Part shown: positions 1 through 64,000 of the stretch, one piece after another | How the letters are laid out: every line of letters starts with the position of its first letter | How positions within the stretch are numbered: the first letter of the stretch is position 1 | DNA from: an uncultured Verrucomicrobiae bacterium | GTDB lineage: Bacteria; Verrucomicrobiota; Verrucomicrobiia; Limisphaerales; UBA11358 | DNA: 64,000 bases | Reading direction: 5' to 3' | NCBI GenBank assembly: GCA_963842445.1 | Contig: CAWJHF010000009.1 | Location: 20,217-84,216, forward strand | The notes under the pieces: generated by a model | Told to the model about the DNA's origin: nothing | Database searches by the model: none | Seen by the model: only the letters and a program-made list of their open reading frames with translations | Program-made: the position numbers and the translations under genes

Positions 1-591
1 CCGCCGGAGCGCGTCTATGTAGTGCCCAACGGCGTCGAGGAGGTTTTTCTCAATTCGGCGCCCGCCGTGCGCGGCCCGTGGCTGGTCTGTTCTGCCACCC
101 TCACCGAACGCAAGCGCGTCATGGAATTGGCTGAAAGCGCTGTTCTGGCGCAAACCCCGCTTTGGATTATTGGCAAGGCCTACGCTGATGCCGATCCCTA
201 CGCACAAAAATTCCTGGCGTTGGTGCGGCAGCATCAGCAGGTCATTCGTTATGAAGGCGCAATTCAAGATCGCTGCCGGCTCGCGCAGATTTACCGCGAG
301 GCGCGCGGGTTCGTCCTCTTGAGCGCGATGGAGACCCGCAGTCTGGCCGCCGAGGAGGCCGCGGCGTGCGAATGTCCCCTCCTGTTAAGCGATCTGCCTT
401 GGGCCCGGAGCACGTTCGGGGAACACACCATGCACTGTCCCATCACTTCGCCGGAACGTACGGCGGAGTTTTTGAAAACATTTTACGCCGCCGCGCCCTC
501 GCTCAAGCCGCCGCCCAAGCCGGCGACGTGGAATGAAGTCGCCCGGCAGTTCAAAACCATTTACGAACGCGTGTTGAGGACTTCCCGGTAA
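1..591 (+). CDS. glycosyltransferase (GT4-like), C-terminal part; 5' end outside window
   Basis: Frame 1 is open from base 1 (PPERVYVVPNGV...). GT-B C-terminal domain with E-x7-E (ETRSLAAEE) and CPLLLSDLPW. Stop at 589-591. Confidence 0.75.
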   Translation, partial: PPERVYVVPNGVEEVFLNSAPAVRGPWLVCSATLTERKRVMELAESAVLAQTPLWIIGKAYADADPYAQKFLALVRQHQQVIRYEGAIQDRCRLAQIYREARGFVLLSAMETRSLAAEEAAACECPLLLSDLPWARSTFGEHTMHCPITSPERTAEFLKTFYAAAPSLKPPPKPATWNEVARQFKTIYERVLRTSR

Positions 592-1712
592 ATGTCCAAA
601 TGCCGTTTCGCCAGGGCCACTGGATGATAACGTTCCCGGATGATCGCGGCGGCGCCCACCGGCCGGGGATGCCCTTGTGCAATCCAGCGGGCGATGGCAG
701 CGGTCAATCCCGGCCAATCGTCCGGCGCAAAAAGTTCCGCGGCCGGCATGTTCTGCGCCGTGTCCACAATTCCCCCCACGCGCGCGCCGAAAAACTTCAA
801 CTCCCGTCCCAACCCCTCCAGTACTGCCATGGGGGCGGCATCTTCCGTGGGGAAATGGACCATGGCTGCCGCGGCATCATGGCAGCCAAGCAATTCGCGG
901 TCTCCCGGTGCGCCGCCATAGCGCGCATAGCCCGCCTCCTCCATTGGCTTTATCCGCCGCCGGAACGCCTCGGCGTAGGCCGCGCCGCCGGGATGAACGT
1001 AGCCGACAAAACGAAATTCAAACTTCAATCCCTGCTGGTAGAGCGCCTCGGCCACGTCCAACAATTCCAACTGCCGTTTCCGCGGCGAGATGACCCCCAC
1101 GTTCAGCAAAACGCAGGGACGCGCGCCGGGGTCCGGGGGCGGATCGAGAAAAGCCTGCCGGAGTGGGTGCGGCATCAGCCAGGTCTTCCGGGCACGGGGC
1201 CGGACCAGGTTCTCGGTGTAGGAGGAATTGCAAAAGACGCCCAGCGTGCGGGGCAGGGTGAAATTTTCCAGCCGCGCCGCCAGCCAGCCGTAACTCCCGA
1301 TGCGTGGGCGGTTCAAGCGCGCCAGTTCGGCCATGTTCCCCTGCATGGCCACCACATTGGGAAAACCGGAAAACACGGCGCTGATGGCGCAATCCCGTTC
1401 CGTCCCATCTCCCTGCACAATGTCCGGCCGGAGCTCGCGCAGCTTCCGGCGGACGGCGCGGATGCAACCTTGATAGCCGGTGCGCAACCAGCCGATTCTC
1501 GGCACGTGCAGGCTGTGAAACCAGATGTTATCCGCGAGTTTTTCCGGCGATTGCACAGGCTGCTGGAGGCACGAGACAACATGCAGCTCCACGTCGGGCA
1601 GGCGGGCAAAACCATCGAGGAGGGAAGCGGTGCCCCCGGGCAAAGTCGGCGTCGCCTCGGTGTAGTTGCGAAAATTCTCGCGGGCATCCCCGGCCAGGAG
1701 AGCAACTTTCAT
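561..1712 (-). CDS. glycosyltransferase, GT4-like (GT-B fold)
   Basis: ORF 561..1772. Likely start is MKVALLAG at 1712 (cat at 1710-1712). Two-domain GT-B layout; the C-terminal region ...MVHFPTEDAAPMAVLEGLG... is typical of Glycos_transf_1. Confidence 0.75.
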   Translation of the reverse strand: MKVALLAGDARENFRNYTEATPTLPGGTASLLDGFARLPDVELHVVSCLQQPVQSPEKLADNIWFHSLHVPRIGWLRTGYQGCIRAVRRKLRELRPDIVQGDGTERDCAISAVFSGFPNVVAMQGNMAELARLNRPRIGSYGWLAARLENFTLPRTLGVFCNSSYTENLVRPRARKTWLMPHPLRQAFLDPPPDPGARPCVLLNVGVISPRKRQLELLDVAEALYQQGLKFEFRFVGYVHPGGAAYAEAFRRRIKPMEEAGYARYGGAPGDRELLGCHDAAAAMVHFPTEDAAPMAVLEGLGRELKFFGARVGGIVDTAQNMPAAELFAPDDWPGLTAAIARWIAQGHPRPVGAAAIIRERYHPVALAKRHLDIYREVLNTRS

Positions 1713-1784
1713 TTCGGCGCATGCTACCGGGTTGGGAACCGGCGCGCAATGGAATTCAGTCCTGAGTGACACCTGTCCCTGCGA

Positions 1785-1985
1785 TTGTTCACGCGCCGAT
1801 TCAACCGTTGCACGCTTGGCTATTCAAAGAAGCTGGACAATCTCAAACACGCGGTTGCGCTGTTTGTGTGGTATTTCAACTTCGCCCGGAAAAACGGGGC
1901 GCACGGTTTCACGCCAGCCTTTGCCGCAGGAGTAGCCCCGAAAGAACCAATGACAATTAAGGAACTGCTTGAAAGCGCAATCTAA
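1785..1985 (+). pseudogene. relic C-terminus of a DDE transposase (IS1595/IS1-like)
   Basis: Isolated 66-codon ORF ...RCTLGYSKKLDNLKHAVALFVWYFNFARKNGAHGFTPAFAAGV... From memory it matches the extreme C-terminal motif (FSKK-x-ENH ... YNF-x-R-x-H ... TPA-x-AAG) of such transposases. No catalytic domain and no inverted repeats found. Confidence 0.5.
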
Positions 1986-2110
1986 CGGAGCATGGCGGAA
2001 AATTCGGTCGCCAGCCTGATTTGGCCATCCACTTGCCTGCTGGCAAGCCTTCACACCGGCTCGCGATTCCTCGCGGTAAATTTGTTGTCCCCTTCGCTTG
2101 TTTTGCGGTT

Positions 2111-3394
2111 TCAAACGCTCCTCTCGCGTTCACGCCTGATTCCACGCCAGAGGTAGAAGGCCAGGTACGCATTCGCCAGCAGGCAAACGCCGATGGAGAT
2201 CTCCGCCCGCAGCCACGCCACCCGCTCCAAAGTCAATGCCTCCGTCGGGGTATGAAATCCGATCAGAAAGAAGACAACCACCGCGCACGCCATGATGCTT
2301 CCGTAAACCAGATTGTGCCGTGTGACCGCGAACACAAAACCGGTTCCGCAATAACAGAAAGCAACCGAGGCGATGCACGCAATCTGGCCGGCGCGGATGC
2401 CGGCCACGTACTTTGGCAGCAGCCACGGGACAGCCACCGGCAGGCAGAAGTAAACCAGAACGGCGAGCGGCACCGCCGAGATTGAAATCAGCAGCAGGAA
2501 TCGTTTCACGGGGCCAACCAGGGAGGCAAGACTCTGCGAACGGCCGTAGGCGTGATTGGCCTTGGAGTAGTTGGCAATGGCGAGGGGCAGATAAACACTC
2601 TGGATGGCGGCGACGGCCAACCCGGCCAAAGCGTAGTGTCCGACAGCTTCTGTTCCCTTGACCCACGCCACCAGCGTCCGGTCCGCCACGGAAAAAACCG
2701 AGTACAAATAGCCAATGGCCAGGAGGGGAACGCCGATTTTGATGAGTTCAAGGATGGCCCGGAAATCCCAATGCCACGGTCTGGCATCGCCGGTCTTGAA
2801 CCCGAACATCATCCACGTGACCGCAGCAATCACGACCAGACGAACGCACTGTCCCGGCACCGCGAACTTCCAGACCAATGGCAGGAGCGCGAGCGTGACG
2901 AACGCGCCCAGGAATTGCGCCCAGGCGATCCAGCCGAAAGACTGACGGCCAGACAGAATGGCCCCCTGCAGGGCGCTGATTTGCGAAAGTGCCGCAATGG
3001 GAATCACCGCAATTGCCGCAAGAACCAGGGACGGGTCGCCGCTCGTTTTCCAGAAGAAGAGCACTTGCCCGACGGCCAGGATGGCCGCAATGGCGGCGGT
3101 GACGCGCGCCACGGAATATCCGGTTCTTGACAGCAGGGTGGCGGCTTCGGATTCCCCCTTGCCCAGGAGGTAAGGATAATGCCGGTTGAATCCGTTGAAT
3201 ACCCCGAGCGATAGAAAGCCCAGGTAGGTGACGAGCAATTGTGCCGTCTGGAAGGCGCCGAGTTGTTGCGGAGCCAGCAGTCGCGCGCTGACAAAACCGC
3301 CCAGAAAGGTGGCCGCCGCCAGAACGACATTGGAACTGGTGTAGAGCAGCGTTTCGGTGTGCCTTGCCAACCGGGATTTTAGCGCGCTGAACAT
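2111..3394 (-). CDS. oligosaccharide flippase (MOP/Wzx-type polysaccharide biosynthesis protein)
   Basis: 427 aa, hydrophobic throughout with many TM segments. PST-family style N-terminus MFSALKSRLARHTETLLYTSSNVV. Its start overlaps the upstream gene stop by 16 nt. Confidence 0.75.
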   Translation of the reverse strand: MFSALKSRLARHTETLLYTSSNVVLAAATFLGGFVSARLLAPQQLGAFQTAQLLVTYLGFLSLGVFNGFNRHYPYLLGKGESEAATLLSRTGYSVARVTAAIAAILAVGQVLFFWKTSGDPSLVLAAIAVIPIAALSQISALQGAILSGRQSFGWIAWAQFLGAFVTLALLPLVWKFAVPGQCVRLVVIAAVTWMMFGFKTGDARPWHWDFRAILELIKIGVPLLAIGYLYSVFSVADRTLVAWVKGTEAVGHYALAGLAVAAIQSVYLPLAIANYSKANHAYGRSQSLASLVGPVKRFLLLISISAVPLAVLVYFCLPVAVPWLLPKYVAGIRAGQIACIASVAFCYCGTGFVFAVTRHNLVYGSIMACAVVVFFLIGFHTPTEALTLERVAWLRAEISIGVCLLANAYLAFYLWRGIRRERERSV

Positions 3395-4662
3395 CGTGCT
3401 CCGGCGGGTTTGTTCAACTCCCTGTCAATGTCACGACAGATGCCTTCTTCGATTAACATCCGGTCGCCATCCGCATACTTCACCCAGAAAGGCGCCTCCT
3501 GCCAACCTTCATCAAACAGCGCGGCAGCAGCGGGACTCACATAGTGCGGGATCCCGAAACCAAGACCGGGGGGCAGGGAACATGAGCCTAACGAACACGC
3601 CGCCGCAAACTCTCCCGTCAATGCCAGCGCCTCCACCGGAATCCCATGGAGCGCCGGTGGAAGGATTTCGATCTCCCACGCCTTCTCCTGCTCCCTGAGA
3701 AAACGGGCGAGCCATTCCGCGGCGGAGCCATCGCTCCGGACATGGGCTTTGATGACAACGCGCTTCAAATCCGTCGCCTGCGACATCGTTTGAAGCAGCC
3801 GCAAATGGGCGAGGCCGTAGTTCCGGTTTTTCTCCCAGATTGGATGACGGTCGCATTCGGGAAGCAACAGCAGCAACGAACTGCCCCCGGCTCTGCTCTC
3901 CCTGTCCCGCAACAAATCACCCCAGGGCGGCAGTTGAAGCAGCCATTGGAAGGTCTCTGCCAATCCCGGGACTTTGACGACCTCGTTTGGCACATAATCA
4001 ATCCCGGTGCGGAACGTCAACACGCGGTCCACCCCCGTGAAAGGCAGGCAGACGGTGGTGGCTCCGGGCAGCAAATGGCCAAGAGCGCCGAGAACCAATC
4101 CGCCAGGACAAAAATGCTTTTTTTGTTGCGTAAACGTCCCGATCACCGTTCGCACAGACCGTCTCCGAACTACATAGGCATAATCTGTGGCATCCTGGCG
4201 GCGTGGATTGTCGAATCCATGTGGATAGAAAACCCGCGACTCCGCATGGCATGCCGCCAGAAATACGAGAACGTAGTCATGCAGTGCCGTGAAGTAAACA
4301 GCTTGCAGACGGGCACCAAATGACTTCAGGCCCATCCCAAAATGCGCCCGGCAGGCCGCATCCCACTGACTCCGGATGGACCGGGCGGCCTGCCACCGTT
4401 TGATAAAGGAACTCCACTCTTTCTTCCTGGGGACCTCTTCGGGAGCGGGCCGTTTAATTTCCAGTTCGACAAACCGCACCGTCGGGAACCGGCTGCGGGC
4501 AGCAGCAAGCAGCGGGTCCATGGTCACTGTTCCGTAGGAAATGTTGCGTTCGACAAACACAACCGCGTCACTGATTCCGAGCCCGGCCAGGCAGGTCAAC
4601 GCCGAAATGAGTTCGGCAGTGCTTCCAGCGAGAAACACAGCTTTCGGAACTTCATTTGCCAT
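3379..4662 (-). CDS. hypothetical protein; possible nonulosonic-acid (sialyl-type) transferase
   Basis: 427-aa ORF embedded in the operon with overlapping ends. N-terminus KAVFLAGSTAELISALTCLAG... and a later ...VVIKAHVRSDG... loosely recall polysialyltransferase/GT52-type layouts. The functional call is weak. Confidence 0.55.
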   Translation of the reverse strand: MANEVPKAVFLAGSTAELISALTCLAGLGISDAVVFVERNISYGTVTMDPLLAAARSRFPTVRFVELEIKRPAPEEVPRKKEWSSFIKRWQAARSIRSQWDAACRAHFGMGLKSFGARLQAVYFTALHDYVLVFLAACHAESRVFYPHGFDNPRRQDATDYAYVVRRRSVRTVIGTFTQQKKHFCPGGLVLGALGHLLPGATTVCLPFTGVDRVLTFRTGIDYVPNEVVKVPGLAETFQWLLQLPPWGDLLRDRESRAGGSSLLLLLPECDRHPIWEKNRNYGLAHLRLLQTMSQATDLKRVVIKAHVRSDGSAAEWLARFLREQEKAWEIEILPPALHGIPVEALALTGEFAAACSLGSCSLPPGLGFGIPHYVSPAAAALFDEGWQEAPFWVKYADGDRMLIEEGICRDIDRELNKPAGARCSAR

Positions 4663-4699
4663 GCGGCGAGGGTGGACGAAGAATGGACCAAAGGAAAGC

Positions 4700-5389
4700 C
4701 TACTGAATATCGCGGATGCACGCGAAGGCTTCGGCTGCCTTTAGACCCACAACACTGCCCCATCGCACTGCCTGGGCACGCAGAGCCTCGGGTGAACGGG
4801 GATGCGGGAAGGGCCGCGCCTCGCTCTCGTACGCCTGCATCGCACGTATCTTCAAATCGAGCGTGCTTGCGATGTCCACAAAAACATTCGGATGAAATAC
4901 CGGATTGAACTGTTGAAAGGCCCATTCCGAGGACGAAGCCACTTCATAAGCGTAAACCGACTTCACACAATGTCCTGCCATCGGGCGTGTTGCAGTCAGC
5001 GTCGCGCGAAAAGTCACCAAGTGGTCAATGTTGAGGTCACCGCCGTGCTGGGTGTAAACCGCTTCGGGCTTCAGGCGCTCTACCAACCCTTCGATGACCT
5101 TGACGACCTCCAGCATCGGTACACTGTCAAACCGGTTGTCGGGAAACTGGTGCATGAACAGGTCTTTGGCCCCAAGTAACTTTGCAACCTTTCGGCTTCT
5201 GCCATGTAAAGTTTGGACCAGCTTTTGATCAGCCTTTTCGCGCTGCGCGTATCGCGAGGTGATGCCTTCACCGAGGATTGTGATGAATACCTCGTGCCCC
5301 TCCTGCGCCAACCGGGTCATCGTGCCGCCGCAACCGAGAACCTCGTCGTCGGGATGGGCGGCAATTATAAGAATGCGTCTTTTTTTCAT
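4700..5389 (-). CDS. PIG-L/LmbE family deacetylase
   Basis: MKKRRILIIAAHPDDEVLGCGGT... is the canonical AHPDDE motif of the family. Confidence 0.85.
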   Translation of the reverse strand: MKKRRILIIAAHPDDEVLGCGGTMTRLAQEGHEVFITILGEGITSRYAQREKADQKLVQTLHGRSRKVAKLLGAKDLFMHQFPDNRFDSVPMLEVVKVIEGLVERLKPEAVYTQHGGDLNIDHLVTFRATLTATRPMAGHCVKSVYAYEVASSSEWAFQQFNPVFHPNVFVDIASTLDLKIRAMQAYESEARPFPHPRSPEALRAQAVRWGSVVGLKAAEAFACIRDIQ

Positions 5390-5404
5390 ATTTTTAGAAT
5401 GGAG

Positions 5405-6094
5405 CTATTGGCCGGAGAACAATACTTCACGGCTGCGCGGTCCGCAGTTGAAAAGTAGATCGATCGCCGCCATGTGAGACTCGAATCCGGGATACACCTG
5501 GGGATAACTTGGATGCTGATAGTCGTGGTAGGCAACCTTGATTCCAGCGGCGCGAAATGTCTCTTCGTGCAGGTAATCTCGCCCGAGCGGACCGGACAGG
5601 TAGGTCGTCGCTCCCACCTCCCGGCATAAGTTCAGCACCAATTCATCCTTCCGCCCCTCAGCTTTCATTTTCGAACTGAAGTTTAGCGGCGTTGGAATGC
5701 AGAAGGTTTGAAGCAAATAGGCCGTGATCTCCTGCACCAGATCGCCCAGACGGTCCCACGGTTTCTGATAAACCTGTTCAAAAAAGGGCGCATGTTCGGC
5801 AAAGTATGGAGCCTTCCGGTAGTTCGCGTGCAACGTACCCCAATGCTTGTCGGCCCAACGCTGTTCCTTCGCAATTTCCAGCTTATTGATGCTGAGATCA
5901 CCGAACTTTCCCTTGGTCGCCACCGGAACAGTCAGCCAGCACGGGCCATTGGGCGTGCGGACTTTGTTCCGGTTGGTGAAGCTGTTTTTCTCAAATTGGA
6001 CATGATCGAGCACGATGTGCAGGTCGCTGACGGCAATACGATGAAAATATCCCAGCCACGGGAGATACGCCGGTTGGTTTATCGAGACGATCAT
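5405..6094 (-). CDS. WbqC family protein
   Basis: N-terminus INQPAYLPWLGYFHRI... is the hallmark of WbqC-like proteins. 4-nt overlap with the upstream gene. Confidence 0.8.
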   Translation of the reverse strand: MIVSINQPAYLPWLGYFHRIAVSDLHIVLDHVQFEKNSFTNRNKVRTPNGPCWLTVPVATKGKFGDLSINKLEIAKEQRWADKHWGTLHANYRKAPYFAEHAPFFEQVYQKPWDRLGDLVQEITAYLLQTFCIPTPLNFSSKMKAEGRKDELVLNLCREVGATTYLSGPLGRDYLHEETFRAAGIKVAYHDYQHPSYPQVYPGFESHMAAIDLLFNCGPRSREVLFSGQ

Positions 6095-7236
6095 TGCAGG
6101 TGCTGTTCGCGATACAGGTAGATGGTGAAGTCATGTGGCATGTAATCGTGCCTCAACGTCACCCATGGCGTCAATGTTCGGCAAAACTCCAGTGTCGCAA
6201 GAGGGTCGGCATAGAATTCGCCTGCGTCCTGCTGTGAAGCCCAAAGACTCAGCGAGTTAAAGGCCAACGCCCGTCGGCAGAGTGCGAACATTGCCCGAAC
6301 CATGTCTCGAAGATACGCTGTGGGATTCTGCTGGCGGTGAGTGAACACGCCGCTGGCGAACACGAAATCATACTGTTGCTGGAGCAATCCTGGCTGAACT
6401 AGGAGATTCGCAACTTGAAACTTACCGTCAGGCATACGCCTTTTCGCCAGTTCGATCATTGCGGGCGTCATGTCGATCCCAGAATAATCCGCCTGGATTC
6501 TGGCGCGTTGAAGCCAAAGTAAAAAGTCCCCCAAACCGCATCCCACATCAAGCACCGTTGATCCCGCAAGCGGCCCCACCTCATTCAATACTTCAAAGCG
6601 CAGATACTGTGACTTCTGGCTGCCCCAATTCAGCGATCGCACGTCGATTCCGTGTTTTTTTGCCAACTGCGTATAAAGCCTGATGTTAGACTCGTCATCT
6701 TGCTGCCAAAGCGTCTTCAGCGGGTCGGTGTTCTCTCCGGAACATTGCGTTGAGGCTTCTGTCGAAAAGCAAAAAGCGCAGTGGCCCGCAGGACATGACG
6801 GATCTTCAAGTATCTCAATAAAGCCGGCTTTTCTGAACGCTTTTTGTGCAGCGGAATTGTCCCGGCGAACAAAGGCGAGAATTCGCTTGATTGCCCAAAT
6901 TCCAATTATTTCACAACAACCCAAGCGGACGGCTTCCACCCCGTAGCCCTTGCCGGTAAACCTCGCCAAGAGGTATATGGAAACCACAGCCTCAGCCTCT
7001 CCTTGACGATCGAAGCGGACCTGCCCGGCAGGCTCCTCATCGAGCAGAATAATGAACATCTTTCGCGTATTCTCTCGAAATGTAGCTCCGAACCATTTGG
7101 CATGTTCTTCCCAAGTGACTGCCCGCTGGGAGGAGCCGCGCGCCACAATGAACGGATCATTCCGCCAGCGAAACACAGTCGCCGCGTCCTCTGGAACCGC
7201 AGGCCTTAGTCTAAGCTGATGGGATGCCATTTTCAT
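6091..7236 (-). CDS. fusion protein: PseH-like GNAT N-acetyltransferase + class I SAM-dependent methyltransferase
   Basis: ORF 6091..7299; probable start at MKMASHQLRLRPA (7236). N-terminal half is GNAT (LRLRPAVPEDAATVFRWRNDP ... ARFTGKGYG). C-terminal half has SAM motif I (VLDVGCGLGDF). Confidence 0.75.
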   Translation of the reverse strand: MKMASHQLRLRPAVPEDAATVFRWRNDPFIVARGSSQRAVTWEEHAKWFGATFRENTRKMFIILLDEEPAGQVRFDRQGEAEAVVSIYLLARFTGKGYGVEAVRLGCCEIIGIWAIKRILAFVRRDNSAAQKAFRKAGFIEILEDPSCPAGHCAFCFSTEASTQCSGENTDPLKTLWQQDDESNIRLYTQLAKKHGIDVRSLNWGSQKSQYLRFEVLNEVGPLAGSTVLDVGCGLGDFLLWLQRARIQADYSGIDMTPAMIELAKRRMPDGKFQVANLLVQPGLLQQQYDFVFASGVFTHRQQNPTAYLRDMVRAMFALCRRALAFNSLSLWASQQDAGEFYADPLATLEFCRTLTPWVTLRHDYMPHDFTIYLYREQHLQ

Positions 7237-7365
7237 TGATCTTTTCGGCAACCACGCGCTAGTCGGCATGGATTGAGCAACCGCCGTTCTCTTCGCCAAC
7301 GAAAGAGGAGTTCTTCATCCGCAGCGCAAGCGGGACGAACTAAAAAGCTCGGATTGGGATTCATG

Positions 7366-8424
7366 TTAGGGCAATCCAAAGTCAGAGGGCTGTAAGTGCG
7401 TCCCCTTGCTCACCGGACGTAACAGCGGGCGTCCAAGGTATCTGCCCAGGTCTCGCGCCAGGATGCCCGTCCCCGGTCTTTGAAACCGAATTTGATTCGC
7501 AGTGACGACAGCCCCTTTGCTCAAGTCTTCAGACGCGACCGCACTCACTCGATATTCCAATCGCCCTTTCTTTTCCACATCTGCTGGAATGATTTCGGCA
7601 CGACCCAACCTCTGCTCGCCGTTGCGCACTTGAAGAACGAGGCTGGAAAATTCATCGGGCGTGCTGCTAAAATATTGATCCGGCCCTGGCAGGTTGTGAT
7701 CGAGTGTGAAATGTTTTTCAACCAGGCAGGCTCCCAGAGTAACAGCCTGGACAGCGGCATACCAACCTTCGGTATGATCTGAGAAACCAACCGGGACAGC
7801 GTATCGCTCACGCAAGGAGGCCATCCTCCTCAAGTTGACATCTTGATGCGGAGTCGGGTAGGCGCTTGTGCAGTGCAGCAGGATCAAGGGGCTGCTGCCT
7901 TTGCGAACCGCCCCGACCGCGTCATCAATGTCTTGTTGATCAGCCATGCCGGTGGAAACTATGATGGGCACCCCGGTCTTTCCCATGTGTTCAAGCAAGG
8001 GCAAATGAGTGAGGTAGTCTGAACCGTTCTTCAGCAATGGAACACCGATTTCGACGAGTTCTCTCACGCCTTCCTCCGAAGTGGGGGTCGAGAAGAAAAT
8101 AATGCCTCGATCATCACAGAATTTTTTTAACCTCTCCAACCAGTCGGCTTTCGGCTCACATCGCTTAAACATGTCCCATTGGGACTCCGTAACCTCACGC
8201 CCCTGACTCTTGTACGTGTAAGTCAAAGTACGGTCCGCAAGAAAATCCTCGGTGCGATAGTTCTGGAATTTCACACCATCCGCGCCTGCTTTGGCAGCCG
8301 CTTCGATCATTGTTGTCGCGAGTTCAAAGTCCCCGTTGTGGTTGATGCCGATTTCCGCGACCAGAAAGCAAGGCTGCCCGGTGCCAATCAGGCGATTGCC
8401 CACTCGAATTGCATTCATACGCAT
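7366..8424 (-). CDS. pseI: pseudaminic acid synthase / N-acetylneuraminate synthase family (NeuB)
   Basis: FLVAEIGINHNGDFELATTMIEAAAKAGADGVKFQ is the NeuB signature. C-terminal SAF-like domain present. Confidence 0.9.
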   Translation of the reverse strand: MRMNAIRVGNRLIGTGQPCFLVAEIGINHNGDFELATTMIEAAAKAGADGVKFQNYRTEDFLADRTLTYTYKSQGREVTESQWDMFKRCEPKADWLERLKKFCDDRGIIFFSTPTSEEGVRELVEIGVPLLKNGSDYLTHLPLLEHMGKTGVPIIVSTGMADQQDIDDAVGAVRKGSSPLILLHCTSAYPTPHQDVNLRRMASLRERYAVPVGFSDHTEGWYAAVQAVTLGACLVEKHFTLDHNLPGPDQYFSSTPDEFSSLVLQVRNGEQRLGRAEIIPADVEKKGRLEYRVSAVASEDLSKGAVVTANQIRFQRPGTGILARDLGRYLGRPLLRPVSKGTHLQPSDFGLP

Positions 8425-9458
8425 TTGTTCCTTAAAATCGCTGCCACGCGCGAAGCTCCGTAGCCATCCACCAGTCGAGCTCCCCGCTCGCTCATCGCGC
8501 GTCGGCCAGCCGGATCGCGGATCGCCCCGTCAAGGACCTCCAGCATGTGGCCAGCGGCAAGTGAAGTGTTCCAACCCAAATTGATTGCCGCGCCCTCCCT
8601 CTCCACACCGGCGGCAACAGCGCGCTGGTTGTCGGCCAACACCAATAGCACCATCGGCAGCCCCATCAAAGCCAATTCCCAGCATGTGCTTCCGCCGGCT
8701 GCGACCGCGAGGTCTGCCCACGCCATAAGTTCCGGCATCTCGCTCGTGTTGCCTATCAACTCAAACCTTCCAGGGGAAGAGTCTACCAGCTCCCGCAGAG
8801 ACTGCCCGTGGGGATTGGCGGCTCCAATGACGGCCCTCACTAGCAGGCCCGGAGTTTTGAGGGCAAGCAACGACTGAAGGATTTGCCGGGTGAGGTTGTC
8901 GGGATCGCTTCCTCCAAGGGTCACCAGAACATTGGCGGCGATATCGGGAACATTCCGTTTCCAGCCGCGCCACTTCCAGAATTCCCGCCGCAGCAGGGCG
9001 TAACGAGTTCCCAGGAGCAGTTGTGTGCCAGCAGGCCGGTTGGCGTACAAACTCTCGTCGGCAGACACGTTTTGATTCAGAACCAGGTCCGCCAGAAACA
9101 TCCCCGCGTAGCCGGCGTCATCAACGTAAAGCAGGTGCAGGCCGGCATCTTTGATGCCGCGCTGGAATTCAGTGTCAAAGTGATATCCATCCGCGACAAC
9201 CCACTTGGCTCCAAGTTGGCGCGCCATTGCCACCGTTTCGCGCGTGTCATCGCCGCTTCCCGGTTTTGAGCCAAGGTGCGTCACCGACATTCCATCAGCC
9301 TTCAGGCGTTCCTCAAGCAAGGGCGCGTCCACCGCGCTGAGAAACGTGGAATGCCCTCCAACTTCCCGCCAGGCCTGCGCCAAGGCCAGGCAGCGCATCA
9401 CGTGCCCCGTGCCAATGTGAGGGCTGGCATCCGCGCGGATGAGCAGAGGTTTGTTCAT
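8415..9458 (-). CDS. pseG: UDP-2,4-diacetamido-2,4,6-trideoxy-beta-L-altropyranose hydrolase
   Basis: ORF 8415..9527; start at MNKPLLIRADASPHIGTGHVMRCLALAQAW (9458), the typical PseG N-terminus. Confidence 0.8.
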   Translation of the reverse strand: MNKPLLIRADASPHIGTGHVMRCLALAQAWREVGGHSTFLSAVDAPLLEERLKADGMSVTHLGSKPGSGDDTRETVAMARQLGAKWVVADGYHFDTEFQRGIKDAGLHLLYVDDAGYAGMFLADLVLNQNVSADESLYANRPAGTQLLLGTRYALLRREFWKWRGWKRNVPDIAANVLVTLGGSDPDNLTRQILQSLLALKTPGLLVRAVIGAANPHGQSLRELVDSSPGRFELIGNTSEMPELMAWADLAVAAGGSTCWELALMGLPMVLLVLADNQRAVAAGVEREGAAINLGWNTSLAAGHMLEVLDGAIRDPAGRRAMSERGARLVDGYGASRVAAILRNKCV

Positions 9459-9468
9459 CGGGTCGCTC

Positions 9469-10206
9469 TCAAGCCCGAGCGCCAGGCCCGGGCGCGGACA
9501 TTGCCTGCAAGAGCCCCCGCACATCATTCCTCAGAAGCCAATCGCAAAGTTGGATGTCTGCCGGTTCGTCAATGTCGATGGCCTGAATCCATGAGATTGG
9601 AAAAAAGCGATGTCCCGGTCCGTAGAATGTTCCCGAAGACCGCAACGCTGGCACAGAGGCAATCCAAATTGCGCCACTGGGAGCATAAAGTTTGGGGAGG
9701 TCTTGGGAACGGATCTCAAGCGCCTTGGGGTTGAGGTATTTGGGCTGGTTCTGCGCGTCCATCTGAAATGCCCACCATGGTTTGGTTGGACCAAAATCCG
9801 CACAACTAAGCAGAAAGGACGCCTTGCTTTGCTCGAACGTTTTAAGCTGCGCGCGGATCAAATCTCCGGTCCTCAACGGACAACTCGGCATAAGCAGTAT
9901 GAGGGCATCGTAGGATTCGACCCAATGCTCTTCGGCCTGTTTCAATGCTGTCAGGCCGGCCTCGCTGGCGCCAGCCTGATCGTCATTGGCGGCGTTGCGC
10001 AAAAACGGGGCCTCGGCGCCATGAACGATGGCGATCTTTGCCGTTTCGGGGTCATCGGTTGAAACAAGCACCCGCCCGCAAACGTTGGAAGCGAGCGCCG
10101 CTTCCACCGACCAAGCCAATAACGGCTTGCCGCCAACCGGATGGATGTTCTTCTTCGGAATCCGACGGGAGCCGCCGCGAGCGATGATGACGCAAAGGGT
10201 CTTCAT
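9469..10206 (-). CDS. pseF: CMP-nonulosonic acid cytidylyltransferase (PseF/NeuA family)
   Basis: ORF 9469..10455; real start MKTLCVIIARGGSRRIPKKN at 10206. This forms an ATGA overlap with the upstream gene stop (10203-10205). Confidence 0.85.
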   Translation of the reverse strand: MKTLCVIIARGGSRRIPKKNIHPVGGKPLLAWSVEAALASNVCGRVLVSTDDPETAKIAIVHGAEAPFLRNAANDDQAGASEAGLTALKQAEEHWVESYDALILLMPSCPLRTGDLIRAQLKTFEQSKASFLLSCADFGPTKPWWAFQMDAQNQPKYLNPKALEIRSQDLPKLYAPSGAIWIASVPALRSSGTFYGPGHRFFPISWIQAIDIDEPADIQLCDWLLRNDVRGLLQAMSAPGPGARA

Positions 10207-11129
10207 GGTTGATCCATTTTCACGCACGCGGAACCTGCTTCCAATACGGCCACGACGCGCAGCAGATGTTCTCTGGGAATCACCAACCTCCGGGTGCGCA
10301 CCTGCTCCAGGAATGCGGCCAGTGCAGATCGAAAGGCGCGGAAGGAATCCTGAAAGACGGCGAGCTGTTCCCCCTGTTCGCCGATGTAATGAATGCGGAT
10401 CTCGCAGTTCGCCCGGCCGGTGGCGTGAAAGCACGTCACCGGACCGTTCCTCCATCGCGCGAAAAGATGCACCGCCCCCCGCTCTCGCCAGACGCGATGT
10501 TCCACTATTACTGCCGGTTCCGCAATGTACCGGAGGACGGGATCAACCAGATGCGCCGCATAAGTTTCCCATTTCATCGGCGTAACGGCATGGACGGCAC
10601 GCAGCTCGCCGATCCGGGTTCTTTGCCCGGCATCCAGGAGCAATTCCTCCGCGAAATATAATGCCGAACAGGAGAACAACTGCCACGGCTCGCGGGCTTC
10701 GTTCAACAGACGATCCGCCGCGGCCCGGGAGAGGGCCAGTGGTTTGTCAATGTAAACGGGAATCCCGGCGCGAAGAAAAGGCGAGGCAAAACGATGGTGA
10801 TTCCCGGCATCATCTCTCGCAAGCAGGAGACCGTCCACCTCGCCCAGCATGTCTTCAGGTTTGTGGCAGACGTGTGTGATCCTCGAAGCCGCCGCTACTT
10901 TGCGGGTGATGGCTTCATCCTGGGTCCAGACATGCGTGACCGTCACGTCTGTCAAAAAGTCAGCAGGATATTTCTGCCGGCTGAGATACTCCGGAATGAC
11001 GGGAAATCCGCACCCGGCCATGGCGACCGGATCGTAGCCGTTGCAAATTGCCGACCACGAGAACGGATGACCGTTCCCTTCGCTCAGGCCGATGATGCCA
11101 AGTTTCAGATGTTGATGCGCGTCTGCCAT
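10203..11129 (-). CDS. Gfo/Idh/MocA family oxidoreductase
   Basis: LKLGIIGLSEGNGHPFSW ... GIPVYIDKPLALS matches the N-terminal Rossmann fold and the EKP-like motif region of the family. Confidence 0.75.
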   Translation of the reverse strand: MADAHQHLKLGIIGLSEGNGHPFSWSAICNGYDPVAMAGCGFPVIPEYLSRQKYPADFLTDVTVTHVWTQDEAITRKVAAASRITHVCHKPEDMLGEVDGLLLARDDAGNHHRFASPFLRAGIPVYIDKPLALSRAAADRLLNEAREPWQLFSCSALYFAEELLLDAGQRTRIGELRAVHAVTPMKWETYAAHLVDPVLRYIAEPAVIVEHRVWRERGAVHLFARWRNGPVTCFHATGRANCEIRIHYIGEQGEQLAVFQDSFRAFRSALAAFLEQVRTRRLVIPREHLLRVVAVLEAGSACVKMDQP

Positions 11130-12025
11130 GTTCCGGGATTCAACAAATCCTTGTCGCTGATAGGTAACGGACTTCGATCAAAACTCTCCGGCAACGGTTG
11201 CAGGGAGAATTGGCACAACTCCTTGAGTTGCTCCGCAAGATTCACCCCGACCACAACCGCGTCCACCTCTTCCAAGTCCAGCGCGAATCTGAGCAATGCG
11301 TGGATCGGAGAGATGTTGACTTTCGCCAACCTGCGGTTCAATTCCGCAATAGCCGGGAGCAGACCTTCCATGCCTGCCGGCACTTCATCAGAGCCCAGCA
11401 GGAGTGCCCCCTGCAAGAACACCGAGCGTACGTGTATCTCAACACCCTTGTTCCGTAGCTCGTGGATTGTCCCGTCCCGCAGCAGGCGTTGGTCGGCCAG
11501 ATTAAGTGGAAGTTGAATGATCTCGAAAGGGAAGACTTTGGAAAGCTCGGTCACTTGATGCCGGTTGTAAACCGAGACGCCGATCTTGCCGACTTTCCCG
11601 GATTCTTTAAGGGCGTGGAGCGCTTCGGCCAGGTAATGGCCTCCCGGCTGCAAAAGGTTGTCGGGGTCGTGCACCAGAAGCGCGTAGCAGGATTCCGCCC
11701 GAAGATCGTCGCAGGAAAGCTGGTATGCCTGCTGCAGCAGCCTGCCGGTCTTCGGGAAGAAGGCCCCCTCCCGAAATTTCGGCGTCTTGGTGATGAATCT
11801 GGGCATCCATTCCGGGGGACGCAATGAACCCACCAGATGCTCGCTCTCTCCGTATTCGAATGCCGTGTCGAGAAAGTTCAGGCCACACGCGGCAGCACTT
11901 GAGAGGATTTCGGCTACCTCGGCTCGTGAAGGAGGCTTGTACGCCCTTTCGCGGATGCCATAGCGAAGACCCAATTGGACGGTACCCAAGGCGAGTTTGG
12001 CGTGTGCTTTCATGAATGGTCGCAA
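11105..12025 (-). CDS. aldo/keto reductase
   Basis: KLALGTVQLGLRYGI ... LNFLDTAFEYGESE ... IQLPLNL has the AKR (beta/alpha)8 signatures. Confidence 0.85.
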   Translation of the reverse strand: MRPFMKAHAKLALGTVQLGLRYGIRERAYKPPSRAEVAEILSSAAACGLNFLDTAFEYGESEHLVGSLRPPEWMPRFITKTPKFREGAFFPKTGRLLQQAYQLSCDDLRAESCYALLVHDPDNLLQPGGHYLAEALHALKESGKVGKIGVSVYNRHQVTELSKVFPFEIIQLPLNLADQRLLRDGTIHELRNKGVEIHVRSVFLQGALLLGSDEVPAGMEGLLPAIAELNRRLAKVNISPIHALLRFALDLEEVDAVVVGVNLAEQLKELCQFSLQPLPESFDRSPLPISDKDLLNPGTWQTRINI

Positions 12026-13305
12026 TCAATCCGGGGTCAGCTTCCGAACAGCCTCAATCACATATCTGACATCCCCGTCGCTCATGGCCGGATACAGCGG
12101 CAGACTGAGTGCGCGAGAATAGTATTCCTCGGCAACTGGACATTTGCCAGGTTTGTAGCCGTAAGTCTGCCGATACCACGGCTGCAAATGAACGGGGATG
12201 TATAAAACCTGGGTACCCACTCCCTTTTGCCTTAAGCCGGTCATGACCTCCGTTCGTGTCCTGCCGATGCTCTTGAAATCAATCTGCACGGTGTAAAGAT
12301 GCCACGATATCAGGTCGCGGTTTTTGGGATTGGTCAAACCCGGCGTGCGCAGCCACGACAAATCACCAAAGGCTTCATTATATTGCCGCACAATTTCGCG
12401 CCGGCGCGCAACGAACTGATCGAGACGCTTGAGTTGAGCAAGGCCCAGAGCGCATTGGATGTCAGTCAGTCTGTAGTTGTATCCCAGGTCCTGCATTTCG
12501 TAATACCAGGGACCTGCTCCGCGAGTTGAGGGTTGCCCGCCTTCACTTCGTTTCGGCGCGGTCGCGCCGAAGCATTCAGCGAAGGCGGAAGGGTTGAGGG
12601 TTGAGAGCCGGCATCCGGGCCGAGGCCCTGGAAGAGCGAAGGTTGCCTTACGATGCCATGCGAACGCAGGCGCCGCGCCTGTTCGGCCCAAACTTCATTG
12701 TCCGTCACCAGCATCCCGCCCTCGCCCGTGGTCATGGTCTTCACCGGGTGAAAACTGAAAACGGTCATGTCCGCCCAAGGATGCCCGCCCAGCTTCCAGG
12801 TTCGGCCCTCATGGACAAATCCGCCACCCACGCCGTGGCAGGCATCTTCGATGACTATCGCTCCGCGTTCACGCGCGAGCCTGGCAATGGAGGGCATGTC
12901 ACACGGTTGCCCGGCGTAATCCACAGCGACAACCGCTTTGACGTCCGGCTTCCACGCGCGCTCCAGCGCTGACGGGTTGAGATTGTAGCTCACCGGGTCC
13001 ATGTCCGCAAAATCCGGCGTGGCACCAACGAAGGCGGCGCAGTTGGCCGATGCCAGGAACGTGTTGGGCGAGGTGATGACGCGATCTCCACGCCCGATCC
13101 CGGCTGCCCGCATGGCCAGGTGCAAGGCGGAGGTCGCACTGTTGACGGCGACGGCATGACGGGCGCCAACTTTTTCCGCAAAGCGCCCTTCAAACTCTTC
13201 CACTTTGGGGCCACCGGTCAGATAGTCCGAGCGAAGGACATTGCAGACTGCTTCAATGTCCCCCTCGTTGATGCTCTGCCGGCCGTATGCGAGAACCTGG
13301 GGCAT
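12026..13305 (-). pseudogene. pseC: UDP-4-amino-4,6-dideoxy-N-acetyl-beta-L-altrosamine transaminase (DegT/PseC family), frame-disrupted
   Basis: The N-terminal 279-aa ORF (12466..13305) ends in junk after ...RLRSHGIVRQPSLFQGLGPDAGSQPST. The C-terminal part (GPWYYEMQDLGYNYRLTDIQCALG...) continues in another frame (12026..12691). Deleting the 68 nt at 12536-12603 restores one frame. Confidence 0.85.
12525..12603. mobile_element. 57-bp nested-palindrome insertion flanked by 11-bp direct repeats (MITE/REP-like) inside pseC
   Basis: The direct repeat gttgagggttg occurs at 12525-12535 and 12593-12603. The 57 nt between them contain ccgccttc...gaaggcgg and a central ttcggcgcg-gt-cgcgccgaa hairpin. 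Confidence 0.6.
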
Positions 13306-13320
13306 GGGAGAAAACGTGAA

Positions 13321-14343
13321 TCAAAGCGTGAACTTTGGATCAACGTGCCTGCGGATCAGCTCGCGAATCTGTGCCACACTCAACCATTCGGTGTTCGTTC
13401 CGCTGCTGTACCGGAAGCCATACTCACAGGGACGTCCGTTAAACGTCCGGCAGTAATCGTCCACATCCCATAAGCGGGTCGAGGGGAGGATGACAAAATG
13501 ACGCGCGAATTCAAGGGTGCTGAGGCCATCGGTTTCAGTGATCATTTCTTCGTGGAGTTTCTCGCCCGGCCGAATGCCAGTAATCACGCGCTTGCACTTG
13601 GGGCCGATGGCTTCCGCCACGTCGGTGATGCGGTAGCTGGGAATTTTCGGCACAAACAATTCACCGCCCCACATGTTTTGCAGGGCGTCGAGGACCAAAT
13701 CCACGCCTTCCTCCAGGGAAATATTGAACCGGGTCATGCGCTCATCCGTAATGGGCAGCACACCGGTTTTGCGCTTTGCCAGGAAGAATGGAATCACGCT
13801 GCCACGACTGCCCATCACATTGCCATAACGCACCACGGAAAGCTTGAGGTCGCGGTTTCCTCTGTAGTTGTTGGCGGCCACGAAAAGCTTGTCGGAACAG
13901 AGTTTGGTGGCGCCATACAGGTTGATGGGCGCCGCGGCCTTGTCAGTGCTCAACGCCACGACCCGCTTGACGCCGCTGTCCATGGCGGCGTCAATCACAT
14001 TTTGAGCGCCAAGGACGTTGGTTTTGATCGCCTCAAAAGGGTTGTACTCGGCGGCGGGTACCTGCTTCAGGGCCGCCGCGTGAACGACGGTGTCAATCGC
14101 TTCCATGGCGCGATTGAGCCGCGCCCTGTCCCGCACGTCACCAATGAAAAACCGGATGGAAGGGCATTGTTCAGCCGGATAAAGCTGGGCCATTTCGAAC
14201 TGCTTGAGTTCGTCCCGGGAGAAAACCACAACCCGGGCGACGCGCGGATACTTCCGGTAAATGGTTTCGATGAACTTCCTGCCAAAGGAACCGGTTCCGC
14301 CGGTGACGAGGATGTGGCAGCGGTTAAGATCAAGTGGTTTCAT
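13321..14343 (-). CDS. pseB: UDP-N-acetylglucosamine 4,6-dehydratase (inverting)
   Basis: ILVTGGTGSFGRKF ... VVFSRDELKQ ... resembles the PseB/FlaA1 short-chain dehydratase family. First gene of the minus-strand operon. Confidence 0.9.
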   Translation of the reverse strand: MKPLDLNRCHILVTGGTGSFGRKFIETIYRKYPRVARVVVFSRDELKQFEMAQLYPAEQCPSIRFFIGDVRDRARLNRAMEAIDTVVHAAALKQVPAAEYNPFEAIKTNVLGAQNVIDAAMDSGVKRVVALSTDKAAAPINLYGATKLCSDKLFVAANNYRGNRDLKLSVVRYGNVMGSRGSVIPFFLAKRKTGVLPITDERMTRFNISLEEGVDLVLDALQNMWGGELFVPKIPSYRITDVAEAIGPKCKRVITGIRPGEKLHEEMITETDGLSTLEFARHFVILPSTRLWDVDDYCRTFNGRPCEYGFRYSSGTNTEWLSVAQIRELIRRHVDPKFTL

Positions 14344-14590
14344 TGTTCAATCGGGCTGCAGACACTGCCAGCTCTGGCAAGGCCTGGATATTTCACGGGC
14401 TCTTCGCGACGGTTTGCACGGAGCAAGCCGTGCGGTATTGCCAATAGCGACCGCTTGGCTTCCTTCGTCGCGGGAAACCAGCCGTTGATCAACATTCACT
14501 TTGCAAGCCTGAACCACTGCTTTGGCTTGCGCAAGAAACATCTCTTCCCGGTGGTATATCAGTTTGAAGGCAGGCACAGCGCGCTGCGCT

Positions 14591-14684
14591 GTCCGGACGC
14601 CGCAGCGGCGCAAAAGGAAGGAGCCAAAGGCTGTTCCGCCCGCTGCACGCGGGCGGGGACGCCACCGCGCGGCGTCCCTACCAC
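14591..14684. repeat. cluster of GC hairpins including a GGGACGCC...GGCGTCCC REP-like unit
   Basis: Three hairpins: cgccg-cag-cggcg, ccgcccg-ctgca-cgggcgg, and gggacgcc-accgcgc-ggcgtccc followed by taccac. Related units at 30396-30459 and 51480-51532. Confidence 0.6.
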
Positions 14685-15023
14685 TGCAAACCGAGTCACT
14701 ACCCGGTTTCCCTTCCGCGGGTTCAAAGCGCACCCTGCGTGTGATGCCAAGCCAGTTCATTATATGACGGCCAACGTCCGCGCCATGCTAGCGGGATTCG
14801 TGTATCCAGCAAGGTTGAACGACATAAAGTTGAAATGCGGTCAACGGAGGTTTGCACGTTTGAGTCCCGAATACCAACGCGGCCGCCCGGAAACCGGAAA
14901 ATGAATTGAACGCCGACATCATCAATATCACCGCCGAAATCAGCCACCGCAAATCCAAATGCGCTTGCAGTCCGCCGCCGCTTTGCTTCCATTCCATGGT
15001 CGCGTTTCTGACGAAGGGAAAAT

Positions 15024-16616
15024 ATGCATTGCGTCATCGGTTCCGGTCCGGCGGGCGTCGCCTGCGCCAAGGCGCTGCTGGCGCGTGGCGCAAGCGTGCT
15101 GATGCTCGACGCCGGGCTCGAATTGGAATCCGACCGCGCCCAAATCGTCCGTCAATTTGCCGGCGCGAAACCTTCCACCTGGCAACGGGGCGACCGCGCC
15201 AGATTGAAAGGCGACATGGCCGCCGGCGCCAAAGGCATTCCGCTCAAGCTGGCCTTCGGCTCGGACTTTCCCTACCGCCAAACGGAAACGCATATTCCCT
15301 GGCGCGGCCCGGGCACCAGCGTGCGGCCGTCGCTGGCACTCGGCGGCCTCAGCAACGTCTGGGGCGCGGCCCTGCTGCCGTATCGCGACGCGGACATCGC
15401 CGGCTGGCCCGTCAAAAGCGCGCAATTGGAAAAACATTATCGCGCCGTGATTGAACTGACCGGGTTGTCCGCGCAACATGACGATTTGGAGGAATGGTTC
15501 CCGTTGCATTGCGACCATCCGCACATGCTCCAGCCCAGCCAGCAAGCCAGTTTGCTGCTCCATAATCTTAATCGCCATCGCGACGCCCTGCGCGAACGCG
15601 GCTGGCGGTTTGGCCGGGCGCGGGTGGCCGTGCGCGGCGCCGACAACCCCAAGGGCATCGGTTGTGTCTATTGCGGCTTTTGCATGTATGGCTGCCCTTT
15701 CGGCTGCATTTTCAACAGCGCCGACACCGTGCGCGAACTGCGCGCGGACAATCATTTCTCGTACCAACGCGACATCATTGTCACGTCCCTGCGCGAACTT
15801 TCCAACAAGGTCGCCATCGAAGGTTTCCACCGCCAGACGCGCGCCCCGCTTTCATTTGAAGCGAACCGGGCGTATCTGGCGGCGGGCGTCATTCCGACCG
15901 CGCAGATTCTTTTGCGCTCCCAGTCCGCCTACGACCACCCGTTGCGTCTGTGCGACAGCCAGTATTTTCTTTTCCCGCTCGTGCTGGCGCGCCGGACCCG
16001 GGATGTCCAGACCGAATCGCTCTACACCCTCAGCCAGGTTTTCATCGAACTTTGCCGTCCGCAGATCAGCCGCCACACCGTCCATCTGCAAATTTACACC
16101 TACAGCGATTTGATCGGGGAGGCGGTGCGGAAAACTTTCGGGCCGCTCGCGCGTCCGCTCGAAAGGCTGGCGCGGCAGCTTGAAGAACGCATGGCGGTGG
16201 TCCAAGGCTACCTGCATTCGGACGAGTCACGGACGATTGAAATGACGTTGAAACGCGACGGCGCAAAGGACTGTCTGCACTTGAACGCGCTGCCCAACCC
16301 CGAAACCCGGCGCACCGTCAAACGCGTCGTGCGTGAAATGCTCCGGCAATCGCGCCGGCTTGGCGGCATCGTTCTGCCGCCGATGCTGCAACTGGCCGAA
16401 CCCGGCCGCGGCTTTCACTGCGGCGGCTCGTTTCCCATGCGCGAAAATCCGCAGCCGTTCGAGAGCGATTGTCTCGGACGGCCGCACGGCTGGACGCGCG
16501 TTCACGCGGTGGACGCGACGGTTTTGCCGGGGGCGCCGGCGACCACGATCACTTTTTCCGTCATGGCCAACGCCCATCGCATCGGCTGGGAAACCGCCGG
16601 GGAAAAAACTGGGTGA
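15024..16616 (+). CDS. FAD-dependent oxidoreductase, GMC family-like
   Basis: N-terminal dinucleotide motif CVIGSGPAGVACA. Cys-rich GCVYCGFCMYGCPFGC segment. C-terminal ...VHAVDATVLPGAPATTITFSVMANAHRIG is typical of the GMC C-terminus. Confidence 0.75.
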   Translation: MHCVIGSGPAGVACAKALLARGASVLMLDAGLELESDRAQIVRQFAGAKPSTWQRGDRARLKGDMAAGAKGIPLKLAFGSDFPYRQTETHIPWRGPGTSVRPSLALGGLSNVWGAALLPYRDADIAGWPVKSAQLEKHYRAVIELTGLSAQHDDLEEWFPLHCDHPHMLQPSQQASLLLHNLNRHRDALRERGWRFGRARVAVRGADNPKGIGCVYCGFCMYGCPFGCIFNSADTVRELRADNHFSYQRDIIVTSLRELSNKVAIEGFHRQTRAPLSFEANRAYLAAGVIPTAQILLRSQSAYDHPLRLCDSQYFLFPLVLARRTRDVQTESLYTLSQVFIELCRPQISRHTVHLQIYTYSDLIGEAVRKTFGPLARPLERLARQLEERMAVVQGYLHSDESRTIEMTLKRDGAKDCLHLNALPNPETRRTVKRVVREMLRQSRRLGGIVLPPMLQLAEPGRGFHCGGSFPMRENPQPFESDCLGRPHGWTRVHAVDATVLPGAPATTITFSVMANAHRIGWETAGEKTG

Positions 16617-16689
16617 ATGGATTTATGGATTGCTGGATGAATGGTTTGCTTCCATCAATCCAATAATCCAATAATCCATCAATCCGATT
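16616..16689. repeat. imperfect palindrome made of inverted octamer arrays (CCAWYAAT units)
   Basis: Left arm aatggatttatggattgctggatgaatgg and right arm ccatcaat/ccaataat/ccaataat/ccatcaat/ccgattat. It fills the gap between the stop at 16614-16616 and the next start at 16690. Confidence 0.7.
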
Positions 16690-17553
16690 ATGAAGAATGT
16701 GTGCGCCATCACTGGCAGCCATGGCTACGTCGGCGGCTGCCTCAAAAATTATTTTGCGGCGCGCGGCTGGGAAATTTTGGAACTGACCCGCCAACCGGGA
16801 CCCGGCGCGCGCGCGGTGGCGTTCCAGCTCGGCGCGGAAATTTCCCCGCAGGCGCTGGCCGGGGCGGGCGCGCTCGTGCATTGCGCCTACGACTTCCAGC
16901 CGCTGCACTGGGAGGAAATCCGCGCGGTGAACGTGGACGGCACGCGAAAACTTTTTCAAGCCGCGCGCGCGGCGGGCATGGGACGCATCGTCTGCCTCTC
17001 TTCCATCAGCGCCTACGACGGCTGCCGCTCGCTTTACGGCAGGGCGAAACTGGAGATTGAGAAGATCGCACTGGACAACAGCGCGCTGGCGATTCGACCG
17101 GGGCTGGTTTACGGCAGCGGGCCGGGCGGGATGTTCGGAAAATTGGTCGCGCAAATCCGGAAATCCTCCATCATCCCGCTGATCGGCGACGGTTCGCAAA
17201 TCCAGTTTCTCGTCCACCACGAGGATTTGGCCGCGTTCGTGGAAAAAGCCGCCGCCGGAAAAATCAAAATGGCGCCGCGCATTTTGACGGCAGCGCACGA
17301 GCAGCCGTGGCCGTTCCGGCAACTGCTTTCAGAAATCGCGCGCAGGCTGGACAGGAAAGTAAAATTCATCCCGCTGCCGTGGCGGCTGGTCTGGGCCGGC
17401 TTGAAGATGGCGGAACTCTGCGGCCTGCGCCTGAATTTCCACAGCGACAGCGTGGTGAGCCTCATGCATCAAAACCCGAAACCGGATTTTTCACCCAACG
17501 CGGCGGCGGGTTTGATATGCCGTCCGTTTCAGGTTGAAAAACTGCGATTGTAA
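16690..17553 (+). CDS. NAD-dependent epimerase/dehydratase (SDR family)
   Basis: MKNVCAITGSHGYVGGCL matches the TGxxGxxG motif. Extended SDR size (287 aa). Confidence 0.8.
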   Translation: MKNVCAITGSHGYVGGCLKNYFAARGWEILELTRQPGPGARAVAFQLGAEISPQALAGAGALVHCAYDFQPLHWEEIRAVNVDGTRKLFQAARAAGMGRIVCLSSISAYDGCRSLYGRAKLEIEKIALDNSALAIRPGLVYGSGPGGMFGKLVAQIRKSSIIPLIGDGSQIQFLVHHEDLAAFVEKAAAGKIKMAPRILTAAHEQPWPFRQLLSEIARRLDRKVKFIPLPWRLVWAGLKMAELCGLRLNFHSDSVVSLMHQNPKPDFSPNAAAGLICRPFQVEKLRL

Positions 17554-17559
17554 CTGCGC

Positions 17560-19077
17560 TCAGTTCGCCGTGGCGCTGTGGCCGGGCAGGCGGCGATAAA
17601 CCGCCAGATTGTATTTCTCGTTGGTTTGTTGGCTGAAATGAGCCGGCAGCAGATAATCGAACAAGGCGATGTTGAATTTGTTTCCATTCAAATAGCTCTC
17701 GCCCGTGGCATACCACTCCCCTCCTATTTTCTCCTTTACGGTCGCATACGAATCGGGATTTATAATCAAACAGGTAATCGAGCCGGCTTCCTGCTTGTTG
17801 ATCACTTGAAAATACCAGGAATAGTAGGCTGTTACGTTCAGTTTGTGCAGTGGGTAAAATGCCTGATAATCGGCGATGACAACATCTGACGGATGGACTG
17901 CGGTTCGGACAAATGATTCCACCTTTGAATAATCCCGGTCTTTCAAATCCGTCAATGCGATTCCGAGGCGGGCACCCAGCCCGAAAGTGAAAACCACCAG
18001 AATCAGAGTGACGGCGAAAACCCGTTGGAAGGGGGCTTTGAAAATGTTGTCGGAGTGATCCAGCGCGCCGACGAGACAGACGGCCATGGGAATATAAGCC
18101 TGCCAGGAATGATAAATCTGATAAGTATAGGCCGACTGAGACACCGCCGGAATTACCAGAAATGTGCTGATTCCAAAAATGGCAAGCCGTCGGCCGGTTG
18201 CGTCCAGTCTGCCCCATTTGAAAAGAGTTGTTCCCAGGAGGCAAAGTAATAGAATTACGATTGTCGGATCGTGAAAAACCCTGCCGGGAAACGTGACCAG
18301 TTTTTGCTCCCACACTGGCGTTGTCTGGCCGGGGGGAAAATAACCTTGTGCGAGAAAAATTGCTTCATTTCGAAACGCGTGCCACAGGCCCAATTCACCA
18401 TAAAAAAAATAAAGCAGGCCATAACCAACAGCAAGACCCGCCGCAACACAACAAAGCTCCCAAAAGCATTTCCTGCCCAGGAACAAAAAAAGGAGGCACC
18501 CAAAAGCCACGGCAATTGGACCCAGAATGAGGGCGGTGGGAAGAAAAAGCGCGGTCGCAAGAACAATGGCCATGGTTCTCAACCCCCGCCGTTCGAGGGT
18601 GAAGGCCCAAAAACATGCCGCCGCCACCAAAACAATCGCTGAATCATAACGTGCGGAACGGTAGCTGAACACCACGCCGTCTCCGATGAACATTAATGCC
18701 GCCAGCATCGCCACCAGCATCGGATGGCGGATTAACTTTGACCGTTGAACTGCCAGACACAAAAATCCAACCGCACCGGACCAAAGCAGGTAGTCAAGAA
18801 CCCTGACCTGAAAAATTCCGAAACCGAACGCTTTGAACCATCCATAAATCAAAAGGGAGTAAAGCGGTGTGTTTCCCAACCAAAATTCTCCGAATTGTTG
18901 CAAAGGCGAGGTCGTGGAAGTAAAGCCATGTCCGAAGTAAAGATTTGCTGCCGGATCCACAAACAAGACTTCGTCCATCCAGACACTGGTGTACCAATCG
19001 TACGTCAAAGCATTCAGTGAAAAAAACCCCGCAACCACCCACAGCCACGGCGGAACTTTTTTGAGCATTGAAGTCAT
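17560..19077 (-). CDS. GT-C fold glycosyltransferase (ArnT/PMT_2-like polytopic membrane protein)
   Basis: ORF 17560..19128; start probably MTSMLKKVPPWLW (19077). Multi-TM protein with an early-loop acidic motif (VWMDEVLFVD) as in polyprenyl-phosphate-dependent GT-C enzymes. Confidence 0.65.
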   Translation of the reverse strand: MTSMLKKVPPWLWVVAGFFSLNALTYDWYTSVWMDEVLFVDPAANLYFGHGFTSTTSPLQQFGEFWLGNTPLYSLLIYGWFKAFGFGIFQVRVLDYLLWSGAVGFLCLAVQRSKLIRHPMLVAMLAALMFIGDGVVFSYRSARYDSAIVLVAAACFWAFTLERRGLRTMAIVLATALFLPTALILGPIAVAFGCLLFLFLGRKCFWELCCVAAGLAVGYGLLYFFYGELGLWHAFRNEAIFLAQGYFPPGQTTPVWEQKLVTFPGRVFHDPTIVILLLCLLGTTLFKWGRLDATGRRLAIFGISTFLVIPAVSQSAYTYQIYHSWQAYIPMAVCLVGALDHSDNIFKAPFQRVFAVTLILVVFTFGLGARLGIALTDLKDRDYSKVESFVRTAVHPSDVVIADYQAFYPLHKLNVTAYYSWYFQVINKQEAGSITCLIINPDSYATVKEKIGGEWYATGESYLNGNKFNIALFDYLLPAHFSQQTNEKYNLAVYRRLPGHSATAN

Positions 19078-19325
19078 GAACGCAGCGTTTTCCAAATGAA
19101 CCTGATTATAATGTTGTCCAGCACACAAGGGTGTGACCGTTCACGCCCTCGGTATAGCTCGGCACGTCTTTAAAAGCAAATGATACCGGATCACCGCTGA
19201 TTCGACCGCAATTCAGCCAACCTTCAAAGCCTGCCTGTCCCATAACCAGAACGGGCAGCAGGGTATTTTACATCACTTGATAAACCCGTGCGCGCGCAGA
19301 CAGTTGTGAACATCCATGGGGCATT

Positions 19326-20516
19326 TCAATCATTCACGGGCGGCCGGCGCGAGACGGTTTTCAGGCCGAGCACGCTCATGAAGAAACTCGAAAAAACACC
19401 CTGAATGCCAAGGATCATGAGCGTCGCCGCCGGAATCAGCCGGCGCAGGTTTTCCTCCGTTGACGGCAGCAGGCCGAAGTGGGCCTGTTGCCAATGCCAT
19501 AGCGCGCGCAGAAATAAAATCGTTCCCACCAGCAACACGACCAGGCCGGCGGCAATTCCCTTTTCCAGCGTGAAAATTTTGAAGACGCGCGTGAGCTTCG
19601 GGTCCTCCGGCAGCAGGCCTTCGGCGATGGCAAAAACCTTGGTGAAAAACGCGAACGCGACGAGCTGAAAACCCACAATGATCGCCATGCACGCCATGAT
19701 CAGCGTGCCGACGTTCAACTGGACGCCGCTGATTTTGAGGTCATTCACCGACAGTGCGGCGGCAAAAATGATTCCCAGCGCCGAGAGCAAAAGTCCCGGC
19801 ACGAGAAACAGCCAGCGCGGCGAGTAAATGAGCATGAACCGCAAATGCCGCCAGCCGTCGCGCCACGGTTTCAAGTGCGGCGGGCGCGAGCGCCCATCCG
19901 GGTGCAGCGTGATGGGCACTTCGGAAATTTTGAATTTCCGGAACGTGGCCTTGATGACCATTTCGGAGGCGAATTCCATGCCCGTCGTCTGCAATTCCAT
20001 TTTTTCAAACGCCGCCCGCGTGAAACCGCGCATGCCGCAATGAAAATCGTGCGCCGGACACTTGAAGAAAAAGCGGCCGATGAACGACAGCACCGGGTTG
20101 CCGAGCCAGCGGTTTTTCCACGGCATCGCGCCGGGTAAAACAGTCCCTCCACCCATCGGCAGCCGGCAGCCCATGACCAGATCAAATCCTTCCTGAAACT
20201 TTTTTACGAAGCCGGTGAGATCGGAAAAATCGTAGCTGTCGTCCGCATCGCCCATGATGATCCATTTGCCGGACGCGGCCTGAATGCCGCCGCGCAGCGC
20301 GCTGCCGTAACCCTTTTCCTTCACTGGCACGACCCGCACCCCCAGGTTTTGGGCGATGGCCTGCGAGCCGTCGGTGCTGCCGTTGTCGGCAATGACGACT
20401 TCACCGGACACGCCGGCGCGTTGAAGGCCGAGCCGCGCCTTTTCGATGCAACGGGCGATGGTCTCGGCTTCGTTCAGGCACGGCATGACGATGCTCAGCT
20501 CAACGGCTTCGGTCAC
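19326..20516 (-). CDS. GT2 glycosyltransferase with C-terminal TM helices (ArnC/GtrB-like polyprenyl-phosphate glycosyltransferase)
   Basis: LSIVMPCLNEAETI ... VIADNGSTDGS ... IIMGDADDSYDF gives the GT2 DxD region. Hydrophobic C-terminal third. Confidence 0.85.
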   Translation of the reverse strand: MTEAVELSIVMPCLNEAETIARCIEKARLGLQRAGVSGEVVIADNGSTDGSQAIAQNLGVRVVPVKEKGYGSALRGGIQAASGKWIIMGDADDSYDFSDLTGFVKKFQEGFDLVMGCRLPMGGGTVLPGAMPWKNRWLGNPVLSFIGRFFFKCPAHDFHCGMRGFTRAAFEKMELQTTGMEFASEMVIKATFRKFKISEVPITLHPDGRSRPPHLKPWRDGWRHLRFMLIYSPRWLFLVPGLLLSALGIIFAAALSVNDLKISGVQLNVGTLIMACMAIIVGFQLVAFAFFTKVFAIAEGLLPEDPKLTRVFKIFTLEKGIAAGLVVLLVGTILFLRALWHWQQAHFGLLPSTEENLRRLIPAATLMILGIQGVFSSFFMSVLGLKTVSRRPPVND

Positions 20517-20567
20517 GAGGCAAACTTACCCAAACGCCCGGCCCTTTGGCGAGTGCGGGTTTTTGGC

Positions 20568-22442
20568 TCAACGCAATTTGACCAGGTACCAGTCAAGCGC
20601 GCCGCGCGAAGCGCGCAGGTTGAGTGGAATTTTCCAGACGACCTGCGCGTTCATGCGCTTGAGCCAGTCGTCCCGTGAACCGCCAAACGATTCCCCGAAC
20701 ATCCCGCCTCTGGCCAAAACATATTTGATACCCTGTCGCTTTAAATCCGCCGCTGTGTCTTCGGGGCAGACATGTTCGATACGACGCGAACCGAAAGGAT
20801 ACCACAGGGAAGTTTCAGGGTCTTCCGATGTGACCATTCCGAGAATTCCCGCGTCCGGCGGCAAAATGGCGCGCACCGGGGCAAAAGCGTCGGGGCGTTC
20901 GCGATAAACCAAATAGACCTCTTCCACCCGCGACAACAGTTTGGAATCGGGGACGCGCGTTTGAATTTTTCCCAAAATTGTCAGAACCGGAAACAACGGT
21001 CGCGCCGGCGAAACAATCAGCAATCCTGCGGCCATAAAAAGAACCGCGAAGACCGCCGCGCGCCACCAGCCTTTTTTCACCAGCCTTTCGTGCCCGGCAC
21101 AGGCGAGGAACGGCGGCAGCAAGAGGGCGTAATAGGACACCATAAGCCGGCCGATGATGGACCTATGGGATTGTGTCATCAGCGCAACCAGCGAAACGAG
21201 CGGAGCAAGCCGCACGCACGTTTGCCAGGTTGCCCAAGCGGTTGTTGGCCTGCTTCTCCGCTTCACAAACATTGTCGCCGCCACGCTGATCAACAGCAAA
21301 ATCGAAACCCCAAAACCCAGTCCGGCGTTCTCTTCGATTTGCATTTCATCCAACTGCAATTGGCAGTCGGGCCGCATGATGGTTTGTTGCAACCGCGTGC
21401 CCAGTTTCGGCGGAATCACGCGTTCCATGGTTTGGTTCCATTTTTCGGCCAGCGGGAAGACCGGTGGCACGAAATTTTCAATCGTCAGCAGCACGGTGTT
21501 CGCTCCCGCCTGAAACACCGGATCATTTTTTAAACCGACGGTCTCCGGCGCCTCCCCGGACCAATCGCCGCAAAATTTCCCGTTCAAAACCATGGTCGGC
21601 AGCGCCGAGGCGAAAATGGCGAGCGCGCAAACCGCGGAAGTTTTCAGCGGCCAGCGGAAGACCAATTTGATTGAAGGGAAAATCGCCACCGCCCACGGCA
21701 GCAACAGCGGCAGGTTGCCCGTTTTGGCGCTGGTCATCATCGCCGCCGCCAGCACGGACGCAAAAAAATCGTGCGCGGAACGGGAAACTTTTGCGCGCAG
21801 CGCAAAATCCACCGCCGCCAGCGCAAACGTCGCGCCGAACAGATCATTGCCGAGACTCCCGGCCTGCAGCAAAAGGCCGTAACCCGTCGGCACAATCCAC
21901 ATCCAAGGCCACGCCACCTGGCGCCGCACACCCAGACGCGTGAACACGCTGAACACCAGACCGGGCAACAGCAGGAAAGAAATCATATTGATCAGGAACA
22001 GCGGGCGGGCGGTCTTCAGCAGTGCGATAACGGGTGCGGAAACCCATTCGATGCCGCAGGATCGCGTGTTGAGGCACGGGAAAATTGTGTGAATCCAGTG
22101 CCATTGCCCCACAGCGAGCCAGTGCAACACCCGCGGAATGCGATAGGACAGCGCATCGTAATTGCTCGGCGCATACAAAACACCGCCGAGAAAAGCCATC
22201 GCCGCCAGAATCAAAAACGCCAGCGGGAACGGCCGCCGGAAACGGCAACGATACTTCCGCCACCGGACCCTGGGAAAAGCCGCTCCGGACGTTTTGAGTT
22301 TCCAGGCGCACAGAACAGCCATCCCAATCAGCAATGCCACCGCGTAGCCCGCGGCCGTTAATTGATGCACGGCGGAGAGCGCCCAGCCCGCACCATTGAG
22401 ATACGCGCAAATCCAAACCCAAATCCGAACCGCACCCGGCAT
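20568..22442 (-). CDS. large polytopic membrane protein, paralogue 1 (putative glycan polymerase or GT-C-like)
   Basis: ORF 20568..22724. Start placed at MPGAVRIWVWICAYLN (22442) by alignment with the paralogue start MPTIVLLWVWFCAYLN. Shares RRPFPLAFLILAAMAFLGG, IPRVLHWL and C-terminal DDWLKRMNAQVV...DWYLVKLR. Confidence 0.7.
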   Translation of the reverse strand: MPGAVRIWVWICAYLNGAGWALSAVHQLTAAGYAVALLIGMAVLCAWKLKTSGAAFPRVRWRKYRCRFRRPFPLAFLILAAMAFLGGVLYAPSNYDALSYRIPRVLHWLAVGQWHWIHTIFPCLNTRSCGIEWVSAPVIALLKTARPLFLINMISFLLLPGLVFSVFTRLGVRRQVAWPWMWIVPTGYGLLLQAGSLGNDLFGATFALAAVDFALRAKVSRSAHDFFASVLAAAMMTSAKTGNLPLLLPWAVAIFPSIKLVFRWPLKTSAVCALAIFASALPTMVLNGKFCGDWSGEAPETVGLKNDPVFQAGANTVLLTIENFVPPVFPLAEKWNQTMERVIPPKLGTRLQQTIMRPDCQLQLDEMQIEENAGLGFGVSILLLISVAATMFVKRRSRPTTAWATWQTCVRLAPLVSLVALMTQSHRSIIGRLMVSYYALLLPPFLACAGHERLVKKGWWRAAVFAVLFMAAGLLIVSPARPLFPVLTILGKIQTRVPDSKLLSRVEEVYLVYRERPDAFAPVRAILPPDAGILGMVTSEDPETSLWYPFGSRRIEHVCPEDTAADLKRQGIKYVLARGGMFGESFGGSRDDWLKRMNAQVVWKIPLNLRASRGALDWYLVKLR

Positions 22443-22650
22443 GTCTGATCGGCGCGGTTCAATACCGCCGTTGCATTCGATTTCGTTCATTTGAATCCGT
22501 AAAGCTCTCACGGCAAAACGACCACACTTCGGCCGTTGAATATTAAACTCTCCCAAGAAAAACAGGCAGGGTAAATTCAAATGGAACCGACCTGTGTGCA
22601 TGTCGGCACGATGAACCCGGCCTTCGGTTTCCTGGCGCGCAGCGTTCCGG

Positions 22651-22714
22651 CGTGCGCCGGACATTTGAAGAACAAGCGGCCGATGAACGACAGCACCGGG
22701 TTGGCGAGCGGGCG
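22651..22714 (-). pseudogene. 64-nt relic of the GT2 gene (copy of 20048-20112)
   Basis: Reads RPLANPVLSFIGRLFFKCPAH, compared with RWLGNPVLSFIGRFFFKCPAH in the intact GT2. About 5 mismatches over the stretch. No start codon and no flanking homology on the low-coordinate side. Confidence 0.6.
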
Positions 22715-22720
22715 TTTGGT

Positions 22721-24610
22721 TCAACGCAATTTCACCAGATACCAGTCGGTGGCGCCATCGCGCACGCGGAGATACAACGGAATTTTTTGGACGACCTGCG
22801 CGTTCATCCGCTTGAGCCAGTCGTCCGGCGAACCGCCAAACCAGTTTCCCAAAACCTTCGGCTTCACGAGAATGTATTCGATCCCGCGCTGTTTCAAGTC
22901 CGCCGGCGTGTCTGGCGGGCAGACATGCTCAACCCGCAGCGAGCCGAATGGCCGCCACAGGGAGGTTTCCGGGTCATCATAGGTGATCAATCCCAAAACC
23001 TTCACCTCCGGTGGCAATGCGGCGCGCGCAGGCGCAAACGCATCAGACCGGGCGTGATAGACCGAATAGACGGTTTCCACCCGCGCCAGCGCCGGATGCT
23101 GCGCCGCCGCCGCGTGGATTTTGTCCAAAAATATCCTGACCGGAAACAATGGCCGCGCCGGCGAAACAATCAGCAATCCCGACGCGATCAAAAAAACTGC
23201 GAATGCCGATGCCCGCCACCAGCGCCGTGCCACCAAACGCCCGTGGCCGGAGCCTGCGAGCAGCATCGGAACCAACAACGCGTAATAAGGCGCAAGGATG
23301 CGGCTGATAGGATACACCTCGGATTGACTTAACAAGGCGAGCAACGAAATCCATGGCATAAAACGAATGCCGCCTTTCCAGATGGCTTCGGTGGAGTTGA
23401 ACTGCCAAGGCAATAATGAGCGGCTGCGCCGCGTGGCGGCGGCCACCACGCTGACGAGGAAAAGAACCGTGACGCCGAAACCCAAACCAGCGGATTCCTC
23501 GATTTGCATTTCTTCGGCGCGAAATTCGGCGGCCTCCACTTCCACAACCGCCTCATGCAAACGCCGACTCAATCCGGGAGGAACGATTTTTTGGACTCGG
23601 CGATCCCACGCATTGGCCAGAGGAAAAACCGGCGGCGTTAGATTTTGAACCGTGATCAGCACGACATTCGCCGGCATCCGCAAGAAGGGGGCATTTCTTT
23701 GCGGCGTCCCCTCGGCCTTCCAACCCGTCCAGTCGCCGCAGTAATGTGCGTTGAAAACGGCGGTGGGAAGAAACGACGCGAAGATTGCGATGAGGCAAAC
23801 CGTCGCCGCCCGCACCGGCTGGCGCAAAATTAATTTCCCTGACGGCAAAATGGCGATGGCCCACGGCAGCAGCAAAGGCAGGTTGCTTGTCTTGGCACTG
23901 GTCATCAGCGCCGCCGCCAGCACGGACGCAAAAAAGTCGCGGGGCGCTTTGGAAACTTTTGCCCTTAACGCAAAGTCCAGCGCGGCCAGCGCGAAGGGCG
24001 CTCCGAACAAATCGTTGCCGATGCTTCCCGCCTGCAACAAAAAACAATAGCCGGTGGGAACAATCCACATCCAGGGCCACGCCACCCGCCGCCGCACCCC
24101 CAGCCGCGTGAACACGCTGAACACCAGCCCCGGCAACAACAGAAAGGAAACCATATTGATGAGAAACAGCAGCCGGTCGGTCTTCAGCAGCGCGATGAAT
24201 GGCGCGGAAACCCATTCGATGCCGCAAGCGCGCGCGTTCACGCGCGGGAAAATCGTATGAATCCAATGCCAGCGACCGTCCGCCAGCCAGTGCAAAATGC
24301 GGGGGACGCGGTAGGTCAGCCCGTCGTAGTTTGTCGGCGCGTAAAGTGCCCCGCCCAGAAAAGCCATTGCCGCCAGAATTAAAAACGCCAGCGGAAACGG
24401 CCGCCGGAAACGGCGGCGGAATTTTTGCCAGCGCACGTGCGGCAGAATTCGCGCGGACGTTCTTCGCCTCCAGATTCCCAGCGCGGCCGCCCCGGCCAAC
24501 AACGTGACCGCGTATCCCATCGCGCTTAGTTGATGCCCCGCGGACAGCGCCCAGCCAACGCAGTTCAGATACGCGCAGAACCACACCCAGAGAAGGACAA
24601 TCGTTGGCAT
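22721..24610 (-). CDS. large polytopic membrane protein, paralogue 2
   Basis: 629 aa, collinear with 20568..22442 over the full length. Confidence 0.75.
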   Translation of the reverse strand: MPTIVLLWVWFCAYLNCVGWALSAGHQLSAMGYAVTLLAGAAALGIWRRRTSARILPHVRWQKFRRRFRRPFPLAFLILAAMAFLGGALYAPTNYDGLTYRVPRILHWLADGRWHWIHTIFPRVNARACGIEWVSAPFIALLKTDRLLFLINMVSFLLLPGLVFSVFTRLGVRRRVAWPWMWIVPTGYCFLLQAGSIGNDLFGAPFALAALDFALRAKVSKAPRDFFASVLAAALMTSAKTSNLPLLLPWAIAILPSGKLILRQPVRAATVCLIAIFASFLPTAVFNAHYCGDWTGWKAEGTPQRNAPFLRMPANVVLITVQNLTPPVFPLANAWDRRVQKIVPPGLSRRLHEAVVEVEAAEFRAEEMQIEESAGLGFGVTVLFLVSVVAAATRRSRSLLPWQFNSTEAIWKGGIRFMPWISLLALLSQSEVYPISRILAPYYALLVPMLLAGSGHGRLVARRWWRASAFAVFLIASGLLIVSPARPLFPVRIFLDKIHAAAAQHPALARVETVYSVYHARSDAFAPARAALPPEVKVLGLITYDDPETSLWRPFGSLRVEHVCPPDTPADLKQRGIEYILVKPKVLGNWFGGSPDDWLKRMNAQVVQKIPLYLRVRDGATDWYLVKLR

Positions 24611-24619
24611 GGTGGCTCG

Positions 24620-25348
24620 TCAGCCGCGCAGAAAGTTATATTTGAAAATACACCACAAGGCGTGGAAGCCGTCGCGCCAGCCGATTTTTTTACCCTCGGC
24701 ATAAGTGCGCCCGTAATAGGAAATGGCCACTTCATAAACGCGCACGTTCAGCCGCGCCACCTTGGCGGTGATTTCAGGCTCGAAACCGAACCGGTCTTCT
24801 TCAATTTTAATTTTCTGAATGATTTCGCGTCGGAAAGTTTTGTAGCAAACTTCCATGTCGGTCAGATTCAATCCGGTGGCCATGTCGGAAAGTGTTGTGA
24901 GAATCTTGTTTCCGACCGAATGCCAGTAATACAACACGCGATGGCCGCTTGGACTGCCCAAAAAGCGCGAGCCGAACACCACGTCCGCCTTGCCTGCCAG
25001 AATCGGCGTGATGAGCCGGTGGTATTCCCCGGGGTCATACTCCAAATCGGCGTCTTGAATGATGACCACCGGGGCCGTCGCGCGCGCAAAACCCGTGCGC
25101 AACGCCGCGCCTTTGCCCTGGTTTTGCCCGTGCTGCACCAACGTGATCCGCGCATCGCCGTTCGTGGCCGACTTCAATTTTTCCCAGGTGCCGTCCGTGG
25201 AGGCGTCATCCACCACGACCAGTTGCTGGACCGGCCGCTGCGCCAGCACGACCTTGATAACTTCGGCAACCGTCGCCGCTTCGTTGTAAACCGGCATGAC
25301 CACCGTCAGGCAAGGCTCGATGTCTGCATTGGAATTGACTTCGCTCAT
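24620..25348 (-). CDS. GT2 glycosyltransferase (Dpm1/polyprenyl-phosphate hexosyltransferase-like, soluble type)
   Basis: ORF 24620..25402; start MSEVNSNADIEPCLTVVMPVYNE (25348). Motifs VVDDASTDGT and IIQDADLEYDP. Confidence 0.85.
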   Translation of the reverse strand: MSEVNSNADIEPCLTVVMPVYNEAATVAEVIKVVLAQRPVQQLVVVDDASTDGTWEKLKSATNGDARITLVQHGQNQGKGAALRTGFARATAPVVIIQDADLEYDPGEYHRLITPILAGKADVVFGSRFLGSPSGHRVLYYWHSVGNKILTTLSDMATGLNLTDMEVCYKTFRREIIQKIKIEEDRFGFEPEITAKVARLNVRVYEVAISYYGRTYAEGKKIGWRDGFHALWCIFKYNFLRG

Positions 25349-25483
25349 GTGACCATCCGCCCGGGGCGGTTCGGTTTGAATGGAAGCTGGCAAAAACTGC
25401 AAAAAGGTTCAATCTGCAAATTGCACGGCGTGGCAATCGCCAAATTCACTTTTCTTTCCCGGCCGTCCTTTTAGGCTGTGGTC

Positions 25484-25969
25484 ATGCCTTCATTCGACAT
25501 CGTTTCCCAGGTCAACTCGATGGAAATCGAGAACGCCGTCAACCAAGCCAACAAGGAACTGGCCAACCGCTTCGATTTCAAGGGCACCAGGGCGGAAATC
25601 GTTCTCGAAAAAAACGAAATCAAACTCTCCGCCGCGGACCAGTTCAAAATCAACGCGCTCGCGGAAATCGTCATGGGCCGGCTCGCCAAACGCAACATCA
25701 GTTTGAAGAGCGTGGAAAAAGCCGAGCCGGAGGTTTCGCCGTTGGGCCACGCGCGGCAGCTCATCAAAATCAAGCAGGGCATCGAAACGACCGTCGCCAA
25801 GCAAATAACGAGCTTCATCCGCGACGGCAAATTCAAGGTGACGACGCAGATTCAGGGCGACGCCATCCGCGTGACCGGCAAGAGCCGGGACGAACTGCAA
25901 GGAGTCATCGCCGCCGTGCGTGCGAAGGATTTTCCAGTGCCCGTGCAGTTTGTGAATTTCAGGGATTAA
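25484..25969 (+). CDS. yajQ: YajQ family cyclic-di-GMP-binding protein (UPF0234)
   Basis: MPSFDIVSQVNSMEIENAVNQANKELANRFDFKG is the near-canonical YajQ N-terminus. The ATG at 25484 is preferred over the GTG at 25478. Confidence 0.85.
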   Translation: MPSFDIVSQVNSMEIENAVNQANKELANRFDFKGTRAEIVLEKNEIKLSAADQFKINALAEIVMGRLAKRNISLKSVEKAEPEVSPLGHARQLIKIKQGIETTVAKQITSFIRDGKFKVTTQIQGDAIRVTGKSRDELQGVIAAVRAKDFPVPVQFVNFRD

Positions 25970-26045
25970 AGTAACATGAGTTCTGAACCTAAAATCATTA
26001 CTGATTGGAGCAAAAGGTTACAACCGCGCAAAGGAAGGGCTTCGT

Positions 26046-26366
26046 TTAGACTGTGTGCCTTGGGACATCCCGCGCACCGTGAAGGATGCGGATGATGTGC
26101 AGCCGGCGCGGCGCGGCGGTGACGCGGTAGAAAATCAGATAATTCGCGAACCGCCGCACCGGCCAGAAATGCATCCCGGACAATCCGGCGCGGTTGGATT
26201 CGTAGCGCGGACCAACTTCCGGCCATTGCGCCAGCGTGCGAAAGCTCAAACGCAGCGCATCCAGAAACCGGTCGGCGGCGGCGGGATTGTTCGTCGCGAT
26301 GAACAGATGAATGTCCGCCACGTCGTGAATCGCTTCCCCGGCGCGGATGATTTTAAGCGGCTTCAA
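26046..26366 (-). CDS. parE: type II toxin, RelE/ParE family
   Basis: ...NYLIFYRVTAAPRRLHIIRILHGARDV is a ParE-type C-terminus. Probable TTG start at 26366, overlapping the antitoxin stop by 14 nt. Confidence 0.7.
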   Translation of the reverse strand: MKPLKIIRAGEAIHDVADIHLFIATNNPAAADRFLDALRLSFRTLAQWPEVGPRYESNRAGLSGMHFWPVRRFANYLIFYRVTAAPRRLHIIRILHGARDVPRHTV

Positions 26367-26616
26367 GTTGCTTGAGCTTGCGGCGGGTACGGGCGCGTAT
26401 GCGGTCAAAGTCGGCATCGGTAAGCGGCTTGGCTAGGCTGCGCACGCCGGCAAGAAGCTTGTTATCCAGATCGGGAATGTTCAAAGCGGCCTGCTGCTCG
26501 GCTTTTTCCAAAGCGCGCAGGCCGGCGCGCACCACTTCGCTGGAATTGCCGTAGCGCCCGCTTTCAATCAAATCCCCGACCAGGTCCTCGTAGTATTTGC
26601 TCAAGGCGACGTTCAT
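26353..26616 (-). CDS. parD: type II antitoxin, ParD/CopG (RHH) family
   Basis: MNVALSKYYEDLVGDLIESGRYGNSSEVVRAGLRALE is a ParD-like RHH. Located directly upstream of the toxin. Confidence 0.75.
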   Translation of the reverse strand: MNVALSKYYEDLVGDLIESGRYGNSSEVVRAGLRALEKAEQQAALNIPDLDNKLLAGVRSLAKPLTDADFDRIRARTRRKLKQLEAA

Positions 26617-26665
26617 GGAACCAATCTAAGCCGATAACATTAGGTGTCAATAGCCGTTATTCATC

Positions 26666-26758
26666 AAATTTCCACCACCTGCTTGTATTCCGGCACGAGC
26701 ACCTCGGGTTTCGGCTTCATGGCGCGCAACGTTCCGGCACGGCCCAGCACCCGTGATT
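26666..26758 (-). pseudogene. duplicated 3' end (last ~25 codons plus stop) of the beta-CASP MBL gene
   Basis: Reads ...RAGTLRAMKPKPEVLVPEYKQVVEI-stop, compared with AETLHAMKPKAEVLVPEYKQVVEI-stop at 27432-27524. 9 mismatches in the first 73 nt, decaying beyond that. Confidence 0.75.
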
Positions 26759-26802
26759 TCAACTTCCAATCAGTCCCCGGCTTTGCTATCTTGTCCCTCG
26801 TC

Positions 26803-27021
26803 ATGGTATCGCCACTGGCCAAAACCGCGCGGGTTCAGCGGAAGACCCTTTCCGTTGTGGATTTGCGTGATGACACGCGCACCCGGCGCCACTGGTTGCG
26901 CCAGCCGCCGATAAAGAGGCTTGAAGGGCTGGAATTGTTGCGCCAGAGTGCCCACGCTTATGATCCCGTTACCGCGCGACTTCCAAGACTTCTTAAGGTT
27001 GTTAAACGCAAACGCGATTAG
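26803..27021 (+). CDS. small helical protein, partner of the nucleotidyltransferase
   Basis: 72 aa. ...RRHWLRQPPIKRLEGLELLRQSAHAYDPVTARLPRLLKVVKRKRD resembles (from memory) small proteins found upstream of minimal nucleotidyltransferases. Overlaps the next gene by 62 nt in another frame. Confidence 0.5.
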   Translation: MVSPLAKTARVQRKTLSVVDLRDDTRTRRHWLRQPPIKRLEGLELLRQSAHAYDPVTARLPRLLKVVKRKRD

Positions 27022-27433
27022 GTATCTGGTCATCGGCGGTTATGCCGTGGCCTACCACGGCCACGTCCGTTACACCGGCGACCTCGACATCTTTGTGGAG
27101 CTTTCGATTGACAACGCGGAACGGATTGTCCGCGCCCTGCGCGAATTCGGCTTCGATCTGCCAAAACTGAAACCTGAATTGTTCCTGCGAAAAGGGAAAA
27201 TCGTCCGCATGGGACATGAACCGATGCGGCTGGAAATCCTCAATGAGATTGACGGCGTGAGTTTTGGTGAATGTTACCGGCAACGGTGCATGGCCAGGCT
27301 TGGCGATTTGAAAATCAACTTCATTGACCTGCCGCAGTTGTTGAAAAATAAACGCGCCAGCCGCCGCCCTCAAGATTTGGCCGACATTGCCGCACTGACA
27401 CCCAAGCCGCCGCGCAAAAAGGCCAGGCATTAA
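26960..27433 (+). CDS. minimal nucleotidyltransferase-fold protein (pol-beta superfamily)
   Basis: MIPLPRDFQDFLRLLNANAIRYLVIGGYAVAYHGHVRYTGDLDIFV gives a GG-x13-DxD motif. 157 aa. Confidence 0.7.
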   Translation: MIPLPRDFQDFLRLLNANAIRYLVIGGYAVAYHGHVRYTGDLDIFVELSIDNAERIVRALREFGFDLPKLKPELFLRKGKIVRMGHEPMRLEILNEIDGVSFGECYRQRCMARLGDLKINFIDLPQLLKNKRASRRPQDLADIAALTPKPPRKKARH

Positions 27434-28824
27434 ATCTCCACCACCTGTTTATATTCCGGCACGAGCACTTCGGCTTTCGGCTTCATTGCGTGTAACGTTT
27501 CGGCGTGCGCCAGGCATTGTGATTCCTCGCCGTGGATGCAGACGATTTTTTTGAGGTCGCCGGAGATTTTTCCGACGTATTTCTTCAGTTCATTTTTGTC
27601 CGCGTGGCCGGAGTAGGTGTCCAGCGAAACGATTTTGGCGCGCACGGCCTGCGGTTCGCCAAAAATGTTGACGGGATTCTGTCCGGCCACAATCTGCGCG
27701 CCCAACGTGTGTTCCGCACAAAAGCCGATGAACAGAATCAGATTGCCAGGATCGCCGATGTGGTTTTTGAGATGATGCCGGATGCGGCCCGCCTCGCACA
27801 TGCCCGACGCGCTGATGATGATGGCGGGTTCCCTCAAATCGTTCAGTTTCATAGAATTCGCGACTTCGCGGATGTAAGTGAGATTTTCCATGCCGAACGG
27901 ATTTTCCTTTTCGTGCAGGAACCGGTTGATGGTGTCGTTGAAACATTCCGGGTGCAGACGGTAAATCTCCGTGGCGTTCACGCTCAATGGGCTGTCCACA
28001 AAAATCGGCACGCGCGGCAGTTTCCCCGCCAGCGTGAGCTGGTGCAGCACATAGACAATCTGTTGCGTGCGCCCCACCGAAAACGCCGGGATGATGACCT
28101 TGCCGTTTTGTTTCAAGGTTTCCAGCACCATCCGGCCAACGGTTTCGTCGGCGTCCGTGCGGATGGAATGTTCGCGCCCGCCATAGGTGGATTCAATTTG
28201 AAGATAATCCACGTTTTCGACCGGCTCCGGGTCACGGAGAATTTCGTCATTGCCGCGACCGACATCACCACTGAACAAATAACGGAATTCCCGTCCGCCT
28301 TCCCGGATGTCCAGAACCACCTGCGCCGCGCCGAGAATGTGTCCGGCGTCACGGAACGTCACCGTCACACCGTCGAGCACCGGAAACGGGCGGCCGTAAT
28401 TGAAGGCGACGAATTGCTGGAGCGCTTTCTCGGCGTCGGCTTCGGAATAAAGCGGTTCGACCGGCGGCAGTTTTTGTTTCGCGCGTTTTTTGGAGACGAA
28501 CGCCGCGTCGTCCTTCTGGATCTGTGCGGAGTCCACCAGCATGATGCCGGACAGGTCGCGCGTGGCGAAGGTGCAGTAAATGTTGCCGGCGTAACCCTGT
28601 TTGCACAGGTTGGGCAGATTGCCCGCGTGATCAATGTGCGCGTGGCTCAACACCACGGCGTCCGCCTGCTTCGGGTCGAAGGGAAAGCAGCAGTTGCGCT
28701 GGATGGATTCCTCGCGCCGGCCTTGAAACAACCCGCATTCGAGCAACAACTGCTTGCTGTTGACCTCGAACAGATACATCGAGCCGGTCGTGGTGCGCGT
28801 TGCGCCGAAGAAGTGGATTCGCAT
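27430..28824 (-). CDS. MBL-fold metallo-hydrolase with beta-CASP domain (RNA-metabolising type)
   Basis: ORF 27430..28920; start MRIHFFGATRTTTGSMYLF (28824). HAHIDHAG motif, and a beta-CASP/RMMBL-type C-terminus ...SGHADKNEL. Confidence 0.85.
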   Translation of the reverse strand: MRIHFFGATRTTTGSMYLFEVNSKQLLLECGLFQGRREESIQRNCCFPFDPKQADAVVLSHAHIDHAGNLPNLCKQGYAGNIYCTFATRDLSGIMLVDSAQIQKDDAAFVSKKRAKQKLPPVEPLYSEADAEKALQQFVAFNYGRPFPVLDGVTVTFRDAGHILGAAQVVLDIREGGREFRYLFSGDVGRGNDEILRDPEPVENVDYLQIESTYGGREHSIRTDADETVGRMVLETLKQNGKVIIPAFSVGRTQQIVYVLHQLTLAGKLPRVPIFVDSPLSVNATEIYRLHPECFNDTINRFLHEKENPFGMENLTYIREVANSMKLNDLREPAIIISASGMCEAGRIRHHLKNHIGDPGNLILFIGFCAEHTLGAQIVAGQNPVNIFGEPQAVRAKIVSLDTYSGHADKNELKKYVGKISGDLKKIVCIHGEESQCLAHAETLHAMKPKAEVLVPEYKQVVEI

Positions 28825-28882
28825 GGGGAAAAGATGCTGAAGGAGCAGCCAAAGTCGAGTTCTGAAACGGGGTTTGTGAAAC

Positions 28883-28934
28883 GTGATGCGTGAAACGTGA
28901 AATTGCAAATCACGTTTCACGTTTCACGCATCAC
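28883..28934 (-). terminator. perfect 20-bp hairpin immediately 3' of infA (no U-tract)
   Basis: 28883-28902 pairs perfectly with 28915-28934, leaving a 12-nt loop. Built from GTGAAAC heptamers. Starts 3 nt after the infA stop. The missing T-run makes the terminator role uncertain. Confidence 0.45.
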
Positions 28935-28936
28935 AT

Positions 28937-29155
28937 TCAACTGTGCCGGTAGGTGATGCGCGCCTTGTTCAAATCGTAGGGCGACATTTCAACATTGACC
29001 TTGTCGCCGACGCTGATGCGGATGAAATTTTTCCGCATCTTGCCGGAGATGTGCGCGAGCACCTCATGCCCGTTCGGCAGGGCGACACGAAACATTGTGC
29101 CTGGCAGCACTTGTTTGACGCTGCCGGTCAATTCGATTGGTTCTTCTTTGGGCAC
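28937..29155 (-). CDS. infA: translation initiation factor IF-1
   Basis: ...[59 protein letters not shown] start at 29155 gives the canonical 72 aa. Confidence 0.9.
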
Positions 29156-29269
29156 GGTTATGAGCCGGCAAGTAATGCCAATCGTCCCGCCCAAAATCAA
29201 TCCCTTTTCCTGCCGGGAAAAAGGCATTGGACATTTGCCGCCGATTTGCTTAAAGTCCATTCAATTATT

Positions 29270-29521
29270 ATGAAATGTGAACCATTCAACACCATTTTAA
29301 CTGGTGTGCTGGGCGCGCTGGTAGTGCTGGGAGTGATTTTTGCCTTCCGGACGATTGTTCGCACGCGCGAGTTGCGCACGCTGCAGGCGCAGATGCTCAA
29401 CTGCCAAGTCAACGTCAATCGCCTGAACCTCACGCTGAACGCGGCCGCCCAATATGGCAAAACGCACCCCGATATTGATCGCATTCTGCAACCGTTTGAA
29501 ACCAAACCCGCCGCCCGCTGA
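29270..29521 (+). CDS. small single-TM protein
   Basis: ATG at 29270 inside ORF 28943..29521. One TM helix (ILTGVLGALVVLGVIFAF), then ...AAQYGKTHPDIDRILQPF. Paralogous to the next ORF. Confidence 0.5.
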   Translation: MKCEPFNTILTGVLGALVVLGVIFAFRTIVRTRELRTLQAQMLNCQVNVNRLNLTLNAAAQYGKTHPDIDRILQPFETKPAAR

Positions 29522-29525
29522 CGCC

Positions 29526-29864
29526 ATGAACGAACCTGAAATCTCCCCCGCCACGCCGGACGAATTGGCCGGCCAAATCGCCTCCTTGCAGCGTCAAGTG
29601 ACGACGCTGCTGCTGGTGCTGGTCGTTGTCAGCAGCACGCTCACGGCTTATTTGTTTTACCAGTCGCGCATTCTGGGCAAGGACCTTGACACCATCAAGC
29701 CGCAGGCCACGCAAATCGTTCAGAACTACAACAACAATGTGCCCCAGATGCAAAAGCTCGTCCAACAACTTGTGGCTTACGGCCAGACCCACCCGGATTT
29801 CCAGCCGATTCTGAAAAATTACGGCATCATTCCCGCGACCACGAACGCCGCGCCCAAGAAGTGA
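29526..29864 (+). CDS. small single-TM protein (paralogue of the preceding ORF)
   Basis: Start MNEPEISPA at 29526. One TM helix (TTLLLVLVVVSSTLTAYLF), then ...VAYGQTHPDFQPILKNY. Confidence 0.55.
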   Translation: MNEPEISPATPDELAGQIASLQRQVTTLLLVLVVVSSTLTAYLFYQSRILGKDLDTIKPQATQIVQNYNNNVPQMQKLVQQLVAYGQTHPDFQPILKNYGIIPATTNAAPKK

Positions 29865-29914
29865 GCCAACGCAATATCGTCATCGCCGAGTCAAGTGCGT
29901 GCGCTTCGGACGGT

Positions 29915-30340
29915 TCACCGGGTCAACGGTTCAACCGCAACCGACGGCAACCGCGCACCGCAGTTCGGGCAAAAATTCGATTGTGGCGGACAACTCCTGC
30001 CGCAGCCCGGACAGTCTGAATGCGCCTTCTTGTGGCGATAGTGGATGACTAGATTTCGCGTGTAGGGAATCCACGTAAAGGCGTAGGCAAAGATGAAAAC
30101 GGAATCCTGCTGATGGATGGAGTAACACAGAAAGGTCAGCGAACCGATGAGGCTTAACCACCAGAACGCCTGCGGCACCACGACCCGCTTCTTCTTTTCC
30201 GTGGCATACCATTGAACCAGAAACCGCGATGAAAAAATCAAGTTGCCCAGCCAGCCGATGACCTTCCAGACGCTCCAGTCAATGCCCAACAGTTTGCCAT
30301 CGTGCCACAGTAGGTTGGTCAGCCAGTCCATAACGGCCAC
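29915..30340 (-). CDS. lipid-A-disaccharide synthase N-terminal domain (LAB_N) protein with C-terminal zinc ribbon
   Basis: WKVIGWLGNLIFSSRFLVQWYATEKKK... is LAB_N-like. The C-terminus carries CPGCGRSCPPQSNFCPNCG. Confidence 0.7.
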   Translation of the reverse strand: MAVMDWLTNLLWHDGKLLGIDWSVWKVIGWLGNLIFSSRFLVQWYATEKKKRVVVPQAFWWLSLIGSLTFLCYSIHQQDSVFIFAYAFTWIPYTRNLVIHYRHKKAHSDCPGCGRSCPPQSNFCPNCGARLPSVAVEPLTR

Positions 30341-30395
30341 AGCTTAAACCAGCGCGCTTAAACCGAAAGCGCAAACGCGACGCCCCGGCTGAATC

Positions 30396-30459
30396 CGGGA
30401 GGGACGGCGTGTCGCCGTCCCAAACCGAAATCAGGGACTCCGGCACGGCGTCCCTCCCC
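30396..30459. repeat. REP-like double hairpin of the GGGACGNCG family
   Basis: gggacggcg-tgt-cgccgtccc plus gggac...gtccc, enclosed by gggaggg...ccctccc. Lies directly 3' of the thiS stop. Confidence 0.6.
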
Positions 30460-30460
30460 G

Positions 30461-30670
30461 TTATCCACCCGCGACAATCTTGACGATTTCCAGCCGGTCG
30501 CCCGGGTTGAGTTGCCGTTGGGAAAATTCCGACGGCGCGACGGCCTCGCCGTTGTGCTCCACGACCACGCTGCGCGGCAGCAGCTTTTGCGCGACCAGAA
30601 ATTCCTCCAGCGAGCACGGCAGCTTCGCCTCGACCGGCTTTCCGTTGGCGGTGACGAATGCAGCTTTCAA
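30461..30670 (-). CDS. thiS: sulfur carrier protein ThiS (3' copy, possibly restarted from TTG)
   Basis: ...VTANGKPVEAKLPCSLEEFLVAQKLLPRSVVVEHNGEAVAPSEFSQRQLNPGDRLEIVKIVAGG has the C-terminal GG. The only plausible start is the TTG at 30670, overlapping the TGA of the upstream cassette gene. Confidence 0.6.
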   Translation of the reverse strand: MKAAFVTANGKPVEAKLPCSLEEFLVAQKLLPRSVVVEHNGEAVAPSEFSQRQLNPGDRLEIVKIVAGG

Positions 30671-31263
30671 GTTTGCTTCGGCTTGACTCCGCCGCGCAGA
30701 AGTTTTTCCAATTCCGACGCAACGGCCAGTTCGTTTGCCCAACGGCGCAAATAATTTTTGTCCAATGCGCCGCCCTGGACCGAAACAATTCCCGCAGCGT
30801 CGCCGAGTTGCCGTTCGGACGGCGTGATTTGATTCCAATAAAGTTTGTGCAGCAGCACGTCCTCCGCCGTGCCGATCCAGGCCGGCTGGCCGAACAATGT
30901 TATTGGTTTGCGGCGCGCAAACATCTCGCGCTCGAACGGCGCGGGCCGCAACAGCCAGAAATCCACCTTCAACGTCGAGCGCCGGTCAATGGCGTTGAAC
31001 TGATGCGGCGGCTGATACGCGGCGCGCACCGCCAATTCATCCAGAAAAAAATCACCGCTGAAGGCCGCCATTATTTTCGGAACGGCGGACGGCGGCAGTT
31101 GGATGACAAAATTCAAATCGTGCGTCGTGCGTGGAATGCCCCAGAAATTGCTCGCCATCGAGCCGGTGAGCAGATACGCCAGCTCCGAGCGGTTCAAGCG
31201 GCGGAGGCAATCCACCAACAGTTCGCGCTCGGTCACGATGCCCTCGCCAGTTCGAGCCGCCAA
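30667..31263 (-). CDS. minimal nucleotidyltransferase-fold protein (degenerate GS-x13-DxN motif)
   Basis: ...AYLLTGSMASNFWGIPRTTHDLNFVI... has the same spacing as the 26960 protein, but the second acidic residue is N. 198 aa. Confidence 0.65.
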   Translation of the reverse strand: MAARTGEGIVTERELLVDCLRRLNRSELAYLLTGSMASNFWGIPRTTHDLNFVIQLPPSAVPKIMAAFSGDFFLDELAVRAAYQPPHQFNAIDRRSTLKVDFWLLRPAPFEREMFARRKPITLFGQPAWIGTAEDVLLHKLYWNQITPSERQLGDAAGIVSVQGGALDKNYLRRWANELAVASELEKLLRGGVKPKQT

Positions 31264-31436
31264 TGCAGAAACTGCTCCACTTGCGCGTCATCGGCATCGG
31301 GATGCTGCGCGCGGATGCCTTCGCGAGCGATATCGCACGATAACTCATGCAAGTCCAGCGCGATGGCCAGCCGCTCTTCGCCGCTCATTTCGCGGTAACG
31401 CCCAATCTGAAAATCCAGTGCCGCCTGCGGACTCAT
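31233..31436 (-). CDS. small helical protein, partner of the nucleotidyltransferase
   Basis: 67 aa: MSPQAALDFQIGRYREMSGEERLAIALDLHELSCDIAREGIRAQHPDADD... Its ATG (31434-31436) overlaps the TGA of the thiS 5' relic, and it overlaps the next gene by 31 nt. Confidence 0.55.
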   Translation of the reverse strand: MSPQAALDFQIGRYREMSGEERLAIALDLHELSCDIAREGIRAQHPDADDAQVEQFLHWRLELARAS

Positions 31437-31579
31437 GGAATGAATTTAATGCGATTCAATGGAAATGTCACGACCACGCTGCGCGGCAACAGTTTTTGAG
31501 CAATCAGAAATTCCTCAAGCGAGCACGGCAGCTTCGCCTCCACCGGCTTTCCGTTGGCGGTGACGGACGATGGATTCAC
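31433..31579 (-). pseudogene. thiS: thiS 5' fragment (native start plus ~38 codons) displaced by the cassette insertion
   Basis: From the GTG at 31579: (M)NPSSVTANGKPVEAKLPCSLEEFLIAQKLLPRSVVV, then unrelated TFPLNRIKFIP-stop. Confidence 0.7.
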
Positions 31580-31604
31580 ATTTTCAAATCTGTTCTTTAA
31601 TAAA

Positions 31605-31697
31605 CACCGAACATCCCACATCGAACTCTGAACATCGAAGTTATTCGACTACGACACATTAGACGTTCGATGTTCAATGTTGGGTGTTCGATGTTCC
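31605..31697. repeat. imperfect palindrome of inverted heptamer arrays (ATCGAAC / GTTCGAT)
   Basis: Left units accgaac/atcccac/atcgaac/tctgaac/atcgaag. Right units gttcgat/gttcaat/gttgggt/gttcgat/gttcctc. Sits between the thiH stop (31702) and the thiS relic start. Confidence 0.65.
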
Positions 31698-31701
31698 TCA
31701 T

Positions 31702-32904
31702 TTATGCTGTCAACGCCGCGTCCCAATCTTTCCACACCGGCTCGTAGCCAAGTTTGCGGATCAAATCCGCCACTTCGCCGGCGGAACGGTCATCGGCAAT
31801 TTCAAATTGGCCGGTCGCGTTCGTCGCGCGGTTCGGCTGCGGCGCCCATTCGCTGGCACCGGACGCCAGTTCCACAATCCGGCCGCGCACGGTTTGATGC
31901 AGCTTTTCCCTGCCCGCGCCGGTGTAACCGCCCGGCTCAGTGTGGCTGCCCGCGCTCATCATCGTAATGCCCAGCGGGAGCAGGCCGTCGCGCAGTTTCG
32001 ATGATTCGCGCGTCGAAAGCACCAGACCAACGTCGGGAAACATGATGCGCAGGGCGCAGACCAGTAGCGCCAGGTCGCGGTCGCTCATGTGCGTGAGCGG
32101 CTGGAATTCGCCCGCGCACGGACGCAGCCGCGGCAGCGAAATCGTCAACTGCGCCTTCCAGCAATTACGCAACAAATAATCCGCATGCGCGGCAACGCTG
32201 ATGGCTTCAAACCGCCAATCGGCCAGTCCGTAAAGCGGGCTGATGCCGAGCCGGCGGAAACCGGCGGCGTAGGCGCGTTCTGGCGTTTCGAGCCGCCACT
32301 CGAAATTCCGTTTCGGCCCGGCGGTGTGCATGTCCGCATAAACTTTCCGGTCGTAGGATTCCTGATAAACCACCAGCCCGTCCGCGCCCGCCGCAACCAG
32401 CGGCGCGTAGTCGGCAGTTCCCATCGGCCCAACTTCGAGTGAAATGCTTGGCCACTCCGGATGCAGCGCAGCGATGCAGTCGCGCAGGTAATTGTTCGAG
32501 ACAAATTTCGGATGTTCGCCCGCGACGAGCAGGAGGTTCCGGAATCCTTGTGACTTGAGTTCCGCCGCCTCGCGTTTCACTTCGTCCAGCGAGAGCGTCA
32601 CGCGCAGAATCGGGTTGTCGCGCGAGAAACCGCAGTATTGGCAGTTGTTGATGCACTCATTGGAAAGGTAAAGCGGCGCGAACAACCGGATGACCTTGCC
32701 GAACCGCTGCTGCGTCATCATGTGCGATCGCCGGCCCATGTGCTCCAGCAATTCAGCCGCCGCCGGCGAAATCAGGTTCGCAAAATCCGCGAGCGACAGC
32801 CTGGGTTTCGCCAGACTTTCCCGCACCGCCGGCGCACCAGCCGCCAGCGACCGTTGCGCCAGCGACTGCGCCGGCAACGAATTGAACTCGGAGACAAAGC
32901 TCAC
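31702..32904 (-). CDS. thiH: 2-iminoacetate synthase ThiH (radical SAM)
   Basis: LYLSNECINNCQYCGF carries the CxxxCxxC radical SAM cluster. Full-length ThiH-like, 400 aa. Confidence 0.9.
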   Translation of the reverse strand: MSFVSEFNSLPAQSLAQRSLAAGAPAVRESLAKPRLSLADFANLISPAAAELLEHMGRRSHMMTQQRFGKVIRLFAPLYLSNECINNCQYCGFSRDNPILRVTLSLDEVKREAAELKSQGFRNLLLVAGEHPKFVSNNYLRDCIAALHPEWPSISLEVGPMGTADYAPLVAAGADGLVVYQESYDRKVYADMHTAGPKRNFEWRLETPERAYAAGFRRLGISPLYGLADWRFEAISVAAHADYLLRNCWKAQLTISLPRLRPCAGEFQPLTHMSDRDLALLVCALRIMFPDVGLVLSTRESSKLRDGLLPLGITMMSAGSHTEPGGYTGAGREKLHQTVRGRIVELASGASEWAPQPNRATNATGQFEIADDRSAGEVADLIRKLGYEPVWKDWDAALTA

Positions 32905-33001
32905 AAATCACAACGTAACAAATTGACGGGCAAAGTCGAGGCGAGCTTGGCATTGCACAACGCACCCGATTCGTGAAACATGGACGCCAGCGGAACTTCA
33001 C

Positions 33002-34345
33002 ATGGCACGCAAATTTTCAAAACCGCACCGCGGCGCGTCGTTCATGGTGCTTGGCGTCGGCTCATTCGCGCAGAGCATCGGTGCGGCACTGGCCGACGCC
33101 GGCGCAAGTGTTTCGACCTATCTCACGCGCAATTACGGCCATTTCCCGCCGTCGCTCGTCGGACCCACTTTTTCGCATGGTTCAGTCGCCAGCCCGGTTC
33201 CGCTGATCAAGAAGCATGGCGTTGATGCCGTCATTCCGCAGTCCATTGACTGGGCGCTGGCCCCGTGGGCGGAGGATTTGCTGCAATCGGGCGCCGGCAT
33301 TTTCAGTCCCACGCGCGAGGCGATGCGCATCGAACGCGAACGTGATTTTGCCCGGAAACTGTGTGCCGAGTTCAAAATTCCGTTCCCGCAGGCTTACGTC
33401 GCGTCGAACCGGCTGGAGACCGAAAAAATTCTAACAAATCATCCGCAGCCGTTCGTCATTAAAAACCCGCTCTGCTCGCCGACCAGTCCGATTCACACGA
33501 TTTTGTGCGAGACCATCGAGGATACCCGTGCCTGGCTGCGGCATGTGAATTATGCCGAGGGCGTTTTTTTGCAGGAATACCTTGGACGCGCCGAGGCCGG
33601 ACACATTGCGCTGGTGAGCAGCGGCGAAATTTATTCGCTCGTCACGAACCAGGAATACAAATACGCCTTCAATGGCAACCAGGGCATCGTCGCCGGTGCG
33701 CCGCTGGGCGGCTTGGTCGAGCGCGACGAAAACGACAAATACGGCCTGGCGCGCGAATTGATTCATCCGCTGCTGCCTTGGTTTCGGAAAGTGAATTATC
33801 ACGGCCCGATTCAAGTGACGGCCATCAAAGTAGGACAGGCTTCCAGCCTGTCTCCATCGAAAAAGAAGTTAGAGACAGGCAAGATGCCCGTCCTGCGCGG
33901 CAAATGGCACGTCATCGAATACAACATCCGCATTGGCGTCACCTCCGGCCCGATGATTTTGCGGATGCTCAAAAACCCGGCGGAAATTGTCCTGCAAACC
34001 GCGCGGAACCAAAAACTGGAATTGCAGTTCAATGAAAAATTGAACTTCGGCTGTTCGCTCACGTTGGCGGGTTACGGCTACCCGTTCACGCAGGTGCGCA
34101 GTCCGCACCTGCCGCTCGAAGTGGACGGCCAGTTTGATTGCGATGTGTGGTGGAACGAAGTGGCGCGCGGCGCGGACGGCCAATTGATAGCCACCGGCCA
34201 TCGCATTGCGGACGTGATTGCGCTCGCGCCGAAGCTCGACGCAGCGATTGCGAAGGCTTACGCCAACATTCGCAAAATCCGGGTCGTAGGCAGCTACTTC
34301 CGGACGGACGTTGGACAAAGTTTATGGCCACCGGGGAACGTGTGA
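33002..34345 (+). CDS. PurD-like ATP-grasp protein (phosphoribosylamine--glycine ligase family, divergent)
   Basis: ATP-grasp core (...FVIKNPLCSPTSP..., ...VFLQEYL...) and a PurD-like C-domain (...GHRIADVIALAPKLDAAIAKAYANIRKIRVVGSYFRTDVG). Atypical N-terminus. Confidence 0.65.
   Translation: MARKFSKPHRGASFMVLGVGSFAQSIGAALADAGASVSTYLTRNYGHFPPSLVGPTFSHGSVASPVPLIKKHGVDAVIPQSIDWALAPWAEDLLQSGAGIFSPTREAMRIERERDFARKLCAEFKIPFPQAYVASNRLETEKILTNHPQPFVIKNPLCSPTSPIHTILCETIEDTRAWLRHVNYAEGVFLQEYLGRAEAGHIALVSSGEIYSLVTNQEYKYAFNGNQGIVAGAPLGGLVERDENDKYGLARELIHPLLPWFRKVNYHGPIQVTAIKVGQASSLSPSKKKLETGKMPVLRGKWHVIEYNIRIGVTSGPMILRMLKNPAEIVLQTARNQKLELQFNEKLNFGCSLTLAGYGYPFTQVRSPHLPLEVDGQFDCDVWWNEVARGADGQLIATGHRIADVIALAPKLDAAIAKAYANIRKIRVVGSYFRTDVGQSLWPPGNV
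33830..33898. repeat. 69-nt double-hairpin element inserted in frame in the PurD-like gene
   Basis: gtaggacaggc-ttcca-gcctgtc ... gacaggc-aagat-gcccgtcct. Encodes VGQASSLSPSKKKLETGKMPVLR between IQVTAIK and GKWHVIEYN. Confidence 0.6.
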
Positions 34346-34417
34346 GGCGTCGCATCGTGAATTGGCCGCGCGGAATTCCGATACAACGATTTTTCCCACG
34401 GCGTCCGGCACCGCAAA

Positions 34418-36640
34418 TTACCTGGCGATTGACACGCCCAGAGCGCGCAATTGATTTTTGATTTCGGGGGAATCGGGCTTCAACCGCAACGCCGCCTCGT
34501 AGTCCAACGCCGCTTCTGCACGTGCCTTGTCTTTTTCCAGGCCGGGATCGCGAAGAATGGCGTTGGCCAGATTGGTGAAGGTTTCCGGGTCATCCGGTTT
34601 GAGCCACAGGCTTTCACGGAAATGCAGTTCCGCACTCCGCAGGTCGCCTTCCGACTCGAAGTGGGCGGCCCATCTTTGGTGAAGTTTCCGGGTAAATTCC
34701 GCAGTGTCAAAATTCCGCGCCAACCAGACGCCAGCCAGAGCGATGAGCGCAAGCAACAAAACCAAAAATTCAGCAAAGCCGTCCCGCCAAAAACCGGCTC
34801 GATGACAAGCCACGCTGAATCCGGCAAGCAGGACGCACAGTAACAATCCAGTCAACAATATGGCCACCGCGTGATTCAGCAGCAAAAGCGCGTAATAAGA
34901 CAGGCGACCCATTTCCTGGATTTCGCCCACTGCCACCCACGAGTCACGGCTTTGATCGGTGATTTCCAGCCGGAATGGATTTCGGGGAGCGGCGATGGTA
35001 ATCGTATGCCATCGCCCGATGATTTTGGGCGACAGTTTGATTATGCGGCCGGTCTGCTGTTCCACCAACTGGAGGCTGATGCCGTTCGTGCCCGGATCGC
35101 AGCACAACTGGATGTTCAATTCGGGCAGAGTGGCGGAGAGCGGTTGGCTGACAAAATGGCCGGGCGTGGCCGTCTCATTGGTTGAGTAGTTGCCCCACAC
35201 GCGGGTGAATTCCCGCTTGGGTTTTCCAGGCGGATAACCGTCCAAAACAAATGAGGCATCGGAGGTTTCGCCCTTCTCCAGTTTTAATGGCGAACGACAG
35301 GCGGCGGGCATGATGCGCGACAATTTCGGATCACGCAGCGACTCGATGAGCCAGCCGGAGTCCCACGCCGGAATATGCCAGACCGGTTTGTTCTGCAAAT
35401 ACTTGGGATCGCCGGTGGCGACAAACGCACGGACATTTTCCTCCTGAACCAGCCCCAATTGTCTGGTCCATGGCCAATACCCGTCCACCGTCCCGCGATC
35501 CGCGATTGCCCCCCGGGAGATCTGCCACATTCCCGCGAAAACGGAACCTGTCCATACTATGGCGAGCAGCACCGTCAGCCACCTTGAAAACCGGCGAAAC
35601 TCAGCGCCTTGCCAGATGACCAACCAACTCACAAGGCTGGCAATGGGGATGGCGCAATGCATGTCCAGGTAGCGGCTGCTGTTCCCAAGGTTCACGCGCC
35701 CGTATGCCAGAGCTGCTGATTGCAGAAAGCCCCAAAACCCAAAGGCGATAAGAAATTCAGCCGCTCTCGGAGACTTGAAGTCGGACCGGAAATATTCAAC
35801 CACGGTAATGATCAGCGGCAAACAAACGAAGAATGACATGGCCGGCTGATCTCCAAACGGCCACGCCAGATTGCCCGTCAGCGCATCCAAAAATGCCGGA
35901 AATGATTTTGCCTTAAAAGGCTTGTCTCCTTCAACGTTGACATGCAAAAGCAGACCAAAAACAAATACCGCCAGACAGCAACCGAGGGTGATGATCTGTT
36001 TCCGGGCGATGCGTTTTTCTTTCAGCATTCGGACAATCATCAAACCGATGACGGCCAGAGAAGCCAGCAAACCGGAACCCATTGTGACAATGGACATCAT
36101 TGCCGCGGCAAGCCCGAAAAACCAACGGACGCTCCCCGGCGATCCGAATCCCAGCCAGATGATTGCCGCAAGCGCAAAAATGCTCACAAAATACATCTGG
36201 GACTGGAAGCCATGAATCGTATTGTCCATCGCAAAGGGAAACGCGAAAAACGGCGCCAGCAGGAAACAAATCAAGCCTTCCCTTTTTTTGCCCGTCAAAA
36301 CCCACAGGCAATACGCCAAACCGCAGGCAAAGCCGGCGTGGATGAAGGCGTTGATCGTCATCTGCAGCAGCGGATCCCACTGGCCGTTGAGCCGCACCAC
36401 AAAAAGATCCAGCACGCGCGTAAAGAAAATCCTGTGCTCATTGTGTGGTGCGAACAATGCGCCCCACGTCAGATGGCCTTCCAGCCAGGGCTTGAACAAA
36501 AGCCTCGCCTCGGACCATTGATCCCAGTAAGGAATGGCCGTTGCATAAACCTGGATGACCCACAGCTTGGCACCTGCAATCACCAGAAACAACGCCGTCA
36601 GGCACGCGGTCAGCCTTAATTTGGGGTTATTGAACTGCAC
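34418..36640 (-). CDS. large polytopic membrane protein with extracytoplasmic insert and C-terminal TPR-like tail (paralogue B)
   Basis: 740 aa, GTG start at 36640. The N-terminal ~330 aa are collinear with 39030..40742 (LWV(I/V)Q(V/L)Y..., WDQW.EA, HNEHR/INEHR, LQMT/SINAFI). Confidence 0.75.
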   Translation of the reverse strand: MQFNNPKLRLTACLTALFLVIAGAKLWVIQVYATAIPYWDQWSEARLLFKPWLEGHLTWGALFAPHNEHRIFFTRVLDLFVVRLNGQWDPLLQMTINAFIHAGFACGLAYCLWVLTGKKREGLICFLLAPFFAFPFAMDNTIHGFQSQMYFVSIFALAAIIWLGFGSPGSVRWFFGLAAAMMSIVTMGSGLLASLAVIGLMIVRMLKEKRIARKQIITLGCCLAVFVFGLLLHVNVEGDKPFKAKSFPAFLDALTGNLAWPFGDQPAMSFFVCLPLIITVVEYFRSDFKSPRAAEFLIAFGFWGFLQSAALAYGRVNLGNSSRYLDMHCAIPIASLVSWLVIWQGAEFRRFSRWLTVLLAIVWTGSVFAGMWQISRGAIADRGTVDGYWPWTRQLGLVQEENVRAFVATGDPKYLQNKPVWHIPAWDSGWLIESLRDPKLSRIMPAACRSPLKLEKGETSDASFVLDGYPPGKPKREFTRVWGNYSTNETATPGHFVSQPLSATLPELNIQLCCDPGTNGISLQLVEQQTGRIIKLSPKIIGRWHTITIAAPRNPFRLEITDQSRDSWVAVGEIQEMGRLSYYALLLLNHAVAILLTGLLLCVLLAGFSVACHRAGFWRDGFAEFLVLLLALIALAGVWLARNFDTAEFTRKLHQRWAAHFESEGDLRSAELHFRESLWLKPDDPETFTNLANAILRDPGLEKDKARAEAALDYEAALRLKPDSPEIKNQLRALGVSIAR

Positions 36641-36866
36641 GCGGTCCTTCCTTTGATTCCTTTAACACATCCGCTTTGTGTTCGAAAATCGCCGCGCGTT
36701 TGAGGTTATTCACGGATTTGAAATACACCGCTAGTTCGCGTTGCATTCCATATTCAACTGATTCGCGTTGGAGCGAGCGTCTCGACCAGACAAACCCAAG
36801 CGCCGCCAAAACGGCCAGCAAGACGATGATTCCCGCCGGATTTGCCCGCGCCAAACCGAGGGTCCC
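36627..36866 (-). pseudogene. relic 3' end (~79 codons) of a paralogue-A-type membrane protein gene
   Basis: ...LGLARANPAGIIVLLAVLAALGFVWSRRSLQRESVEYGMQRELAVYFKSVNNLKRAAIFEHKADVL... aligns with the C-terminus of 39030..40742 (...LLTLLAALGFVWSKAPIKRATVELTLQSQLADYFKSVNNPERAAFHEHKADEL...). The upstream part of ORF 36627..37145 has no homology. Confidence 0.6.
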
Positions 36867-36879
36867 GCGGGCCAGCCCG

Positions 36880-36958
36880 CATCCGCAAAGACCGGGTCGT
36901 GGGCAGTTACTTCCGGACGGACAGTGGCCAAAGCCTGTGGCCGCCGGGACAGGTTTGA
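36880..36958 (+). pseudogene. relic 3' end (25 codons plus stop) of a PurD-like gene
   Basis: Reads IRKDRVVGSYFRTDSGQSLWPPGQV-stop, compared with IRKIRVVGSYFRTDVGQSLWPPGNV-stop at 34267-34345. 57 of 69 nt are identical. Confidence 0.65.
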
Positions 36959-37075
36959 CATGGATTGCACCGATCCACACGAACTGAAAGTTTGTCGAGC
37001 TGGCAGACGCCAAAGCATGGCACAGGGCGTGTGAAACCGCCCGGTCAGTCTGGCTGGCGCCTGAATTTAGCCTCC

Positions 37076-39088
37076 TCATTTTTTGGTGTCCGGTTGCGGA
37101 TAGTCCAATCGGTATAAACGAAGCCGCATTGGCGATTGATAACAAGCCGCCGAGCCGGATTGGGTTAAAGCGAAGACTGTCATAGACGTTACCGTGGCAT
37201 CGGTCAGGCGGCGCTCGTCGTGTGTAGCCAGCGCAATGAACGAGGCGTTGTCGTTGATAAACGGCGACAGCAGGAATCCGCCGCTAGCCATGCCGGGAAC
37301 CAGACGGAAGTACAGTCGTTGACCGTTTCGCAGGGACACTGCCAGCACCAAGGTTGGCGGCTTGTAGAGCGCAGCAATGAATGATCCCAGCAGGGTTTTG
37401 TTTATCTCCAATTCGGCCCAGAGGGCACCGTTGGTCGTCGCTGGCAGCATGACGGGCTCGGCGAAGCGAATGAGCGAATCCTTGAGCGGCACTAAGTGAT
37501 ATTCCCCGGGCGTGGCGGATTTCTTCAAAAGCACAAAATCCCTCGTCGTGCCTTGGACGTTGTATCGGGTCAAAAGTTCCGGCCAAGATCGGCCGTCATC
37601 GAGTGAAGGGTATCGCCCATCCAATGTTCGGAGGGTGAATAGAACATTGTCAGCAGTGCGCCCGACGCGCAGATAGGCCGCGTTCATTTCGGCCAGGGCC
37701 AGTGTGTAGGCGGAATAGCTTTGGAAGACAGGTCGCGGCGTATAACGCAAACCGTGGGCGAAGATGACGACTTGATCCCAAGGATATACATCCACTGTAC
37801 CACCTAATTCCGGCAGGGGATACGCATCACGGATTTCAGCAAGGCGATTTTCATACGCGGTTTTCATGGCATTCGCCTCGTAAAGCAGCTTTGCCGGAGA
37901 CAGGACGATACGGGGATCGAATGTTTCGACGAAGCGCATGAACAAACCCTTTCCCGGAACGCAACGGTTAAACGCCAGGAAGGCATACATCAAAATGACG
38001 ATACCCAGCAACCAGCCCATCAGCATGGTTTTCCTGCTTCTGTTTCGCAAAAACGGTTGCGCCGCCCCCAAACCCAACAAACCAATTAACAACACCGTGA
38101 GTACTGCCTCGGATTCGTGTTGGTCATGCCTGACAAAGCCGTGCTTGAAGGCAAGGAAAAGCACAAGTCCCAAACCGATCAACGGCAACGTGCCAAACCA
38201 TCTATATTTCGTGGACGCCGCCATGCCTATCGGGACACACGCTCCGGCGGCGGCCAGCCAAAAAACCACTGCGTCCCGAAGTTCCGTTCCCCCGCCGGTC
38301 ATCATCGCCTCGGTGTAACCACTGGTGATCCGCCATGAATTGCATAAAAACGGCCCGAACGAACTCAAGCGTTGTCCGGCAGCCAGCCAGAAGAAAAGTA
38401 CACTGAGGCCAAACACGGCTAACAGCCAAGGAATCCGGCAACGTCGCAATACGTCATCCGCCGCAATAGTGAGCACAATTCCCCCCGCCATCAGCAAGCC
38501 GGTAAACTTGGTCAACCCCAACAAAGCCAGCGATATCACCAACAGGATTTTTATCATCGAGAATGCGGTGTCATTCACAAAAAAGTGCAGGAACAACAAA
38601 ATTAAAACCCAGGCATCCAGTCGAACGTCGAAATCCTGATCCACCGGCAACCCTGTGACGCCGATGCATCCTATCATCCACAACCATGCCACGGATTCAT
38701 GCATCCAGAAACGGCGGGCCATCTGCCAGAGGCACCACCATAAAACGATCGCCAGTGTCATCCATACCATCGTGGAAACCATGAATGTCGGCGGATAGTA
38801 CCCGCCGCACAAAAATCCCCATGGCCCAAAGGTAAAGACGAGATCGCGTCCGAACTGCAGATGTTGGACAAAGGCGAAATGCAACGTTTGCACCCAGGAT
38901 TCATCTAGGGTGTAAACCGGACTATGGCCAGGAGGCGAACAAGGCACGAAACGCGAGATGGTGTAAGCCAGTGTAGTCAACCCAACCAGCCAATGAACCG
39001 GGAACCACGTCCGGAGCCACATTTTGGAATCAGTGGGCGGCATGCGATTCCTCCATTGCCGCTCGTAGCTCATCGGCCTTATGTTCAT
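37076..39088 (-). CDS. large polytopic membrane protein with C-terminal soluble domain (unknown family)
   Basis: 670-aa ORF with many TM segments followed by a ~270-aa hydrophilic C-terminal region. Start uncertain (Met codons at 39088, 39073, 39043, 39022). Confidence 0.7.
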   Translation of the reverse strand: MNIRPMSYERQWRNRMPPTDSKMWLRTWFPVHWLVGLTTLAYTISRFVPCSPPGHSPVYTLDESWVQTLHFAFVQHLQFGRDLVFTFGPWGFLCGGYYPPTFMVSTMVWMTLAIVLWWCLWQMARRFWMHESVAWLWMIGCIGVTGLPVDQDFDVRLDAWVLILLFLHFFVNDTAFSMIKILLVISLALLGLTKFTGLLMAGGIVLTIAADDVLRRCRIPWLLAVFGLSVLFFWLAAGQRLSSFGPFLCNSWRITSGYTEAMMTGGGTELRDAVVFWLAAAGACVPIGMAASTKYRWFGTLPLIGLGLVLFLAFKHGFVRHDQHESEAVLTVLLIGLLGLGAAQPFLRNRSRKTMLMGWLLGIVILMYAFLAFNRCVPGKGLFMRFVETFDPRIVLSPAKLLYEANAMKTAYENRLAEIRDAYPLPELGGTVDVYPWDQVVIFAHGLRYTPRPVFQSYSAYTLALAEMNAAYLRVGRTADNVLFTLRTLDGRYPSLDDGRSWPELLTRYNVQGTTRDFVLLKKSATPGEYHLVPLKDSLIRFAEPVMLPATTNGALWAELEINKTLLGSFIAALYKPPTLVLAVSLRNGQRLYFRLVPGMASGGFLLSPFINDNASFIALATHDERRLTDATVTSMTVFALTQSGSAACYQSPMRLRLYRLDYPQPDTKK

Positions 39089-40742
39089 GGAAGGCCGCGC
39101 GTTCGGGGTTGTTCACGGATTTAAAATAATCGGCGAGCTGAGATTGCAGCGTCAGTTCCACGGTTGCGCGTTTGATCGGCGCCTTTGACCAGACGAAACC
39201 GAGCGCGGCCAGCAGAGTCAGCAACGCGATAAAGGCGGGTACATTTTCACGCGTAAGCCCCACCGGAGCCCGGATCAATCTGTAGCCCACGAGGCCGATG
39301 AAAAAAGCAAGTCCTACATAGACAATCGTGGCGGATTGTCGCAGCAGCCAATCAGAGACGGGGACGAGCTGGCCAGCGGCGGGACGTAAAGCCGGAGGCA
39401 GGCATGCGGCAGGCAGGATGGTTTGCAGTTTCGGATCCTGCAACAACCTCAGCGCCAGTTTCGGGTTTGGCCGCACGGTGGGCGGCGCAAGAAATTCGCG
39501 CTCGTCGCCCGTTGCCCAGAATGTTTCGATGCTTTCCTCCGCCGTCAGGTTCATCAGCCGAGTGGGAATCAAAAGATTGTCCACCACGATTTGTGAAATC
39601 CGGCAAATTCCGAAAAAAATGACGCCGGCAAAGAGCAACGGCAACAACATTCCTACCCATCCCGGAAGCCCTCCGCGCGGCCACATTTGCGGAAGCAACA
39701 CCGTCGCGAAAAGACTGACAATGACCAAAATATTCAACACATCCATGTACCGGCTGGCAGGGATGATGTCCCCGTAATTGGCACGCCCATAGGCGAGCGC
39801 CGCTGACTGCAAGCCGCTCCACAGTCCGAGCGCCAGCAGAAACTCGGCCGCCCGTGATTCGGGAAAGCCTGGCCGGAGATAGAAGAACAGCAATAAAACC
39901 AGAGGCAGGAGAATTAGACACGCCATTTCCGGGGTGCGGAAAAATGGCCATTCCAAGTTGCGCACCAAAGCGGAGGTAAACTCCATCAAGGTATGCGCCC
40001 GCAAAGGACGATCCGCCGCCATCGGCACACGCAAGGCCAGACCCAGTGCCATGACCACCACACACATGCCCGACGTGATTAAACTCTCCTTTTCCATCCG
40101 CCGATATTTGATGGTGCGCAAAATCATCAATCCGCCGACCGTCGCCGCCGCGAGAAAACCCGAGGCCATGGTAAACAAACCCATGACTGCCATGAGCAGC
40201 CCGAACCACCAGCGCCGGTTGCACGGCTTCCCGAATCCAAGTCCGGCCAGCGTCGCCAGCAAACAAATGCTCATGAAATATTGCTGCGAATTCATCGGCC
40301 AAAGGGCGTTTTCCGCGGCATACGGCAGCGCGAAAAATGGCGCCAGCAGGAAACAAATAAGCCAACCGTTTTTTCGCCCCAGAAAATCCCACAAACAAAA
40401 GGCCAGCCCGCAAGCAAAAGCCGCGCGGATGAAGGCGTTGACCGACATTTGCAGCATCGGCTCCCACCGCCCGTTCAACCCGATGACGCCCAGATCGAGC
40501 AGGTGTGTGAAGAGGGGCCGGTGTTCGTTAATGGGCGCAAAAAAGTCCTTCCAGCCCAGGCGGCCTTCTACCCAGGGCCGGAAGAACGAATCCGCTTCAA
40601 ACCACTGGTCCCACATCGGCAGGGGCGATCCATAAAGTTGCACCACCCATAGTTGGGCGCCCACCACGACCAAAAACAACGCCACCAACCATGCGATAAA
40701 ATGCTTGAACAAGTCGTTGGGCTGATTGGCTGGTCCGGTCAT
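39030..40742 (-). CDS. large polytopic membrane protein (paralogue A)
   Basis: 570 aa, collinear with 34418..36640. Confidence 0.75.
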   Translation of the reverse strand: MTGPANQPNDLFKHFIAWLVALFLVVVGAQLWVVQLYGSPLPMWDQWFEADSFFRPWVEGRLGWKDFFAPINEHRPLFTHLLDLGVIGLNGRWEPMLQMSVNAFIRAAFACGLAFCLWDFLGRKNGWLICFLLAPFFALPYAAENALWPMNSQQYFMSICLLATLAGLGFGKPCNRRWWFGLLMAVMGLFTMASGFLAAATVGGLMILRTIKYRRMEKESLITSGMCVVVMALGLALRVPMAADRPLRAHTLMEFTSALVRNLEWPFFRTPEMACLILLPLVLLLFFYLRPGFPESRAAEFLLALGLWSGLQSAALAYGRANYGDIIPASRYMDVLNILVIVSLFATVLLPQMWPRGGLPGWVGMLLPLLFAGVIFFGICRISQIVVDNLLIPTRLMNLTAEESIETFWATGDEREFLAPPTVRPNPKLALRLLQDPKLQTILPAACLPPALRPAAGQLVPVSDWLLRQSATIVYVGLAFFIGLVGYRLIRAPVGLTRENVPAFIALLTLLAALGFVWSKAPIKRATVELTLQSQLADYFKSVNNPERAAFHEHKADELRAAMEESHAAH

Positions 40743-40888
40743 TTCGAGAAACCTTAATCGGGCGTGCGCCTAAATCAATTCCATAACGACGCATGTCCGC
40801 AAACCAATCGCCGGTCCCCGATCCGGCCATCGCGCCGGATTTTTCGTGTCTTTTGAGTTGATTCGTGGTTAAACAGTTCCCGGCGTTT

Positions 40889-42088
40889 ATGGATTTTGAT
40901 TCGACAGTTTTTCCGCTGCGGCCGGCGTGGGTGGAAATTGACCTCGCGCGGCTGCGAAACAACCTGCGTCTCATCCGCCGCGACCTGCCGCAGCACGTGC
41001 AGTTGATGGCCGTGGTGAAGGACGAGGCTTACGGACACGGCGCGCTCGACGCAGCGCGCATCGCGCTCGAAGAAGGCGCCTGGGGCCTCGGCCTGAGCAC
41101 GCTCGAAGAGGCGATGTCGCTGCGTGAGGCGGGCATCACCGCGCCGATGCTGCTGCTGGGCGAACGGCAGGAAGCCGAATTGCCGTGGTGCGTGGAGCAT
41201 GACCTGACCGTTTGCATCAACGGGCCCCACACCGTCCGCCAGCTCGCGCGCATCGCGGCGGCGCATGACAAACGCGTGCCGGTGCATCTGAAAATCCACA
41301 CGGGCATGAGCCGCTTCGGCGTGCGCTGGGATGAAGCGCAGCCACTCATCGAACAAATCCTTGCCGAAAAATCGCTGTTGCTCGAAGGCGTGATGACGCA
41401 CTTCGCCCAATCGGACGAAACGGAAAAGACCTTCGCCAACCTGCAATTCTCCCGTTTCGATGAAGTTTTGCGCGGCATGGCGGCGCGAGGCATTTTCGTA
41501 AAGCTGCGCCACACGTGCAACAGCGGTGGCTTTCTCGATTTGCCGCACGCGCACCTCGACATGGTCCGCGTCGGCATTTTGCTTTACGGGATTTTTCCAT
41601 CATCGGTCTGCCGCCGGATTCCCGGCATCGAACCGGTGATGTCAGTCAAGGCGCGCATCGCGGCGATCCAGAAATTGAAGCCGGGCGAAGTCGTTGGTTA
41701 CGGCATGCGTTACACGGCACCGTCCGAGCGGCGCATCGCGGTGTTGCCCATCGGTTACGGCGACGGTTTTCCGCGCGTGCGCAATCAGGGCGGCGCGCTC
41801 ATCCACGGTCAACGCGCCCCGCTCATCGGCGGCATTGCGATGGACGCGCTGATGGTGGACATCACGGACATTCCCGAGGCGCAACCGTGGGACGAAGCCG
41901 TGCTGATGGGCAGACAAGGCGAGGAGGAAATCACCGTGCATGACATCGCGAAGCTGAAAAACTCGGTGAGTTATGACGTGTTGACGAACTGGCGGCTGCG
42001 GTTGCGGAGAAAATCGGTGAACGGCGGCAAACAAAGTCAGACACAGATTGCACAGATTAACACGGATTTAATCAGTGCAAATCCGTAA
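40889..42088 (+). CDS. alr: alanine racemase
   Basis: AWVEIDLARLRNNLRLIRR ... MAVVKDEAYGHGA carries the PLP-lysine motif. Start ATG at 40889 within ORF 40865..42088. Confidence 0.85.
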   Translation: MDFDSTVFPLRPAWVEIDLARLRNNLRLIRRDLPQHVQLMAVVKDEAYGHGALDAARIALEEGAWGLGLSTLEEAMSLREAGITAPMLLLGERQEAELPWCVEHDLTVCINGPHTVRQLARIAAAHDKRVPVHLKIHTGMSRFGVRWDEAQPLIEQILAEKSLLLEGVMTHFAQSDETEKTFANLQFSRFDEVLRGMAARGIFVKLRHTCNSGGFLDLPHAHLDMVRVGILLYGIFPSSVCRRIPGIEPVMSVKARIAAIQKLKPGEVVGYGMRYTAPSERRIAVLPIGYGDGFPRVRNQGGALIHGQRAPLIGGIAMDALMVDITDIPEAQPWDEAVLMGRQGEEEITVHDIAKLKNSVSYDVLTNWRLRLRRKSVNGGKQSQTQIAQINTDLISANP

Positions 42089-42099
42089 AATTCGTGTCT
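42039..42099. repeat. palindromic element overlapping the alr stop
   Basis: agacac...gtgtct outer stem and acggattt-(9 nt)-aaatccgt inner stem, with a tandem cacagatt motif. Encodes the alr tail ...SQTQIAQINTDLISANP. Confidence 0.55.
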
Positions 42100-42104
42100 C
42101 TCGC

Positions 42105-42908
42105 ATGAAGCTGCTTTTCTCCGAACAAAATTCTGATTACGAGCACTACCAGTTTCCCTACGCCATCTGGGCGGTGCCGGAGGAAGGCGAAACACCGTCG
42201 GACATCTTCGATGCGGGCTTCCTGCCGTCGTCGCGCAATCTTGACCGCTTTTATCTCTGCCGGCAGGTGCGCGTGCACCTCGCGAAGTTCAAGCCATCGT
42301 CCGAGAACCGCCGCATTTTGCGCAAAGGCGCGGGCATCGAGGTGAAGCTCGTCCCGCGCGACAAATACGATTACACGCCGGAGCGCCGCCAGTTTTTCAA
42401 GACCTACGCCGACATCAAATTCGGCAAGGACGTGATGACGTTCGAGCGGCTCGATGCGCTGTTTAGCTCGCCCATCATTTCACATCTGCTGGTGTTCACG
42501 GACGTGAAGACCGGCGGCGAAGTCGGCGTGGCGACGGTGTATCTCGAAGGCCGGGAACTCGCGTTTTACTACTACGCGTTCTACGACCTGAATTATTATG
42601 CGCGCAACCTCGGCATGTTCATGATGACCTCGGCGGCGGCGCTGTTCGCCGAACGCGGCTTCAAACAGCTTTACCTCGGCACGTGCTATTCGCAGACGGC
42701 GCTGTATAAAACGCAGTTTGCCGGCGCGGAATTTTTCAACGGGTTCCGCTGGTCGGACGATCTGGATGAACTGAAATTCATCATCCAGCGCGACAAAAAG
42801 GAACTGGACCAGCACCTGCTCGAAACCGAGGAATACCGCGACGAATTTTACAAGGGCGGCCTCGGCAAAATCACCGAGGCCAGCGCATTCCGGGTGAAGG
42901 TGAAGTGA
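42105..42908 (+). CDS. arginyl-tRNA--protein transferase (ATE/Bpt)-like protein, divergent
   Basis: The C-terminal half ...AFYYYAFYDLNYYARNLGMFMMTSAAALFAERGFKQLYLGTCYSQTALYKTQFAGAEFFNGFRW resembles the ATE_C domain. The N-terminal Cys motifs are absent. Confidence 0.5.
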   Translation: MKLLFSEQNSDYEHYQFPYAIWAVPEEGETPSDIFDAGFLPSSRNLDRFYLCRQVRVHLAKFKPSSENRRILRKGAGIEVKLVPRDKYDYTPERRQFFKTYADIKFGKDVMTFERLDALFSSPIISHLLVFTDVKTGGEVGVATVYLEGRELAFYYYAFYDLNYYARNLGMFMMTSAAALFAERGFKQLYLGTCYSQTALYKTQFAGAEFFNGFRWSDDLDELKFIIQRDKKELDQHLLETEEYRDEFYKGGLGKITEASAFRVKVK

Positions 42909-43281
42909 GCATCACGCCGCTGCTGGACCTGGTGTTTGTGCTGCTGGTCATTTTCATCATCACGACGCCGCAGATGATGAACAATCTCGAAATGACACTG
43001 CCTTCAGGCAAACCGCCGCCCAAGACCAACCAGCCCAAACCCAAAATCAACAAGATTGTGGTGGACGCGAAGGGACAAACCTTTTTGAACGAGGAACTCG
43101 TCACTATTCCGGCGCTCAAGGACAAACTGCAACAATTGCAATCCGACGATCCGGTTTGAGCGCAGTGGTCAAGGGTGCCGATGATGTGGACTGTCAAAAC
43201 ATGATCTGCGTGCTGGACGTCCCCCGTTAGCTCGACATCACCAAGGTCGGCCGGGCAACGGAAGCCGCTGCGACGCCTTGA
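42905..43281 (+). pseudogene. exbD: degenerate ExbD/TolR biopolymer transport gene
   Basis: Begins directly at the TM motif SITPLLDLVFVLLVIFIITTP with no cytoplasmic N-terminus. The frame breaks at ~43157 (...QSDDPV-stop). The remainder, AVVKGADDVDCQNMICVLDVPR-stop-LDITKVGRATEA, is in another frame with an internal stop. Confidence 0.6.
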
Positions 43282-43300
43282 CTCCGGACATCAAAAAACT

Positions 43301-44874
43301 GAGCCAGCTGTCAGGATTGAACTGAGATCAATGATTCAATGCCTGGAAAATCCTCATCCAGGATTATTCCAAGAGGCTTTTGAATGCGCCGGTGAACATC
43401 GTTGTGACTCGACAAATCCCCTAACGACAACATCGCTCTCATCACAAATCCTGGCGGATACTCCGGTGGTGCTTGCTTTGACATATTGCGTCAGATTTTC
43501 TAGGCTTGCCGCGGTTCACGATTTTCAAGATTGTCCAGCTTGTTGTTGAAAAACCATGACGAATACGACCAAGACAAAGTTGATCGTAGCCTTCATCGCG
43601 CTGTCGCTTTGTGTGACTTGGTTTTTGTTGTCGCGCGCCTCGGCGAACGGCAACAGCAAAAACAGCCTCACGCTGTATGTTTTCGTGGCGGATTCCCACA
43701 TCCGCAATCATTACGACATGCTGGCGGATGTCTGGAAGCCGCGCATCGGCGGCAACTGGATTGCCGGAAGGCTGGCTGACGCCTTTGCCCATGATGGGTG
43801 CTTGACCGATGCCGCCTACCAGAACGTGTTTGGGTTGTACAACGCCGTGTGGCTGTCGCTGATTTTTGCCGCGTTTATCTGCCTTGCGGACAATCCTGTG
43901 TTCGTCATCCCGCTTGTATTTGCGGGCATGTGTTACTCGCTCACGCCTCCCGATGATGTGACGATTTTCCCGTGGGATTTGCCGAGCATATTTTTCTGGA
44001 CGCTCTCGTTCCTGCTCTGGCAACGAAAGAATTATCTCTGGATGCTGGCGGCCATTGTGCTAGGCACGGTGTTCAAGGAAACGGTCGCGGTGACTGCCCT
44101 TCTCTTTTTTTTCACGACGATAAGTTGGCGCAAGAGGTGGGCATTTTTCGGGGCGGCCTTTGTTGCGTGCCTATTGCTCAAGCTGTGGATCACTCATGCG
44201 GTGATGGGACAGGCCCAAGTTTTTACGGCAGACTCGCACGAGCATCTCAGTTTCAACGTATTGAAAGGTTTATTTACTCCACATCTGAATCATTTCATCT
44301 GGGTCAATGCTGGGACATTCATGGTGGCGCTGTTCCTGCCCATGAAGACTCTGATTGATAAAGGAACCAAGTTTGTGTTGGTCGCTTTCTTCGCGGGCCT
44401 GACGGCAGCCTGTGTTTTGGCGGGCACTGACTTTGAGTTCCGTCAATTTTTGGATGTACTTCCCATTTCGGTTCTTTACTTGAACAGGACGATTCAAAAC
44501 TGGAGAACAAGCGAAGTTGGACCAGGTATGTTGCTTCCGCCTCAGTCGTAGATCGCATTGCACAAATCTCAGCGCAAACTCGTTACCGTGCAAAATGGCA
44601 CGGTCATCTTGTCAATGCGTAGCAACGCTTCCCGATGGCTTGAAGATGAAGCGTGTACGGTTAAGCAGCGCTCAAAGTGGGTGATCCATTGCCAGCCGCA
44701 TGATGTGCCGATCCTCGTCGTTGCGCACCCGCTCAAGCCGTTGGGCAATGGTGCGTATGCATTCCCGCATTGTTGCACACCGGTTGCACTTTTTGACTAC
44801 AAAGCGGTACGGAGTTTGTAAATGAGCCTAAAACCCTTGATTTTAAATGGAGCCAGCTGTCAGGATTGAACTGA
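43301..44874. mobile_element. ~1.5-kb AT-richer islet bracketed by 25-bp direct repeats of the tRNA-Thr 3' end (decayed integrative element?)
   Basis: gagccagctgtcaggattgaactga occurs exactly at 43301-43325 and at 44850-44874 (the T-arm plus 3' acceptor strand of the tRNA). No integrase gene lies between the copies. Confidence 0.45.
43556..44551 (+). CDS. polytopic membrane protein, homologous to the membrane domain of 57275..59266
   Basis: NVFGLYNAVWLSLIF...FPWDLPSIFFWTLSFLLW...LGTVFKETVAVTALLFFF parallels NLFGFYHATWLFLLF...YPWDMPTMFFFTLACLLY...LGALFKETTLCCALLILL. Confidence 0.7.
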   Translation: MTNTTKTKLIVAFIALSLCVTWFLLSRASANGNSKNSLTLYVFVADSHIRNHYDMLADVWKPRIGGNWIAGRLADAFAHDGCLTDAAYQNVFGLYNAVWLSLIFAAFICLADNPVFVIPLVFAGMCYSLTPPDDVTIFPWDLPSIFFWTLSFLLWQRKNYLWMLAAIVLGTVFKETVAVTALLFFFTTISWRKRWAFFGAAFVACLLLKLWITHAVMGQAQVFTADSHEHLSFNVLKGLFTPHLNHFIWVNAGTFMVALFLPMKTLIDKGTKFVLVAFFAGLTAACVLAGTDFEFRQFLDVLPISVLYLNRTIQNWRTSEVGPGMLLPPQS

Positions 44875-44922
44875 CGACCCACGGTTTACAAAACCGTTGC
44901 TCTACCGCTGAGCTAAGCTGGC
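44848..44922 (-). tRNA. tRNA-Thr (anticodon UGU), CCA encoded
   Basis: GCCAGCT-TA-GCTC-AGCGGTA-GAGC-A-ACGGT-TTTGTAA-ACCGT-GGGTC-GTCAG-TTCAATC-CTGAC-AGCTGGC-T-CCA. All four stems pair cleanly by hand. Confidence 0.9.
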
Positions 44923-44968
44923 GTCCGCCACACAACTCTTTTACGCGGCGCGCGGCCATTTGGCAAGT

Positions 44969-46312
44969 TCACACCGCGCACGGCGCCAGAATCGCGTCGG
45001 TCATGCCGTGGATGATTTTTTTGTCGGCAGGATTCACCGTTGCCAGCACGCCGCCGAGCTGCGGGCGCGCCGCGTCCCCTTCGCCGGAAACAAAATAATA
45101 CGGACACAGCCGCACACGCCCCTTCATCGTCTCAACGGAGTTTTTCGCAAAATCAAACCACTGTGTCTCGACGAGCGCCGGCTTGTGATAACGCTGGAGG
45201 ACGCGCGGTGACCGGTCGAAATGTTGAAGGGCGTCGTCCACCGCCTTCGCCCAGTCCGCCTGCGGCAAATCGCTGCCGAGAAAGACCCCGCGCGCGCCCC
45301 ACGCCTGCTCGGAAAAACCGGACACCTTCAAAATCAGGTCGCGCTCGCGCTGCGACAGCGTTTTGAGCTGCCGCCAGTCCGTCAGGTTCAATTCCGGAAT
45401 CGCCGCCTGCGGCGGCATTGGCGCCGGATCAATGATCCAGGTGTAGGGGACCAGTTTTTTCAGCCGGCTGAAAAAACCTTCGCCGAGTTCCTGCCGCCAG
45501 AAGCCTTGCAGGTTCCGGTTCCATAACAGGGCAAACAGCATCTTCTCCTCGAACAGCGGCTTGGGCGGCGGCGTGAGACGGATTCGCCTTCCAGCCGCCA
45601 GTTCAAAAACCATTTTTGAATTCGGCACGTTGGCCAGATCGAACAACTCGAAAAAACGATAGACCGCGTCGCCATCTGAAAAGTCGTTGAATCGTGAATC
45701 GTGAACCGTGAATCGTGGTCCGAGTTGTGTTGCCATCCACTCCATTTCCGGGCGATAGGTCGCCGCTTCCTCCGAGACGACAATGTGAACCATCTTGGCA
45801 CCGCCAAAAATGCTTTCAAAGCCGCGCACCATGCCGTCCGCACCGCCGATGAGTTCGGAGTTCGGAGTTCGAAGTTCGAAGTTTGAATACGTTTGGTTCA
45901 GCCACGCCGTCAACCCGATGCCGCCCGGCACGGAATCCAGTTCGGTGATGCTGAGGCCGGTCTCCGTCAGCAAAATGTCGGGGCGAATGACGCGCGGCAC
46001 GTCGTTCTTGAATGCGGGCGAACGCTGGAGCGCGATGAGGTCGGCTGGCTTGCCCAGGTCGAGCCAGCGCGCGACCCATTCCGGCTGTTTGCCTTCGGCG
46101 CTTTTGCGATAAAGCAGGTTAACCGCCCGATAAAATTGCAGCAGCACGCGCCCCAGCGATTCAATTTCCTTCGCCAGATTTTCTCCAAGCGGAAACGGCG
46201 TTGGCGAAATCCGCCAATCGAGTCCGGCAAACAAACCGCCCGGCGGCAACGCGTCGCGGATGAAACGCGCATTCCGTTCGAGAGTTCCAGGTTGCGTTGT
46301 TGCGTCAGTCAT
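44969..46312 (-). CDS. conserved hypothetical protein (possibly circularly permuted ATP-grasp-like)
   Basis: 447-aa ORF. ATGA overlap with the upstream gene at 46309-46312. ...SITELDSVPGGIGLTAWLNQ... and ...DAVYRFFELFDL... The family call is from memory and weak. Confidence 0.65.
   Translation of the reverse strand: MTDATTQPGTLERNARFIRDALPPGGLFAGLDWRISPTPFPLGENLAKEIESLGRVLLQFYRAVNLLYRKSAEGKQPEWVARWLDLGKPADLIALQRSPAFKNDVPRVIRPDILLTETGLSITELDSVPGGIGLTAWLNQTYSNFELRTPNSELIGGADGMVRGFESIFGGAKMVHIVVSEEAATYRPEMEWMATQLGPRFTVHDSRFNDFSDGDAVYRFFELFDLANVPNSKMVFELAAGRRIRLTPPPKPLFEEKMLFALLWNRNLQGFWRQELGEGFFSRLKKLVPYTWIIDPAPMPPQAAIPELNLTDWRQLKTLSQRERDLILKVSGFSEQAWGARGVFLGSDLPQADWAKAVDDALQHFDRSPRVLQRYHKPALVETQWFDFAKNSVETMKGRVRLCPYYFVSGEGDAARPQLGGVLATVNPADKKIIHGMTDAILAPCAV
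45699..45726. repeat. 4 tandem heptamers GAATCGT/GAACCGT inside a CDS
   Basis: gaatcgt gaatcgt gaaccgt gaatcgt. Encodes ...PRFTVHDSRFN... on the minus strand. Confidence 0.8.
45851..45885. repeat. 5 tandem heptamers GAGTTCG/AAGTTCG inside a CDS
   Basis: gagttcg gagttcg gagttcg aagttcg aagtttg. Encodes ...SNFELRTPNSEL... on the minus strand. Confidence 0.8.
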
Positions 46313-47697
46313 TGCGGTGTTTTGCTGACCTCCAAAATTTCGACGGGACGATGGACCAAGGTTAATTGCAACCCCAGCCGATCGCGGGCCGCGGCAATGA
46401 CAGCATCAGGGTCGGGCCGGAATTGTTCAGAGTCAGGTTTTGCCAATTCTATTTTCAGGCGTTTGTCATTTTCGAGAGCCTTTCCTTCTCTCAATTCCGC
46501 TGGCAATGTACTAATCCAGTCGCCATTGGGATTGGCGTCAATGGCCCGCCAAACCCTTCTGTCCGTCCCCGCTTCCAATTGCTCAGCTTCCGAGAGTTTC
46601 CATTTCAGGTCTGCGGCAAAAAGACCTTTCAAGCCCGTATTATCAAAAACAGGTTTTCTCAACGTTAATTCCAAATAATACACAATCCCGTTCATGGTGC
46701 TTCCATTCAGCCGAAAACCCCCTCCAGTTTGACCACCGCCTCCAGATTTTTCGACTTGGCGCAGGCCGGGGGCATTGGTGTTGATTTGCGTTAGAACATA
46801 AGCATCCATCTCTTTCGCAAATTGCTTCACTTCCATGCCGAAAGCTGTGCGAAGCGCGGCAATAAACTGACTTTGCAGTTCGTTTGAATGGCCGGAAGGC
46901 GCTCTTAACTCAAAATCATAATATCCATCGGGCAATTTGCATTTGATGAAGGTGCGGCTGGATGATTTATCGAATACAAAGTTCAAAGCGGATTCAATGG
47001 TCGCAATTTGGCCTTCGTAGCCGCAGTTATCAGAAAGGTGCGACCACATGCAAATAGGCCCTCGAATATTTTGTGGCATTTTGTGCTCACGAATGGAAAC
47101 TTCAAAAAGTGCCGGGGCTTGATTGGAAACGACTTTATCAGAAAGTTTGTCCACTGTGTAAACTTCGGGTTCGGGCAAAGAACATTTTTTTCCGGCCAGG
47201 ACCTCTTCCAAGTTTTCAGGCTTAATGTTGGCAGGATGGGCAATTGCTGCGATGTGCCCGCCGGCATCAACAATTACTGCATGAGGAATTCCGTCCACAT
47301 GAAACGCTTTGTTCAAAACCTCGTAATCATCCAGGCCAACCCATGCTTTCATCGGATGATTTTTAAGAAAACCTCGCACAACATCTTCATTCTCGGATGT
47401 CACTGAAATAAAAACGACGGGTTTGTCCTTGAATTGCTCCGCCAGATCGTTCAAATGCGGAATGGACTGAACGCACGGACCGCACCAGGTCGCCCAAAAT
47501 TCCAGCACCACCACTTTGCCTTTCAACTTGTCCCAGCTTATTTCAGCCGCTGGTGAACCCTGGATGGTTTTGCTTAACGTTAGCCGCGGCGGAACATCGC
47601 CGATTTTAGGGCCGTCTTTATCGGCAATCGCAAACGAATTGTTTGTGAAGATCCCCAGAAAGCATGATGCGGCAAAAACTATTCCGAAAATTTTCAC
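46309..47697 (-). CDS. secreted TlpA-like thioredoxin-fold protein fused to a TIGR03435-type C-terminal domain
   Basis: A GTG start at 47697 gives the signal peptide MKIFGIVFAASCFLGIF. Contains EFWATWCGPC. The C-terminus ...RDRLGLQLTLVHRPVEILEV is typical (from memory) of the soil-associated TIGR03435 family. Confidence 0.7.
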   Translation of the reverse strand: MKIFGIVFAASCFLGIFTNNSFAIADKDGPKIGDVPPRLTLSKTIQGSPAAEISWDKLKGKVVVLEFWATWCGPCVQSIPHLNDLAEQFKDKPVVFISVTSENEDVVRGFLKNHPMKAWVGLDDYEVLNKAFHVDGIPHAVIVDAGGHIAAIAHPANIKPENLEEVLAGKKCSLPEPEVYTVDKLSDKVVSNQAPALFEVSIREHKMPQNIRGPICMWSHLSDNCGYEGQIATIESALNFVFDKSSSRTFIKCKLPDGYYDFELRAPSGHSNELQSQFIAALRTAFGMEVKQFAKEMDAYVLTQINTNAPGLRQVEKSGGGGQTGGGFRLNGSTMNGIVYYLELTLRKPVFDNTGLKGLFAADLKWKLSEAEQLEAGTDRRVWRAIDANPNGDWISTLPAELREGKALENDKRLKIELAKPDSEQFRPDPDAVIAAARDRLGLQLTLVHRPVEILEVSKTPQ

Positions 47698-47702
47698 GGT
47701 TT

Positions 47703-48986
47703 TTATGTTCGGATCTGGCCGCTGCCAATGCCAATCCATTTGTAACTGGTCAATTCCTCGAGGCCCATCGGGCCGCGCGCGCCGATTTTGTCGGTGCTGA
47801 TGCCGATTTCCGCGCCCATGCCGAACTCGCCGCCGTCGGTGAACCGCGTCGAGGCGTTCCAATACACCGCCGCCGAATCCACCCCGGCGAGGAATTGTTT
47901 CGCATGGACCTCGTTCTTCGTGACGATGCTGTCCGAGTGCGCCGAGCCGTATTGATTGATGTGGTCAACCGCCGCCTCCACGCCGTCCACCGTCCGGACG
48001 TTCAGGATGTAATCGTTGTATTCGGTGTAAAAATCCTGCTCGGCGGCGGTTTTCAGCTTCAGGTTTTCAGTCTTCAATCCAGCCAGGACGGCGAGACTCT
48101 GCGGATCACAGCGCAACTCCACCCTTTTTTCCGCGAGTTTTCGCGCAATCCGCGGGAGAAATTCCTGCGCGACGGCCTTGTCCACGAGCAGCGTCTCCAT
48201 CGCGTTGCAGACGGCGGGACGCTGCACCTTGGCGTTGATTGCAATGTCCTCCGCCATCTGCAGGTCGGCGCCGGCGTCCACAAAAACGTGGCAGACGCCC
48301 TTGTAATGTTTGATGACGGGGACCTTGCTGCATTCGGCCACGGCGCGAATCAAACCTTCGCCACCACGGGGCATGCAAAGGTCAATGTATTGCGTGAGCG
48401 AAAGCAAAATGGGAATCGCTTCGCGGTCGGCCACGGGCACGACCTGAATCGCGTGTTCGGGAAATTTTGCGAGCGTCTGTTTTCCGGCTTCAATCATCGT
48501 CCGGGCAATGATCTGATTCGAATTCATCGCCTCCCTGCCGCCGCGCAGAATCGTCGCATTGCCGGATTTGAAACAAAGACTCGCCGCGTCCGCCGTCACG
48601 TTGGGACGCGATTCGTAAATGATGACCACCACGCCGATGGGCGTGGAGATTTTTTGCAGCTTCAGACCATTGGGCCGGACGCGCTCATCCAGAATTTTCC
48701 CGACTGGATCGGGCAACGCGGCGACTTCGCGCAGTCCTTTCGCCATTGCAGCAATGCGTTTGTCGTCGAGCTTGAGCCGGTCAAGCATCACGGACGAAAG
48801 TCCGCTTTTCGCAGCGGTATCCATGTCGAGCGCGTTGGCCTTTTTGAGCGCGTCGGAATTTTTTTCGAGCGCACCGGCCATGTCGAGCAGACAGGCGTTC
48901 TTCTCCGCCGTCGTCAGCCTGGCAAGTTCGCGCGACGCGGCCCTGGCCTGTCTGGCCAATCGCGTCATCTGCTCGTTCAAAGTCAT
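47703..48986 (-). CDS. proA: glutamate-5-semialdehyde dehydrogenase
   Basis: MTLNEQMTRLARQARAASRELARLTTAEKN ... IGVVVIIYESRPNVT ... Full-length ProA. Confidence 0.9.
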   Translation of the reverse strand: MTLNEQMTRLARQARAASRELARLTTAEKNACLLDMAGALEKNSDALKKANALDMDTAAKSGLSSVMLDRLKLDDKRIAAMAKGLREVAALPDPVGKILDERVRPNGLKLQKISTPIGVVVIIYESRPNVTADAASLCFKSGNATILRGGREAMNSNQIIARTMIEAGKQTLAKFPEHAIQVVPVADREAIPILLSLTQYIDLCMPRGGEGLIRAVAECSKVPVIKHYKGVCHVFVDAGADLQMAEDIAINAKVQRPAVCNAMETLLVDKAVAQEFLPRIARKLAEKRVELRCDPQSLAVLAGLKTENLKLKTAAEQDFYTEYNDYILNVRTVDGVEAAVDHINQYGSAHSDSIVTKNEVHAKQFLAGVDSAAVYWNASTRFTDGGEFGMGAEIGISTDKIGARGPMGLEELTSYKWIGIGSGQIRT

Positions 48987-49067
48987 GGAGCGAGGATACT
49001 CCAAAACCGTTATGAAGAAAAATGGAAGTTTTTGCTTGGGGGCACCGAGCAGTGCCTGGCGTTCTAA

Positions 49068-49364
49068 TTATTTTGCGCCCCGTTTTTTTGACGCGGCCCT
49101 TTCGTTCAGCGCGAACGTGGACGTCCGGTGCGCCGGATAAGGGAATTGTGCCTTCATGCTTTTGCCGATTCGATGTGGCGGCAGCGCCAATTCTTTGGGC
49201 ATGGCAATGCCGGCGCGCGTCAATTTCTCGACAATGGCGTCGCGGACAAATTGGGAGCGGTTCCGGTAACCCGCGCGTGCAAGCCCGGCGTCCAGCTCGC
49301 GCAGGAACTTTTCATCCACTGCGACAGGCAACAGTTTCTGACCTGCGGCGCGTTGATTTGGCAC
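49068..49364 (-). CDS. ribbon-helix-helix (CopG/MetJ-like) DNA-binding protein
   Basis: LLPVAVDEKFLRELDAGLARAGYRNRSQFVRDAIVEKL is an RHH fold. Start uncertain (GTG at 49364 or a downstream TTG). The long N-terminal extension of ORF 49068..49598 is rejected. Confidence 0.5.
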   Translation of the reverse strand: MPNQRAAGQKLLPVAVDEKFLRELDAGLARAGYRNRSQFVRDAIVEKLTRAGIAMPKELALPPHRIGKSMKAQFPYPAHRTSTFALNERAASKKRGAK

Positions 49365-49410
49365 ACAATTTCTATACACGTTTTTGCCGCCGGGAAAAAT
49401 CAAATTTTCG

Positions 49411-49439
49411 TTGACATAATTATAGACTAAATATATACA
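49411..49439 (+). promoter_or_regulatory. candidate sigma70-type promoter in the AT-rich divergent region
   Basis: TTGACA (49411-49416), 17 nt, then TATACA (49434-49439). Two TATACAC copies (49373-49379 and 49434-49440) could be RHH operators. Confidence 0.3.
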
Positions 49440-49445
49440 CCACGC

Positions 49446-49619
49446 ATGAAGCGGGCCGGGAAAAAGCGTAAAGGGAAAATGCTTGCAGTTTGGGTTTCCG
49501 AAACGTTGCTGCCGCGTCTGGACGAAGGCGTCAAAAGGGAAGATTCGGACCGCTCCAAGTTCATACGTAATGCCGTCCGGGAAAAACTGTTGCGCCACGG
49601 GGCCGCCGTCAAAAAATGA
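49446..49619 (+). CDS. small ribbon-helix-helix protein (not in the ORF track; 57 aa)
   Basis: Hand translation: MKRAGKKRKGKMLAVWVSETLLPRLDEGVKREDSDRSKFIRNAVREKLLRHGAAVKK. The TGA at 49617-49619 overlaps the ATG at 49616 of the receiver gene (ATGA). Alternative start at 49479, preceded by aaggga. Confidence 0.55.
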   Translation: MKRAGKKRKGKMLAVWVSETLLPRLDEGVKREDSDRSKFIRNAVREKLLRHGAAVKK

Positions 49620-50008
49620 GAATCACGGTAAAGCCGAAAATTCTTGTCGTCGAAGATCAGCCGGAAGTTCTGACCACGATGATGTTCCTTCTGGAACGCG
49701 CCGGGTTTGAGGTCTCCGGCGCGCAGAACGGCATGGACGGAATCCGGTTGTCGCAGAATGAGGAATTTGATCTCATCATCTTGGACGTCAACCTGCCGGA
49801 AAAGAACGGCTTTGAGGTGTGCGCCTGGCTGAAACAGGATTTTCGTTTCAGCCGGACGCCCTTCATTTTCACCTCCGGTCACTGGAACGAGGAAAATCGC
49901 CGGCGTGCGCTTGAACTGGGAGCTGCGGATTGCATTGACAAGCCGCTCGACACTTCACTTTTTCTGCAAAAAATCTTTTCCCACCTAAAAGCCGGTGCCG
50001 GGTTTTAA
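49616..50008 (+). CDS. single-domain response regulator (CheY-like receiver)
   Basis: KILVVEDQPEV ... DLIILDVNLPEKNGFEV ... FTSGH ... carries the receiver acidic pocket and phospho-Asp context. Confidence 0.85.
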   Translation: MRITVKPKILVVEDQPEVLTTMMFLLERAGFEVSGAQNGMDGIRLSQNEEFDLIILDVNLPEKNGFEVCAWLKQDFRFSRTPFIFTSGHWNEENRRRALELGAADCIDKPLDTSLFLQKIFSHLKAGAGF

Positions 50009-50107
50009 CCGACAAGGCCTCCAGCCACGGGACAAAATCGCAATTTTTGTTTAGTTGTTGCCAAAAAGCGGAAAGCACTTTTCCACCTGATCACCGATCC
50101 TCACAAC

Positions 50108-50329
50108 ATGGTTACTGGCAAGGAATTAGCAACAGGACAGTTTGACCAAACGACATCCCTGACAGCTGACAGTAACATCGTGCGGATTGCGGGGCATAAG
50201 GTCAGCGTTCCAGTCCGAATCATCGCGAAGTTGTGCGGAGTGATGGAAACTCGCGTACCGGTCGGGTACGAAGATGAAGGTGGATTTCATTACGGCCTGG
50301 ATATGGCCGGTTGGTTCTTTACAATTTAA
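50108..50329 (+). CDS. hypothetical small protein
   Basis: 73-aa ORF with lower GC than its surroundings. No recognisable motif. Confidence 0.3.
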   Translation: MVTGKELATGQFDQTTSLTADSNIVRIAGHKVSVPVRIIAKLCGVMETRVPVGYEDEGGFHYGLDMAGWFFTI

Positions 50330-50468
50330 GGCCCGTTGCCTCGCATCACTTTGGGATGCGCGGACAGGGGCGGACAGTTTTGATTCGGGCGGACAGCCGT
50401 TTTTTCAGCGGGATTCCTCATCCCCACCTCCTTGGCGACTGTCGCCCGAATCGCTTTTTAGGAATCGG

Positions 50469-51410
50469 TCAAAACATGTAGCTCACACTCACCTTGAACA
50501 TTACCGGCGCGGCCAATTGATTGCCGGTGAAGTTTTGATAAATGGGAAATTCCGCGTCGGCATAAATCTTCACCGGATGAACGTGAAATTCAACGCCGGG
50601 TGACAGCATCAGGCGCTGGTAGCCCGTGTCGCCGGAATCTGCCGCGGGGCCAATGTCGCCGGTCCGTTCGGAAAAAATCACCTGTGCCAACGGGGAAATG
50701 TGCGCGCGGCCCAGCGAGAGGCCTTTGTAGTCAATTCCTGCCGCCGTATCGAGTTCGACGCCCGGACGATATCCATTTTGAATCAGCACCGGCACATCCA
50801 GTTGCAACTGAGCAAACCAGTCCCATTTTTCATCTTTCGTGATATTGCCGCGATAAAAACCGCCCAGCAAAATGTCCGTGCTGCCCGTGCCAATTTGCGT
50901 GTCGCGATCCACCAAATCGGGATCAACCGAATGATCGCCTGTCGGCAATTTCAGGCCGAACATCACACCGGCGGACAGATCCGCAAAAAATCCCGTGTAA
51001 ATTCCCTCGAGCCGGATGTCCCCAAGCTGGCTCCAGCTATGCGATGCAATGTTGTTGTCGTCGTCTGTACCTTTGAAATAACGGAAGTCATAAGGTATCT
51101 CGATCTGTGCGCCCCAACTGCTGTTGAACATATATTGCAAGCCAGCCGTCACAAAGTGCGTCTCGATTTCCTTGTCTCCATTGTTTGCCGAGGGCGCTTC
51201 GGAAGTGCCGCTCCAGTTGCGATTTTGGTCCTGATAATCATATTGCAGGAAAGCCATTCCGCCTGTGCCATTGGGAAGCATCGAACTCGTCGCCACGTCA
51301 AAAACGCCGCACCCGCACGCGCAAGCGTGAACCACACTTGGTGCGAGCACTCCGGCCAACAAACCACAACCCATTTTTACCGCCGCTGAATTAATTGTTT
51401 TATTTTTCAT
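50469..51410 (-). CDS. outer-membrane beta-barrel protein (MetA-pathway/transporter-like family)
   Basis: Signal peptide followed by HACACGCGVFDV. Alternating beta-strand pattern. C-terminal ...KVSVSYMF ends in an aromatic residue. Confidence 0.7.
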   Translation of the reverse strand: MKNKTINSAAVKMGCGLLAGVLAPSVVHACACGCGVFDVATSSMLPNGTGGMAFLQYDYQDQNRNWSGTSEAPSANNGDKEIETHFVTAGLQYMFNSSWGAQIEIPYDFRYFKGTDDDNNIASHSWSQLGDIRLEGIYTGFFADLSAGVMFGLKLPTGDHSVDPDLVDRDTQIGTGSTDILLGGFYRGNITKDEKWDWFAQLQLDVPVLIQNGYRPGVELDTAAGIDYKGLSLGRAHISPLAQVIFSERTGDIGPAADSGDTGYQRLMLSPGVEFHVHPVKIYADAEFPIYQNFTGNQLAAPVMFKVSVSYMF

Positions 51411-51479
51411 TTTTAAATTTCAAAAGTTGCGAGAACGCGTTATGGCGCTCTCAAGGTTAAAAATTATTCTCGGGAATTT

Positions 51480-51532
51480 TGGTAGGGACGCCGCGCTGCG
51501 GCGTCCGGTCGGCGCAGCGCGCCGGCCTACCA
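51480..51532. repeat. REP-like element (GGTAGGGACGCCGCG...GCGGCGTCC family)
   Basis: Outer stem tggtagg...cctacca encloses gacgccgc-gct-gcggcgtc and ggcgc-agc-gcgcc hairpins. Its first half closely matches the reverse complement of 14651-14684. Confidence 0.65.
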
Positions 51533-51542
51533 TATTCGAAGA

Positions 51543-51902
51543 TCAAACGAAGAATCCGCGCGGAGGCGGCAGCAACGGCTTTTGAATAAGAGATTCGGCG
51601 AAGAAATTTAACTGCGGCACAAGCTGAAAATTCGAAGGTGCCACCAAAACCGGATTTTCTTTCGCGGGGGGAAATTCCAGCTTCTGCGTTTGCAGGGTGA
51701 ACTCGTTTTTCTTTTCGGATTTCTTGGCCGCGGCGATGGCCTTGCAAATCGGACAGGGAAATTTGCCGTCAAACGTGCGGGCCACGGATTCGGACAGCGA
51801 GCGGGTGCACAGATTGTTCGCCAGCATGGTTGTCCACGCGACCGATTGCAGCACGGCCCAATGCGCGCCGGTGCTCGCGATGAGCACGACCATCACAAAC
51901 AT
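51543..51902 (-). CDS. small membrane protein with CPIC motif
   Basis: Start MFVMVVLIASTGAHWAVLQSVAW (51902) within ORF 51543..52007. Contains ...FDGKFPCPICKAIAAAKK... Confidence 0.5.
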   Translation of the reverse strand: MFVMVVLIASTGAHWAVLQSVAWTTMLANNLCTRSLSESVARTFDGKFPCPICKAIAAAKKSEKKNEFTLQTQKLEFPPAKENPVLVAPSNFQLVPQLNFFAESLIQKPLLPPPRGFFV

Positions 51903-51967
51903 TTTGCCGAAACGGACGAACACAGGGAGCAACCTAAACCGTCCTTGCCGAATCGCAAGTGCCGATT

Positions 51968-52040
51968 GTAGGAGCCGAGGTAACGAGGCTCTGATATCAA
52001 TTTCCAATTTCGAAATGAGCCTCCTGACGTCGGCTCCTAC
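51968..52040. repeat. 24-nt inverted repeats (21/24 complementary) with a 25-nt spacer
   Basis: gtaggagccgaggtaacgaggctc (51968-51991) faces gagcctcctgacgtcggctcctac (52017-52040). Sits just 3' of the L,D-transpeptidase stop. Confidence 0.65.
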
Positions 52041-52058
52041 GGTCTTCCTGGCAGGGAT

Positions 52059-52859
52059 TCAACGTTCCGCAATCCAAACCAGCGTGCCAGCGGGTAATTT
52101 GTCGAAGAGCGGAATCAAATCATTGGCGGCGAGGTGAATGCAACCGCACGACGCCGGGCGACCAATCGTCGTCTCATCGCCTGTGCCGTGGATGTAAATG
52201 TAACGCGCGTGCGAATCCACATTGCCGCCGTGATTGAAGCCGGGCTCGAGTCCTTCCAGCCACAGAATGCGCGTGGTGATTTTGGCATTCGGCATCCCCC
52301 GCCAAGTGTGGCCGATGGGTTTGCGGCTTTCAAAAACGGTTCCCACCGGCCAGCCACCGCCGATTTTTTCCACGACGCGATGCAGTCCGAGCGGCGTGCA
52401 ATTCGAGCCGGCGGCCTGACCGATGCCGAAACGCGAAGTGGAGCAGCGAAATTTTTTCAGAAACCTGTAGCGGCGGTCCGTGACCGCCGATGAGTCCGGC
52501 CTTTTAACGCAGCAACGCAGAGACGCAGAGGGCTTTTCAAAAAGCGAAACGGTTTGGTTCGTGACACTGACGACGAGCGCGAAGCGGGTTGGAGGAATAC
52601 CGTGCTGCTTGCGGGCTGAAGTGAAAGTGAAAAATTCAGATGAGGAATCTTTAGTTGGCTTTTTATTGGTCTCAAGGAATTTTCTTCCAAATGCGACCAA
52701 ATCCTGAAGTTTTTGAACCAAGCTTTTTTCAGGCGCAGGTGCGCTAGCTGTGGGTTGAACTCTTTCCATCATGGCTTTCACTAGAGCACTGCCTGGCTCA
52801 ACCGGCGGAGTAGGTTGAAACCCAAAGCTCCAAGGGTTATTCGGATCCAAAGGAGACAT
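52059..52859 (-). CDS. L,D-transpeptidase (YkuD domain)
   Basis: ...IYIHGTGDETTIGRPASCGCIHL... is the catalytic H...SxGC motif. Confidence 0.8.
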   Translation of the reverse strand: MSPLDPNNPWSFGFQPTPPVEPGSALVKAMMERVQPTASAPAPEKSLVQKLQDLVAFGRKFLETNKKPTKDSSSEFFTFTSARKQHGIPPTRFALVVSVTNQTVSLFEKPSASLRCCVKRPDSSAVTDRRYRFLKKFRCSTSRFGIGQAAGSNCTPLGLHRVVEKIGGGWPVGTVFESRKPIGHTWRGMPNAKITTRILWLEGLEPGFNHGGNVDSHARYIYIHGTGDETTIGRPASCGCIHLAANDLIPLFDKLPAGTLVWIAER

Positions 52860-52871
52860 AATTGCTGAACA

Positions 52872-54152
52872 TCATTTTAATTTCTTCACGAGCACTTTCG
52901 AGTTGCGTCCGCTCTGCTCGTATTTCTCGCGGCGGGCGGGCGGCAAATCGTCGGGCGTGCCCTCGGCAAAGCCGGCTTTGGATTGAAAATACGTGAACGC
53001 CTGCGTCGAGAGCGTGAGGAGTTCGGTCAGGTTCATCTCCCGCGCCTTGTTTTCCACGTATTGAATCAGCTTGCGCCCGATGCCCCGGTTTTCGTGCAGG
53101 GGATTGACGTAAAGGCATGCCAGCTCGCCCTTTTTCTGTTCGGGATAAACGTGCAACGCCACACACGCGATCGGGTTTTTATCAATCTCAAAAATGAAAT
53201 AGTCGCCCAGACTTTTTTCAATGCTCGCCCGGGTGCGCTTGAGCAATTCATCCGACTCGACCGCCGCCTTCGTCAGCAATTGGATCGCCCGCACGTCTTT
53301 CTTCATCGCACGGCGGATTTGCTGGTATTCGTTCGCGTAAATCAGCGTGCCGATGCCGTCGTTGGAAAACACTTCGGCCAGCAGCCCCTCATCCACCTTA
53401 CCGTTGATGATGTGCACCCGCGGCACGCCGGCCTTGCAGGCCGCGACGGCGTGGAGCACCTTGGAAAGCTGTTCCGGTACAATATCGTTTTTTTGCAGCG
53501 CGAGGACGGACTCAAGATCGCCCACCAGCATCTGGCGGATGAGCCGGCCTTGCACGAGAATGCCGTCCTGCGGCGTGATGAAAATCAACTTGATGGCCTT
53601 CAGCGCTTCCGCCACCGCGACCGCCACGCCGTCGGAATTCACGCGATAGGTCCGGCCGTCGCCGTCAAAACCGAGCGGGGGGATGACCGGCACGACACCT
53701 TGCGAGAGCAACGATTGGAGCAGTTCCACGTCCACGCGCTCGACCTTGCCGGTGAACAGATGATCCACGCCCTGGATTATGCCCATCGGGTGGGCGATGA
53801 TGACGTTCGTGCTGGCGGCGCGGAGGTCGTTGGCCGAAAGACCTTCAAGAATTTCGTGCGTGAGCCGGTTCGCGGCCGTCAGCGCGAGCTGAAGCGTGGC
53901 TGCGTCCGTGACACCGGAGCCGTCAAAGTTGGAAGCCTGAACGTTTTGCTCCCCGGCGAGCGCCTTGATTTGTGCCGACGCGCCGTGGACGAGCACGACA
54001 CGGATGTTCAACGACCGCAACACCGCCACGTCCAGCAGCAGCGTGGCAAAGTTCTCGTCGGTGACGATGGCGCCGTCAATCGCGAGGATGAACGTCTTCT
54101 CGCGAAATTGCGGAATGTATTGCAGGATGCCCCGCAGGTCGGTTGGTTTCAC
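52872..54152 (-). CDS. argA: amino-acid N-acetyltransferase (N-acetylglutamate synthase)
   Basis: Amino-acid kinase fold (FILAIDGAIV ... VVLVHGAS) followed by a C-terminal GNAT domain (...VNPLHENRGIGRKL...). Confidence 0.8.
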   Translation of the reverse strand: MKPTDLRGILQYIPQFREKTFILAIDGAIVTDENFATLLLDVAVLRSLNIRVVLVHGASAQIKALAGEQNVQASNFDGSGVTDAATLQLALTAANRLTHEILEGLSANDLRAASTNVIIAHPMGIIQGVDHLFTGKVERVDVELLQSLLSQGVVPVIPPLGFDGDGRTYRVNSDGVAVAVAEALKAIKLIFITPQDGILVQGRLIRQMLVGDLESVLALQKNDIVPEQLSKVLHAVAACKAGVPRVHIINGKVDEGLLAEVFSNDGIGTLIYANEYQQIRRAMKKDVRAIQLLTKAAVESDELLKRTRASIEKSLGDYFIFEIDKNPIACVALHVYPEQKKGELACLYVNPLHENRGIGRKLIQYVENKAREMNLTELLTLSTQAFTYFQSKAGFAEGTPDDLPPARREKYEQSGRNSKVLVKKLK

Positions 54153-54303
54153 TTTTGGTTCATCATTAAACTGTCAACGCCAAACAAGTATTCGGTTTTC
54201 GCCGCGATTCAAACAATAATTTTCAATCCCGGTTTTCCGTTCAAATGAATTGCCATCGAACGCGGGGCGGGGCATTGTTGTCGCTCTTAAAAATCAAACG
54301 AAT

Positions 54304-55302
54304 ATGAATGCTGCCATCGCAACCGAAAAGGCGCCGGCGTCAACGGCGTTGAGCCAGCTCGACCAACTGAAAAAAATGACGACGGTCGTCGCCGACACCG
54401 GCGACTTTGCCGCAATCAGACAGTACGCGCCGCAGGACGCCACGACCAATCCCTCGCTAATCTTCAAGGCCGCGCAGATGCCGGAATACCGGTGCCTCGT
54501 GGACAAGGCCATCGCCGAAAACAAAAAATCCGGCGGCGGCGGCGAAAAATTATTGCGGAGCGTCATGGACGATCTGCTGGTGCTGTTCGGCGTCGAGATT
54601 CTGAAAATCGTGCCCGGCCGTGTTTCGACCGAGACGGATGCCAATCTTGCGTTTGACACTGAAGGCCTGATTCACAAGGCACGCCGGTTCATCGAGCTTT
54701 ACCAGGCACGCGGCATCGGGCGCGAGCGCATCCTCATTAAAATCGCGACGACGTGGGAAGGTGTGCGCGCGGCGGAAATTCTCCAGCGCGAGGGCATCAA
54801 CTGCAACATGACGTTGTTGTTCTCGCTGCCGCAGGCCGTCGCATGCGCCGAGGCAAAGGCCAGATTGGTTTCGCCGTTCGTGGGACGGATTTTGGACTGG
54901 TTCAAGGCCAGGGAAAAAAAAGATTTTGCGCCGGCCGAAGACCCCGGCGTGCTGTCGGCGAAGGAAATTTACGGCTACTACAAAAAGTTCGGGCACGCGA
55001 CGGAGGTCATGGGCGCAAGTTTCCGCAACGCGGGCGAAATCCTCGAACTGGCCGGCTGCGATTTGCTGACCATCAGCCCGCAGTTTATGAGTGAATTGAA
55101 AAAAAGCACCGCGCCCGTCGCGCGCAAACTCAGTTCCGAACTCGCGCGCGACAGCAAAATCGGGCGGCTGCAATTGGATGAAAAGAAATTCCGCTGGCTC
55201 TTCAACGAAAACGCGATGGCCACGGAGAAAACCGCCGAGGGCATCCGACTGTTTAACGCCGACGCGCTGAAATTGGAACAGTTCATCGCGGCGAAGCTTT
55301 AA
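54304..55302 (+). CDS. tal: transaldolase
   Basis: [35 protein letters not shown] ... [11 protein letters not shown] includes the Schiff-base lysine context. Confidence 0.9.
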
Positions 55303-55341
55303 TTACTGGACTCGAACGCCGTCTTCTGCGAGCTTCAGGTC

Positions 55342-55668
55342 ATGGATGGAGACGAGCGCGAAATTTTTCAATTTCTGAAGACCCGGGGCGAAGAGTATGT
55401 CAACGCCGTGGAAATTGCCCGGCGCGCGGGCGGAAAGAGAAAGTTCCACGAAGACCCCGATTGGGTCAAGCCGATTCTGGTGCGCATGACCGAACGCGGC
55501 GTCCTCCAAAGCGACCCCTTGGGCCGTTACCGCGTCAAACCCGTTGCCAGAAAAGGAAAGGACAAACGCTGGGTCTCGCCCGACATCGCTAAAATCCTTC
55601 AGGAAAGCGGCGCCGAAGTCGAAGGCGCGAATGAACTCGGCTCGGACGACTATTACGAGCAACTGTAA
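55342..55668 (+). CDS. hypothetical protein (winged-helix-like)
   Basis: 108 aa with plausible composition. The antisense ORF 55303..55662 is judged spurious. Confidence 0.45.
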   Translation: MDGDEREIFQFLKTRGEEYVNAVEIARRAGGKRKFHEDPDWVKPILVRMTERGVLQSDPLGRYRVKPVARKGKDKRWVSPDIAKILQESGAEVEGANELGSDDYYEQL

Positions 55669-55737
55669 TCACCCGTTCACGATCCGTCACGGCAGCTTGG
55701 AAATCGCCGTGTCAAACTTTTTCCGTCTGTATCCGCT

Positions 55738-56655
55738 ATGTTTGCCGCGCTCCTGACCACGCTGTTGTTTGCCATGTCCGCCATTTGCGGACATCGCACC
55801 GCCACGCGGCTGGGCGGTGTCGAGGCCAATTTCTGGCGCATTTGTGGCGCATTTGTTTTCCTGGCAATCTGGGCGAACTTTTTCGGGGCGGGCACGACTG
55901 GCGCCGGGTTTTCCATCTTCGTTTTGAGCGGCCTCGCCGGCATCGGCCTCGGCGACACGGCCTATTTTCAAGCTTTGCCGCGGCTTGGCAGCCGCCGGAC
56001 GGTTCTGCTCACGCAATGCCTCACTGCGCCGTGCGCCGCCATGATTGAATGGCTCTGGCTGGGCACAAAATTGAACCTCGCGGAAATTTTTTGCATCACT
56101 GTCATTCTGGCCGGTGTGGCCATTGCAATGGTGCCGGGCGATCATTTGAAAATCGCGCCGGGCCGTCTGTGGCCCGGGCTTCTGGCCAGCGCCATCGCCG
56201 CGATTGGCGGCGCACTCGGCGCGGTCTTGAGCCGCAAAGCCTACGCGGTGGCGCACGCGGCCGGCGAACATCCCAACCCCGGCACGACCGGCTACCAGCG
56301 TGTCATCGGCGGCGCAGTCGCGCTCGGCCTCGTTTTTTTGATTGTCAAGTGGCGGCATGCCCGCAAACACGGTGACGACGCGCAGATGAAGGATTCATTT
56401 TCTCCGCGCGAAAAATTAAGGCTCTGGCCGTGGGTGCTGGCCAACAGCCTCGCCGGCCAGACGATCGGTGTGAGCTGCATGCAGTGGGCGCTCGAAACCA
56501 CGCCCACGGGCATCGTCACCGCCATCATCGCCATGACCCCCATCGTCATGCTGCCGTTGGCGCGCCTATTCGAAGGCGAAAGAATCATGGCCCGTGAACT
56601 CGTCGGCGGTTTCGTCGCCGTCGCAGGTGTGATCGGCCTGGCATTTTGGCATTGA
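55738..56655 (+). CDS. DMT superfamily (EamA-like) transporter
   Basis: About ten hydrophobic segments in a duplicated EamA-like arrangement. Confidence 0.8.
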
Positions 56656-56678
56656 ATCTTCTTGGAAAACAAATTCCC

Positions 56679-56747
56679 ATTCGTCCTCGTTCTCGTAATC
56701 AAACAATCGAGGGCGAGGACGAAGAACGACAACGAGGACGAATTTTT
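56679..56747 (+). terminator. long hairpin plus T5: candidate intrinsic terminator after the DMT gene
   Basis: attcgtcctcgtt (56679-56691) pairs perfectly with aacgaggacgaat (56731-56743), followed by ttttt. The interior is made of cgaggac-type heptamers. Confidence 0.5.
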
Positions 56748-57113
56748 ATGAAACTGGAATTCCAAACCGCCGTTGAATCGCTCGGCCTTGAAAAATTCCG
56801 GCACCACATTTTTCTGTGCGCCAACCAGACCGAACCGAAATGTTGCGCGAAGGAACAGGGGCTGGCCGCGTGGGAATTTTTGAAGCGGCGGTTGAAGGAA
56901 TTGAATCTGGCCGGACCGGAACCGCTGGTTTATCGCACCAAGGCCAATTGCCTGCGCGTCTGCGCGCGCGGGCCGATTGCGGTCGTTTATCCCGAAGGTG
57001 TCTGGTATCACTCCTGCGCACCGGAAGTGTTGGAGCGCATCATCCAGGAACATTTGATCGGCGGAAAAATTGTCGAGGAATTTGCGTTTGCCAAAAATCC
57101 GTTGTCCTCTTGA
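56748..57113 (+). CDS. thioredoxin-like [2Fe-2S] ferredoxin family protein
   Basis: Start MKLEFQT (56748). Contains [14 protein letters not shown] ... [20 protein letters not shown]. Confidence 0.7.
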
Positions 57114-57274
57114 GTCTCGTGGAAAAGAGTGACGAGACACGCGATTCAACCTGTTTAGCCATTCGCAATGACAAGACTCTGACGATGCTGGCCCGCTTTC
57201 GTTTCGCGCGTTGGCGTGTGAACGCCGTGCAAGCCAAATCGAAGAAGGTGCCCCATCCAATCGGAGCAATGGAT

Positions 57275-59266
57275 CTATTTTCCCACTGCTTTAAATTCCT
57301 GCACCTGTTTTTCAGCGACTGCAATTTGCTCTGGAGTCATTGAGGCGGAGCACACCTTCAATTCATTTTTCACCTCCTCGTCTCCGTGAAGTTGCGCCAG
57401 TTTCAGCCATTTGTAGGCTGCGATGTAATCCTGTTTGACTCCCTGGCCTAACCGATACAGGCGGCCAAGCTCCTTTTCAGCCTCCGCATGGCCTTGCGCT
57501 GCGGATTTTTGGAACCACCGAGCCGCCATTTCGTCATTCCGGCCAACTCCCATCCCTTTGAGATAGAGAGCTCCCAGATTATATTGTGCGTCGGCATTCC
57601 CGTTAGTGGCCGCCCGTCCGAACCATTGCGCTGCGCCGGTATAATCCTGTCGGTTAGCCGCAAGCAGCATTCCCAAGGCGTTCTGCGACTCGAGGTGTCC
57701 CTGCTCCGCCGCCCGTTGATACCAGATGGCTGCCTGGGCAAGGTTCTGGGTAACCCAGAAACCACCTTGGTAAGCGCGCCCAAGGTTGTATTCCGCTGCC
57801 ACGTCGCCCTTGGGTGCCGCAGCAAGCAATTCCTTGATGTTCAGTTGATTTGATTCGTTGTCTTTCGCCGGCTTTGGCGGCGCCAGTTTTGACGTGATCA
57901 ATACTCCTACCGCGATAACCAGCAACACGCCCATCATCAGCCAGTAACTTCCCTTCAAGACCCGGTTCGTCTGGTTGTCCGCAGCCGCAGCTTCATGAAT
58001 CAAGGGACGTTCCTTCAATACGGTGTCGGCGATCATCATCCAACCCAAGGGCAGCAGTTCATACCAGCCGCGGAATTCATTAGCGTAACTCCAGAAAAAC
58101 AGGCCAATGACGAACACTACAATGAGCAATTTAAAAACAACGTCCCGCCGGTTTCGCCACGGCAACAGCATGAGGATAAAGAAACCGCCAGCATTGACAA
58201 ACAGCACATGTGGCAGACTCAGGCTGAACAGGCCCTGGACATTGCTGACCAATACACTTTTCCAGATCAGGTCGTGGAGGGTGGTCGTGTTGTTCATTGC
58301 GAGAATCGGGGCTTTTATGTCGTAAAGCCACATAAGCAGCTTATACGTCGCCAGCGTGGCCACGACTGTGCCCGCAAAGCCCGCAATCCTTTTTTTCCAG
58401 GACCAATGTTCGCCCAGCAAAATCAGCAAAGCACAGCACAAGGTAGTCTCCTTGAACAAAGCGCCAAGCCAGACGACCGCCATCAGCAACTCCATCCGCC
58501 GACTATCGTATAACAGACAGGCCAGCGTGAAGAAGAACATCGTGGGCATATCCCAGGGATAAAACTGCGAATAACCTGGCTCGGAGAAATAGCACATCAG
58601 GCCACCAACTACGCCCAACATGATCAACAGCGCATCCCGGCGATACAGGATAAGCAGCAGGAACAGCAGGAACAACCACGTCGCATGGTAGAACCCGAAC
58701 AAGTTCTCAAACGCCGCTCCGGTGAGATCAGGCTTTCCCTTGAATTTCGCGTCCAGCAGCCATGCCGACAGCATGGGGCCCGCCAGCCGTTTCCGCCAAT
58801 TAAGTTGCACCTGGTTTTTGACCACCGCATGCTCATACGCCGATAGGTAACTGAATAGCTGCCGGGATATCACGTTTCCATCGGGAGCAGGCAGGCAGGT
58901 CGGCCTGACTAGGAAAAAGAAACCCATTGTCAGCGACAGCGCTACGAACAACTCAACGCCCAGCACAGCGGGGCGCTTCGGCCAATGCCCCTCCAGCCGG
59001 GACAAAACTTGCGGCAGTTTGAGCAGGTTGCCCAATTTGCCCGCGCAATTTGACCCCCAATCATAAAATCCCCCGGCGAAATGGGCGAATCTGTCCTGTA
59101 ACACTTTCAACATATCCATCTCCGGCTTAATCCCGAAAGCAGGCACGGGAAAGACTCTTTGGTCGCCGCGGACGAGGATAGTTTCTGGTCCTGGAAAATC
59201 AAGTGCGGATGGATGGATTGGAGCACGCAATTCCATTACATTTCCTTCTCGACATTTGCTTTCCAA
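57275..59266 (-). CDS. polytopic membrane protein with C-terminal Sel1 (SLR) repeats
   Basis: The membrane domain is homologous to 43556..44551. The C-terminus holds four or more Sel1 units (AEYNLGRAY..., AQNALGMLL..., AQYNLGALYLKGMGV..., AEKELGRLYRLGQGV...). Confidence 0.75.
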   Translation of the reverse strand: MESKCREGNVMELRAPIHPSALDFPGPETILVRGDQRVFPVPAFGIKPEMDMLKVLQDRFAHFAGGFYDWGSNCAGKLGNLLKLPQVLSRLEGHWPKRPAVLGVELFVALSLTMGFFFLVRPTCLPAPDGNVISRQLFSYLSAYEHAVVKNQVQLNWRKRLAGPMLSAWLLDAKFKGKPDLTGAAFENLFGFYHATWLFLLFLLLILYRRDALLIMLGVVGGLMCYFSEPGYSQFYPWDMPTMFFFTLACLLYDSRRMELLMAVVWLGALFKETTLCCALLILLGEHWSWKKRIAGFAGTVVATLATYKLLMWLYDIKAPILAMNNTTTLHDLIWKSVLVSNVQGLFSLSLPHVLFVNAGGFFILMLLPWRNRRDVVFKLLIVVFVIGLFFWSYANEFRGWYELLPLGWMMIADTVLKERPLIHEAAAADNQTNRVLKGSYWLMMGVLLVIAVGVLITSKLAPPKPAKDNESNQLNIKELLAAAPKGDVAAEYNLGRAYQGGFWVTQNLAQAAIWYQRAAEQGHLESQNALGMLLAANRQDYTGAAQWFGRAATNGNADAQYNLGALYLKGMGVGRNDEMAARWFQKSAAQGHAEAEKELGRLYRLGQGVKQDYIAAYKWLKLAQLHGDEEVKNELKVCSASMTPEQIAVAEKQVQEFKAVGK

Positions 59267-59308
59267 ATGTGCAAACTGCTTATTGAGACCGAATAGTTAG
59301 GAGGCCGC

Positions 59309-59923
59309 ATGGCCAGACTGCTCATCAAAACGGACGGTTTGGAAAACGAGACGCTGGAGCTTCGTTTCGGCGTCAATCACGTTGGCCGTGATCCTGCCTG
59401 TGATTTTACCATCGCCCACCCCAGCGTGTCTGCGCTGCATTGTGAGCTGGTGCTGTCCAACGATGGCGTGCTGATTCACGATTGCGACTCGACCAACGGC
59501 ACGTTCGTCAACGGCGAGGGAATCAAGGACGCGTGGTTGCGCGCGGGCCAGACGGTGCAACTGGGCGAGGTGACATTGTTCGTCGAAAACACCGACATCG
59601 CCATTGCCATTCCCCAATATGAGCGCGAGCGCCCGAAACCGCCGGTGGTGCTCCCGGGCGGTGTGATTTTGTGTGCGCGTCACCCACAGCTGCAGGCCAC
59701 GTACAAATGCACGCATTGCGGCGAAGTCATGTGCGGGAGTTGTGTCCATATGCTGCGCCGCAAAGGCGGCCGGCCGCTGTTCCTGTGCCCGCTCTGCAGC
59801 CAACCGTGTGAACTCATCAACGTCGTCGAGCTGCCGAAGAAAAGGACGGTTTTCCAAACGCTGCAACGCACGGTGAAATTGCGAATGGCCCATTTCTTCG
59901 GCATTTCCCGGTCGAAAAAGTAA
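59309..59923 (+). CDS. FHA domain protein with C-terminal double zinc ribbon
   Basis: FGVNHVGRDPACDFTIAHPSVSALHCEL...STNGTFVNG is an FHA domain. Followed by CARHP...CTHCGEVMCGSC...CPLCSQPC. Confidence 0.8.
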   Translation: MARLLIKTDGLENETLELRFGVNHVGRDPACDFTIAHPSVSALHCELVLSNDGVLIHDCDSTNGTFVNGEGIKDAWLRAGQTVQLGEVTLFVENTDIAIAIPQYERERPKPPVVLPGGVILCARHPQLQATYKCTHCGEVMCGSCVHMLRRKGGRPLFLCPLCSQPCELINVVELPKKRTVFQTLQRTVKLRMAHFFGISRSKK

Positions 59924-59932
59924 GCCGCCCAT

Positions 59933-60943
59933 TCAGGACAAAAATCGCCGGACCATATTTTCCAGCGCCGCCAGCCAGAGCGGATGTTCGTTCAAACACG
60001 GAACCAGCTCGAATTCCTTCCCGCCCGCCGACAAAAACGTCGCACGCCCACGAATGCCGATTTCCTCAAGCGTCTCCAGACAATCGGAGACAAACGCCGG
60101 GCAGATGACCATGAGCTTTTTAATTTCACGCCTGGGCAGTTCGGCCAGCATCACATCCGTGTAAGGCATCAGCCACAGGTCGCGGCCCAGCCGGGATTGA
60201 AACGACACGGAATATTTTCCGGCGGGTATGCCGGCTTGTTTCACGAATGCCGCAACGGTTTTGAAACACTGGGCGCGGTAACACGTCGCGTGCGCCGGGC
60301 TGGCAACGTTGCAGCAGTTCAGCACGATCAAACAATGGCGGCCGGTCGGGTCTGATTCCCTGAGATGCCGCACCGGCACGCCGTGAAAACTGAACAGCAA
60401 ATGGTCAAAACCCGCCTCCAGATGATTCTTGGCGCTGGCCGCCAGCGCCGCAATATAATCCGGCGCGTCACCATAGGGCGGCTGAACCTCAATCCGCATT
60501 CGGGGCGCGACCCAGGCTGCGACTTTTTTCACCCGTTCGACGGCCGTCTCGTAGCTCGACATGGCGTAGTGCGGGAACAGGGGAATCAGCAAAACCTCGT
60601 CAATCTTCTCCTTTGCCAGCCTGCGCACCGCTTCTTGAATTGATGGATTCCGGTATCGCATCGCCAGTTCCACCGGCACGGTGACACGCTCCTGCAATTT
60701 TGCCTGAACCCTGCGGCTCGTTACAATGAGCGGCGAACCCTCGGGCGTCCAAATTATGTGATAGGCCTCGGCGGATTGTTTCGACCGCTTGATGAGAATC
60801 ATGGCCACGATAATCGCCCGCAGCGGCCACGGAACGTCAATCACACGCCCGTCCATCAAAAATTCACGGAGATAACGCCGCAGGTCGCCGACGGCAGTCG
60901 AGTCCGGCGAACCCAGATTGACCAGTAAAACGCCTTTGCTCAT
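59933..60943 (-). CDS. hemH: ferrochelatase
   Basis: Start MSKGVLLVNLGSPDS (60943), forming an ATGA overlap with the hemY stop. Contains ...LLFSFHGVP... Confidence 0.9.
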   Translation of the reverse strand: MSKGVLLVNLGSPDSTAVGDLRRYLREFLMDGRVIDVPWPLRAIIVAMILIKRSKQSAEAYHIIWTPEGSPLIVTSRRVQAKLQERVTVPVELAMRYRNPSIQEAVRRLAKEKIDEVLLIPLFPHYAMSSYETAVERVKKVAAWVAPRMRIEVQPPYGDAPDYIAALAASAKNHLEAGFDHLLFSFHGVPVRHLRESDPTGRHCLIVLNCCNVASPAHATCYRAQCFKTVAAFVKQAGIPAGKYSVSFQSRLGRDLWLMPYTDVMLAELPRREIKKLMVICPAFVSDCLETLEEIGIRGRATFLSAGGKEFELVPCLNEHPLWLAALENMVRRFLS

Positions 60944-62373
60944 TTGGCTGTCAGGAACCTTTCCACGCCCTCGGCAATGTTGCAACCCGACAAAATTGAA
61001 TCACCCAGCGAAACACCGTCGCGATAGTGGCCGGCAAAAAACAGCCCGGGCGCCTGGTTTTCAATTTCCGTCAACAGTCCCCGGTAACGGCCATACCCAA
61101 GATTATATTGCGGAATCGCCTTGGGATACACCACACCATGCACAAATGCCGGCTGGCCGCGCACCCCAAGCAGAACGCGCAAATCCTCGCATGTCAATTC
61201 GACCAATTTGTCCATCGGTAATAAAGCGAGTTCAGGCTGCCGCTCGCCGCCCAAGTAGCTCGTGAGCGTGAGATGTCCGGCGGGCGCGCGGTTCGGAAAC
61301 AGCGATGACGAGAAAATTGTGCCGAGAATGTTGAAGCCCTCAATTTTTGGAATCAACATCCCGAAACCCTGGCAAGGATGAGCAACGTCCTCGCGCCGAA
61401 AGCCCAAAACGACGCTCGCCACCGGCGGATAACGGATTTCGGAGAATGCAGAAAGATCAAGCCTTGATTGGAGCGCCGGTCTCCGATCCGGCGTGTTGCC
61501 GCCTTTGATTCGCGCCGGGGCGGAGACCGGCGCTCCAAGTTCCACGTTCAATTCCGCCAATTTATGCGCCGTGCCGCAATAAATCACCGCGCTGTGTTCC
61601 GCTTCACCCGCGGAAGTTGAAACCCGCCATCCACTCTCCATCAGTGTGATTTTTGTGACCGATGTGTTGAGTTTCACCGCGTCGCCGAGTTCCAGTTGGA
61701 GCTTGTCCGGCAAAACCTGCAGACCTTCGTCGAAGGAAAACTTTGGCGCGCGGTCTTTGGCGATTTCGCCGCGCCGTTTGCGTTCGCCTGCGCCGAAAAT
61801 CTGGCCTTTGATGAGCGAACCGTAACGTGCTTCGAGTTCGGTCAGCCTCGGGAATGCCTGTTGAACGGATAATTTGTAAGGATCACCCGCATAAACACCG
61901 GCCACCAACGCGTCAATCACGTGATCCAAAAATTCCCGGTTCAGCCGGCGTTCGACGAATTCGGCGACGCTTTCTTCCTTGCCATCGCGGCGGCGTGGCA
62001 CGAATGGTTCGCGCAACACGGCAAGCTTGGCTTTGGCGGTGAAAAGTCTTGTCGTGAAAAATCCCAGCGGCGACCCCGGCATCACGATGGGCCGCTGGTA
62101 ACGGACGACGTATCGTGTCTCGGCTTCCGGCTCGGAATCAAGTCGTCGCGATTCCAAACCCGCGTCGTGGATGAATTGGGCGATTTTCGGCGACGTTTCG
62201 AGGATGGTGTTCGGCCCGCATTCGGCCAGATAACCATCCCGCCGGATGGATTGTATTACGCCACCGACGCGCCCGCCCGCCTCATAAACTGCGACCGGGA
62301 TGCCTTTGCGTTTCAGATAAAACGCCGCAGTCAACCCCGTGATGCCGGCTCCGATGATGGCAACGGATTTCAT
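60940..62373 (-). CDS. hemY: protoporphyrinogen/coproporphyrinogen oxidase (HemY type)
   Basis: MKSVAIIGAGITGLTAAFYL ... GGVIQS ... FAGHYRDGVSLGDSI has the FAD amine-oxidase fold. Confidence 0.85.
   Translation of the reverse strand: MKSVAIIGAGITGLTAAFYLKRKGIPVAVYEAGGRVGGVIQSIRRDGYLAECGPNTILETSPKIAQFIHDAGLESRRLDSEPEAETRYVVRYQRPIVMPGSPLGFFTTRLFTAKAKLAVLREPFVPRRRDGKEESVAEFVERRLNREFLDHVIDALVAGVYAGDPYKLSVQQAFPRLTELEARYGSLIKGQIFGAGERKRRGEIAKDRAPKFSFDEGLQVLPDKLQLELGDAVKLNTSVTKITLMESGWRVSTSAGEAEHSAVIYCGTAHKLAELNVELGAPVSAPARIKGGNTPDRRPALQSRLDLSAFSEIRYPPVASVVLGFRREDVAHPCQGFGMLIPKIEGFNILGTIFSSSLFPNRAPAGHLTLTSYLGGERQPELALLPMDKLVELTCEDLRVLLGVRGQPAFVHGVVYPKAIPQYNLGYGRYRGLLTEIENQAPGLFFAGHYRDGVSLGDSILSGCNIAEGVERFLTAK
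61470..61536. repeat. perfect 15-bp inverted repeat with 37-nt spacer inside hemY
   Basis: ggagcgccggtctcc (61470-61484) and ggagaccggcgctcc (61522-61536). Encodes ~GAPVSAPARIKGGNTPDRRPALQ, a segment that looks inserted relative to my memory of HemY alignments. Confidence 0.6.
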
Positions 62374-62494
62374 TGAGTTGCGGTTAATTTAGGCTAGTTG
62401 CCGAAGTTGTCCAGAATACGACTGTCTGGCGCGAATTTCCTCGAAATTTTCGGCCCGGTCTCTAAAGTAAACGCCATATAACAGCCAACCGGTT

Positions 62495-63910
62495 ATGCTT
62501 GACCGATTCTTTCGCCTTGCGGAAAACCAAACCACAGCGCGCACCGAACTGCTGGCCGGGGTTACGACCTTCCTGACAATGGCCTACATCATTTTTGTCC
62601 AGCCGGCCGTTTTGTCGGGAAAAATGTTCGGCCAGGCGACCGGAATGGATTTTGGCGCAGTCACGACAGCGACCTGTCTTTCGGCGGCGCTCGCCACCGC
62701 CATCATGGCGCTCTACTCGCGTTATCCCATCGCGCAGGCGCCCGGCATGGGGGAAAATTTCTTTTTCGTGTTCTCGGTGATTCCAGCAGCCACGGCGGCG
62801 GGTTTCACCAATGGCTGGCAGGTCGCGCTCGGCACGGTATTCCTTTCCGGCGTGATCTTCCTCGCCTTGTCGCTCATCGGCCTGCGCGAATTGATTTTCA
62901 ACGCGGTCAGCCCCAGCCTCAAAAGCGCCATCGCGGCTGGCATCGGCTTGTTTATCGCGTTCGTCGGGCTGCAAAACGCCGGGGTGATTCTCAAAGACCC
63001 GGGAACGGGCGTGAAACTGAATCCGCACTTCACGTCGCCGGATTTGCTCGTGTTCTTCGCCGGCCTGCTCGTGACGGCGGTGCTGCACGCGCGGCGGGTG
63101 CGTGGCTCGATTTTGTGGGGTATCGTGGCCGCCACCGCGCTTACCTCTGTTTTGAAACTGGCATTGCCTCTCCTGCCAGCGACGATTTCCTCGTCACCCA
63201 CCGTGACCGGCTCTCTGCTCCTGCAGCGATTTGAATTCGCGAAAGGTATTGTGGCCGCGCCGCCTTCGCTCGCGCCCACGTTTTTGCGGATGGATTTCGT
63301 CCATGCGCTGTCGCCCGCCATGCTGCCGCTCGTGTTCGTCTTTCTGTTCATGTTGATGTTCGACGCCATCGGCACACTGATTGGCGTTTGCGAACAGGCC
63401 GGGTTCATGCGCGACAACAAACTGCCACGCGCCAAGCAGGCGATGGTGTCCGACGCGGTCGGCACGGTCGCCGGTGCCGGGCTGGGCACAAGCACGGTGA
63501 CGAGCTTCATCGAAAGCGCCGCCGGCGTGGAACAAGGCGGACGGACGGGTTTGACCGGACTGGTGGTGGCCGTGTTGTTTTTATTGGCGCTGTTTTTCAG
63601 TCCGTTGATTGCGATGGTCGGCAGTTACCCGCCCATCACCGCGCCCGCGCTCGTGATTGTCGGCGCGATGATGCTCCAAAACGCGGCACGAATTGACTGG
63701 AAAGATTACACCGAATCCGTGCCCGCGTTTCTGACCATGATTGGCATTCCGCTGTCGTATTCCATTGCCGACGGTCTGGCGCTGGGGTTCATCACCTATC
63801 CCATCATCAAGCTATTTAGCGGCCGGGGCCGCGAAATCGGCTGGTTGACTTATCTGCTGTCGGTCATCCTTGTGCTGTATTTCATTTTCGTGCGGAGCCG
63901 GATGGGGTAA
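62495..63910 (+). CDS. NCS2 family purine permease (AzgA/PbuG-like)
   Basis: MLDRFFRLAENQTTARTELLAGVTTFLTMAYIIFVQP is the canonical AzgA-type N-terminus. Confidence 0.85.
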   Translation: MLDRFFRLAENQTTARTELLAGVTTFLTMAYIIFVQPAVLSGKMFGQATGMDFGAVTTATCLSAALATAIMALYSRYPIAQAPGMGENFFFVFSVIPAATAAGFTNGWQVALGTVFLSGVIFLALSLIGLRELIFNAVSPSLKSAIAAGIGLFIAFVGLQNAGVILKDPGTGVKLNPHFTSPDLLVFFAGLLVTAVLHARRVRGSILWGIVAATALTSVLKLALPLLPATISSSPTVTGSLLLQRFEFAKGIVAAPPSLAPTFLRMDFVHALSPAMLPLVFVFLFMLMFDAIGTLIGVCEQAGFMRDNKLPRAKQAMVSDAVGTVAGAGLGTSTVTSFIESAAGVEQGGRTGLTGLVVAVLFLLALFFSPLIAMVGSYPPITAPALVIVGAMMLQNAARIDWKDYTESVPAFLTMIGIPLSYSIADGLALGFITYPIIKLFSGRGREIGWLTYLLSVILVLYFIFVRSRMG

Positions 63911-64000
63911 TGCCTTTTGGCGTCAATTGGGTGCCTTTACTGCATAAAATTGGCAATTGAAAGACCGGACGGTTTGAGGCACATTAAGCGTGTGAAAGCG

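Follow-up and report, generated by a model that had tools for sequence, protein, structure and literature searches.

A frame-keeping palindromic repeat in a heptamer array of pseC, and a separate one-base loss as the probable cause of the split gene, in an uncultured Verrucomicrobiae bacterium

In the 64-kb stretch of DNA analysed here (the window), the gene pseC (UDP-4-amino-4,6-dideoxy-N-acetyl-beta-L-altrosamine transaminase; 12026-13305, minus strand) lies in two frames as sequenced, and the best explanation of the whole is probably that a frame-keeping 54-nt repeat sits in a pre-existing array of heptamers and that, separately, the gene has lost one G. The N-terminal frame corresponds to the ORF 12466-13305, and the C-terminal part is found in a different frame at 12026-12691. 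The initial annotation had attributed the split to a palindromic element of MITE or REP type, inserted with an 11-bp target-site duplication. The pair of GTTGAGGGTTG repeats, the nested palindrome and the split gene that it described are all present in the sequence.

Comparison with orthologous genes places the lesion outside the palindromic element. The N-terminal frame, which was thought to be shifted by the element, passes through it and continues to ...NPQLAEQ, equivalent to the NPQLAE[RQ]GPW of an alignment of 120 orthologues. Beyond the element, the homology of the DNA (CTCAACTCGCGGAGC) with the orthologues continues in this N-terminal frame, and the missing G comes directly after it. 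DNA alignment with the orthologues L001, L003 and L005 maps the frame-breaking loss to 12513-12514 (plus strand), where the window has CC and the orthologues CCC. On the gene strand, the window reads CAGGTCCC and the three orthologues CAGGGTCCC or CGGGGTCCC; the aligned stretch across the loss is GAGCAGGTCCC in the window, GAGCGGGGTCCC in L001 and L003, and GAACAGGGTCCC in L005. The lost base (GGG to GG, in CAG-GGT-CCC) is located 22 nt beyond the 54-nt core and 11 nt outside the heptamer array, and 15 codons past the frameshift the N-terminal frame ends at a premature stop (12466-12468, minus strand) preceded by ...AEQVPGITKCRTWDTTTD. Judging from these alignments, the pseC frame appears to be broken by the separate loss of one G outside the insert.

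Addition of one G gives pseC an open frame of 1281 nt, whose 426-aa product matches TIGR03588 over its full length (protein residues 5-423, profile positions 2-379/380) with 467 bits, above the equivalog cut-off of 423.5, and shares 69-89% identity with 120 PseC proteins of Verrucomicrobiota. The repaired protein also contains the Glu that stands two residues before GPW in 118 of the 120 orthologues. The 161 codons after the shift contain no other stop, and comparison with three orthologues gives them a dN/dS of 0.11-0.19. Because the downstream part of the gene still looks selected, the missing base reflects either a very recent mutation or an error in the assembly, the two being about equally probable. 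Two JGI metagenome scans revealed no second allele of the junction between pseC and the element, and a window-wide frameshift survey, which is a weak test, gave no sign of indel-rich sequence, the ten candidate ORFs having no Pfam hits. Two pairs of ORFs were discarded: 37076-39088/39030-40742 looks like two genes (an internal Met follows closely on the upstream stop), and 55687-56370/56292-57269 appears non-coding. The remainder of the pseudaminic acid operon had been described as intact, and this is upheld: of the adjacent genes, PseB and PseG score above the NCBIfam equivalog cut-offs, and PseF, PseI/NeuB and PseH match their profiles below the cut-off. To call the pseudaminic acid pathway defective, read-level confirmation of the indel is needed first.

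The direct repeats on both sides of the palindrome have a different origin from the one first proposed. GTTGAGGGTTG occurs exactly twice in the 64 kb (12525-12535 and 12593-12603), and in shuffled sequence its expectation is 0.01, with two or more copies in none of 100 shuffles. The first repeat constitutes the left part of a split array, GTTGAGG GTTG (12525-12535, plus strand), and the second is contained in the right part, AGG GTTGAGG GTTGAGA (12590-12606, plus strand). The array, (GTTGAGG)n on the plus strand, is (CAACCCT)n on the coding strand and encodes QPSTLNPQL. When 12536-12589 is removed, GTTG and AGG are rejoined into (GTTGAGG)3 GTTGAGA, which encodes SQPSTLNPQLA as in the pseC orthologue L123 (76% identical), where a bare (CAACCCT)3 array exists without any palindrome. 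The nearer relatives L001 and L005 have arrays at the same site with other inserts, and L003, at 89% identity the closest orthologue, has a single heptamer, the window differing from it by +75 and -1 nt. Read in this way, the 11-bp repeats are the two halves of an in-frame (GTTGAGR)n array and not a target-site duplication. Such GTTGAGR units flank most copies of the element family, and since they flank copies in other genes they cannot be a duplication specific to this locus; the array is also present without the palindrome in the empty alleles of another gene, RimO. No further occurrence of the heptamer pair pattern was found in the window.

It is thus very improbable that a 57-nt MITE or REP and its 11-bp duplication, 68 nt in total, shifted pseC from an ancestor with the junction ...QPSTRGAGPWYYEMQ, the intact allele then being ...CAACCCTCAACTCGCGGAGCAGGTCCCTGG.... 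Three observations speak for that history: an 11-bp repeat of this kind is not expected by chance, the element is indeed one of a family of repeats, and deletion of the 68 nt does give one continuous open frame, of 403 aa. However, the restored junction (...QPSTRGAGPW) is found in 0 of the 120 orthologues and destroys the Glu conserved in 118, the DNA downstream of the element follows the orthologues in the N-terminal frame as far as the missing G, and the gain measured in RimO is 54 nt with no duplication. Removal of 68 nt keeps the frame only by arithmetic, because the 54 nt plus 14 nt (two heptamers) offset the loss of one nucleotide. The alternative also offered by the initial annotation, a 69-nt in-frame insert that had lost one nucleotide or carried a one-nucleotide sequencing error, came close to the correct solution, but the insert is 54 nt and the base was lost outside it. 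An annotation of pseC as disrupted by a mobile element is therefore not warranted: the insert does no harm to the frame, and a single-base indel is the sole lesion. More generally, direct repeats around a hairpin can mimic a transposon footprint and prompt a wrong repair, which is a warning for gene callers and for pseudogene counts in MAGs.

The size and the ends of the inserted unit were established by the comparison of filled and empty alleles of RimO. A second copy of the element, 90% identical over 71 nt, is located in the RimO gene of locus L003. From anchor to anchor, the empty alleles (L126, L127) measure 99 nt and the filled ones (L111, L003) 153 nt, a difference of exactly 54. The insertion point, GTTG^AGA, lies inside the array and no bases are duplicated; the 57-nt element and the 68-nt footprint first described are accordingly replaced by a 54-nt unit. 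This is a clean demonstration that a palindromic repeat enters coding DNA seamlessly, in steps of 18 codons. By analogy with RimO, and given the arrays at this site in L001 and L005, it is likely that the 54 nt entered an existing array in pseC as well; a closely related empty pseC allele with a bare four-heptamer array was not found among the orthologues. Relative to an allele without an array, the insert size is 75 nt.

The same figure would also result from a different history, in which array and core arrived jointly as a 69-nt block of heptamer, core and heptamer beside an L003-like GTTGAGA, duplicating the 6-bp GTTGAG. Such an event, 75 nt in total, would also be in frame and would leave the frameshift to a separate 1-nt loss. 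The single heptamer of L003, the GTTGAGR units on both sides of most copies and the 69-nt in-frame inserts that the initial annotation reported in other genes of the window are compatible with it. Joint arrival is nevertheless rather unlikely, because the filled and empty RimO alleles differ by the core alone, the pseC site carries a bare array in L123 and arrays with other inserts in L001 and L005, and identical core ends are found in a GACTTTG array (L060) and outside arrays (L051).

The core itself (CCCGCCTTCACTTCGTTTCGGCGCGGTCGCGCCGAAGCATTCAGCGAAGGCGGA; 12536-12589, plus strand), defined by the RimO difference and shared by the copies, comprises 54 nt or 18 codons and can also be written CCCGCCTTCACTTCGTTTCGGCGCGGTCGCGCCGWAGCNNNNNGCGRAGGCGGA; on the minus strand it reads LPPSLNASARPRRNEVKA followed by the first two bases of a Gly codon. 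Its nested palindrome extends from 12537 to 12588, with complementary arms of 8 bp in the outer stem and 8-9 bp in the inner one. The outer stem is formed by CCGCCTTC (12537-12544, plus strand) and its partner GAAGGCGG (12581-12588, plus strand), with 97% of the cells paired in 12 copies; at their fuller length of 11 nt (12537-12547 and 12578-12588) the arms are 91% complementary. The inner stem-loop, TTCGGCGCG-GT-CGCGCCGAA (12552-12571, plus strand), has arms at 12552-12560 and 12563-12571 that are 100% complementary. Folded as RNA of the mRNA strand, the element reaches -36.1 kcal/mol (z = -5.6 against chance), and the 54-nt core folded as DNA reaches -18.8 kcal/mol (z = -4.1). Across 12 copies, 94% of the structure cells pair and only one pair covaries (CG:6, UA:4), in a set retrieved with a search pattern whose left arm was fixed. 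The core consists of two inverted copies of a GC-rich unit of about 27 nt (CCGCCTTCRCTTCGYTTCGGCGCG), and single units of 30-32 nt show no folding beyond that of shuffled sequences (z = +2.0 and +0.5). Neither Rfam, at the gathering threshold or at E <= 1, nor any other known family gave a match in 12400-12750; in the whole window, the sole Rfam match was a tRNA-Thr located elsewhere.

Two of the three coding-strand frames through the core are open, and with a length of 18 codons this predicts a core that becomes a surface loop on translation and leaves the gene unbroken. In PseC, array and core contribute 25 residues (7 + 18) to such a loop. PDB homologues cover only residues 3-218 and 270-423, and in an AlphaFold2 model with a mean pLDDT of 83.6, residues 224-264 are coil with a pLDDT below 50. 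According to the model, the array would lie in a disordered linker that joins the large PLP domain to the C-terminal one. The length of this linker varies from 14 to 45 residues among the orthologues. A native linker of about 44 residues, which would speak against disruption by the element according to the initial annotation itself, is matched by two orthologues (P0002 and P0108) whose linkers have 45 residues and carry related inserts, in frame, at this site.

The core belongs to a dispersed family, which upholds the initial annotation in so far as it described an insertion of REP type. Copies about 90% identical, flanking heptamers included, occur in frame in about ten Limisphaerales/Verrucomicrobiota MAGs. 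In a family scan with one genome per species, at least 15 copies in about ten MAGs, among the matches listed, share a 52-nt CCGCC..GGCGG core, three of them in the MAG SPRUCE 514; the 64-kb window holds no other copy at three or fewer mismatches. The family is scattered through Limisphaerales (Verrucomicrobiota) genomes from peat and bog. The ORFs that host core copies are intact and recognisable, and include RimO, RecJ, AroB (3-dehydroquinate synthase) and a TPR protein. A short subfamily also exists, a well-conserved 30-nt unit found at about a dozen other loci and likewise inserted seamlessly. GlnRS carries this short unit, and RimO and RecJ carry the 54-nt core. That the insert of L001 is a decayed half of the window element was considered and rejected, as it belongs to the separate 30-nt subfamily. 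C-CCGCC stands at the start of the long core and CCGTC, which includes CGTC, at that of the short unit; GTAG is absent.

The presence of arrays in housekeeping genes bears on the idea that the heptamer array is a phase-variation switch of a surface-glycan gene and that the split pseC represents its reversible off state. Units of seven bases alter the frame unless they change in threes, one extra unit (+7) would offset the -1 loss, pseC acts in a surface-sugar pathway, and heptanucleotide phase variation is documented for neuO of E. coli (PMC13001214). Still, hardly any weight can be given to a switch, because the lesion lies in a GGG run 11 nt from the array and not within it, the array has just 2 + 2 units with the core between them, and arrays or cores are also found in RimO, RecJ and GlnRS, for which on/off switching is implausible.

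In the proposed mechanism of movement, the core would enter seamlessly at GTTG^AGG within an existing in-frame heptamer array, without duplication of the target, and would be mobilised in trans by a tyrosine HUH transposase of RAYT or IS200/IS605 type through single-strand peel-and-paste. This is suggested by a strong hairpin with defined ends, by insertion that leaves no duplicated target, and by a preference for GTTG as the 5′ flank, present in 8-9 of about 15 copies listed (about 60%), the others having GCTG, GTTA, CTTT or CCGT. A competing proposal, which we consider unlikely, is that gene conversion or template switching copies the core, the heptamer arrays serving as homology arms and the hairpin being incidental. 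The same heptamer phase, GTTG^AGR, in those 8-9 copies would fit such copying, as would the swapping of long and short cores at one and the same site in the pseC, RimO and TPR-protein genes, a short unit that lacks its own hairpin, and the lack of any transposase linked to the core copies examined. Against it, cores with identical 54-nt ends occur in the GACTTTG array of L060 and in the non-array DNA of L051 and L093, where there are no homology arms, and at 11-17 nt the arms would be very short for recombination by homology. The seamless insertion of the 30-nt unit, which has no fold of its own, is left unexplained by a hairpin-dependent mechanism. The spacer between the two copies of L051 contains a fatty-acid-hydroxylase-like ORF and no transposase, and no core copies were found in viral contigs. 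Among 119 core-motif hits, 31 share 7-mers on both sides, compared with 14.7 on average (25 at most) in shuffles, a figure confounded by the common GTTGAG, and the period-7 score returned no hits at a threshold that was too strict. Integron attC sites (GTTRRRY core sites) were rejected as a source, as the flanks are direct and not inverted and do not fit the consensus.

Several known systems resemble the core in part. MITEs (Correia/NEMIS, ERIC, Nezha and others) generate target-site duplications and usually measure 70-300 bp. The core shares with them its small size, non-autonomous dispersal, inverted-repeat arms and occasional in-frame location, but the target-site duplication, tested at RimO, is absent. 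In REPIN/RAYT and IS200/IS605 systems, the mobile unit is a hairpin with defined ends that inserts without duplicating its target and prefers a short sequence as its 5′ flank; palindrome-associated elements derived from IS200/IS605 insert 3′ of a fixed target of 4-5 nt. The hairpin doublet, fixed ends, seamless insertion and preferred 5′ flank of the core agree with this, whereas its target is loose (GTTG in about 60% of the copies listed) and it is found mostly in ORFs and not between genes. Single-strand transposition of these types is a subject of PMC6006769 and PMC8049555. As in REPs and REPINs, the 54-nt core is an inverted doublet, an imperfect palindrome that forms a long hairpin.

Intragenic REPs are the closest precedent within the same phylum. 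According to the accessible part of Di Nocera et al. (2013, BMC Genomics 14:522, PMC3733652), GTAG- and CGTC-tagged REPs and their dimers are intragenic, with the verrucomicrobium Opitutus terrae holding the largest number of them inside ORFs, dimers in ORFs encode 20-30 residues in frame, and CGTC is altered to other tetranucleotides in many repeats. Like these, the elements described here are short, GC-rich, dispersed palindromes that form in-frame dimers in unrelated housekeeping genes, among which are genes of DNA repair (RecJ in the present case). Unlike them, the core has no GTAG tag, a single unit forms no stem-loop, and the core lies within tandem arrays of heptanucleotides, which are absent from the same part of PMC3733652. 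The Rickettsia palindromic elements RPE-1 and RPE-4/6 (Ogata et al., as cited in the accessible part of PMC3733652) are also selfish palindromic repeats in frame, translated as extra surface segments that the host protein tolerates. They differ in their hosts (Alphaproteobacteria versus Verrucomicrobiota), in their unrelated, AT-rich sequence and in the length of RPE-1 (100-150 bp), whereas the core has 54 nt, heptamer arrays at its flanks and a filled/empty allele pair as direct proof; the resemblance is functional only, both being in frame and tolerated. In-frame inserts of REP or RPE type were thus already known, and the link with heptamer arrays was not found in the literature searched. 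A well-defined verrucomicrobial family now joins the short list of in-frame selfish repeats formed by Rickettsia RPEs and Opitutus REPs.

A tentative extension is that Limisphaerales possess, inside housekeeping genes, a two-layer system in which frame-keeping heptamer arrays serve as landing pads for the seamless insertion of the 30- and 54-nt cores. If this were true, such a system would generate disordered surface loops in proteins throughout the lineage, driven by a single-strand transposase or by repeat-directed copying. At the same codon position, the sequence of the array unit varies between lineages, and the versions of the RimO loop array are TLNSQLSTLN, IRNPKSEIRN, IQNSKFKIQN and SRHVSPVTRH.

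The pseC gene (minus strand, 13305..12026) is split between two frames, as the initial annotation had proposed: an N-terminal ORF (12466..13305, minus strand) covers the first 264 residues of a DegT-type aminotransferase and then runs on out of frame for 15 codons, and the C-terminal part (12026..12691, minus strand) is open in a different frame. The announced direct repeats of GTTGAGGGTTG are also present, at 12525-12535 and 12593-12603, as the sole copies within the 64-kb window (0.01 expected by chance), and are separated by a nested palindrome with outer arms at 12537-12547 and 12578-12588 and inner arms TTCGGCGCG and CGCGCCGAA within 12552-12571. This arrangement had been read as a MITE/REP insertion that caused the frameshift, and removal of 68 nt does yield one continuous frame of 403 aa. 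A protein search with this 'restored' PseC returned Verrucomicrobiota orthologues 69-89% identical to the query (120 matches listed), and the supposedly ancestral junction QPSTRGAGPW was found in none of the 120 aligned. Their alignment showed that the RSHG-GPWYYEM stretch is a length-variable linker (14-45 residues, median 19), that the N-terminal frame crosses the palindrome unbroken (...GSQPST-LPPSLNASARPRRNEVKAG-NPQLAEQ) and that the tail NPQLAEQ agrees with NPQLAE[RQ]GPW of the orthologues. The break lies instead in a run of G, identified by a DNA alignment of the window pseC with its three nearest orthologues among the matches listed (L001, L003 and L005): all share CTCAACTCGCGGAGC, after which the window reads AGGTCCCTGG, as against GGGGTCCCTGG in L001 and L003 and AGGGTCCCTGG in L005. 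One G is missing: on the plus strand, CCC in the orthologues corresponds to CC at 12513-12514 in the window. The 68-nt deletion mends the frame by arithmetic only, because 54 + 14 nt, equal to 2 modulo 3, offsets the missing base. The other reading on offer, a 69-nt in-frame insert with a 1-nt loss or sequencing error, was essentially right, with the size of the insert and the position of the lost base now corrected.

With one G put back, the frame is open over 1281 nt, and its 426-aa product scored 467 bits against TIGR03588, the PseC equivalog (cut-off 423.5), and carries, as do 118 of the 120 orthologues, Glu two residues ahead of GPW. Genes for PseB and PseG, scoring above their own cut-offs, and PseF-, PseI/NeuB- and PseH-like genes, scoring below theirs, adjoin pseC. 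Between pseC and pseF in the operon lie, on the minus strand, a gene for a KidO-like aldo/keto reductase (11105-12025; match below the NCBIfam cut-off) and a 308-aa ORF (10203-11129; no NCBIfam match), both outside the canonical PseB-C-F-G-H-I set. The 161 codons beyond the frameshift contain no further stop, and dN/dS against three orthologues was 0.11-0.19 after it and 0.07-0.17 in the N-terminal part, which argues that the break is recent or artefactual. The odds between these are near even; assembly or polishing could plausibly have turned GGG into GG beside a hairpin of this strength, and the pseC/element junction was not found in scans of JGI metagenomes.

Once explained in this way, the pseC locus itself is ordinary; of wider interest is the repeat family, which inserts 18 codons seamlessly and is associated with heptamer arrays. 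Tandem 7-nt units, usually GTTGAGR, flank nearly all copies of the long and short families described below, with GTCGAGG or GACTTTG in some loci and the 8-nt GTTGAAGC at one. A search of RimO genes recovered both the empty (...KQT-LNS-QLSTLN-YLIARG) and the filled (...LNS[SAFASGYGATAPKRSEGG]QLSTLN...) states of one site. The empty alleles (loci L126 and L127) read ATA GTTGARG GTTGAGA GTTG AGA GTTGAGG, and the filled ones (L111 and L003) are the same plus CCCGCC...GGCGGA between GTTG and AGA, a difference of exactly 54 nt (153 vs 99 nt between anchor motifs) with zero duplicated bases. The 11-bp repeats can thus no longer be held to be a target-site duplication, and the MITE identity fails on this point. 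They are the two halves of a split heptamer array: taking 12536-12589 out of pseC rejoins GTTG and AGG into GA(GTTGAGG)3GTTGAGA-GCC (coding strand GSQPSTLNPQLA). A bare array occurs in the pseC orthologue L123 (CAA CCC TCA ACC CTC AAC CCT CAA CTC), and about a dozen further PseC orthologues have QPSTLNPQL-like linkers. Heptamers are found at the site in the near relatives L001 and L005 too, around other inserts, and L124 and L125 carry yet other GC-rich unit variants there. In the most economical history, an in-frame array would have been gained (+21 nt), the 54-nt core would then have entered it seamlessly (+18 codons) and one base would finally have been lost. Array and core may also have arrived together, in a 75-nt gain that repeated the 6-bp GTTGAG, and the single heptamer in L003, the closest orthologue among the matches listed, is consistent with that.

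That the element belongs to a repeat family was borne out by a sensitive blastn search of the retrieved loci, which found another copy in L003 (90% identity across 71 nt), in frame within the RimO gene and flanked by GTTGAGG units. A degenerate 22-nt pattern for the left arm, run against one genome from each species, matched at least 117 stretches. The long family, like the window element, has a CCGCC...GGCGG core of invariant 52-nt length and is represented by at least 15 copies from about ten MAGs, which among the matches listed are nearly all peat, bog or palsa Limisphaerales/Verrucomicrobiota (SPRUCE 514 has at least three copies and bog_1418 at least two). The insert in the pseC of L001 (protein P0002) belongs to a second, short family of 30 nt (CCGTCTTCGCTTCGCTTCGCCGCGCCAAGG). 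Two copies of a ~27-nt unit in inverted orientation make up the long core; looser occurrences of the unit were many, among the matches listed, in Verrucomicrobiota, Alphaproteobacteria and Acidobacteriota. This unit (CCGCCTTCRCTTCGYTTCGGCGCG) has a far wider distribution than the family of 54-nt dimers; it was also seen beside tRNA genes (loci L028, L056, L117 and others) and in MAGs of Alphaproteobacteria, Acidobacteriota and Planctomycetota, often within other palindromes. As DNA the long core folds at -18.8 kcal/mol (z = -4.1), and the 79-nt span 12525-12603, as mRNA-strand RNA, at -36.1 kcal/mol (z = -5.6); no folding was found for single units. In an alignment of 12 distinct copies, 94% of structure cells are paired and a single covarying pair (CG in six copies, UA in four) lies in a side stem of 3 bp, a modest support because the left arm was fixed by the search pattern. 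A search of Rfam gave no match to the element.

The ends of the core are defined and are the same in GTTGAGR arrays, in the GACTTTG array of L060 and in non-array DNA (L051 and L093), and in 8-9 of about 15 copies GTTG lies directly 5′ of it. Cut-and-paste transposition of MITEs leaves target duplications. Defined ends, absence of duplication, a hairpin and the GTTG flank fit better with a single-strand route such as REPIN/RAYT or IS200/IS605 transposition, by which the core would spread. The evidence leaves room for repeat-guided copying, by gene conversion or template switching: no transposase was linked to any copy examined, the non-folding 30-nt unit is inserted just as seamlessly (RimO proteins P0137 vs P0141), and long and short forms substitute for one another at the same sites.

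Being 18 codons long, the core can never shift the frame alone. Two of the three frames of its coding strand are open, the remaining frame b containing TGA; pseC and an intact RecJ (L109) read frame a (..ARPRRNEVKAG..), and RimO, a TPR protein (L007 and L053) and the tail of a 3-dehydroquinate synthase (L070) read frame c (..APKRSEGG..). GlnRS (L096) carries the short unit in frame. Every copy within an ORF points the same way, for which the sequence offers a simple reason: GTTGAGG holds TGA and three successive units place it in every frame, so that only the CCTCAAC strand of such an array can be coding. Homologues of known structure (ArnB and others) align to PseC residues 3-218 and 270-423 only, and an AlphaFold2 model (mean pLDDT 83.6, pTM 0.82), confident in both domains, gives residues 224-264 as coil with pLDDT below 50; the insert is thus predicted to lengthen a disordered linker between the PseC domains. 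In RimO, the loop between SWEHG and RGEADAPD (P0121-P0240) holds decapeptides encoded by ~30 nt of heptamers and differing in sequence by lineage (TLNSQLSTLN, IRNPKSEIRN, IQNSKFKIQN, SRHVSPVTRH, LQTPNSKLRS and IGNRKSEIGN), and some loops also hold long (18-aa) or short (10-aa) GC-rich cores. No explanation was found for unrelated arrays sharing one RimO codon position. The RimO of bog_1418 (L111, 105-1880) carries a second, N-terminal low-complexity insertion (...GKHPTSNIQHPTSKEK...SSILNSPSSPILD...), heptamer-derived in look, so one gene can carry several such inserts.

In-frame intragenic REPs are documented: in-ORF REP dimers encode 20-30 residues, intragenic repeats are most numerous in Opitutus terrae, a verrucomicrobium (GTAG type), and in Rickettsia conorii (CGTC type, RPE-4/6), and DNA-repair and RNA-modification genes are frequently among those hit (Di Nocera et al., 2013; PMC3733652). 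Compared with what is described there, the present family behaves alike in ORFs but carries no GTAG tag, does not form a stem-loop as a single unit and is tied to in-frame heptamer arrays, a link of which no description was found in the literature searched. It is accordingly filed as a relative in kind, not a member, of the REP, RPE or MITE families.

Other repeats occur in the window. The heptanucleotide arrays TGAATCG (x4.3) and GAGTTCG (x4.7), at 45688-45717 and 45851-45887, lie inside an ORF without a Pfam match (44969-46312, minus strand, 447 aa), so that in-ORF heptamer arrays are not confined to pseC in the source genome. Long intergenic hairpins at 28875-28937 and 31600-31705, formed by the inverted array pairs GTGAAAC/GTTTCAC and GAACATC/GATGTTC, may be terminators or another array-related repeat class. 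Two more palindromic inserts that keep the frame, with no sequence relation to the pseC core, are found at 33832-33894, in a GARS_C-containing PurD-like protein (ORF 33002-34345, plus strand), and at 61468-61538, in an Amino_oxidase/HemY-like protein (ORF 60940-62373, minus strand); the former begins GTAGGACAGGC and is therefore GTAG-tagged, and the arms of both are small hairpins, like the REP dimers described for O. terrae. More strong palindromes, at 51968-52040, 30397-30458 and 51486-51527 (GTAGGAGCC...GGCTCCTAC; GGGAGGGACGGCG...CGCCGTCCCTCCC-like; GGACGCCGCGC...), appear to lie between ORFs and point to several distinct REP-like families in the source genome.

Follow-up and report, generated by a model that had tools for sequence, protein, structure and literature searches.

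Insertion accompanied by a long, variable duplication of the target, without any mobility gene, is known for restriction-modification (R-M) systems (Nobusato et al., 2000, Gene 259:99; Furuta, Abe & Kobayashi, 2010, PMC2853133; PMC3874152). In these events direct repeats, tens to hundreds of bp long, lie on both sides of a small addictive module and correspond to a single copy in genomes with an empty site; the repeat length varies between events, and flanking repeats are significantly commoner than at average positions. Most chromosomal toxin-antitoxin (TA) modules lie in tiny TA-only islets devoid of mobile-element genes and with a fast turnover, for which recombination in flanking core genes has recently been invoked (Belot et al., 2026, PMC13617665), and transformation-driven alternative pairing leads to duplications that save an intact copy of the gene that a cassette has hit (Johnston et al., 2013, PMC3784515); in both cases recombination in flanking homology is the vehicle. 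In chromosomal integron arrays, such as the superintegrons with their TA cassettes, small promoter-carrying cassettes, often TA pairs, are stacked at a fixed point and separated by a recurring sequence of ~60-140 nt. All these traits have counterparts at the locus described here, which belongs to a 64,000-nt stretch of DNA (hereafter, the window) from an uncultured Verrucomicrobiota (Limisphaerales) lineage. Its closest analogue is the R-M insertion, and it probably represents a TA module inserted at the stop codon of an RNase gene with duplication of the target, founded by an illegitimate event, subsequently moved by host homologous recombination and kept by addiction. In the literature searched, no report of long target duplication for TA modules was found.

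The host gene (27430..28824, minus strand) encodes a beta-CASP metallo-beta-lactamase (MBL) RNase of 464 aa (Pfam Beta-Casp, 3e-39, with RMMBL and Lactamase_B), whose orthologues were found in 80 Limisphaerales loci. Its 3' end is present as a functional copy (27428..27524, minus strand), comprising the last ~31 codons and the TAA stop and directly abutting the inserted cassette, and as a relic (26662..26758, minus strand) with a TGA stop at 26664-26666. The repeat search of the window returned the two segments as a direct repeat of 97 nt with 80% identity (19 mismatches out of 97 nt on the MBL coding strand), and self-blastn gave a best alignment of 77 nt at 87.0% (E 9.9e-20), so that the duplication reported in the preliminary description is real. 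Its further details were reproduced as well: 9 mismatches in the first 73 nt when counted from the stop, followed by a decay that brings identity down to 60% in the innermost 25 nt, and the two translations, which end in SRVLGRAGTLRAMKPKPEVLVPEYKQVVEI for the relic and in SQCLAHAETLHAMKPKAEVLVPEYKQVVEI for the functional end, each followed by a stop. The final ~32 nt of MBL are almost invariant across copies. The insert between the copies (26759-27427; 669 nt, 0.67 kb) contains two ORFs only, in agreement with the ORF list and with what had been described, and the TAA of the second (27431-27433) interlocks, as also noted there, with the MBL TAA on the minus strand (27430-27432). Furthermore, a perfect 10-nt repeat, GCCAGGCATT, brackets the functional copy: the first occurrence (27422..27431, plus strand) consists of the last codons of the second ORF (ARH) and the first base of its stop, and the other (27509..27518, plus strand) lies within MBL, at the inner edge of the duplicated segment. 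This motif occurs exactly twice in 64 kb, versus 0.28 expected, and is retained in the related carriers L007 and L010; a simple one-step insertion model does not predict such a repeat around the functional copy, and it may be the scar of a two-step insertion. A decayed third copy of the MBL end (22588..22665, minus strand; 78% over 78 nt, E ~1e-5) is fused to a glycosyltransferase relic, which is an internal fragment of the gene at 19326-20516.

From a functional perspective, the insert is a putative two-gene TA module of the MenT/AbiEii nucleotidyltransferase type. The first ORF (26803..27021, plus strand) encodes a 72-aa putative antitoxin and overlaps by 62 nt the start of the second (26960..27433, plus strand), which encodes a 157-aa minimal nucleotidyltransferase (NTase) and putative MenT1-like toxin, with a GG-x13-DLD motif visible in the sequence (GGYAVAYHGHVRYTGDLD) that conforms to the G[GS]-x9-13-DxD motif of the MenT (DUF1814/AbiEii) fold. 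The Pfam scores of this NTase are all sub-threshold (AbiEii, PF08843, 13.5 bits, cutoff 22.5; DUF6036, 16.4 bits, cutoff 23.6; DUF2204, 14.6 bits, cutoff 20.3), PADLOC gives AbiEii matches (E 2e-4), and the profile of its family matches MenT1 (8an4; E 0.0045) across the GG...DLD segment. In a Foldseek search of the PDB with the AF2 model (pLDDT 86), the top five matches were all MenT1 (E 5e-5 to 5e-4, TM 0.56-0.65), the best being 8an4/8an5 (E 5e-5, TM 0.62-0.65). The module thus resembles MenAT1 of M. tuberculosis (Rv0078A/Rv0078B; PMC10435456) in the superposition of its NTase and in the order of a minimal NTase (~160-200 aa) after the gene of a ~70-aa antitoxin, but the identity to MenT1 is just 22-24%. 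The small partner, moreover, belongs to an unannotated family: no Pfam family was matched, and comparison with the MenA1-like protein encoded elsewhere in the window gave an hhalign probability of 1%, with no detectable link. In the place of a PF18993 (MenA1/Rv0078B) antitoxin, which was not found upstream of the NTase, there is this other conserved overlapping gene, kept upstream of the NTase in 64 of the 66 metagenome loci and characterized by the motif W..S..ERL.ALE.LR...YGYDP...RLQRV. By analogy with MenAT1 (PMC10435456), the NTase may add nucleotides to tRNA 3' ends and the small helical partner may block it. The 3630 homologues of the NTase that were found, some with precomputed PF09970 or PF19502 matches, together with the conserved partner, probably represent a large unannotated two-gene family, a MenT-like TA system. 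In the carrier L007 the NTase is frameshifted, as expected for eroding toxins.

The MBL stop is a hotspot in the relatives: at one extreme the site is empty, at the other it bears stacked cassettes with an MBL-end relic after each. In all loci the array is bounded at one end by the MBL RNase gene and at the other by yajQ. L006 presents a clean empty site, where the stops of the two genes are 1 nt apart and, therefore, only insertions regenerating a gene end would be viable; a single MBL end is also found in L001, L009 and many other relatives, while L005 and L007 contain three to four copies. At least four cassette types occur at the MBL stop, and others at yajQ and thiS in relatives. TA-like pairs flanked in the same way include DUF2442/DUF4160 between relics in L005, ParE/RelE in L075 and, in L031, DUF4926/DUF6883 at the end of yajQ. 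The length of the MBL relics differs by cassette type (32, 63, 86, and 93-97 nt), and all carriers of the NTase cassette (the window, L007, L010, L178-L186) keep the same duplication junctions, as emerged from the comparison of MBL neighborhoods that the preliminary description had proposed.

The parDE pair next to the relic is a second inhabitant of this hotspot. ParD (26353..26616, minus strand; PF03693, 2.5e-9, 37.9 bits, cutoff 21; TIGR02606, 2.3e-16, 59.6 bits, cutoff 46.2) and ParE (26046..26366, minus strand; 106 aa in the ENA record; PF05016, 3.7e-13, 50.3 bits, cutoff 23) both exceed the curated cutoffs and form an antitoxin-first operon, and a promoter-like site, TTGACA-16-TAGATT (26623..26650, minus strand), directly follows the stop of the relic; relatives that carry parDE only have this sequence after their functional MBL stop. 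That parDE adjoins the relic had been correctly noted, but the pair is more than a neighbor: it represents an earlier cassette of this kind, and the MBL relic belonging to it persists in L002, L005, L007, L008 and L049. This relic measures 86 nt in L002, L005, L008 and L049, where it follows the pair, with decay to 45 and 35 nt; in the window it has been lost and, according to the alignment to relatives, the C-terminus of ParE is altered.

The two MBL-end copies of the window have different affinities. Over its last 70 nt the relic matches the functional end of L001, the closest relative, at 93% and the functional copy of the window at 87%, and the parDE promoter adjoins the relic exactly as it adjoins the functional MBL end in L002, L008, L024 and L049. 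By this sequence comparison, the relic is the former native MBL end of the lineage. The functional copy, for its part, appears to have arrived with the cassette and looks imported, because its nearest relatives are just 87-88% identical, versus an identity of 92-95% to L001-L003 for the remaining MBL gene; the last ~200 nt of the gene depart from the L001-L003 clade.

Duplications of other targets accompany homologous cassettes at other loci, as in the case of the pheT 3' end (72 nt), an antiporter 5' end (329 nt), the gpx 5' end (68 nt) and a further duplication of 283 nt; the range across the metagenome set is 27-337 nt. Bracketing duplications were found for 7 of 51 cassettes and at 7 of 607 control positions, with a ~12-fold enrichment. 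Some of them cover 5' ends with upstream DNA or internal gene segments, others apparently non-coding DNA just past a stop codon. Of the class of gene-end-targeting cassettes postulated in the preliminary description, the recurrence is thus sustained, but the targeting of gene ends is not supported, in view of the variable lengths and of the 5' ends and internal or non-coding targets. The cassette at thiS (30461-30669; TIGR01683) does share the architecture, as had been noted. Its 198-aa NTase-like protein (30667..31263, minus strand), which ends in a stop overlapping functional thiS at the TTG start of the latter, is homologous to the NTase family of the MBL cassette (hhalign alignment of the NTase core with a probability of 82% and E 1e-5), with DLN in place of DLD, and its small partner (31233..31436, minus strand) is an antitoxin of the MenA1/Rv0078B type (PF18993, 1.2e-10, 41.7 bits, cutoff 27.1), which adds a further likeness to MenAT1. 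However, what is duplicated at thiS is its 5' terminus instead of a 3' end: the functional copy (30560..30674, minus strand) and the relic (31469..31583, minus strand), which retains the native GTG start (MNPSS...) and ~33 codons and is placed behind a REP-like hairpin downstream of thiH, are 87% identical over 115 nt (best segment 97 nt, 92.8%, E 2e-34). Tandem paralogue expansions with relics of neighboring genes are also observed in the window, at 34267-34335 and 36880-36948.

In the proposed mechanism, the founding event would be an illegitimate join by microhomology or template switch, involving no element-encoded enzyme. The native last ~95 nt of MBL have been displaced and now form the relic beside the older parDE cassette, and the second copy of the end, joined to the cassette, keeps the RNase gene intact, with its TAA also serving the NTase stop on the other strand. 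Successive events have stacked cassettes at the MBL stop, each then followed by an MBL-end relic. Once located between two copies of a conserved host segment, the cassette could move among related genomes by host homologous recombination, with crossovers in or beside the two MBL-end copies, and could be lost by recombination between them; the persistence of such unstable repeat-flanked inserts, and the frequency of TA cargo among them, would be due to TA addiction.

All the distinctive features of insertion with long target duplication are found here, with the exception of the cargo. The direct repeats are longer than 30 bp (97 nt) and correspond to a single copy in a relative lacking the insert (L006), the insert is smaller than 20 kb and has no mobility gene, and the duplications are long and variable between events. 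The locus is set apart from the R-M class because the cargo consists of TA-like pairs, namely MenT-like NTase, ParDE, RelE-type, DUF4926/DUF6883 and DUF2442/DUF4160 pairs. Unlike in the R-M cases, moreover, a conserved gene often provides its coding terminus as the target and is kept intact by the duplication, a single stop codon has accumulated several cassettes, every one accompanied by a relic, and the host belongs to an uncultured Verrucomicrobiota lineage. Compared with TA islets and alternative pairing, the homology arms are two ~95-nt copies of one gene end, traveling with or beside the cassette, and the duplications are of ~0.1 kb instead of 100-900 kb. The insertion with long target duplication described for R-M systems is thereby extended to a second class of addictive genes, which suggests that this recombinase-free mode belongs to addictive modules generally and not to DNA-cutting enzymes. 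The MBL hotspot offers a natural time series, from empty to single, stacked with decaying relics and with an eroded toxin. The signature, long variable duplications, often of a gene terminus, enriched around one widespread cassette family, is simple enough for genome-wide searching, and the recA-dependent, recombinase-free transfer proposed is directly testable.

A more far-reaching interpretation, to which we give only tentative credit, sees the TA cassettes as recombinase-free integron-like arrays. The copies of host termini would act as portable homology arms, and host recombination could therefore excise, transfer and re-insert a cassette in any related genome possessing the gene, whatever lies downstream; addiction would protect the repeat-flanked insert, unstable by itself, and the relics, as silent donors, might swap ~30 residues at the C-terminus of the host protein. 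Unlike chromosomal integrons, there is no intI beside the array, the length of the spacer copies varies with the cassette, and a duplicated host gene end recurs in place of an imperfect palindrome.

An explanation without mobility, in which each structure derives from one ancient replication error (tandem duplication or template switch) followed by vertical inheritance and repeated loss, and flank differences from ordinary recombination in the MBL gene, appears unlikely, although several data agree with it. The nucleotide identity of parDE tracks that of MBL, consistent with vertical descent, and the common junctions of all NTase-cassette carriers are consistent with a single founding event; MBL is visibly mosaic, precise repeat-mediated loss is easy, much of the patchiness among MAGs could result from an ancient insertion with repeated loss, and the paralogue expansions mentioned above left neighbor-gene relics in the same window. 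Against it, L178, L179 and L183 carry the very same cassette (100% identity over ~640-680 nt) while the flanking copies differ by 12-18% (16 of 87 positions in the functional MBL end, 30 of 240 on the relic/ParD side), with breakpoints at the inner edges of the two copies. Among the window, L007 and L010, moreover, nucleotide identity is 93-94% for the cassette and 84-89% for MBL. Four-fold-site divergence is 0.16-0.22 for the NTase versus 0.24-0.33 for MBL, a modest excess based on small counts. Downstream of one and the same cassette, parDE is sometimes present and sometimes absent (see L010 and L186), and in the window the functional end is foreign to the lineage and the relic native. Finally, duplications of other genes flank the same family in unrelated bacteria and, therefore, many independent insertions are required.

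Somewhat less probable still is a site-specific system in which the ~95-nt MBL end would be the attachment site and circular cassettes would be inserted and excised by a tyrosine or serine recombinase encoded elsewhere, giving an array of integron or IMEX character in which the newest cassette adjoins the gene. Such a system would account for the fact that every copy ends exactly at the stop codon, that copies of the same segment separate the arrayed cassettes, that the last ~32 nt are near-invariant and that a perfect 10-nt repeat surrounds the functional copy. Furthermore, only ~7-11 nt of MBL separate the starting points of the NTase and parDE relics, a closeness that might point to some site preference, and the junction of the GT396 chimera, a third one, falls within the same 15-nt patch. 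However, relic lengths change with the cassette type, homologous cassettes duplicate unrelated targets at other loci, and no terminal sequences are shared by the cassettes compared. No attC-like hairpin was detected in either MBL-end copy on either strand (z from -0.09 to +1.76 versus shuffles), and neither an intI integrase nor attI lies beside the array. The 669-nt insert has no transposase, integrase or phage gene, and the only recombinase gene in or beside the arrays is an occasional IS200-like Y1 transposase (L005 and L024; Pfam), a class not known to produce such duplications. Because the lengths vary and the cassettes have no common termini, insertion with long, variable target duplication describes the pattern better than does a machine that targets specific sites.

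The resemblance of a diverged 3'-end copy to the template and variable repeats of diversity-generating retroelements (DGRs) raises the idea that the relic, as a DGR-like template or a pilin-like silent donor, varies the RNase C-terminus. In fact, 10 of the 19 mismatches fall at A positions of the functional copy, and in one population otherwise identical contigs differ only in the ~87-nt functional end. This reading is very improbable and largely refuted: no ORF between the copies or next to them encodes a reverse transcriptase, changes at A positions are almost all A-to-G transitions rather than A-to-N, unrelated cassettes lie between the copies in different genomes, neither functional allele (L178, L179) copies the local relic, and the protein differences are conservative. 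An assembly artefact, either a chimeric join or collapsed strain variants, might be feared in a metagenome-assembled contig, given strain mixtures and two functional-end alleles in related samples, but its probability is negligible and it is refuted by more than 10 independent contigs or MAGs of other samples with the same layout, relic included (among them MAGs L007 and L010 and contigs L178-L186), by the 19 differences between the copies, because of which they are not a collapsed repeat, and by a Logan short-read contig (ERR11523656, 961 nt) that spans both copies and is 100% identical to positions 26596-27556 of the window.

The last part of the beta-CASP metallo-beta-lactamase (MBL) RNase gene, which lies on the minus strand at positions 27430-28824 of the window and encodes a 464-aa protein with Pfam matches to Beta-Casp (3e-39), RMMBL and Lactamase_B, is present twice. 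A repeat search of the window returned a direct repeat of 97 nt with 80% identity between 26662-26758 (the relic) and 27428-27524 (the functional copy), whose best 77 nt were 87% identical in the window self-blastn (E 9.9e-20). Read on the minus strand, both copies correspond to the last ~31 codons and the stop of the MBL gene; the preliminary description had translated the two ends correctly, and its count of 9 mismatches in the first 73 nt was also correct. As it had stated, the copies enclose only two ORFs, both on the plus strand, one of 72 aa (26803-27021) and one of 157 aa carrying the nucleotidyltransferase motif GG-x13-DLD (26960-27433, hereafter NTase157), whose TAA is interlocked with the MBL TAA on the opposite strand. 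The duplication around this cassette is real, since window 26596-27556, which takes in both copies, is reproduced exactly by a Logan short-read contig (run ERR11523656), and since the same layout is found in independent MAGs and metagenome contigs; this identity and the many independent carriers rule out an assembly artefact.

NTase157 matches DUF6036, DUF2204 and AbiEii in Pfam, in every case under the curated cutoff, and gives weak AbiEii matches in PADLOC; its family comprises 3630 homologues at E <= 1e-5. A profile built from 26 members matched one solved structure family, that of Mycobacterium tuberculosis MenT1 (8an4, E 0.0045), and the AlphaFold model of NTase157 (pLDDT 86), when searched against the PDB with Foldseek, found MenT1/MenAT1 chains as its best five matches (E 5e-5 to 5e-4, TM 0.56-0.65). 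The toxin MenT1 (Rv0078A) attaches CMP to the 3' ends of tRNA; MenA1 (Rv0078B), a helical antitoxin of 68 aa encoded upstream, blocks it (PMC10435456). The 72-aa ORF is evidently not a chance ORF, because 64 of 66 metagenome loci have an equivalent small gene that overlaps the NTase start and carries a common motif (W..S..ERL.ALE.LR...YGYDP...RLQRV). It matched no Pfam family, its profile did not resemble that of the window's MenA1-like protein, and no homology to MenA1/Rv0078B was found. That MenA1-like protein, of 67 aa (PF18993, 1.2e-10), belongs to the cassette inserted at thiS, 3.5 kb away, which had been proposed as a related insertion and indeed shares with the MBL cassette an NTase core. 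Its 198-aa protein (NTase198, 30667-31263) is linked to the NTase157 family through hhalign only (E 1e-5 across the catalytic core), and by sequence it had no match in the PDB. Given the MenT1 fold and profile matches, the kinship of the thiS cassette and its PF18993 partner, both inserts are best read as MenAT1-like toxin-antitoxin (TA) modules, with toxicity inferred. NTase198 carries DLN in place of the family's DLD, so that the second catalytic Asp is replaced. The functional thiS begins at a TTG that shares bases with the NTase198 stop codon (cTTGA) and thus has a cassette-derived N-terminus, MKAAF; the native MNPSS is kept in the thiS relic. In one relative (L007:11395-11865) the NTase gene is frameshifted near codon 29 with the small partner intact, and is a probable toxin pseudogene, in line with the toxin erosion reported in chromosomal TA systems (PMC13617665). 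Cyanobacteria, Acidobacteriota and Bacteroidota have plasmid-borne homologues. Phage carriage was not seen: no relative is encoded by any of the stretches in IMG/VR that matched the pattern.

The junction between MBL and the convergent yajQ was compared in 80 orthologous MBL loci from MAGs of the Limisphaerales (Verrucomicrobiota), numbered here with the prefix L. The DNA past the MBL stop differs in nearly every close relative. The empty site is represented by L006, where the MBL and yajQ stops are 1 nt apart; L010 and the metagenome contig L186 have the order MBL, NTase cassette, relic, yajQ; and L007 and the metagenome contigs L178-L185, from peat and bog samples, are arranged as in the window, with a parDE pair after the relic. 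In L002, L005, L008 and L049, MBL is followed by parDE and then by an 86-nt MBL relic, and a decayed relic of the parDE type (45-35 nt) is retained in L007, L013, L017 and L024. The parDE pair of the window (26046-26616, minus strand), which had been noted as lying beside the relic, does lie there, but because of the MBL-parDE-MBL relic arrangement of relatives it is an older cassette of the same kind rather than a mere neighbour. Further cassette types at MBL have relics of 32 nt and 63 nt; L005 and L007 hold three to four MBL-end copies in a row, and L005 has a DUF2442/DUF4160 pair between two relics. The stop codon closes every MBL-end copy, and the position of the inner boundary depends on the cassette type; the relic of L186 is reduced to its cassette-proximal ~45 nt. 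GC3-based ORF picking found no cargo in the inserts of L001, L008 and L009, which stay unannotated.

Some further features of this region were observed. A second MBL relic after parE was sought in the window and is absent, the region having been replaced and the ParE C-terminus changed: at 25970-26075 this terminus is unlike that of all relatives (…RHTV before the stop, versus …QILD or …QVLG), and 76 nt of unrelated sequence stand in place of the 86-nt MBL relic and REP hairpin found after parE elsewhere. At L012:11393-11420 a yajQ-end relic abuts the MBL stop, the real yajQ being 6.5 kb off. The MBL gene itself is a recombination mosaic among Limisphaerales, its nearest relative shifting along the gene. 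Its best NCBIfam match is the beta-CASP model of type VII CRISPR Cas14, and, since the score is far under the cutoff (409 vs 800 bits), its product is classed by sequence as a general beta-CASP RNase and not as a Cas protein.

The relic is the displaced native MBL end, and the working end was brought in with the cassette. In the relatives with parDE only, the parDE promoter stands after the functional end, and in the window it stands in just the same way after the relic. Over its last 70 nt the relic has 93% identity with the functional end of L001, the closest relative, versus 87% with the window's own functional copy. The latter has no close relative (<= 88% identity), and the window MBL departs from the L001-L003 clade across roughly its last 200 nt. 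The functional end is itself bracketed by a perfect 10-nt repeat, GCCAGGCATT, which occurs exactly twice in the 64-kb window (27422-27431 and 27509-27518; 0.28 expected) and is retained in L007 and L010. The first copy supplies the last three codons of NTase157 (ARH) plus the initial base of the stop; the second is located where the duplicated MBL segment has its inner edge. Since other members of the NTase family have other C-termini, such as KKP or RRKKQS, the tail of NTase157 looks MBL-derived. These data fit a two-step origin in which an insertion inside MBL near -84 would have been followed by restoration of the gene end; several multi-step scenarios starting from the GCCAGGCATT repeat are workable, and none is singled out.

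The recurrence claimed in the preliminary description, beyond a one-off rearrangement, is well supported, because other TA-like modules, other targets and other metagenomes show the same bracketing. A ParE/RelE-type pair in L075 is bracketed by 76-nt repeats (95%), a DUF4926/DUF6883 pair in L031 is enclosed by a duplicated yajQ 3' end (12641-12703 and 13293-13355; 63 nt, 94%), and L020 has a DUF2281-like gene behind a relic of the thiS 5' end. Direct repeats of 27-337 nt also surround the NTase cassette at 12 loci of unrelated metagenomes, where its homologues are distant (44-75% identity); within a 1.5-kb span, such repeats bracketed the cassette in 7/51, against 7/607 of the control positions taken from these loci. 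On long contigs, closer homologues (74-80%) lie at other host genes and have duplications in 4 of 9 contexts: at pheT the last 23 codons are duplicated (72 nt, 81%) and the NTase is convergent, exactly as at MBL; at a proton-antiporter gene the repeated stretch of 329 nt takes in the 5' end together with the region upstream; near purS the segment measures 283 nt; and at the gene of a PEP-utilising enzyme at least 99 nt are duplicated. A "targeting" of gene ends is not supported by these loci, since the duplicated piece is at times a 5' end plus upstream region, at times a stretch that seems to be non-coding, and at times internal to a gene; together with the re-reading of parDE, this departs from an earlier interpretation that was otherwise largely right.

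Natural populations also bear signs of movement. In three MAG carriers the cassette has 93-94% nucleotide identity versus 84-89% for MBL, and four-fold-site divergence is 0.16-0.22 for the NTase versus 0.24-0.33 for MBL, the counts being small. Stronger evidence comes from contigs that code for the identical NTase. Over 1083 aligned positions, L178 and L179 are distinguished by a single SNP close to the 3' end of the NTase gene and by 16 differences in the 87-nt functional MBL end, and are otherwise identical; at that end (columns 930-1016 of alignment A6) an RAMKP-type allele faces the RQMKP type of other lineages. Since the two loci differ only in this ~87-nt end, natural populations exchange the last ~30 residues of the RNase as a module. 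No difference separates L178 from L183 across 843 positions (cassette, functional end and MBL), and 30 of 240 positions differ in the relic and parD. From the positions of these differences, the identical block among L178, L179 and L183 is bounded by the inner edges of both repeat copies, a pattern that recombination with crossovers in or beside the MBL-end copies would give.

It is very probable that a TA-type cassette was inserted with long target duplication at a recurrent hotspot. The founding event would be an illegitimate, microhomology or template-switch insertion in which tens to hundreds of target bases are duplicated; microhomologies at the junctions, for instance AATCAC at the edge of the relic, are consistent with this, and template switching in particular is a tentative, rather doubtful candidate for the founding step. 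With the tight junction of two convergent genes as target, only events regenerating a gene end would survive. The two copies would later serve as homology arms through which host recombination could shift the cassette among relatives, and whether such recombination is the main vehicle of spread is evenly balanced. Alternative pairing and interchromatid integration during transformation offer a route to this kind of outcome that has been validated by experiment, and the resulting duplications retain an intact copy of the cassette-hit gene (PMC3784515). A crossover between the two copies would remove the insert; TA addiction would select against such loss, which would explain the cargo bias towards TA modules.

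Among the other explanations, homology-facilitated illegitimate recombination needs a donor with the cassette already beside the same gene, and could for this reason explain spread and not the first insertions at new targets. A transposon-like element with defined ends is rejected, as the cassettes at MBL, pheT and gpx lack terminal repeats, have different ends and share nothing except the two ORFs. No recombinase gene was found in or beside the arrays, save occasional IS200-like Y1 transposase genes inside the MBL-yajQ hotspot of L005 and L024, which are possibly REP-associated. With integrons the arrays have in common the look of stacked cassettes; the attC and intI tests were negative at MBL, where the repeat folds as single-stranded DNA no better than shuffles. 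A template/variable repeat as in DGRs is excluded for the MBL duplication, there being no reverse transcriptase and the mismatches being mostly A-to-G transitions.

The closest analogue of insertion at MBL is the "insertion with long target duplication" of restriction-modification (R-M) systems (Nobusato et al., 2000; Furuta et al., 2010, PMC2853133; for a review see PMC3874152). The likeness concerns small addictive modules devoid of mobility genes and direct repeats of ~30 to a few hundred bp, variable in length and single-copy in the empty genome; the cargo differs, and in every other respect the MBL cassette agrees. This type of insertion has been tied by the authors who described it to DNA breakage by R-M enzymes. 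Because the mode is found with NTase, ParE/RelE and other TA pairs, it can be argued that addiction, not DNA cleavage, is the common factor. A full-text literature search found no account of long gene-terminus duplications around TA modules; in the most recent study of how TA modules are acquired, the islets lack mobility genes and one duplicated palindrome of 24 bp is described (PMC13617665).

Other repeats in the window deserve mention. The parDE relic starts ~7-11 nt from the start of the NTase relic. A chimeric relic at 22588-22717, upstream of a 718-aa membrane-protein gene and 4 kb from MBL, joins a third, decayed copy of the MBL 3' end to a 67-nt copy (91%) of an internal fragment (20048-20114) of glycosyltransferase gene 19326-20516, the point of fusion lying in a shared 15-nt patch, AATGYCYGGCGCACG; its surroundings are a highly variable glycosyltransferase/membrane-protein region. 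The neighbouring relic starts and the chimeric join in the same patch leave some room for a site preference. REP-like inverted repeats follow several MBL relics (L002, L005, L007, L024), and in the window they are formed by AACATCGAACATC-type units in intergenic space (31600-31705) and by GTGAAACGTGA units upstream of MBL (28875-28937). Finally, the last 69 nt (34267-34335) of an ATP-grasp gene (33002-34345) are repeated at 36880-36948 (83%), 2.6 kb downstream and beyond a 740-aa membrane-protein gene (34418-36640). The next genes (37076-39088 and 39030-40742) encode similar large membrane proteins, 36668-36827 and 39071-39230 being 69% identical. This looks like a tandem duplication carrying a piece of the neighbouring gene, and it shows that TA cargo is not needed for a gene-end relic to arise.

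Follow-up and report, generated by a model that had tools for sequence, protein, structure and literature searches.

How does a two-gene cassette come to lie within thiS, between a broken copy of the beginning of this gene and an intact one, and why do the two copies differ? The question was raised by a first-pass annotation of a 64,000-nt stretch of DNA (the window) from an uncultured Verrucomicrobiae bacterium, and we have approached it by comparison with about 160 related loci whose hosts are soil bacteria. The best explanation, to which we assign a probability of roughly 0.6, is a homology-anchored insertion that displaced the end of the resident gene by homology-facilitated illegitimate recombination (HFIR), as proposed for Rhs, CDI and T6SS arrays.

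All features of the locus lie on the minus strand. The resident gene upstream is thiH, 31702..32904 (-), encoding 2-iminoacetate synthase (TIGR02351, 4.3e-130; Radical_SAM and BATS domains). It is followed by the native thiH-thiS spacer, 31580..31701 (-), for which an inverted-repeat scan (I1-I4) gave an imperfect palindrome with 40-nt arms at 31600-31705; this motif is local, and no dispersed repeat of it was found elsewhere in the 64-kb window. The remnant thiS', 31433..31579 (-), opens with the native GTG start, as annotated before, and continues through thiS codon 37; its repeat core is 31469-31564, and a tail of 11 further codons is actually the promoter region of the cassette. The antitoxin and toxin genes come next, and behind them stands the intact thiS, 30461..30670 (-), which starts with TTG, encodes 69 residues ending in GG (TIGR01683, 6.4e-16) and carries the second repeat core at 30560-30655. 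The whole insert measures 909 nt (31468-30560), and in it thiS codons 1-37 are present for the second time, behind the promoter and both cassette genes. Right after thiS is a G+C-rich inverted repeat with 25-nt arms (I2), 30397..30458 (-), a possible terminator without a T-run which a terminator scan did not call.

Our alignment reproduced the hand count of the first-pass annotation: the direct repeats of the thiS 5' end which bracket the cassette are identical at 89 of 96 nt, and weaker similarity continues to 115 nt (100/115), up to both start codons. Both copies translate to VTANGKPVEAKLPCSLEEFL(I/V)AQKLLPRSVVV; six of the seven differences are synonymous and the seventh is the I/V exchange. 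Codons 1-5 are far more diverged, with 8 of 15 nt identical and VNPSS standing against LKAAF, and here the two copies differ as much as true orthologues do. The stop/start overlaps described at both junctions are also present. The TGA of thiS' (31435-31433) overlaps the antitoxin ATG (31436-31434), and the toxin TGA (30669-30667) overlaps the thiS TTG (30670-30668) within TTGA; in two relatives, L002 and L003, the equivalent start is an ATG within ACATGA. Could such a repeat be an error of assembly, in which two strain alleles of thiS were mixed? The source is a metagenome assembly, and one sample, ERZ25039540, has yielded both a filled contig (contig_12048) and an empty-site relative (contig_28838). 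Against this, identical copies of both thiS repeats are found in an independent 2.57-Mb contig, and the same architecture, diverged in sequence, recurs in four further samples (L003-L006) and also in other collections and with other assemblers. We consider the chance of an artefact to be negligible.

What does the cassette encode? The 67-residue protein at 31233..31436 (-) belongs to the MenA1 family of antitoxins by its match to Pfam PF18993 (Rv0078B-related antitoxin; 1.2e-10, 41.7 bits against a cut-off of 27.1), while its direct match to MenA1 (chain 8an5_C) is weak (E=0.24). Its partner had been annotated as a nucleotidyltransferase of 198 residues overlapping the antitoxin gene by 31 nt. 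This has to be revised: of 2094 homologues, the best 120 have, with few exceptions, a length of 189 residues and a start that aligns with GTG 31236, so the gene occupies 30667..31236 (-) and the overlap is the 4-nt GTGA. The same 4-nt overlap of antitoxin stop and toxin start was seen in nearly all of the 84 loci checked for it, and in nearly all of the roughly 160 loci examined the two genes are found together, the antitoxin about 200 nt upstream of the toxin. For the toxin, searches of Pfam, NCBIfam and PADLOC gave no family at E<=1, and hence no DUF1814/AbiEii sequence match; a search of PDB sequences by phmmer or profile gave no MenT1 match either. The 189-residue protein was identified only by a profile hit to the TM1012 nucleotidyltransferase (E=0.11, with the alignment spanning GS...DxD) and by a fold search. 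Its AF2 model (pLDDT 92.3) gave five top Foldseek hits which were all MenT1 (8an5/8an4/8rr5), full length, with E values of 1.8e-6 to 3.6e-5 and TM scores of 0.60-0.69.

The cassette is therefore a toxin-antitoxin module of a known kind, the MenA1/MenT1 type. It shares with MenAT1 (Rv0078B/Rv0078A) of Mycobacterium tuberculosis a helical PF18993 antitoxin of 67-68 residues directly upstream of a minimal nucleotidyltransferase of about 190 residues, and the predicted fold of the toxin best matches MenT1. Catalysis by MenT1 depends on T39, D41, K137 and D152, and the exchange D41A abolishes toxicity (PMC10435456). Among the best 120 homologues of the cassette toxin, K131 and D146 never vary and D40 and D42 hardly do; judged only by motif position and the TM1012 alignment, the family would conserve the equivalents of MenT1 D41, K137 and D152. 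By analogy, the toxin would be expected to nucleotidylate tRNA 3' ends, and the small antitoxin to block it. The differences are also considerable: the host belongs to another phylum, the toxin is only 15-17% identical to MenT1, the first motif position is Asp instead of the auto-phosphorylated Thr/Ser of MenT toxins, and the DUF1814 domain by which MenT toxins were identified (PMC10435456) is absent at E<=1. The window toxin has the motif TGS-x13-HDLN, with Asn at residue 42 (codon 31113-31111). The loss of the second catalytic acid had been noticed before and is real, but it is specific to this lineage: among the best 120 homologues N42 is confined to the window toxin and its 99% twin, and the family consensus is DxD. 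The window toxin is probably inactive or attenuated, because D42N falls where the second, essential carboxylate is expected. The Thr-stop at the C terminus, invariant in these toxins, was considered for a time as a sign of a family-wide overlap with thiS; it is conserved in all contexts, and the idea was set aside.

The cassette also appears to bring its own promoter. The sole sigma-70-like match in 30350-31760 is GTGACA-17 nt-TAAATT at 31443..31471 (-), which ends 6 nt before the antitoxin ATG and whose -35 element overlaps the final 3 nt of the thiS repeat; the cassette mRNA may be leaderless or nearly so. Under strict criteria, such elements are enriched 13-fold upstream of family antitoxins (28 of 147 loci, compared with 44 of 2940 shuffles). 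The idea of a canonical promoter at most loci was not supported, as only these 28 loci passed. The thiH-thiS operon itself remains intact, as had been suggested, and thiS restarts at the stop of the toxin gene; translation of thiS may be coupled to the toxin ORF, and the cell can now probably make ThiS only if transcription and translation pass through the cassette. At the left-hand junction, where coupling had been proposed as well, the overlap is largely incidental: nearly all antitoxins of the family begin with ATGA, which ends any in-frame ORF upstream, and the promoter-like site belongs to the cassette itself.

Is it possible that the arrangement serves thiamine synthesis, the nucleotidyltransferase acting on ThiS, for example by adenylylating its C-terminus, or the thiS' ORF being a regulatory leader? 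Throughout one clade the cassette is kept between thiH and thiS, and the stop/start overlaps would couple translation. Most members of the family (toxins 62-75% identical), however, adjoin unrelated genes, nearly always together with a MenA1-type antitoxin, and the notion of the cassette as a constant partner of thiS was rejected since this linkage occurs in one clade only. Further, the nearest host relatives have no cassette, the catalytic Asp of the window toxin is mutated, the remnant is missing or shortened in L002, L012 and L049 and is one codon longer in L003, and an Rfam scan found neither a TPP riboswitch nor another RNA family. A thiamine function is very improbable, and the distribution of the family by itself speaks largely against it.

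An empty site, which the first-pass annotation had proposed to look for, is present in the close relative L169, whose ThiH is 91% identical to that of the window. There, thiH is followed by a 67-nt palindromic spacer and an intact thiS. The longer spacer of the window is colinear with it, with CATCGAAC-type motifs in both. The upstream segment of the window, including thiS', is colinear with L169 until ...GTGGTCGT, that is, to codon 37, and then breaks; the downstream thiS is colinear with L169 thiS from start through stop. The same site has received other cargo: L167 carries a Sel1 protein between thiH and thiS, and in L170 an array of two thiS 5' remnants, ending at codons ~35 and ~27, lies between unrelated ORFs. 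The thiH-thiS junction in this lineage of Verrucomicrobiota is a hotspot for the acquisition of cargo, whatever that cargo is.

When was the insertion made? The joint between remnant and promoter, GTCGTG/ACATTTC, is exactly common to the window, L002, L092 and L093, whose toxins are 75-90% identical, and L003 breaks at the same thiS codon with diverged sequence downstream. This joint was therefore not made in the window genome. Cassettes in the thiH/thiS context form one clade with one common junction, to which a metagenome scan with the toxin added few members. A donor-like arrangement without the duplicate occurs in L049, L012 and L105. An old junction with later losses is perhaps more probable than the view that L012 and L049 are ancestral, because the most divergent members, L092 and L093, have the junction.

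We asked whether the pair is flanked by diverged duplications of host genes at other places also, as the first-pass annotation had proposed to check. This is the case: among the Verrucomicrobiota loci, 54 of 144 cassettes have flanking diverged 40-200-nt copies of the end of the adjacent gene, compared with 2 of 408 controls, which were random 770-nt segments from the same loci. The counts by locus set are 34/84 and 29/73. The repeats are ends of the genes for IlvD, HisB, HemC, Glu/Gln-tRNA synthetase, a HemN-like protein, ThiH and ThiS. One repeat boundary coincides with the gene end, whereas the other shifts between cases: the ilvD remnants of 54, 79 and 89 nt all finish at the stop codon, and the thiS remnants end at codons 37, ~35 and ~27. 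Several loci (L017, L009, L021 and L027) contain arrays of cassettes and gene-end copies, and the window itself has two further cases of flanking repeats. Unrelated cargo, such as an HNH pair or a membrane protein, shows the same flanking pattern; mobility is consequently not a property of the cassette, as had been assumed. In the literature we did not find a description of a systematic setting of cassettes at the ends of housekeeping genes.

Could these be small circular cassettes, integrated site-specifically by a recombinase encoded elsewhere, in an integron-like or cis-mobilisable manner, with the gene-end copy as an element-borne surrogate att site? The arrays, split by copies of one gene end with the newest beside the intact gene, look like an integron array or like the result of serial insertion at an att site, and the cassettes have no internal mobility gene. 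As in chromosomal integrons, small cassettes of mostly one or two genes, frequently toxin-antitoxin pairs, lie between repeats of 50-140 nt. An integron cassette is promoterless, ends in the attC imperfect palindrome and is inserted at attI beside intI. Here, in contrast, the cassette has its own promoter-like site, no attC-like palindrome stands at its 3' boundary and no terminal inverted repeats at its ends, no integrase was found in or beside it (a search of this locus, within a 64-kb window of the genome), and each site has repeats of its own, which consist of the coding end of the adjacent host gene. Cis-mobilisable att-flanked elements and tycheposons likewise place a partial duplicate of the target end beside the cargo, keep the gene intact and accrete in tandem, but they need a tyrosine recombinase and a fixed core and usually use 3' ends or tRNA genes, whereas here at least nine unrelated genes are targets, at 5' and 3' ends alike, repeat lengths vary even at one site and the repeats have no core sequence in common. 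Site-specific integration, one of the two origins offered by the first-pass annotation, is accordingly improbable, and the other, homology-facilitated illegitimate recombination, is the one best supported. A transposon would also leave direct repeats of the target around its insert. It duplicates its target over a fixed length of 2-15 nt, however, in copies that start out identical, and between them lie terminal inverted repeats and a transposase. The ORFs of our cassette are the toxin-antitoxin pair only, its ends have no inverted repeats, and the repeats are long (40-200 nt) and diverged, which agrees with the earlier view that this is not a fresh target-site duplication.

How would homology-anchored displacement proceed at thiS? 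The donor would have been DNA of a related genome in which the cassette already stood directly in front of thiS. This DNA would pair with the resident thiS on its right side, while its non-homologous left end would be joined illegitimately inside the resident gene after codon 37, perhaps at the short match CGTG / GTCGTG. The working thiS would thereby start with cassette-borne sequence and restart at the toxin stop (TTGA), and the resident start, displaced in the upstream direction, would survive as the 37-codon remnant that follows the native spacer. Ordinary homologous recombination in the flanking DNA could then carry the finished structure from one related genome to another, and recombination or gene conversion between the two thiS copies would maintain their similarity. 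The microhomologies, CGTG at codon 37/promoter and ATGA at toxin stop/gene start, carry no significance alone because they amount to only about 4 nt per joint. The same process could operate at either gene end and with any cargo, and would account for the remnants and arrays at ilvD, hisB, hemC, tRNA-synthetase, hemN-like, thiH, purD-like and beta-CASP genes. The comparisons themselves show the anatomy, the family of the cassette, the empty site, the wide occurrence of the repeats, the arrays and the discordance of host and cassette; the pathway is our reading of them. A circular intermediate integrating by a single crossover, which we favoured at first, is kept as a mere variant, as sequence data cannot separate it from linear HFIR or "ends-in" recombination.

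If displacement occurred in this way, the gene end beside the cargo would derive from the donor and the remnant from the resident. This assignment is favoured by a synonymous bias between the copies and by discordance of host and cassette. Of the differences between copies, 44 are synonymous and 24 non-synonymous, and they fall 10/13/45 at codon positions 1/2/3, in a count that pools loci which are not phylogenetically independent; part of the bias is expected for a duplicate made in situ too, because the functional copy gathers synonymous changes. The orthologue-like divergence of codons 1-5 also speaks for a donor. ThiH, IF-1 and the beta-CASP protein of the window are 91, 95 and 87% identical to those of the cassette-free L169 and 75, 71 and 78% identical to those of L002, whereas the cassette is 89% identical to that of L002. 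Polarisation of the seven differing thiS sites with 12 other thiS sequences gives a weak signal: one site ties the remnant to the nearest host relatives and two tie the intact copy to cassette-associated copies elsewhere. The mosaic in L088 fits poorly. Here recombination took place inside the repeat: a stretch of 45 nt is 100% identical, and the next 12 nt contain 5 differences. Simple replacement explains this less well than an "ends-in" or in-situ event would.

Perhaps, then, the cassette was inserted, possibly with a few donor bases, at a long staggered break or by slippage or template switching, and some 100 nt of the resident thiS were duplicated in situ, later diverging with occasional gene conversion. 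The L088 block of perfect identity with its short diverged block adjoining the cassette would suit this, and the window is its mirror image, the core being 93% and codons 1-5 being 53% identical. The remnant and the intact copy are also equally far from the empty-site L169 (84 vs 83 of 96), and thiS copies within one genome are more alike than remnants between genomes. On the other hand, the bias for third positions and synonymous changes exceeds that of a neutrally decaying pseudo-copy, and the junction is common to lineages whose toxins differ by 25%, so that one duplication of such age would be expected to have decayed in the absence of continual conversion. Arrays with unequal remnants would need repeated long staggered events at one gene end, and we know of no enzyme that makes target duplications of 40-200 nt. 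We therefore regard duplication in situ as unlikely, if still the most serious competitor of homology-anchored displacement.

The first-pass annotation knew of no described mobile module with this architecture. Both the type of toxin-antitoxin pair and the logic of recombination are, in fact, already known. The analogue is C-terminal displacement in Rhs, CDI (orphan cdiA-CT/cdiI) and T6SS effector-immunity loci, whose arrays have been attributed to HFIR (Kirchberger 2017, PMC5361080; Jackson 2009). In these, and as we propose for thiS too, a new module enters by homology with a conserved stretch of a gene, the former end of that gene is left as a remnant behind the newcomer, arrays grow as such events follow one another, and no dedicated recombinase takes part. 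The full pattern is present at thiS: an intact gene, cargo, a partial copy of the same gene end and an empty site in relatives. In the Rhs, CDI and T6SS systems, however, it is the variable toxic tip, belonging to one and the same gene family, that is displaced, with selection on immunity, while here the anchors are ordinary housekeeping gene ends, 5' and 3', and the cargo is unrelated to them (toxin-antitoxin pairs, an HNH pair, a membrane protein). More questions are raised by the fact that HFIR is seldom observed in experiments (PMC5361080), and a one-sided homologous anchor leaves the first arrival of the cassette beside each different housekeeping gene unexplained.

For annotation, our results mean that short "ORFs" which repeat the end of a gene next to a small cassette should be read as remnants and not as genes, and that the true start of the host gene may fall within the insert, as does that of the TTG-initiated ThiS which overlaps the toxin stop. 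The entry of toxin-antitoxin and other small accessory modules into bacterial chromosomes is still described as unclear (PMC13617665). One cassette family leaves a readable scar, the diverged remnant of the end of a neighbouring housekeeping gene, at more than one third of its insertion sites, and public data offer empty sites, alternative cargo, arrays and discordance of host and cassette; the pathway of insertion can therefore be tested by comparative genomics. The logic of displacement, so far drawn from polymorphic-toxin loci, is thereby extended to ordinary core genes. We would venture, with less confidence than for the single event at thiS and aware that the odds lie somewhat against it, that Limisphaerales-type Verrucomicrobiota routinely gain small cargo beside core genes by a homology-anchored displacement of gene ends that needs no recombinase. 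This would build integron-like arrays in which housekeeping gene ends serve as address tags, one MenAT1-like family being placed at the ends of at least seven core genes; the cargo in this reading consists of toxin-antitoxin pairs, nuclease pairs and divergent alleles of membrane proteins. If this is true, HFIR would be a major natural route by which chromosomes gain toxin-antitoxin and defence genes, and one legible from sequence alone.

In this work we have analysed the thiH–thiS locus on the minus strand of the window, where a two-gene cassette lies between the two host genes. The thiH gene (32904-31702; TIGR02351, 4e-130, equivalog-level) is followed by a 122-nt spacer (31701-31580), a 48-codon ORF with a GTG start at 31579 whose codons 1-37 are thiS-like (31579-31433), a 67-aa antitoxin gene (31436-31233; PF18993), a nucleotidyltransferase-like toxin gene of 189 aa running from GTG 31236 to 30667, and a full 69-aa thiS with a C-terminal GG (30670-30461; TIGR01683, 6e-16, equivalog-level). 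The first-pass annotation had described a direct repeat (31469-31564 and 30560-30655, 89/96 identical), a cassette between its copies and stop/start overlaps at both junctions (ATGA 31436-31433, TTGA 30670-30667), and all of this is borne out by the sequence. It had also let the toxin gene overlap the antitoxin gene by 31 nt, but nearly all of the best 120 homologues align from GTG 31236 and the overlap is 4 nt (GTGA). Six of the seven differences in the repeat are synonymous and one is Ile/Val; weaker similarity reaches both start codons (100/115), with codons 1-5 of the two thiS copies just 8/15 identical (VNPSS versus LKAAF). The possibility of an assembly artefact is contradicted by the presence of both repeats, identical, on an independent 2.57-Mb contig and by the same architecture in diverged relatives from other samples and assemblers. 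The spacer holds a long imperfect palindrome (31600-31705) with 40-nt arms and AACATCGAAC-like units, which may be a terminator, an RNA structure or a site bound by protein. Its motif has no second occurrence within the 64-kb window and no Rfam match, and neither a riboswitch nor any other RNA family could be detected at the locus. Directly after thiS lies a G+C-rich inverted repeat (30397-30458; 25-nt arms, 84% complementary, no T-run), whose opening bases (TAACGGGGAG) are common to the related locus L169, with divergence beyond.

What are the two cassette proteins? Pfam places the 67-aa protein in PF18993, 'Rv0078B-related antitoxin' (1.2e-10), and there is a weak match to MenA1 itself (chain 8an5_C). 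The 189-aa protein had no match by sequence in Pfam, NCBIfam, PADLOC or PDB; the family profile aligned its TGS-x13-HDLD segment with the nucleotidyltransferase TM1012, and the best five structural matches of its AlphaFold model (pLDDT 92.3) were all MenT1 (Rv0078A), over the full length (E~2e-6, TM 0.60-0.69). MenAT1 is a characterised toxin–antitoxin system in which MenT1 adds CMP to tRNA 3' ends and one 68-aa MenA1 blocks two toxin protomers; the catalytic residues of MenT1 are T39, D41, K137 and D152, and D41A, K137A and D152A abolish toxicity (PMC10435456). D40, D42, K131 and D146 are conserved in the family of the window's toxin. The cassette is a recognisable MenAT1-type module and not a new kind of mobile element. 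The reported loss of the second catalytic acid is present as N42, but it is confined to the window's toxin and a 99%-identical twin, against D42 in the family, which indicates a recent lineage-specific loss. Since N42 would occupy the position of an essential Asp, the window's toxin is probably inactive. D40 is substituted in a few other members (HGLDF in L092, toxin 3501-4067; HNLDF in P0093), which suggests repeated, independent inactivation of the toxin. A further member, P0039, was grouped with these two as substituted at the leading acid of the DxD motif. According to reports, chromosomal toxins are often pseudogenised, and repeated inactivation is in line with that. An enzymatic role in thiamine synthesis was rejected on the family distribution and the N42 substitution.

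The toxin family has 2094 database matches, the best 120 of which are nearly all 189 aa long and align from GTG 31236. Species-representative genomes and metagenomes supplied about 160 loci, nearly all from Verrucomicrobiota (Limisphaerales, Chthoniobacterales, Verrucomicrobiales). With few exceptions the antitoxin gene lies ~200 nt upstream of the toxin gene, and the 4-nt overlap between antitoxin stop and toxin start was checked directly in 84 loci. Placement between thiH and thiS is limited to one clade of the toxin tree. Within it a thiS 5' remnant is present in the window/L001, L003-6, L092 and L093, and L002 keeps just ~25 nt of it at the same junction; L012, L105 and L049 have no remnant, and their toxin stop is not overlapped by the thiS start, while L087 and L088 have instead a second copy of the thiH 3' end beyond the toxin. 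The junction ...GTCGTG/ACATTTC... is common to the window, L002, L092 and L093, whose toxins are just 75-90% identical, so it is old and was not made in the window's genome. In L003 the break follows the same thiS codon and the downstream sequence has diverged.

Duplications of host genes beside other copies of the pair, for which the first-pass annotation had proposed a search, proved widespread. Among loci with adequate flanks, direct repeats of 40-200 nt, 80-100% identical, flank the pair in 34/84 from genomes and 29/73 from metagenomes; under uniform criteria they occur at 54/144 loci, compared with 2/408 random 770-nt segments of the same loci. The repeated sequence is the host's own and specific to each clade. 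In most cases the 3' end of the upstream gene reappears beyond the toxin (IlvD, HisB/IGPD, HemC, Glu/Gln-tRNA synthetase, ThiH); in some, the 5' end of the downstream gene reappears ahead of the promoter (ThiS, a HemN-like radical-SAM gene). Of the two repeat boundaries, the one at the gene end is constant and the second is variable. At L017 (2014-5830) four copies of the ilvD end separate a toxin–antitoxin pair, an HNH-endonuclease pair and a 69-aa gene, in the order MenAT1-like pair, remnant, 91-aa ORF with a 132-aa HNH endonuclease (PF01844), remnant, 69-aa ORF and final remnant. The ilvD remnants, of 54, 89 and 79 nt, all end at the stop codon. Extra gene-end copies were also found in L009, L021 and L027.

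An empty site was found among ThiH homologues 88-91% identical to the window's, which are closer to it than the ThiH of other cassette-bearing lineages. L169 and the window's twin come from one sample. In L169 a 67-nt spacer, holding a shorter version of the window palindrome of the same CATCGAAC-type, lies between thiH and an intact thiS. Colinearity of the window's upstream segment with L169 extends as far as ...GTGGTCGT and then breaks off; the downstream thiS copy is colinear from start to stop. L167 carries a 289-aa Sel1-repeat protein between thiH and thiS, and the cassette-free genome L170 an array at the thiS 5' end (4220-6660): thiH, a 166-aa ORF, a remnant to ~codon 35, a 73-aa ORF, a remnant to ~codon 27, a 323-aa ORF and the intact thiS, to which the two unequal remnants are 82-85% identical. 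The site is therefore a hotspot, not specific to one cargo. The three array ORFs (166, 73 and 323 aa) are without family assignment. In L003 (3205-3660) and L012 (909-1340) thiH is separated from the cassette or remnant by an ORF of ~140-150 aa, which has a hydrophobic segment at its N-terminus and by eye resembles type II secretion pseudopilins. This ORF, which the window lacks, is further evidence of a variable thiH–thiS intergenic space.

The window contains further cases. The last 28 codons of a purD-like gene (ANIRKIRVVGSYFRTDVGQSLWPPGNV*; 34262-34345) recur 2.6 kb downstream at 36875-36958 with 79% identity, both copies in frame and ending at the stop codon. The cargo is a gene for a 740-aa polytopic membrane/TPR protein (34418-36640, minus), just 39-43% identical to its L169/L167 counterpart, compared with 81-84% for purD; beyond the remnant comes a gene for another membrane protein, of 670 aa (37076-39088). 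The arrangement appears to be the displacement signature again, the cargo here being a divergent allele. The 3' end of a beta-CASP gene (27428-27524; ...MKPKAEVLVPEYKQVVEI*) likewise recurs at 26662-26758 with 80% identity, again in frame and with a final stop codon in both copies. Between them is a single opposite-strand 170-aa ORF (26921-27433, plus) with a GG...TGDLDI motif reminiscent of a minimal nucleotidyltransferase and no Pfam match, and next come genes for a ParD antitoxin (26353-26616, minus; PF03693, 2.9e-9) and a ParE-like protein (26046-26417, minus). The beta-CASP end is a second small hotspot with toxin–antitoxin-like cargo. A third, weak copy of this repeat lies at 22575-22671, and ~20050-24600 holds a tandem pair of paralogous segments (spacing ~2.15-2.17 kb, 71-86% identical; families D1, D2, D4, D6, D8-D10).

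The window's ThiH, IF-1 and beta-CASP proteins are 91, 95 and 87% identical to those of cassette-free L169 and 75, 71 and 78% to those of L002, whereas for antitoxin and toxin the identity with L002 is 89%, so the cassette moved between hosts, into the same site, after these had diverged. Against cassette-linked copies elsewhere, the intact copy of the 96-nt core scored higher than the remnant each time (90 versus 85, 89 versus 86 and 86 versus 83 of 96); against L169 the two are equally far (83 and 84 of 96) and polarisation of sites is weak. Is the insertion the work of a site-specific recombinase? This is unlikely, since the targets are many and unrelated, 5' and 3' gene ends alike are used, the repeats differ in length and no core is shared. 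The anatomy of the locus rules out transposition as well as integron capture. A displacement model has been put forward for Rhs, CDI and T6SS effector–immunity arrays: homology in a conserved gene segment anchors the incoming fragment, joining at its opposite end is illegitimate, and the end of the resident gene is pushed behind the new module (PMC5361080). The repeat pattern matches this model, the first arrival of the cassette at each new gene end lying outside its account, and the earlier suggestion of homology-facilitated illegitimate recombination holds up. L049, L012 and L105, in which the cassette immediately precedes thiS and nothing is duplicated, supply the donor-type arrangement. 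Matches at the joints are of 4 nt only (CGTG; ATGA). An 'ends-in' or circular-intermediate variant would give the same product and could not be told apart from sequence alone.

The repeats themselves are acted on by recombination or conversion, as seen from a breakpoint inside the thiH-end repeat of L088 (2029-2090, 2888-2945), where 45 nt at 100% identity are followed by five differences in the final 12 nt before the stop (ALTA* versus ALTM*). This mosaic implies a crossover or conversion boundary within the repeat and does not readily fit a simple replacement model. Such events also account for the finding that remnants are nearer to their own genome's thiS than to other remnants. In the pool of ungapped repeat pairs, from loci that are not independent, codon positions 1, 2 and 3 hold 10, 13 and 45 of the differences (44 synonymous, 24 non-synonymous). 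The third-position share of 0.66 exceeds the ~0.46-0.51 roughly expected for a functional copy beside a neutrally decaying pseudo-copy. This bias, like the host–cassette and core comparisons above, bears on a possible origin of one repeat copy in another genome.

How is the inserted locus expressed? The sole promoter-like site in the region, GTGACA-17-TAAATT (31471-31443), ends 6 nt upstream of the antitoxin ATG and overlaps the final 3 nt of the repeat, and we infer a leaderless antitoxin mRNA. By strict criteria, comparable elements are enriched 5' of family antitoxins (28/147 versus 44/2940 shuffles). TTG 30670, overlapping the toxin stop, is probably the working thiS start; an ATG within ACATGA at the equivalent place in L002 and L003 supports this, and also that thiS may be translationally coupled to the toxin ORF. 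Coupling had been suggested at both ends, but ATGA opens nearly every antitoxin gene of the family, which makes the overlap on the left largely incidental.

A 2026 study still called the chromosomal integration of toxin–antitoxin systems unclear (PMC13617665), and we found no description in the literature of anchoring at housekeeping gene ends with remnants and arrays. As proposed for the Rhs, CDI and T6SS displacement arrays, a resident gene end would be shifted behind a homology-anchored module, here at thiS and other ends. The step beyond what has been described lies in how systematically, across Verrucomicrobiota, the ends of housekeeping genes would serve as anchors, with remnants and arrays. 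Mobility is a property of the site and of the host's recombination rather than of the cassette.
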